DNA of 17,597 nucleotides, taken from NCBI GenBank assembly GCA_051439605.1, contig JBFRWN010000129.1, forward strand, positions 1-17,597. Direction: 5' to 3'. Source of the DNA: Synechococcus sp. Lineage in GTDB: Bacteria; Cyanobacteriota; Cyanobacteriia; Thermostichales; PCC-7336. Positions 1 through 17,597 of the stretch are shown piece after piece; within the stretch, counting starts at the first letter, position 1; each line of letters opens with the position of its first letter. Both the position numbers and the translations under genes were made by a program. The notes below the pieces were generated by a model. It ran no database searches, had not been told where the DNA came from, and saw only the letters and a list, made by a program, of their open reading frames with translations.

Positions 1-72
1 TTTCAAACCGAACTATCTGAAGTCTCCTGGGGTGGTGGGGGCTTTCATGGAGCAGGTGAGTATTGGAAGAGT

Positions 73-444
73 TTATTCGTCAAATAGACTTTCAATCACT
101 TCAGGTGTAAATGGGTTGTTTCCAACACTTAGTTTGTCAATCCAGTCTTGTCTTTTTGGTTTCAACCTGTCATTGTCGTGGTGTTCAATAAAGAACTTAA
201 AATCTTTGATCGCTCCAGAAGTATTTACAGTTAATGCTCTAACAATACCTCGACTATCGCGATAGCCAGCAATCTCTACTATATCTGAAGCTAAATTGAC
301 AGCATTTTCGCAAGCAAATAGAACGTTGGAAGTATAATCGTGCAGGCTGCCCAACCAACACAATAAATTCCAATTTGGGGTAGGGATCTTTAGCTCCGGA
401 TGGAAAGCTTGGGCTTCTTTAAAGGCAGCGATCGCCCCTTCCAC
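73..444 (-). pseudogene. Orphan C-terminal TPR-like module of a large cyanobacterial WD40/NTPase-type protein (probable gene fragment)
   Basis: GNVEGAIAAFKEA...WNLLCWLGSL...VLFACENAV...YRDSRGIVRALT...GAIKDF...RQDWIDKL..GNNPFTPE resembles the tail of long cyanobacterial WD40/TPR proteins. An in-frame TAG lies 17 codons above the GTG and there is no N-terminal body. Confidence 0.6.
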
Positions 445-553
445 ATTCCCTCGGCAACCTCTCTTACCTTCACCACCAGCAATCTTTAAATCCTACCAAT
501 AGCAGCAGCAAAATCTTCAAAACCTTACCTTCGTGTAACACAAACAAGCCAGC

Positions 554-584
554 AAAAAAACCGAGAGAGAACCCTCGGCTTTTC
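554..584 (-). terminator. Rho-independent terminator after the nuclease gene
   Basis: Minus strand AAAGCCGAGGG-TTCT-CTCTCGGT followed by a T run, about 60 nt past the stop at 643. Confidence 0.8.
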
Positions 585-642
585 AAAAACTTTTATGGCT
601 GCTTACGCGAAGGCTAAAGACCTTCAGACAAACCGTCGGTCA

Positions 643-1968
643 TCAATTATCCAAATCGCTATTGCTGAAGTCAACCAACAACGGACAGTGATCCGATAAA
701 TTGGTGTACGCTGCTGGCATACTCCCACTAATAGGAGCGCAACCTTCGACCGCACAATATCCCGTTACAGACACCTTCGGATCGCTCAATTCCTCCGTAT
801 TCTTGGTGACCAGAACGTGATCTAACCACCCCCCTTTTTTCTGAAAGTACTCGGTACATGCTGGATTTACATCCAAGCGATCGAACCCAGGAGATTCGCT
901 GGCAGCTTTACTTTTTAGGGTGTTGAGTTCCTTCAAAGCAGAGACATTGCCTTCTTTATTCCCCATCGTATTGAAATCTCCCAATATCAATACATCCTTA
1001 TCTAAAGAATCGGCTAAAGAAGCCACTGTATCGAGGCGATCGTACGCAGTCTGTCTCGTATTGAAATCCTTATTTTTGGTCCCAGAGTCTAAATGCACGG
1101 ATACCGCATAGAAATCAAAACCATTCGCGTCCTTAGACTCAAACAAACCGCCATAACCAGGACGCAAATTCCCCGCGCAGGGAGAGGACGCGTCATCCGC
1201 AGACCCATTCATCTGCCAGATTTCCTGCTCGTTAGAAAAATCAAGCTTGTTAGCATTCCACAAGAAACCCACATGCTGCTGGTCAGCATTGCTGCATCCA
1301 TTCAGCTTGACTTGCCAGTCACCACCCACATCGCTTGCTAGCTTGTTGGTTACCTGCGACCAAGCCGAATTGGCGTTCCCAGTCGTCTTAATCTCCTGCA
1401 GAGCCACCGCATCCACATCCATCCAAGCCAACGAACAAGCCAACCAATCTAAATCCGTACCGGAACTACTCTGGTTGGGTTGGCCATCTGGGAACCAGCG
1501 AATATTCCAGCTTGCTAACCGAATTTCACCGTCATCTTTAGGTCGCCTTCTGCCCTGACCGACTACCTCCCGACATCCTGACAACGACCCCCAAACTTTC
1601 TTTTCATCAGCAGCCAGATCGATCGGGCCCTCTCCTCCATTGTTGCCACCGCCATCATCCACAACCTCCTTAACGTACTTTTCAACAATCCACCCCTCGC
1701 GCGCATCGGGCAGCGAAAGCTGGATCCAATGGCGGATGCCGTCCGTTCCTATCACTTCAGCCTTAGTACCGTCCTGCACGCGCCCTTTTAAACTTGGAAA
1801 GGGAGAACTATGCAAAGGAACCCCTAAATCTTTTTTCGCTTTAAGTATCACAAACTGCCCGGGAGTTACATCCAACGCCCATACTTCCGCTGGACTCGCT
1901 AGTATCGCAAACCCCACCACAAGCAAAAGAACAAATAAGGTTTTAATTTTGACGATGAAGCCATTCAT
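643..1968 (-). CDS. Secreted endonuclease/exonuclease/phosphatase (DNase I-like) family protein with N-terminal SH3-like domain
   Basis: Signal peptide (ends ~VWA-L), SH3b-like segment (GRVQDGTKAEVIG...WIQL...EGWIVEKYV), Gly-rich linker, EEP motifs SWNIRWF, LQEI, VHLDSG, GDFNT, DHVLV, SDHCP. GAGGA RBS upstream. Confidence 0.85.
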   Translation of the reverse strand: MNGFIVKIKTLFVLLLVVGFAILASPAEVWALDVTPGQFVILKAKKDLGVPLHSSPFPSLKGRVQDGTKAEVIGTDGIRHWIQLSLPDAREGWIVEKYVKEVVDDGGGNNGGEGPIDLAADEKKVWGSLSGCREVVGQGRRRPKDDGEIRLASWNIRWFPDGQPNQSSSGTDLDWLACSLAWMDVDAVALQEIKTTGNANSAWSQVTNKLASDVGGDWQVKLNGCSNADQQHVGFLWNANKLDFSNEQEIWQMNGSADDASSPCAGNLRPGYGGLFESKDANGFDFYAVSVHLDSGTKNKDFNTRQTAYDRLDTVASLADSLDKDVLILGDFNTMGNKEGNVSALKELNTLKSKAASESPGFDRLDVNPACTEYFQKKGGWLDHVLVTKNTEELSDPKVSVTGYCAVEGCAPISGSMPAAYTNLSDHCPLLVDFSNSDLDN

Positions 1969-2399
1969 AATGTTTTCCTCAAAAGTGAGTTACTGTTAAG
2001 GGAAGATTATGCAAAGTTTAAGAGCAGCCTCGATATAGACTAAAATCTTCAAAAATGCCGAGAAGCTCCCAGGCAAAGTTAAGGCCATATCGACCCTTGT
2101 CTAGACCCATCAGCCATTCAAACGATAAGCATCAGATAGAGAGGCAACCTTTACTATTTCTGACAGTGCCATAGCTATGCAAGCTATAGGAATGAAAGGA
2201 GAGACAGCAGAATAACTCGTATCTTGATTTAACCAATTCTCCTGGAACAGTCACTGAATTACCGTCAATCAGTTCCAAATTCAATAGAAAACTTTATATT
2301 TGTACTGGACTGCACCGTTATTACTTTAAGGATAATAATTTACTCACTTTAGTTTACGTATTATATGCTGTGTGTCGATCGCGATCGGATTGGTTTCGG

Positions 2400-2480
2400 A
2401 TGAAGAATATTGTTGAAGGCCTACCTAAAAACTTAGAGAAAGAAGTATTTGAAATTCTTGCCAACAGCGAAACCATCAAA
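2400..2480 (+). pseudogene. N-terminal remnant of a small cupin-domain protein
   Basis: ATG 2400 reads MKNIVEGLPKNLEKEVFEILANSETIK, like the start of small cupins that continue IERIVSxG. Here it breaks off and runs into the SDR start region (frame closes at 2507). Confidence 0.5.
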
Positions 2481-2488
2481 ATGTCGCT

Positions 2489-2876
2489 ATGTCTAAAGTT
2501 GCCCTGATTACTGGTGTCTCCTCTGGAATTGGTCGAGCGACGGCTGAAGTGTTTGCTCGCCAGGGGTATCGGCTGGCGCTGGCGGCCCGATCGCTGGAGC
2601 CGCTGGCCGACGTGGCGATCGCGATCGAGAAAGCCACCGCAGCGGGCGATGTTTGTGGGTTCAGAATCTGCTAGGGATGAGTACCGTCGGCAGATGGAGA
2701 AAGCGGTGGATAGTTTTACCAGTCAGCGGCCTGAGGAGATTGCGGAGGCGATTTGGGATGCTTGTCGGACGGGTAAGAAAGATGTGGTGGTGGGTCCCAT
2801 ACAGGCTGCTACGGCCGCCTATCAACTTTTTCCTGGGTTGGTTGGACCCTTGATGGGGCGGACGTCCATAGGGTGA
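2489..2876 (+). pseudogene. Short-chain dehydrogenase/reductase with large internal deletion and frameshift
   Basis: First frame gives the Rossmann motif VALITGVSSGIGRATA...LALAARS. After ~2640 another frame gives an SDR C-terminus (RAMFVG...QRPEEIAEAIWDA...KKDVVVG...YQLFP). NNAG and YxxxK regions are absent. Confidence 0.85.
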
Positions 2877-3045
2877 ATTGAAATGAACCCAGATCTATAC
2901 GTTGTCAGTCTCAACAATCGTGGGTCTAATTGGCCGTAAAGCGATCGCCAAGTCGTTAGGACAATTCTGTGGCGACAACCTCCACGGTGACTGAAGCCAC
3001 TGTCTGACCTGAAATGGCCCCAACTTACTTATTTTTTCGCGAGGA

Positions 3046-3573
3046 ATGGCAATGAGGTTCCGCATCGAGCTGGTCAAGCTGCTGGCAGGGTTGGCGATCG
3101 CCGTCTTATCGATGTTTTCGGCTGGATGCTTGCAGGCGATCGCCCAAGCCCCACCCGATGGAGAAACCACAGTTGGAGTTCCTGCTGTGGCAGAGGCACC
3201 CTTAATCGCACAACAAGATGAAGAAATCCAGGCGTTCGCAGATAGCCAATACGACTATTGGGACGCCAAAGTCCTGGCCAGTTTCTGGGGGACGGATACT
3301 TGGGATGCGAAAGCTCGAATCGGCCGCAAAATCCTCTGGGGCGTAGAAAATGTGGCCTACCTCGAACAGATGTTGTTGGATGCCCGCATAGAAGCCCTGA
3401 ATACAGCCGATCCCATCGACTACTTTTTCGAGGGGTACACCTACGACGACGCCGAGCAACTGAGGGATTTTTGGGGAGAGATCTCCACTTGGGATACAAA
3501 ATTGCGCATTGGCCGCAATCTCATCATGGGTAACGATGAGGTGGTGGAAACCGCTCTGGGACTTGTCTGGTAG
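3046..3573 (+). CDS. Secreted hypothetical protein with two ~62-aa Trp/Tyr-rich repeats
   Basis: Signal-like N-terminus. Repeats YDYWDAKVLASFWG-TDTWDAKARIGRKILWG and YTYDDAEQLRDFWGEISTWDTKLRIGRNLIMG. Confidence 0.8.
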   Translation: MAMRFRIELVKLLAGLAIAVLSMFSAGCLQAIAQAPPDGETTVGVPAVAEAPLIAQQDEEIQAFADSQYDYWDAKVLASFWGTDTWDAKARIGRKILWGVENVAYLEQMLLDARIEALNTADPIDYFFEGYTYDDAEQLRDFWGEISTWDTKLRIGRNLIMGNDEVVETALGLVW

Positions 3574-3588
3574 CGATAGATTGCGACG

Positions 3589-4680
3589 ATGGCTGTTTCT
3601 ACCGACTTCTCCTGGAAGGTTGGGATTGAAATCGAGCTGATGGCCCCGCGAGGCAGCAGTCGAGCCACGCTGGCACAAGCGATCGCCGAGAAATTTAACG
3701 GCGAGGTGCGTCGCTTTTTTCACCCCCAATCGGAACCCAGCAAAATAGCCGGCACTCCCGTACTAGAAAACCTGACGCTGGGGTTTGAAGTGCGCGATCG
3801 GCAAGGGTTGCCCGTTGCTCGGTGCGTAGACGATCTGACTCTGCAGGCGGATTGTCAGCGCCAACATCCCCCTCGACCCGGTTGGTATCGCATTGTCAGC
3901 GACGATATCCGGCTGTTGCGACTGGTACAGCGGGTGGCCAATCCGGAAGCTTCGCTAGAACAAGTTCTGAACCCTGTGGCGAGTCTGTTTGGCGTTCAAC
4001 CCGAAGGGGGGCCGGGGGGAATGATCCGGGTGCGCGATCGAGTGGGGCCACCGATCGCCATTGCGGCCCCTCTGCCGGGGGAGCGGGAGCGCCCTTGTGA
4101 ATTGATTGTGCCGCCCATGGTCGGAACTGAAGGCGATCGCATCGGTCAACTGCTGGAGATCGCACGCACCTGTGGGTTTACCATTCCAGTGGAGGGGGCC
4201 ATTCACCTGCATTTTGATGCCACTCGGCTCTGCTGTCCCCGCGTTCTGCGCAACTTAGTACGCTGGTTTAACCGGTATGGCCTGGACCTGAAGCAACATT
4301 TTGGCACCAACCCTCACTGCCAACGTTTGGGTCACTGGCCTGACTCCCTCCTTAGTTTGGTGGAACAGCCTGAATGGCTCGATTTAGACTGGCCAACTGC
4401 CCGCGATCGCCTAAGGGCAACTGGGCTGACAAAATACTGTGATTTCAACCTCAGTAACATCGCTCTGGCCCTTCCTGACAAACACACGTTTGAGGTGCGT
4501 ATTTTGCCGGTGTGGATGGAGGCGGAGCCCATTCTGCAGGCGATCGGGCTGCTGAGTTTTATCCTGCAGACTTCCATTGTGGAAGAAAAAGCCGATCTAA
4601 AGGTGCCGTTCGCCAAGCTGTTGGAGCAGTATCGCCAACTAGAATCAGCTAACGCTGACAAGCAGGTGTTTACCGCTTAA
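3589..4680 (+). CDS. Amidoligase family protein (COOH-NH2 ligase, glutamine synthetase-like fold)
   Basis: Motifs VGIEIE, CELIVPP, GAIHLHFD, KYCDFN, TFEVR in the order expected for Amidoligase_2-type enzymes. Confidence 0.8.
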   Translation: MAVSTDFSWKVGIEIELMAPRGSSRATLAQAIAEKFNGEVRRFFHPQSEPSKIAGTPVLENLTLGFEVRDRQGLPVARCVDDLTLQADCQRQHPPRPGWYRIVSDDIRLLRLVQRVANPEASLEQVLNPVASLFGVQPEGGPGGMIRVRDRVGPPIAIAAPLPGERERPCELIVPPMVGTEGDRIGQLLEIARTCGFTIPVEGAIHLHFDATRLCCPRVLRNLVRWFNRYGLDLKQHFGTNPHCQRLGHWPDSLLSLVEQPEWLDLDWPTARDRLRATGLTKYCDFNLSNIALALPDKHTFEVRILPVWMEAEPILQAIGLLSFILQTSIVEEKADLKVPFAKLLEQYRQLESANADKQVFTA

Positions 4681-4751
4681 ATTCATCGCGTAAATTCGCT
4701 GTCAAATCGGGGCTCGACGGTAGAATGCCGTAGCTTCATTCATGCAAGAGA

Positions 4752-5252
4752 ATGACTTACTCCATCGGGGATCTGAACCAGGCCAGCGAAGAGGACTTTG
4801 TCAACATTCTGGGAGCTGTTTTTGAGGACAGTCCTGAAATTGCTCGTCAGGTTTGGCAGCTGCGACCCTTTCGCGATCGCCACCATCTCCAGCAATGCAT
4901 GACCCAGATTGTTAGAAATACGAGTGAAGCGCAGCAAATTGCCCTGATTCGCGCCCATCCCGACCTGGGCAGTAAAGCCAAAATGGCGGATGCCTCCGTG
5001 CAAGAACAGGCAGGTGTGGGTTTCGATCGCCTCTTGCCAGCAGAGTACGAGTTATTCCTACGGTTGAATCAACAGTACAAAGCGACCTTCGGTTTCCCCT
5101 TTGTCATTGCTGTGAAGAACCATACGAAGTCGAGCATTCTGAACGCTTTTGAAAGCCGCCTATCCAATACTGTGGAGACCGAGCGGAAACAGGCGATCGC
5201 AGAAATTATTCAAATTGCTCACCTTCGCCTGCAGAATTTAATTCCTAACTAG
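4752..5252 (+). CDS. uraD: OHCU decarboxylase (urate degradation)
   Basis: LGAVFEDSP, RPF, LIRAHPDLG, SVQEQAGVG, YKATFGFPFVIAV, IAHLRL. Confidence 0.93.
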   Translation: MTYSIGDLNQASEEDFVNILGAVFEDSPEIARQVWQLRPFRDRHHLQQCMTQIVRNTSEAQQIALIRAHPDLGSKAKMADASVQEQAGVGFDRLLPAEYELFLRLNQQYKATFGFPFVIAVKNHTKSSILNAFESRLSNTVETERKQAIAEIIQIAHLRLQNLIPN

Positions 5253-5313
5253 CACTCTTAAAATTGGATATTTCTATATAATTACCGAACACACCTCTAT
5301 CCATACAACAGAT

Positions 5314-5556
5314 CTAACTATCTTTATCTTTATCTTGGATGCCCAGCTCTTTACGACTAATCTTTAATTCTTTGACCAGCGCTTTTATTTGTTGATAGGC
5401 ATCCTCTGAAGTAAGCTTTCCACTGGTTTGCAGAGATACTATGTATCCAGTTTTTAAAGCAAATTCTTGAAGGTTAGCATTAAAAACAAAGTCTTCTGGA
5501 GTAAACTTCCCCTGATATTGATAAAGGGGATATAAGAAATCATCTTTGCTAACCAC
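5314..5556 (-). CDS. Small conserved cyanobacterial protein (DUF7219-like)
   Basis: FLYP..Y.GKFTPE..VFNANLQEFA...SLQTSGKL...AYQQIK.L...LK.SRKELGI. AGGAG 7 nt before GTG 5556 favours this start over TTG 5562. Confidence 0.8.
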   Translation of the reverse strand: MVSKDDFLYPLYQYQGKFTPEDFVFNANLQEFALKTGYIVSLQTSGKLTSEDAYQQIKALVKELKISRKELGIQDKDKDS

Positions 5557-5848
5557 TGGCAAACTCCTACAACAGGTGCTTTAAATATAATAGTTGACCG
5601 TAAGCCATTGAATTTATCTCTCAATTCATGGTTACTTAGCCAAAACAGTAGGGACGAATTCGAGCTACAAAAGTAGCAATCTGTAATAAATAGCAACTGT
5701 CAAAGAGTAGACATTGCTTGCGCTAAACTTCCCCTTCTTCGATCGCCAGAGCTTGATAACTCTGTATGGAGGAATACTTCACTAAATCCTCAAGACCGTT
5801 TCCTAGAATTTTGACGGAGCACGAGGGCAGGGTTGGCCGAGGTGCAGG

Positions 5849-6835
5849 ATGGACGCAGAACTGACAGTCCGAGATAGCTTGACCCACGCTAATGGGGGCA
5901 ATCGTTCCACCCCTCTGGTTGGGGAGTACGCTCTCTCCGTCATCCACAAGCACTATCAACAGATGACCGATTGCGAGCAAGGGGTGATAGAAGACCTAGA
6001 TCCCGAGTATTTGCATCAAATGAGGGTCAACAGTCGGCGGCTGGGGGCGGCTTTGCGGATCTTCGACAAGGTCGTGAAATTACCCAAAGCTGCTCGCGAG
6101 TCTCGCGTGCGGCAACTGACCAAGACTTTGGGGGAGCTGCGCGATCTGGATGTTCAAATCGATCGCCTGGAAGGAGAGTACTATCCGTGCATTCATCAAA
6201 AAGAACAAAAGCGATTGAGTAAACTGCTCGATACGTTTGCGAAGCGGCGGAGGCAAGCACTGGCAGGCGTCAGATTGTTTCTTTCCCATTCCCGCTACAA
6301 AAAATTCAAGCAGGGGTTTTCCAAGTGGTTCGATCGCCCAAAGTTCGAACTTATTGCGACTTTACCGGTAAGCCTCATCCTGCCGGAACTCCTCAGTCCG
6401 CTGCTGGCCGATCTGCTGATTCATCCAGGGTGGCTAGTCTCTGCCACCCCTCAATCAAAGGAGGACCTCGTTCACCTGCACAACCTGCGCAAAACCTGTA
6501 AGTATATTCGCTATCAAACAGAGTTATTTACCGACTTTTATCCCAAGCACTATTCCACCTGGATTAAAGAACTCAAGTACCTGCAAGACAAACTCGGGAC
6601 AGTCCAAGATCTGAGGGTTTTGACAGCAACCCTAACAGCGATTGGACCTAAACCCGCGAAACTCCCCGAACTCAAGCAATTGATGCAAGACAGGCAAATC
6701 GATGAATTATTTGATTGGGAAGATATCCGTCATAAATATCTAGATTTAGAGTTTCGCAAGTCCTTACATCTAACGATCGTTTCACCCTCGTATTCAACGA
6801 ATCAAAGTAGCGTTGCAGTCATCAGTGGAGAGTAA
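5849..6835 (+). CDS. CHAD domain protein (polyphosphate-binding family)
   Basis: DPEYLHQMRVNSRRL, LGELRDLDV, LHNLRKTCKYIRYQTE, LQDKLGTVQD. Confidence 0.9.
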   Translation: MDAELTVRDSLTHANGGNRSTPLVGEYALSVIHKHYQQMTDCEQGVIEDLDPEYLHQMRVNSRRLGAALRIFDKVVKLPKAARESRVRQLTKTLGELRDLDVQIDRLEGEYYPCIHQKEQKRLSKLLDTFAKRRRQALAGVRLFLSHSRYKKFKQGFSKWFDRPKFELIATLPVSLILPELLSPLLADLLIHPGWLVSATPQSKEDLVHLHNLRKTCKYIRYQTELFTDFYPKHYSTWIKELKYLQDKLGTVQDLRVLTATLTAIGPKPAKLPELKQLMQDRQIDELFDWEDIRHKYLDLEFRKSLHLTIVSPSYSTNQSSVAVISGE

Positions 6836-6839
6836 GACC

Positions 6840-8405
6840 GTGACTCATTTACTGCAGGAAGATCGAACCTACCTGCCCTACAATTATTGCCGAACAGACC
6901 TGGCTGAACCAGCACATTTATTGAACGACCTTTTATATTTACGAGAGAAGGTTGTTCGCGATGGTCAGGAAATCTTTCAGCTCTGGAAACCGAGGATTGC
7001 GAGATCGGCTTTTCTTCAGAGTGCTCTCAACTTGGCCTACTATTTAATTCTCAGAAATCACGATCTTCGTGCCATCCAAATGGCACTCATGCCTTTAGGG
7101 TTATCCTCACTCGGCCGTCTTGAATCGCGAGTTTTAACCAATCTCGATGCCGTGATTTCCAGTTTAGGTAGGATTGCCTCCGTTCAGGCGGACGATTTAC
7201 CGCAACGCCCTTCCCTCGAAGCCTTCTTTAAAGGCGAACAACGGTTGCAACAGAATACTGACGAACTGTTTGGCCCAATGTTCGGCGATCGCGCGGTCAG
7301 AATTATGGTGACGATGCCTTCTGAAGCCGCAGAAAATTACGAATTGGTGCGCGAACTTCTCAAACGTGGCATGAATTGCGCGCGGATTAACTGTGCCCAC
7401 GATACACAAACCGCTTGGTCTGGAATGGTTCAGAATGTCAGACGTGCAGAACTGGAAACGGGTCAGCGCTGCAAGGTGCTGATGGATTTGTCCGGTCCCA
7501 AACCGCGGACTGTCCTACCTCCAGACTGTGGCAAGCCATTGCGAGTGCGTAAAGGCGATACGCTTCTCCTTGCGAAACATCATTGCGATCGGCAGGATAA
7601 TTTTCAACCCGTAGTCTATTGCTCGATCCCGGAAGCGATCGATCGCTTAGAAGTGGGCCATCAGGTCTGGATAGACGATGGCAAAATTGGTGCCGTTGTT
7701 TTAGAAACTGATGAGTCTGCCGCAACGCTGCGGATTACTTTTGCGAAGGAAAAAGGCAGCAAGTTACGGTCCCAGAAAGGGCTTAATTTTCCCAATACAA
7801 ATCTGAACCTCAGTCCCCTGACCCCAAAGGACATCGCCGATTTGGACTTTGTGGTTCCCAATGCAGACATTATCGGTTGCTCGTTTGTCCAGACGGCAGG
7901 GGACATTGCACTGCTACAAGGGGAAATTGCCGCGCGCCTGCATCCCGAACAACCGCTGCCCGGCACGATCGCAAAAATTGAAACCCCTTTAGCGGTCCGC
8001 AATTTGCCCGAAATTGTCGTTCAATCCGCCGGCAAACAGCCCTTAGGGATCATGATTGCACGGGGGGATTTGGCGATCGAACTTGGTTACCAACGCTTAG
8101 CAGAAATCCAGGAAGAAATCCTGTGGATTTGCGAAGCGTCCCACATTCCCGTCATCTGGGCCACTCAAGTGTTGGAGCAGTTGGTCAAACAAGGCATTCC
8201 ATCGCGGGCGGAGATGACTGATGCGGCCATGGCGGAGCGAGCTGAATGCGTCATGCTTAATAAAGGTGGTTTCATTTGCGATGCAGTATCGTTTCTCGAT
8301 GGAGTATTGCGTAGGATGAAGGGGCACCAATTCAAGAAAACCCCGCAGTTGCGGGCGCTCCAGTCTTGGAAACAATATTTTGAGGGGGCACATCTGTTCG
8401 TCTAA
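6840..8405 (+). CDS. pyk: Pyruvate kinase, atypical (N-terminal extension, no C-terminal PK_C domain)
   Basis: RIMVTMPS, ARINCAH, DLSGPKPR, IDDGKI, KGLNFP, IAKIET, MIARGDLAIE, WATQVLE, PSRAEMTD, ECVMLNKG. GTG 6840 follows GGAG, 4 nt after the CHAD stop (ORF track extends to TTG 6813). Confidence 0.9.
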   Translation: MTHLLQEDRTYLPYNYCRTDLAEPAHLLNDLLYLREKVVRDGQEIFQLWKPRIARSAFLQSALNLAYYLILRNHDLRAIQMALMPLGLSSLGRLESRVLTNLDAVISSLGRIASVQADDLPQRPSLEAFFKGEQRLQQNTDELFGPMFGDRAVRIMVTMPSEAAENYELVRELLKRGMNCARINCAHDTQTAWSGMVQNVRRAELETGQRCKVLMDLSGPKPRTVLPPDCGKPLRVRKGDTLLLAKHHCDRQDNFQPVVYCSIPEAIDRLEVGHQVWIDDGKIGAVVLETDESAATLRITFAKEKGSKLRSQKGLNFPNTNLNLSPLTPKDIADLDFVVPNADIIGCSFVQTAGDIALLQGEIAARLHPEQPLPGTIAKIETPLAVRNLPEIVVQSAGKQPLGIMIARGDLAIELGYQRLAEIQEEILWICEASHIPVIWATQVLEQLVKQGIPSRAEMTDAAMAERAECVMLNKGGFICDAVSFLDGVLRRMKGHQFKKTPQLRALQSWKQYFEGAHLFV

Positions 8406-8545
8406 GAGCAGAGCCAGGATTCGCAACTGTCCGCTTGTTCGAGATAACAAAGCTTGCGATGCTGACTCTCATGTCCTGCTGTCGTTGTTTGTGGTTGTGG
8501 GATGCAACCCTCTCCGCTTGACTCTTCTACTCCCCAGACAATTCG

Positions 8546-8887
8546 GGCGATCGCCTGGTGGTTCTGGCCACCATCGACAGTTTGCGCCGTATCGAACGAG
8601 GAGATATCACTCCAGCGCAGCATTGGCAGTTGAGTGCCCTCAAGCCCCTCAACCCCAATGTATTGTTCGAGGCGGCGGGAGTTCTACATCAAATAACCGG
8701 CTGCGATTTGCAAGTGGCACGGGAGTTTTTGGAACATTTGCCAGGCAAATTACGGTTGGATATGTACGAGCACCAAGCGTTCGCGTTGTGGAAACGTCTC
8801 AGCCGCATGAAAATGCTACCTGTGCGGCTAGAGCGGTGGCAGGCAAACTCTGACAAGTTGCAAGAAAGCGATTGTGGCAGCATCTGA
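8546..8887 (+). pseudogene. C-terminal fragment resembling cyanobacterial TrkA-domain potassium channel proteins
   Basis: GDRLVVLATIDSLRRIERG...LFEAAGVLHQITGCDLQVAREFLEHLPGKL...YEHQA matches my recollection of the end of long NAD-binding K+ channel proteins. In-frame TGA at 8519-8521, no convincing start. Confidence 0.6.
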
Positions 8888-9045
8888 AATGACAAATCGA
8901 ATGGGAACGTTTCCCGAATTTGAAGGCATTACGTCAACGAGTTCAAGAACTTTTAGATGGCTTGAGCGATACTGTTATTCAATCCTTCACTGGATGGGAT
9001 TTCATCATTGACGCCGTATGAAGTTCCTCTTTAGAGATTTGGTAT
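8866..9045 (+). mobile_element. IS630-family remnant (transposase C-terminus and right end)
   Basis: Frame from 8866 reads KRLWQHLK*QIEWERFPNLKALRQRVQELLDGLSDTVIQSFTGWDFIIDAV* (internal TGA 8890), typical of IS630 transposase ends. Followed by GAGATTTGGTAT, a likely terminal IR. Confidence 0.75.
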
Positions 9046-9727
9046 TGGACCGTCTGCGACTATCGACAATCGCAATCAGTATAGCGAGTAAGATCGCTAC
9101 ATTAAATATCTCTTCAGGGAACTCAAACCATAGCCCTTGTAGGAAAAGCTCGAAGCCAATTAGAATCAGTAAAACCAGGATAACTATATTGACAGAAGGG
9201 TATCGATCAATCAATGTGGCTACTTTGTCGATTGCAAACAAACGAATAACGCCTGACATCAAAAAAATAAAGATAATGGATGGAAAGTCTTGGGCTCTGG
9301 AAGCAACTACAATAATTGTATCTAGTGATAAGATTAAGTTTACAATGGTCATTTCGAGCATTAACAGAGGAAATTTTTCGGCTGTACGCCTTAGTTGCTG
9401 AGTACCTTCCAGATCTCTAGAATACAGATATAATTCATGACTACTTTTTACGATCAAAAACGATCCCGCGATGAATAGAGAAATCGCATCCGGTGTAAAT
9501 TCAATTTCGAACAGTGTAAAAAGTGCTTCATTCTGCCTCAAAAAAGCTCCGAGTAATCCAATCAGAACAATTCTTCCTATGAATTCGCTGAAGGTACCCC
9601 ACGCGATCGCTTGCCGATGTTTCTGCTGCGGCAACCCTTTAACTATTGAGGTCATGTAAATAGCATTGTCAACATCAAGCAAAGTGACAAAAAAGCTTTT
9701 CCGGAGCAATATAAGAAATTGAATCAT
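9005..9727 (-). CDS. TerC family integral membrane protein (divergent)
   Basis: LLDVDNAIYM, IAGSFLIVKSSHEL, ILSLDTII, IDRYPSV...LILIGFEL; multiple hydrophobic helices. Confidence 0.82.
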   Translation of the reverse strand: MIQFLILLRKSFFVTLLDVDNAIYMTSIVKGLPQQKHRQAIAWGTFSEFIGRIVLIGLLGAFLRQNEALFTLFEIEFTPDAISLFIAGSFLIVKSSHELYLYSRDLEGTQQLRRTAEKFPLLMLEMTIVNLILSLDTIIVVASRAQDFPSIIFIFLMSGVIRLFAIDKVATLIDRYPSVNIVILVLLILIGFELFLQGLWFEFPEEIFNVAILLAILIAIVDSRRRSNTKSLKRNFIRRQ

Positions 9728-9737
9728 TGATAAATTA

Positions 9738-10958
9738 TCATTTTGCTAATTTCAAGGATCGGGCAACTGGAGCCAAGGTAAACCCTTGGATGGTGACTGA
9801 CACTAAAACGATAAAGAAAACCACATTAAATATCACCCGAGCATCCTGTATTCCTGCAGCAATGGGGGCGATCGCCAAAATAATCGGTACGGCTCCCCTC
9901 AGCCCTACCCAAGAAATAAACAGTTTTTCGGGGGGGAGGTATTTCGTTAACACCATGCTGAGCAATACGCTCAAAGGTCGAGCAACAAACATCAGACAGA
10001 GGGCAAGGGCTACGGCGATTGGAGCGATCGCCAGCAGTTGAGACGGAAATACCAACAGTCCCAAGACTAAAAACATCACAATTTGCATCAACCAGGCAAT
10101 TCCTTCGTGAAACTCCACAATGCTTTGTTTTTGTCGGAGGGGGCGGTTGCCAAATACCACGCCTGCTAAGTAGACCGCTAAAAATCCATTGCCCTGCAAA
10201 GCAGCCGCAATTCCGTAAATCAATAACGCCCGTGCCATCATCAAGACGGGATACAGCGCTTTGGTATCCAGATGAAGGCGATTGGCAAACCAACTCATGA
10301 CGTATCCACCGCCAATTCCCACTGCCGCCCCCACGCCAAATTGCAAGAGAAATGTAGAGAGCAATTCAACCGCAGAGGCATTGGCGGCAGTCAAGGTGCT
10401 GACCAAAGTGGTTGTGAGCAATACCGCCATGGGATCGTTGCTGCCCGATTCCAGCTCCAGCAATGGTTGCAAGTTCCCCTTCAGTTCTAAATTGCTCGTT
10501 CTGAGGACAGAAAACACAGCAGCAGCATCCGTAGAGGAAACAATTGCCCCCAACAGCAATCCCTCCCCCCAACTAATCCCGTTAAATCCAATGGCAAACG
10601 AAGAAAAACTACCCAAGATGAACCAGGTGAACGTGCCAAAGATGACCATGGTGAGCACGACACCTACCGTAGAAAGCACCAACCCCTGCCCTATCACCGG
10701 CCGGATGCGCTGCCATTGGGTCCCCAGCCCCCCGGAAAACAGAATAAAAATTAAGGCAACATTCCCGATGGCATTGGCTGCCACGTAATTTTCGAAGTGG
10801 ATTCCGCCCAACCCCTCCGATCCCGACAGCATGCCAATCAGCAAAAATAACAGCAGTGAAGGGACACCAAACTTGTTCGATAATATGCTGGCATAAACGC
10901 TGGTCAGCAACAGGATTCCGACAACAATGCAGAGAAATTCGAATAGCCCTACAGACAT
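9738..10958 (-). CDS. cvrA: Potassium/proton antiporter (NhaP2/CvrA, CPA1), membrane domain only
   Basis: GVPSLLLFLLIGMLSGSEGLGGIHF, VSSTDAAAVFSVLR, LLELESGSNDPMA, GNGFLAVY, SWVGLRGAVPIILA, IFNVVFFIV...QG. Confidence 0.9.
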   Translation of the reverse strand: MSVGLFEFLCIVVGILLLTSVYASILSNKFGVPSLLLFLLIGMLSGSEGLGGIHFENYVAANAIGNVALIFILFSGGLGTQWQRIRPVIGQGLVLSTVGVVLTMVIFGTFTWFILGSFSSFAIGFNGISWGEGLLLGAIVSSTDAAAVFSVLRTSNLELKGNLQPLLELESGSNDPMAVLLTTTLVSTLTAANASAVELLSTFLLQFGVGAAVGIGGGYVMSWFANRLHLDTKALYPVLMMARALLIYGIAAALQGNGFLAVYLAGVVFGNRPLRQKQSIVEFHEGIAWLMQIVMFLVLGLLVFPSQLLAIAPIAVALALCLMFVARPLSVLLSMVLTKYLPPEKLFISWVGLRGAVPIILAIAPIAAGIQDARVIFNVVFFIVLVSVTIQGFTLAPVARSLKLAK

Positions 10959-10983
10959 AGCTGATCTCTATCAATAGAAGTCT

Positions 10984-11604
10984 TTACTTGAATTCTTCAA
11001 TGACGCGCCCCTGGCTGAGCAGCGTATAGCTTTGGTTGCCTGAAGCAGCCAGCATGATGGCTTCTACCAACGGATCGCTGACCTCGCTTTCCGACACCCA
11101 TTCCACAATGAAATTCGCCCCCGACCCCCCACTGCGATCGCTTCTTGCAATGCCAAACTCGGTGGTTGCCATCGGTGGCAAGCGTAAATTTTGGGCCGAA
11201 AGACAGTCCCTCACCAACCGACCGTTGGTGTCGTAATAGCGAATGGCAGTAATCAGGATGGACTCGGTTTCGCTGGTATTGCGAACGCTGAGAAACCCCG
11301 ACATGTCCAGCGTTCTCAACCCCCCGGATAGTGAGATTTGGGAATAGAAGGGAACGTAAACCTTCTGTCCTCTAGCGATGTTTGCAATGTCTCGATCTTT
11401 ACTTTCAACCACCGCTACCGGGGGGTCATCGGGAAGCGAAGGGGGCTGCTGGCAAGTTTCGATGGACGGGTTATTCGGCCTTTGAGTGGTTTGTTGGCTC
11501 TCTGGAACGGTACAGGAACCCAGCAGAACAAGGATAGATGCAAGGGGCCAGATCAAATAAAGCCTCATAAAGTTCTCACCTATCAATACTGAACCTGGCT
11601 GCAT
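10984..11604 (-). CDS. DUF3124 family lipoprotein
   Basis: GQKVYVPFYSQI, LSVRNTS, RYYDTNGRLVR, GGSGANFIVEW, PLVEAIM. Lipobox-like LLGS-C. Alternative start ATG 11568. Confidence 0.88.
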   Translation of the reverse strand: MQPGSVLIGENFMRLYLIWPLASILVLLGSCTVPESQQTTQRPNNPSIETCQQPPSLPDDPPVAVVESKDRDIANIARGQKVYVPFYSQISLSGGLRTLDMSGFLSVRNTSETESILITAIRYYDTNGRLVRDCLSAQNLRLPPMATTEFGIARSDRSGGSGANFIVEWVSESEVSDPLVEAIMLAASGNQSYTLLSQGRVIEEFK

Positions 11605-11680
11605 CCTACTCCTGTATTTCGCGATTTCATCGCATCGGCACTATCTCTGGAAAGGTTCAAGCCCCGTCAAGAATCTCCGG

Positions 11681-12442
11681 ATGCGGTTCGTAAATCTGCA
11701 CGGTGTAGTTCCAATCCTCCGAGTTCAGCAGGCCATCGATCCGACCGTCGCCACCCCTTTCACTGGCGATCGCGAATTTGCCCAACTCTCCAACCCGATC
11801 GGAGTGTTTCACTTGGCTGTCCAGAACGGATTGACAACTGCAGCAGCAGCTTGTTCGTGGTTTGCTGAATTTTACAACCGCGCCCCCTTTAATCCGGTTC
11901 GCGATCGCCAGCAAAATGACGAGCGCATGCCCATTCAACACGGCAGCTTCTATTGGGAGGATTCCTACCCTAACTCCCATCTGCTTGCGGATGCCGAATT
12001 GCTGCGCTACTGGTGGAATCCAGATTTCCTGTTGGTACATTCTAGGGGGATTGAGAATGCCGGTCGTTGCTTTGGCTCCGACTCGAAAGAATATCTCGGG
12101 CAAGTCCAGATCGTTGATAATCTTCTGGCCCACGCTATTCCCCGTTGGCAACAGTCGGGATACGACATTGTCATTGTTTCCACTCTTGGCATGACTCCCG
12201 ACGGCGATCGAGGGGATAACTCGGCTAAGGTGCAGGATGTGCCCCTGTTTTGCATCGGGCAATCGTTCGCCCCCGGTGTCTACCTAGATGGACTCTCTCA
12301 ATTGGCGATCGCGCCTATGATTTGCCAGTTATTGGGCTTTCCCCTAGCTTCAACGATGCAATTGATTCCCGTTCCAGGCTTTCCTCAGGGCGTTTTACAC
12401 CCAGAAACTAACGAGGTCCGAGCAATGGTTGCAGCAACATAG
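11681..12442 (+). CDS. Alkaline phosphatase superfamily (nucleotide pyrophosphatase-like) protein, probably catalytically inactive
   Basis: FHLA..NGLTTAAAA.SWFAEFYNRAPF...RDR...PIQHG.FY.ED.YP.SHL.ADAE.LR...PDFLLVH, VPLF.IG. The usual metal-binding motifs are substituted or missing. Confidence 0.75.
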   Translation: MRFVNLHGVVPILRVQQAIDPTVATPFTGDREFAQLSNPIGVFHLAVQNGLTTAAAACSWFAEFYNRAPFNPVRDRQQNDERMPIQHGSFYWEDSYPNSHLLADAELLRYWWNPDFLLVHSRGIENAGRCFGSDSKEYLGQVQIVDNLLAHAIPRWQQSGYDIVIVSTLGMTPDGDRGDNSAKVQDVPLFCIGQSFAPGVYLDGLSQLAIAPMICQLLGFPLASTMQLIPVPGFPQGVLHPETNEVRAMVAAT

Positions 12443-12549
12443 TCAAGAAAATAAAGCTAGAAATAAAAACAAGCAGAAGATCGATAGATCGTCAGAATTT
12501 GTATTCATAAAAAGCAAAAGATAAGGATTGTTGCTTCCAGTAAAAAGTA

Positions 12550-13158
12550 TTACCTCAATCTAAAACGTGCTAAACCCAATCGCTTCCGGTAGATCGCTCC
12601 TATGATTAGGAGGCCAACAATCAGCAAGTATATTTGAAAAGCTGAATTTTCAATGTTCCACTTGGGAATTGAAGGTAATGCTAGCAAGACACTGAAAACA
12701 CTCGCTATATATGTTGAACCTGTCTCTGTTTCTGGGAACATCCATGCCTTACGGATTGTAGGGATTGAGGCACAACCATCGCCAGTCATGGCAAGAAGTA
12801 TTGAAATTATGGGGGAATCCACTGCCCCCCAAACCATCAAAGCAGCCAAAGAAAAAGCCCCACATGCTAAATCAAAAGGAGTGAGCCGCCAATAGCCTTG
12901 TGGATTTGCAAAAGAAGCGAGAAATACTGCTAGGGGAAGGCACCCTGCCAGAAAAACTCGGACGAGAGCCCAGGGGTCAGCACCCGCAGCTATAGCGGCA
13001 GATGCACTCACAAGGGGGGCAAGTGCCCACATTGCCCAAGAAACGCGATTGGGTGTTGTCTTTCCCCTTAGAGTGTCCCGGATATACGCATAAAACCCTG
13101 CAACAAGAATAATTGCACTCAAGACTACAAGCCAGTGGACGAAAGGAAGTCCAAGCAT
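12550..13158 (-). CDS. Hypothetical multi-pass membrane protein (PQ-loop-like two-repeat organisation)
   Basis: About 7 hydrophobic segments. Two similar motifs YIRDTLRGKTTPNRVSW and PTIRKAWMFPETETGSTY. Confidence 0.75.
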   Translation of the reverse strand: MLGLPFVHWLVVLSAIILVAGFYAYIRDTLRGKTTPNRVSWAMWALAPLVSASAAIAAGADPWALVRVFLAGCLPLAVFLASFANPQGYWRLTPFDLACGAFSLAALMVWGAVDSPIISILLAMTGDGCASIPTIRKAWMFPETETGSTYIASVFSVLLALPSIPKWNIENSAFQIYLLIVGLLIIGAIYRKRLGLARFRLR

Positions 13159-13337
13159 ATTCGCCCGGAAGAAAGAGAATAAAGTTGCTTTGGACAGTTT
13201 ACTTCAAGAGGATTAATAGGCTATGTCAGCCTAACAAAAGGGTTTGAAGCGAGAGTCTGAGCAACGCCAACGACATTTTTGGGAGGGTCACTTCTCTCTG
13301 ACATCGAAGCAAGGTTGCAGTCCGAGGCAAGACGTGG

Positions 13338-13353
13338 TTCTAACGTGTTAGCT
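13338..13353 (-). other. Collapsed attC (R'' and R' boxes with the inner stem missing)
   Basis: Minus strand AGCTAAC-AC-GTTAGAA, at the distal end of the YaaC-like cassette. Begins like the 15654 site (CTAACAC) and ends like the 15571 and 14090 sites (CGTTAGAA). Confidence 0.45.
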
Positions 13354-13597
13354 ATCTGTCATTTTATCAATTGATGAGGTATGCCGAAAATTTCCTGGTT
13401 GGACATACTAATTAGGGGAAAACATTACTTGCTGACAGACGATGCACTGAAAGCTTCCACTAAAACCGAGTTCTATATTCAGAATCTGGACTATTCTCCT
13501 ATCTGTCTAGGACTAGAGACATAATTTAAAATTGCTAAGTTGTTTTCCGTTATAAATTAACATTAGACGATGAATTATTTGCTTGTAGGAGTTGATT

Positions 13598-13981
13598 TTA
13601 GCCAAGAGGAAAAGTAAGACCTTGATGCTCTAATGTGCTTTCAAAACCAATACCTCTAACTGACAAAAAGTACTTCACAAGATTTGGCATTCCATAGCTA
13701 AGTAAGAGTCGCTTTCATAGGAAATTTAGTGGCATCAGCAGCTTTATAGAAATCTGCTGCTAGTTGCGAATAGTATTTAGCTCTAATGAAATGTTCCCGA
13801 TTTTTAGTGCATTTTTTTGGAATTTTCTGAGTAACCCACGTATGAAGATAATGACTAAGGAGCAGCCGTCAGGACGTATGCGGTTCCAGGTGGTACCACA
13901 AAATAAAAGTATCGTACATTCTGGTATTTGTATAAAGCAGGTGTGCCTTTCTCTGGCTTTCTTAGTATCTCTAGTACTCAA
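13598..13981 (-). pseudogene. Decayed YaaC-like gene in a cassette
   Basis: Joining frames gives KGTPALYKYQNVRYFYFVVPPGTAYVLTAAP*S / YLHTWVTQKI...RAKYYSQLAADFYKAADATKFPMKATLT / YGMPNLVKYFLSVRGIGFESTLEHQGLTFPLG*. Three frameshifts plus stops. Confidence 0.55.
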
Positions 13982-14089
13982 ATTCCTTGAATGCTGTAGC
14001 AGATTTAAGTTTTACATTAGACTCAGTTTTCCTAAGTTTGCGTAATTAAATTAACTGTTTCGCCAAGACGCATTCGCAGAATTATTGAT

Positions 14090-14176
14090 TTCTAACGGTG
14101 ATAGTCAGCGGGGTGGAATAGTTGTATTTTCAAATTACAACCTCTCGCTTTCACGTCCGCTGCACTGAAGTTAGAA
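14090..14176 (-). other. attC recombination site
   Basis: TTCTAAC ttc AGT(G)CAGCGG...GTTGTA..TACAAC...CCGCTGACT atcacc GTTAGAA; 87 bp; the R''-L'' spacer is about 2 nt short. Confidence 0.78.
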
Positions 14177-14293
14177 GGACAATTTTGAGTGCCAGATTTC
14201 ATACGGTAGTCGCTCTTAAGCGCAAGCCAAGTGCCTGTATAACTTTAAGTACGGTGGCAAACTCTGGATTTCCCTCAGTCGATAGAGCTTTGT

Positions 14294-15355
14294 CTAAGTA
14301 CAGGACAAAAACTCCAAAGCATGTAGGAACTGTGCGTTTTTATGCTGTAGATCGAGCATGATAGAGCGGAGATGATCGAGTCCATAGCGGAAAATACTTC
14401 TGGCCTTTCTGCCATGGTTCTTGATTTCTATGGGCTCAAACTCGTGCATCCAGTAGCCAATGTGGACCGCCCACGCCAAAGCGAGAGAGAGCAAAGCAAA
14501 GAGTTTGCCTAAGCGCTCAGAATCCCTCAGATGAGTATCCTCAAGACGAAAGCCTCGGGTTTTCAACATGCCGAAGAGAGTTTCAATTCCCCAACGCTGG
14601 GCGTAATCGGCAATGGCGCTTTGGGGCGCAGTCTGGGTGGCGATGACCAGTAGAGAGCCATCATCCAACCTCAACGCTGCAATATATAGCCAATGGCCCC
14701 ACAGTCGTCGTTTCTTGCGCAGTATCCTTTGCTGTCCGGGTTGGAGATCGGCAAAGATGGTCTTCACCGATAACGAGCGCCGTCCATCGAAAAGCTGATG
14801 ATTGCACTTGATACGCATCCGGAAAGGAGTCTCGGGAGCCGCCTTGAGGTAGCTGAACCACAACTGCCCGACAAACTCTCGATCCCCGCACAGATAGGCA
14901 ACGTTCGCCTCACCGAAATGTTCGAGAAAGCGACCCATTAGGTCCATACGCTCAAGGGTGTTGGAGTTCCCCCGCTTCTCTAGCAGGGTCCACACCAAGG
15001 GAATGGCAATGCCTTGATGAACAACTCCCAGCACCAAGATGTTGAAGACGCTCTGGCCAAATTGCCACTCAGTTCGGTCCACCGAGAGCACCCAGGGTTC
15101 GGGGATATCGAGTATGGCTACAAGCGCTTTTGCTATTGCCACTTCGTCTACATCAAACCCGCGAAAGAAGCGTTGGATGCGCTTGTAACTGGACTCAACG
15201 AGGGTGTTGCCACCAAAAGCCACCGCTAGCTGGCTAAAGTCGACTGTTCTGACCCGAATCAGTGCCATCAAGAACATCGCTACGAAGCTCAGACGGGCTC
15301 CATGCCAGGGTAAGTGAGCTCGCAACTGTTCTCTGAGCAGGTTAATCTCGTTCAT
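14294..15355 (-). CDS. IS4-family DDE transposase
   Basis: SVDRTEW (D), GDREF (D), YAQRWGIETLFGMLK (YREK motif with E). Stop codon lies in the right IR. Confidence 0.95.
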   Translation of the reverse strand: MNEINLLREQLRAHLPWHGARLSFVAMFLMALIRVRTVDFSQLAVAFGGNTLVESSYKRIQRFFRGFDVDEVAIAKALVAILDIPEPWVLSVDRTEWQFGQSVFNILVLGVVHQGIAIPLVWTLLEKRGNSNTLERMDLMGRFLEHFGEANVAYLCGDREFVGQLWFSYLKAAPETPFRMRIKCNHQLFDGRRSLSVKTIFADLQPGQQRILRKKRRLWGHWLYIAALRLDDGSLLVIATQTAPQSAIADYAQRWGIETLFGMLKTRGFRLEDTHLRDSERLGKLFALLSLALAWAVHIGYWMHEFEPIEIKNHGRKARSIFRYGLDHLRSIMLDLQHKNAQFLHALEFLSCT

Positions 15356-15430
15356 GGGGTATCGTTTGGTTGTGGTTATCCTACGAAACCCCCTCCTACT
15401 CTACTTTTCAAGTTTTTGTCCTGTACTCAG
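14294..15430 (-). mobile_element. Complete IS4-family insertion sequence (IS10-like), 1137 bp
   Basis: IRs CTAAGTACAGGACAAAAACT / CTGAGTACAGGACAAAAACT (19/20). 9-bp direct repeat GAGCTTTGT at 14285-14293 and 15431-15439. Confidence 0.95.
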
Positions 15431-15570
15431 GAGCTTTGTAAAGGCTCTCTCTTCCAAGACCAGTTTCGCGAGCAATTTGTGTCATTCCTTCGGAACGAGC
15501 GATGTCCCCTAAAGCCGCAGCAATTAGTGTGGGATCAACGTGCATCAATTTTGTAAAAGGCTGGAAGTAC

Positions 15571-15654
15571 TTCTAACGGTGAAGTTCAATGGCAGCAGTG
15601 ATTTTTAATCCCGATTAATTGCTGATACTCCGCCATTGCAACGCAGTGTTAGTT
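15571..15654 (-). other. attC recombination site
   Basis: AACTAAC actgc GTT(G)CAATGGCGG...TTAATC gg GATTAA...CTGCCATTGAAC ttcacc GTTAGAA; 84 bp; 5/6-nt spacers. Confidence 0.82.
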
Positions 15655-15729
15655 AGCGGAAGCGTCCAAATCATACGACAGAACCTAAGCTGATAGCATC
15701 AGCGTTAGTTCATCTTTCCGCGAGGATAG

Positions 15730-16599
15730 TTGAAAATCATGGCAAGTAAGCACTCTTCCCTCTTCCAAGACTCCTCTAAGCCTTTGATTTTTGGGCATCG
15801 TGGCGTACCAGAAGAGCATCAAGAAAATACTATGACCGGGTTCCAACGGGCCATAGAGTTGGGTCTAGATGGAGTAGAACTGGATGTCTTTTTGACAAAA
15901 GATAAGCAGTTAGTCGTGTTTCACGATCTGGACACCGAACGACTGACTGGTACTCCTGGCACTATTACCGCTATGACCTGGCCTGAAATCCAGCAACTTA
16001 CCATTAAGCGAGAGTTGAACGTAGGAGACAAGGTCATCGACTATGGTCGTGAAAAAAAGATTGAGCTACTGAAAGATGTACTGGAAGAGACACGAGGCAA
16101 ACTGCTGGTAAACATCGAAATCAAAGCCTACAGTCTAGATTTTGGCCAGCGTCATACAGGCACTGCTGTCGCTAACCTGATTCGCCAAATGGGCCTGGAG
16201 TCCAACGTCTTTGTAACGTCGTTCAATTTCTGGCCTCTGATCTGGCTGGAACGCACCTACCCCGGTCTGGAATCAGGATTCACCTATTCTCCTGCGTTTA
16301 TCAAAAATGGCTTACTCCGTAATCTAATGGAATCCAGTTGGATGGGACGTCTGATTGGGGCAACCCAAACTAACATGAGTTTGACCATGTTCGATGAAGA
16401 CACTGTGGAACGGGTTCACCAAAAGGGGTTATCAATTGGAGCTTGGACCGTATTTTCCCAAGATTCTAAGTGGTTAGGCGACCCATTGGCTCCAGAGCAA
16501 GAGTTACAAATCGTTCGCGACCTAACCGCACGAGGGATAGATTATTTCATCACCGATGACCCCGTGAAACTTCGTCAAGTGTTGGTTCGGAAAGTTTAA
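15730..16599 (+). CDS. Glycerophosphodiester phosphodiesterase (GDPD family)
   Basis: IFGHRG, ENT, GVELDV, VVFHD, NIEIK, AWTV, ITDDP. Alternative start ATG 15739. Confidence 0.92.
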   Translation: MKIMASKHSSLFQDSSKPLIFGHRGVPEEHQENTMTGFQRAIELGLDGVELDVFLTKDKQLVVFHDLDTERLTGTPGTITAMTWPEIQQLTIKRELNVGDKVIDYGREKKIELLKDVLEETRGKLLVNIEIKAYSLDFGQRHTGTAVANLIRQMGLESNVFVTSFNFWPLIWLERTYPGLESGFTYSPAFIKNGLLRNLMESSWMGRLIGATQTNMSLTMFDEDTVERVHQKGLSIGAWTVFSQDSKWLGDPLAPEQELQIVRDLTARGIDYFITDDPVKLRQVLVRKV

Positions 16600-16797
16600 C
16601 GTTCCTGTGGACCAATCGTTTCATATTCAACGCTTGCGGCACTCCCTTCACTGTCTTTGCATCAAGGTTTTGGCGTCTACGATAGGCGATCGCACGTTGC
16701 CTCAGCGCACTATAGAGATGGGCGAGTACGTTCAGCTCCATGGCACCGCATCCTACAGACAGCTGTCCTCCCGTGTTCTGGCAGACAAGTGAGAGCG

Positions 16798-16892
16798 GGC
16801 TAACGATGGAGATCTCCGGGCAGGCGGACCATCACGAGCGATCGTGGAAAAAACGATAACGTAGTCCGCTTCGGTGCATCGCTTGGTTATAC
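16798..16892 (-). other. attC recombination site of the GNAT cassette
   Basis: GTATAAC caagc GAT(G)CACCG..GCGGACTA...TGGTCCGC..CGGAGATC tccatc GTTAGCC; 95 bp. The GNAT stop codon TAA is inside R''. Confidence 0.85.
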
Positions 16893-17435
16893 GGACATTT
16901 TGCGTTCAAGTGTAATCGTATCGGAGTAATCCCCGTCACCATATGTGCTTGTTCGATCTGCAAGCGACAATCGGGATGATCGAAAACCAGCCTTTTCGTA
17001 TGCGCGGATAGCCCGTTGATTGCGGCGCGAAGGACGAACGATAAAAGTTTCCACCGCAAAGTCGGCGTGAAGGTGGCGCATCAACGCAACCATTGCATCC
17101 GTTCCGTATCCATGACCGCAGCAGCTTTGCGATCGCATCCAAATGTCCAATTCCACGATAGATCGTTCGGAATCAAGTCCATCGTAATTGATGTGCCCAA
17201 CTGCTTTGCCATCGACCTCGATGATGAAAGAGCATCCACAGTGAGGTCGTGACCCATCGAAGAAATGCGGTGCGTAATCACCGAAGAACTCATCCCAAGT
17301 GGGAATCGGCACTTCAGGGAATGTAGGCGGTCCCATCATGGATGCCGTGACATCAGATGCGACGAGCCACATGTAGATGTCCCGGCGGTCATTTGTTGTA
17401 GCGGGACGAAGCGTTATTCTCGTGCCACGGATCAT
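16887..17435 (-). CDS. GNAT (RimJ/RimL-like) N-acetyltransferase, gene cassette
   Basis: ITLRPAT, VGHINY, ELDIWM, CGHGYGTDAM, NQRAIRAYEKAGF. ATG 17465 in the ORF track lies inside the upstream attC, so ATG 17435 is preferred. Confidence 0.88.
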   Translation of the reverse strand: MIRGTRITLRPATTNDRRDIYMWLVASDVTASMMGPPTFPEVPIPTWDEFFGDYAPHFFDGSRPHCGCSFIIEVDGKAVGHINYDGLDSERSIVELDIWMRSQSCCGHGYGTDAMVALMRHLHADFAVETFIVRPSRRNQRAIRAYEKAGFRSSRLSLADRTSTYGDGDYSDTITLERKMSV

Positions 17436-17450
17436 GGTCGCTTTCTTTCC

Positions 17451-17537
17451 GCATAACGTTTCCATTCACCGGACGTTAAAACCAATCATTCAAAACAAGC
17501 TCTTAGACTCTGTTCCGGTGCAATGGAATTGTTAGAA
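17451..17537 (-). other. attC recombination site
   Basis: TTCTAAC aaTTCCATT(G)CACCGGA(A)C...GTCCGGTGAATGGAAac GTTATGC; 87 bp; two unpaired bases on the left arm. Confidence 0.85.
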
Positions 17538-17554
17538 GTCATATCAGTTAGACC

Positions 17555-17597
17555 TTAAGCCATAGGTTGAACTGTCAGTTTAAAGCCTAGAGCTTTT
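17555..17597 (-). CDS. 3' end of a probable addiction-module antitoxin (runs off the window)
   Basis: KALGFKLTVQPMA*, similar to the QALGLRLRA end of the antitoxin at 14199; stop 18 nt before an attC. Only 13 residues are visible. Confidence 0.5.
   Translation of the reverse strand, partial: KALGFKLTVQPMA

Follow-up and report, generated by a model that had tools for sequence, protein, structure and literature searches.

An integron-type gene-cassette array, very probably, at the end of a contig from a cyanobacterium, Synechococcus sp.

We describe a region of a Synechococcus sp. contig (GCA_051439605.1, JBFRWN010000129.1; C129 below) that is very probably the far end of an integron-type gene-cassette array, with four co-oriented attC sites and cargo between them at positions 13229-17597. 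The window, that is, the whole stretch of DNA analysed (17,597 nt), is the entire contig; its right edge is the contig end, and the array is therefore cut by the assembly. Site D lies only 60 bp from that end, and C129 as assembled carries no integrase. The host genome contains the photosystem II reaction-centre family PF00124, and HIP1 occurs at 859 per Mb. A first-pass annotation made from the sequence had proposed an integron-type array in a cyanobacterium, and the attC scores, the recurrence of the GNAT cassette and the branching of read-derived contigs all support this proposal. The array was likely built by an integron integrase (IntI). By analogy with studied integrons, this enzyme would cleave each attC as a folded bottom strand, with the cut between G and TT, so as to insert or excise one gene-plus-attC unit per event; it is likely encoded elsewhere in the genome. 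The features of the region are collected in Table 1.

Table 1. Features of the array and its left flank (positions in the window; paired spacers are R''-L'' and the spacer before R')
Feature	Position	Strand	Evidence and remarks
Hydrophobic protein, 202 aa	12550..13158	-	Starts 71 bp after the lone R' box; no Pfam family
Lone R'-like box	13229..13235	-	Sequence; not scored as attC
AT-rich (38% GC) unit without recognisable gene	13236..14095	-	ORF, Pfam and tblastx searches
R''-like and R'-like boxes 2 nt apart	13338..13353	.	Not significant: 6.4 bits, E 0.57 (1.6 kb searched)
attC site A	14090..14176	-	87 bp; 37.5 bits, E 2.8e-7; R''-L'' spacer 3 nt, 2 nt short
3' part of TIGR02684 antidote gene	14199..14291	-	Profile positions 62-88, E 5e-8
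IS4-family insertion sequence, 1137 bp	14294..15430	-	NF033591, E 3e-72; transposase 14294-15355
5' remnant of TIGR02684 addiction-module antidote gene	15440..15542	-	Profile positions 29-60, E 4e-12
attC site B	15571..15654	-	84 bp; canonical spacers 5/6; 42.1 bits, E 2.3e-8
Intact glycerophosphodiester phosphodiesterase (GDPD) gene in unit 15577-16803, oriented against the array	15730..16599	+	PF03009, E 3e-33
attC site C	16798..16892	-	95 bp; spacers 5/6; L stem with two mismatches; 31.1 bits, E 9.2e-6
GNAT acetyltransferase cassette, 653 bp	16804..17456	-	PF13302, E 4e-16
attC site D	17451..17537	-	87 bp; spacers 6/6; top-strand extra G; 48.6 bits, E 6.6e-10
ORF truncated at the contig edge; 3'-terminal 14 codons with the stop	17555..17596	-	Translation; too short for a family search

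The four sites are imperfect palindromes for which the minus strand is the top strand throughout. Read on that strand, each consists of TAAC (R''), a spacer, three pairs, an extra G, the L stem, a variable loop, a 6-nt spacer and GTTA (R'). The extra G on the top strand becomes an extrahelical C in the folded bottom strand. All four sites contain the attC cores (RYYYAAC ... GTTRRRY), the L''/L' arms, the extrahelical base and the unpaired spacer; two boxes deviate from the strict core consensus, AACTAAC as R'' in site B and GTTAGAA as R' in site A. The R''-L'' spacers of sites A to D are 3, 5, 5 and 6 nt, and recombination at site A is likely impaired because its spacer is only 3 nt. The sites start 1481 (IS included), 1227 and 653 bp apart, and the crossover in site D is predicted between 17456 and 17457.

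To score the sites we used our own covariance model (R1), not that of IntegronFinder, trained on 13 sites outside the window. It recognised all four at E values from 7e-10 to 9e-6, and its sole other match below E=1 was the reverse strand of site D. Among the training sites, 6 of the 13 L-stem pairs vary on both sides, a covariation that is partly circular because the sites had been chosen for pairing. A palindrome rule gave a mean of 0.007 sites and a maximum of 1 in 300 dinucleotide shuffles of 13229-17597, against 4 observed, a generous control because the rule was written after the sites were seen; genome-wide, the same threshold returned 10 matches, 4 of them in this region. The bottom strands fold favourably, as the first-pass annotation had suggested checking, with z-scores of -2.1, -3.3, -2.0 and -3.4. 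The model scores and shuffles bear out the earlier description of minus-strand palindromes with attC architecture. Attention had also been drawn to the possibility that the sites would escape an attC model and that similar palindromes would be scattered without common orientation; the model does score them, and attC-like sites elsewhere in the genome lie mostly in co-oriented clusters. Palindromes that form hairpins between genes could be terminators, REP-like repeats or miniature transposons rather than recombination sites, an explanation we consider highly improbable: the sites vary in sequence, but their architecture is fixed, they are co-oriented and they mark exact borders of homology. 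Moreover, none of the four coincides with any of the 4 terminator-like sites found, and an Rfam search returned no fitting family.

These borders are those of the GNAT cassette. Five further records (L034, L092, L093, L095 and L096) carry it at 92-97% identity, with different neighbours. Of the copies that extend far enough at the respective end, all six begin to match at 17457-17472 and four of five cease to match at 16797-16803, with flanks unlike the window in all. The gene and its downstream attC thus recur as a moving unit with borders at G/TT, and site C travels with the gene in L092, L093, L096 and L034. The ORF extends over 16887-17465 from its first ATG, the start lying likely near 17438, and its stop codon falls within R'' of site C (TAA at 16889-16887), just as the first-pass annotation had noted. 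In another cyanobacterial genus the cassette sits directly behind a class A beta-lactamase cassette, and the arrays therefore share a pool that includes resistance-type genes. A role of the GNAT protein itself as an aminoglycoside resistance enzyme is not supported: its best score is 39 bits, whereas the cut-offs for aminoglycoside acetyltransferases, all of which it misses, are 250-450. One contig from run X5, of depth 3, joins the cassette start at 17457 to sequence resembling the repeats upstream of an integrase on contig C88; a motif based on the resemblance occurs only 6 times genome-wide, including 2 occurrences at the C88 repeats.

Beyond the GNAT cassette, the ORF end at the contig edge belongs to the cassette of site D and is likely, by eye only, the end of a second antitoxin. 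Read-derived contigs of 414 nt (run X1) and 411 nt (run X2) continue beyond the edge; the read evidence comes from runs X1-X5, runs X6-X20 having shares below 0.2. In run X1 the 414-nt contig covers 17471-17597 at depth 55.8 and branches at 17451 into the GNAT cassette (depth 28.7) and an unrelated 744-nt contig (depth 30.2) that is absent from the assembly, from which we infer that the right-edge cassette is present twice in this genome. Run X1 may be the source sample of the genome, and contig depth is not copy number. None of the read-derived contigs skips a whole cassette; their sole clean joint is an IS-free allele.

Leftward the array decays, through an IS4 insertion, a truncated antitoxin, a short-spacer attC and a gene-less unit. 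The antidote gene has lost its toxin gene and about its first 30 codons, and it is split by the IS4 element, which the first-pass annotation did not describe. The element has 25-bp terminal inverted repeats and a 9-bp target duplication at 14285-14293 and 15431-15439, and runs X3 and X4 show its empty site. L039 and L051 have intact toxin-antidote pairs with an attC behind them, and in 4 of 12 other cyanobacterial loci the antidote gene is directly followed by an attC.

The unit at 13236-14095 is likely a decayed or gene-less cassette. It contains no ATG-started ORF of at least 60 aa; its longest frames are two ORFs of 73 and 93 aa that start with TTG and overlap. When all six frames were translated across stop codons, none had a Pfam match at E<0.01 (best E 0.017); the one frame compared with NCBIfam gave E 0.014. 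Neither tblastx against the rest of the genome and the fetched loci nor a DNA search of 300 genomes of the class gave a match. The earlier claim of one recognisable gene per unit consequently holds cleanly for the GNAT and phosphodiesterase units only, and fails for this gene-less unit and the IS4-split antitoxin fragment. The paired boxes at 13338..13353 are possibly a collapsed attC, and the lone R'-like box possibly what is left of a last attC that has decayed. We considered a fifth attC at 13229-13322 and dropped it, as the stretch received no model score and had a fold z of +0.7; nothing scores as attC at 13229, the left limit in the first-pass annotation. The neighbouring 202-aa protein is possibly the last cargo gene, or simply flank. 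It has 644 homologues, the named ones from several phyla; a search of 300 further genomes from the phylum found none at E<=1e-20, and neither of the 2 homologous loci tested had an attC.

Of 32 loci examined for the phosphodiesterase gene (GDPD), 28 have homologues at 62-79%, most of the records being cyanobacterial. An attC adjoined the gene in none of 34 homologous loci (34 of the 35 non-self loci, L091 being left out; several have short flanks), with a best E of 0.63 at 3.6 kb from the gene, and 16 loci rerun without filters gave a best attC E of 1.6. The gene is inverted and is not the cassette-typical cargo as which it had been described. A promoter scan found 2 sites where 6.8 were expected, and neither precedes GDPD. 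An R'-like box over the GDPD stop codon suggested a decayed attC immediately behind it, but the best score there was 2.8 bits and the idea was dropped as unsupported.

The unit might not be a true cassette but resident DNA, flanked on both sides by cassettes that were inserted separately at secondary (attG-type) sites. The inverted gene, the lack of an adjacent attC in those 34 loci and about 200 unexplained bases between the GDPD stop and site C all point this way, and insertion at secondary sites is documented in the part of bioRxiv 10.1101/2022.09.11.507474 used here. We nevertheless regard it as unlikely: site B requires a cassette and the GDPD unit is the DNA upstream of it, site C ends in a canonical R' box, and the gene has no DNA match in five relatives. 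There is also a parallel on contig C111, where an inverted dihydroorotase lies between attC sites; the gene is beside an attC in 5 of 29 other loci, and is likewise inverted beside an attC in five other cyanobacterial genomes. None of the papers listed in our literature search concerns dihydroorotase or GDPD in cassettes. It seems to us improbable that inverted cassettes of ordinary metabolic genes, expressed independently of the array promoter, form a distinct class in cyanobacterial arrays.

Where the integrase resides bears on how the array is classified. IntI scores above the TIGR02249 cut-off on contigs C88 and C7, and a fragment is present on C61. The C88 copy has an internal stop, and Arg replaces the conserved His of GHKD. 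The C7 copy has its start cut off by the contig edge; it has R-K-H-R-H-Y, and Gly where four other aligned proteins have Trp. With one copy broken and the other incomplete, no integrase in the assembly is shown to be intact. C129 has no attI-like motif, the array head lying beyond the contig end, and the region upstream of the C88 integrase matches only C31 elsewhere.

We lean, by a little, towards an array without an adjoining integrase, either a CALIN served in trans or one now dormant. That it is instead the tail of a complete integron, with attI and intI just across the gap on C7 or C88, has a substantial chance of being true, if short of an even one: both contigs carry a plus-strand intI with the array side at their left end, a geometry that fits the right end of C129, and C7 begins inside intI. 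However, C129 has no sequence overlap with any other contig, its flanking genes are not found or not syntenic in five relatives, and no metagenome contig holds the edge sequence in an exact-match search. Array pieces on C6, C111, C5 and C132 compete for the same two integrases, and in the complete genome G002 six of eight clusters have no nearby intI match at E<=1e-60. Half of CALINs occur in replicons encoding IntI, according to the portion of PMC4889954 on which we draw.

As a CALIN or an integron tail, the array is an ordinary new example of a catalogued class, such cyanobacterial arrays being already known. Chromosomal integrons and CALINs, in the same portion of PMC4889954, resemble it in several ways: their attC sites are co-oriented and have R and L boxes with an extrahelical base and an unpaired spacer, each unit holds roughly one gene, and insertion sequences occur within arrays; they differ in that here the contig ends at the array and the left part is decayed. 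The earlier remark that integrons are poorly characterised in cyanobacteria was overstated; cyanobacterial integrons are not unusual. Integrons have been reported in Cyanobacteria (PMC4889954, in that portion; see also PMC8618304), and separate attC covariance models exist for 11 taxa, Cyanobacteria among them, each built on 51-505 sites (PMC8352920, PMC9176274); we found IntI in 18 of 301 sampled genomes of the phylum and in 20 of 41 genomes of our relatives search. Our literature search, outside which most subscription papers lie, found no study devoted to cyanobacterial integrons. Compared with known toxin-antitoxin cassettes (PMC8618304; bioRxiv 10.1101/2023.11.21.568050), the antidote cassette here is toxin-less and IS-disrupted, and what lies inverted is not a toxin-antitoxin pair but a gene for a metabolic enzyme. 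SALIN/attG insertion, as presented in the main text of bioRxiv 10.1101/2022.09.11.507474, explains scattered single or small attC clusters such as those in G000, G002 and G035; insertion was tested there in E. coli, and cyanobacteria are not mentioned.

In summary, the array by itself adds one cyanobacterial cassette array to a known class and has little significance alone. It does offer a clean case of cassettes being exchanged within marine sediment communities. Greater weight would attach to the inverted metabolic cargo if this were shown to be a route of cassette creation. Cassette creation has been modelled as mRNA-templated. If the inverted cassettes arose when a resident gene acquired an attC on its upstream side, they would capture cassette creation in progress; such a route, if true, is not predicted by the mRNA-templated model and would provide a test case for cassette birth.

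The attC array in the window is real, and the first-pass annotation had recognised it correctly; our analysis corrects its details. A rule-based scan found exactly four attC-like sites in the window, all with their top strand on the minus strand, and in each the parts run in the order TAAC, spacer, three pairs, extra G, stem, loop, 6-nt spacer and GTTA. Against the four observed, 300 dinucleotide shuffles of 13229-17597 averaged 0.007 sites and never held more than 1; across the whole genome the rule gave 10 hits. Because this rule was tuned on the window's own sites, we also built a covariance model, for which 13 sites not in the window served as the training set: 5 lie on other contigs and 8 come from relatives. 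The model scored D at 48.6, B at 42.1, A at 37.5 and C at 31.1 bits, values that speak for family likeness rather than function, since the training sites were picked with the same architecture in mind. Genome-wide, where 150 of 599 candidates were scored, it matched 22 at E<=5: five on contig C111, four in the window, pairs on C16, C25, C6 and C5, plus singles, with one shared orientation within each multi-site contig. Four palindromes in common minus orientation, as first proposed, are thus borne out by scan, shuffles and model, and similar sites elsewhere form mostly co-oriented clusters rather than an unoriented scatter. Bottom-strand folding, a check the annotation had suggested, beats most shuffles at all four sites. 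Its placing of the array start at 13229 does not stand as an attC, as nothing there scores with the covariance model. Site A is likely impaired, judging from its short spacer.

attC sites and cargo units of the array (units a-e listed right to left)
Feature	Coordinates	Strand	Remarks
attC site A	14090-14176	-	R''-side spacer 3 nt
attC site B	15571-15654	-	R''-side spacer 5 nt
attC site C	16798-16892	-	R''-side spacer 5 nt
attC site D	17451-17537	-	R''-side spacer 6 nt
(a) ORF end, last 14 codons			cut by contig end; antitoxin end, judged by eye
(b) GNAT acetyltransferase cassette	16804-17456		stop codon inside R''
(c) GDPD, intact	15730-16599	+	strand opposite to array
(d) TIGR02684 antidote fragment			toxin and first third missing; IS4 element splits gene
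IS4 element in (d)	14294-15430
(e) AT-rich unit, 860 bp			no recognisable gene

The borders of the GNAT cassette, together with the attC scores, bear out an integron-type cassette array in a cyanobacterium. A metagenome search with GNAT returned 11 loci, six of them close (80-95% protein identity), and a seventh close copy lies in the relative G005. Homology begins within 17457-17472 in each of the six copies covering this side of the cassette; of the five covering the other side, four lose it at 16797-16803; in the exception, L094 (83%), it ends with the gene and there is no attC. These borders coincide with the predicted crossovers, 17456/17457 and 16803/16804. Of the six close loci from metagenomes, four have an adjacent attC; L094 and L097 have none. 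In G005, of another genus of the family, the cassette (L034:2557-4377, contig C163; 93% DNA identity) immediately follows a class A beta-lactamase cassette, whose product is above the general class A cut-off and nearest to RTG/CARB types, yet under their cut-offs. At L034:2557-2563 and L096:425-433 the attC of the GNAT cassette ends GTG or GTC, not GTT, with unrelated DNA beyond, which looks like secondary-site insertion.

Contigs derived from public metagenome runs bear on the right edge. The X1 contig spanning 17471-17597 is twice as deep as its neighbour, the window's single-copy part having ~27-36-fold depth in this run, and it continues into two different sequences, which diverge at 17451. 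From this doubling we infer that the edge cassette is present twice in the genome, its second copy followed by another cassette, with the limits that depth is not copy number and that the assembly lacks the second branch; a second copy would also explain the assembly break. In run X5, one low-depth contig links the GNAT cassette at 17457 to sequence resembling the repeats upstream of intI on C88, as expected for this cassette in first position at an attI site. Speaking against mobility, none of the read-derived contigs skips a whole cassette.

The array decays towards its far end, as the IS-split, truncated antidote is followed by a gene-less unit and a lone R' box. The IS4 element is flanked by a 9-bp duplication; an IS-free allele of the antitoxin cassette (window 14284-15431) occurs in X3 and X4, runs of two studies, and the insertion is therefore likely recent or strain-specific. 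Of 12 other cyanobacterial loci with the antidote gene, 4 have an attC directly 3' of it. Left of the R'-like box at 13229 is a hydrophobic 202-aa protein, either array cargo or simply flanking sequence; it has 644 homologues and matches no family. The first-pass reading of the GNAT stop codon was right; one recognisable gene per unit holds cleanly for GNAT and GDPD, but not for the split antidote or the 860-bp unit. Likewise, cassette-typical cargo is an apt description of the toxin-antitoxin and acetyltransferase genes (PMC8618304), but not of GDPD, whose homologues have varied neighbourhoods, with an attC adjacent in none of the 34 loci tested.

The inverted GDPD would require its own promoter, and a consensus promoter scan found none for it; cassette-borne promoters are well known (PMC8876359). 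A dihydroorotase on C111 (2591-3619), with no other close match to this type in the genome, is also inverted between two attC. Among the best 30 of 71 matches, five of the 29 other loci (L110, L113, L122, L125, L127) have an oppositely oriented attC within 300 nt of the gene, but DNA similarity among the loci does not reach the attC sites. An inverted cassette is on record for a toxin-antitoxin pair (bioRxiv 10.1101/2023.11.21.568050); our literature search found nothing on GDPD or dihydroorotase in cassettes. It seems improbable that these inverted units are newly made cassettes, since the nearest GDPD shares 73% DNA identity and no recent donor is visible.

C111 (L009:1-5824) is cassette array throughout, with five minus-strand attC, of which two were training sites and two score only E 0.06. 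Its right end, the left end of C132, and C77 and C104 have in common a sequence of 110-140 bp (94-99%) that lies at a contig end or close to one; it adjoins an attC on C132 and may be one end of an attC-targeting group II intron. Among complete genomes, G002:C1 carries 42 dispersed attC (five of them training sites): two arrays, of 8 and 12 sites, lie next to partial intI genes, and the rest form six clusters of 2-4 and seven singles. G035:C1 carries 31, also dispersed. A 180-bp periodicity among some G002 sites points to cassettes without genes.

Within the host genome, two contigs, C88 and C7, hold an intI above the TIGR02249 cut-off, and C61 holds a fragment. The C88 intI has an internal stop and Arg in place of the His of GHKD; that of C7 is truncated by the contig start and keeps its catalytic residues, and has Gly where all four other aligned proteins keep Trp, a position we take to be W229 of IntI1. 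W229 contacts an extrahelical base (PMC3053210) and is conserved in 182 of 182 Shewanella integrases (PMC9229058). Besides its broken intI, the C88 integron (L001:1170-2445) has cassettes and an attI-like region rich in repeats, and it adjoins a gene resembling, by eye, one for a conjugation coupling protein; C31, which gave no intI match, carries the attI-like region again at 83%.

Whether either integrase belongs to the window array is a matter of weighing. Candidates for the integrase expected beyond 17597 are those of C88 and C7, either of which contigs could join C129 by geometry, but contig overlap, synteny and metagenome search gave no link to either. In G002, a relative with a complete genome, no intI match at E<=1e-60 lies near six of the eight attC clusters, although the two largest have one. 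We lean towards an array without an adjacent integrase (CALIN); one joined to a linked integrase is a tentative but serious alternative.

The host is a cyanobacterium, given its photosystem II reaction-centre family matches (six in the genome) and HIP1 density (859 per Mb genome-wide). Its assembly comprises 4.9 Mb in 143 contigs, with C129 covered end to end by the window; 19 HIP1 motifs lie within 1-12500 and only 2 to the right. Marine sediment metagenomes are the best-matching public runs, and the top run may be the genome's own source sample. At 643-1968 lies an Endonuclease/exonuclease/phosphatase-family protein with a weak SH3 match (65% DNA match in G005), with no relation to the array; 3046-4680 holds a 175-aa protein with an internal repeat (189-bp spacing) and no Pfam family, and, next to it, an amidoligase-family gene.

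IntI would bind the folded bottom strand of attC, with strand choice set by the extrahelical base and the unpaired spacer; attC x attC recombination would excise a cassette, and attI would receive it. Action on the folded strand, the determinants of strand choice, excision and attI insertion are established (PMC4889954, PMC8946536), and several integrases tolerate or favour cytosine as the extrahelical base (PMC3053210). By analogy, this mechanism would operate at the window array, where its products alone are seen. Cyanobacterial integrons, described at first as poorly characterised, are in print (PMC4889954, PMC8618304), as is an attC model specific to Cyanobacteria (PMC8352920, PMC9176274), and the tables of these papers may list arrays of relatives; our literature search found no study devoted to cyanobacterial integrons. 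Counting the host's own genome each time, IntI exceeds the cut-off in 20 of the 41 genomes from the search for relatives, and a phylum-wide sample gave 18 of 301. Several damaged integron platforms are seen in this genome, and the window array adds to a class already known in cyanobacteria.
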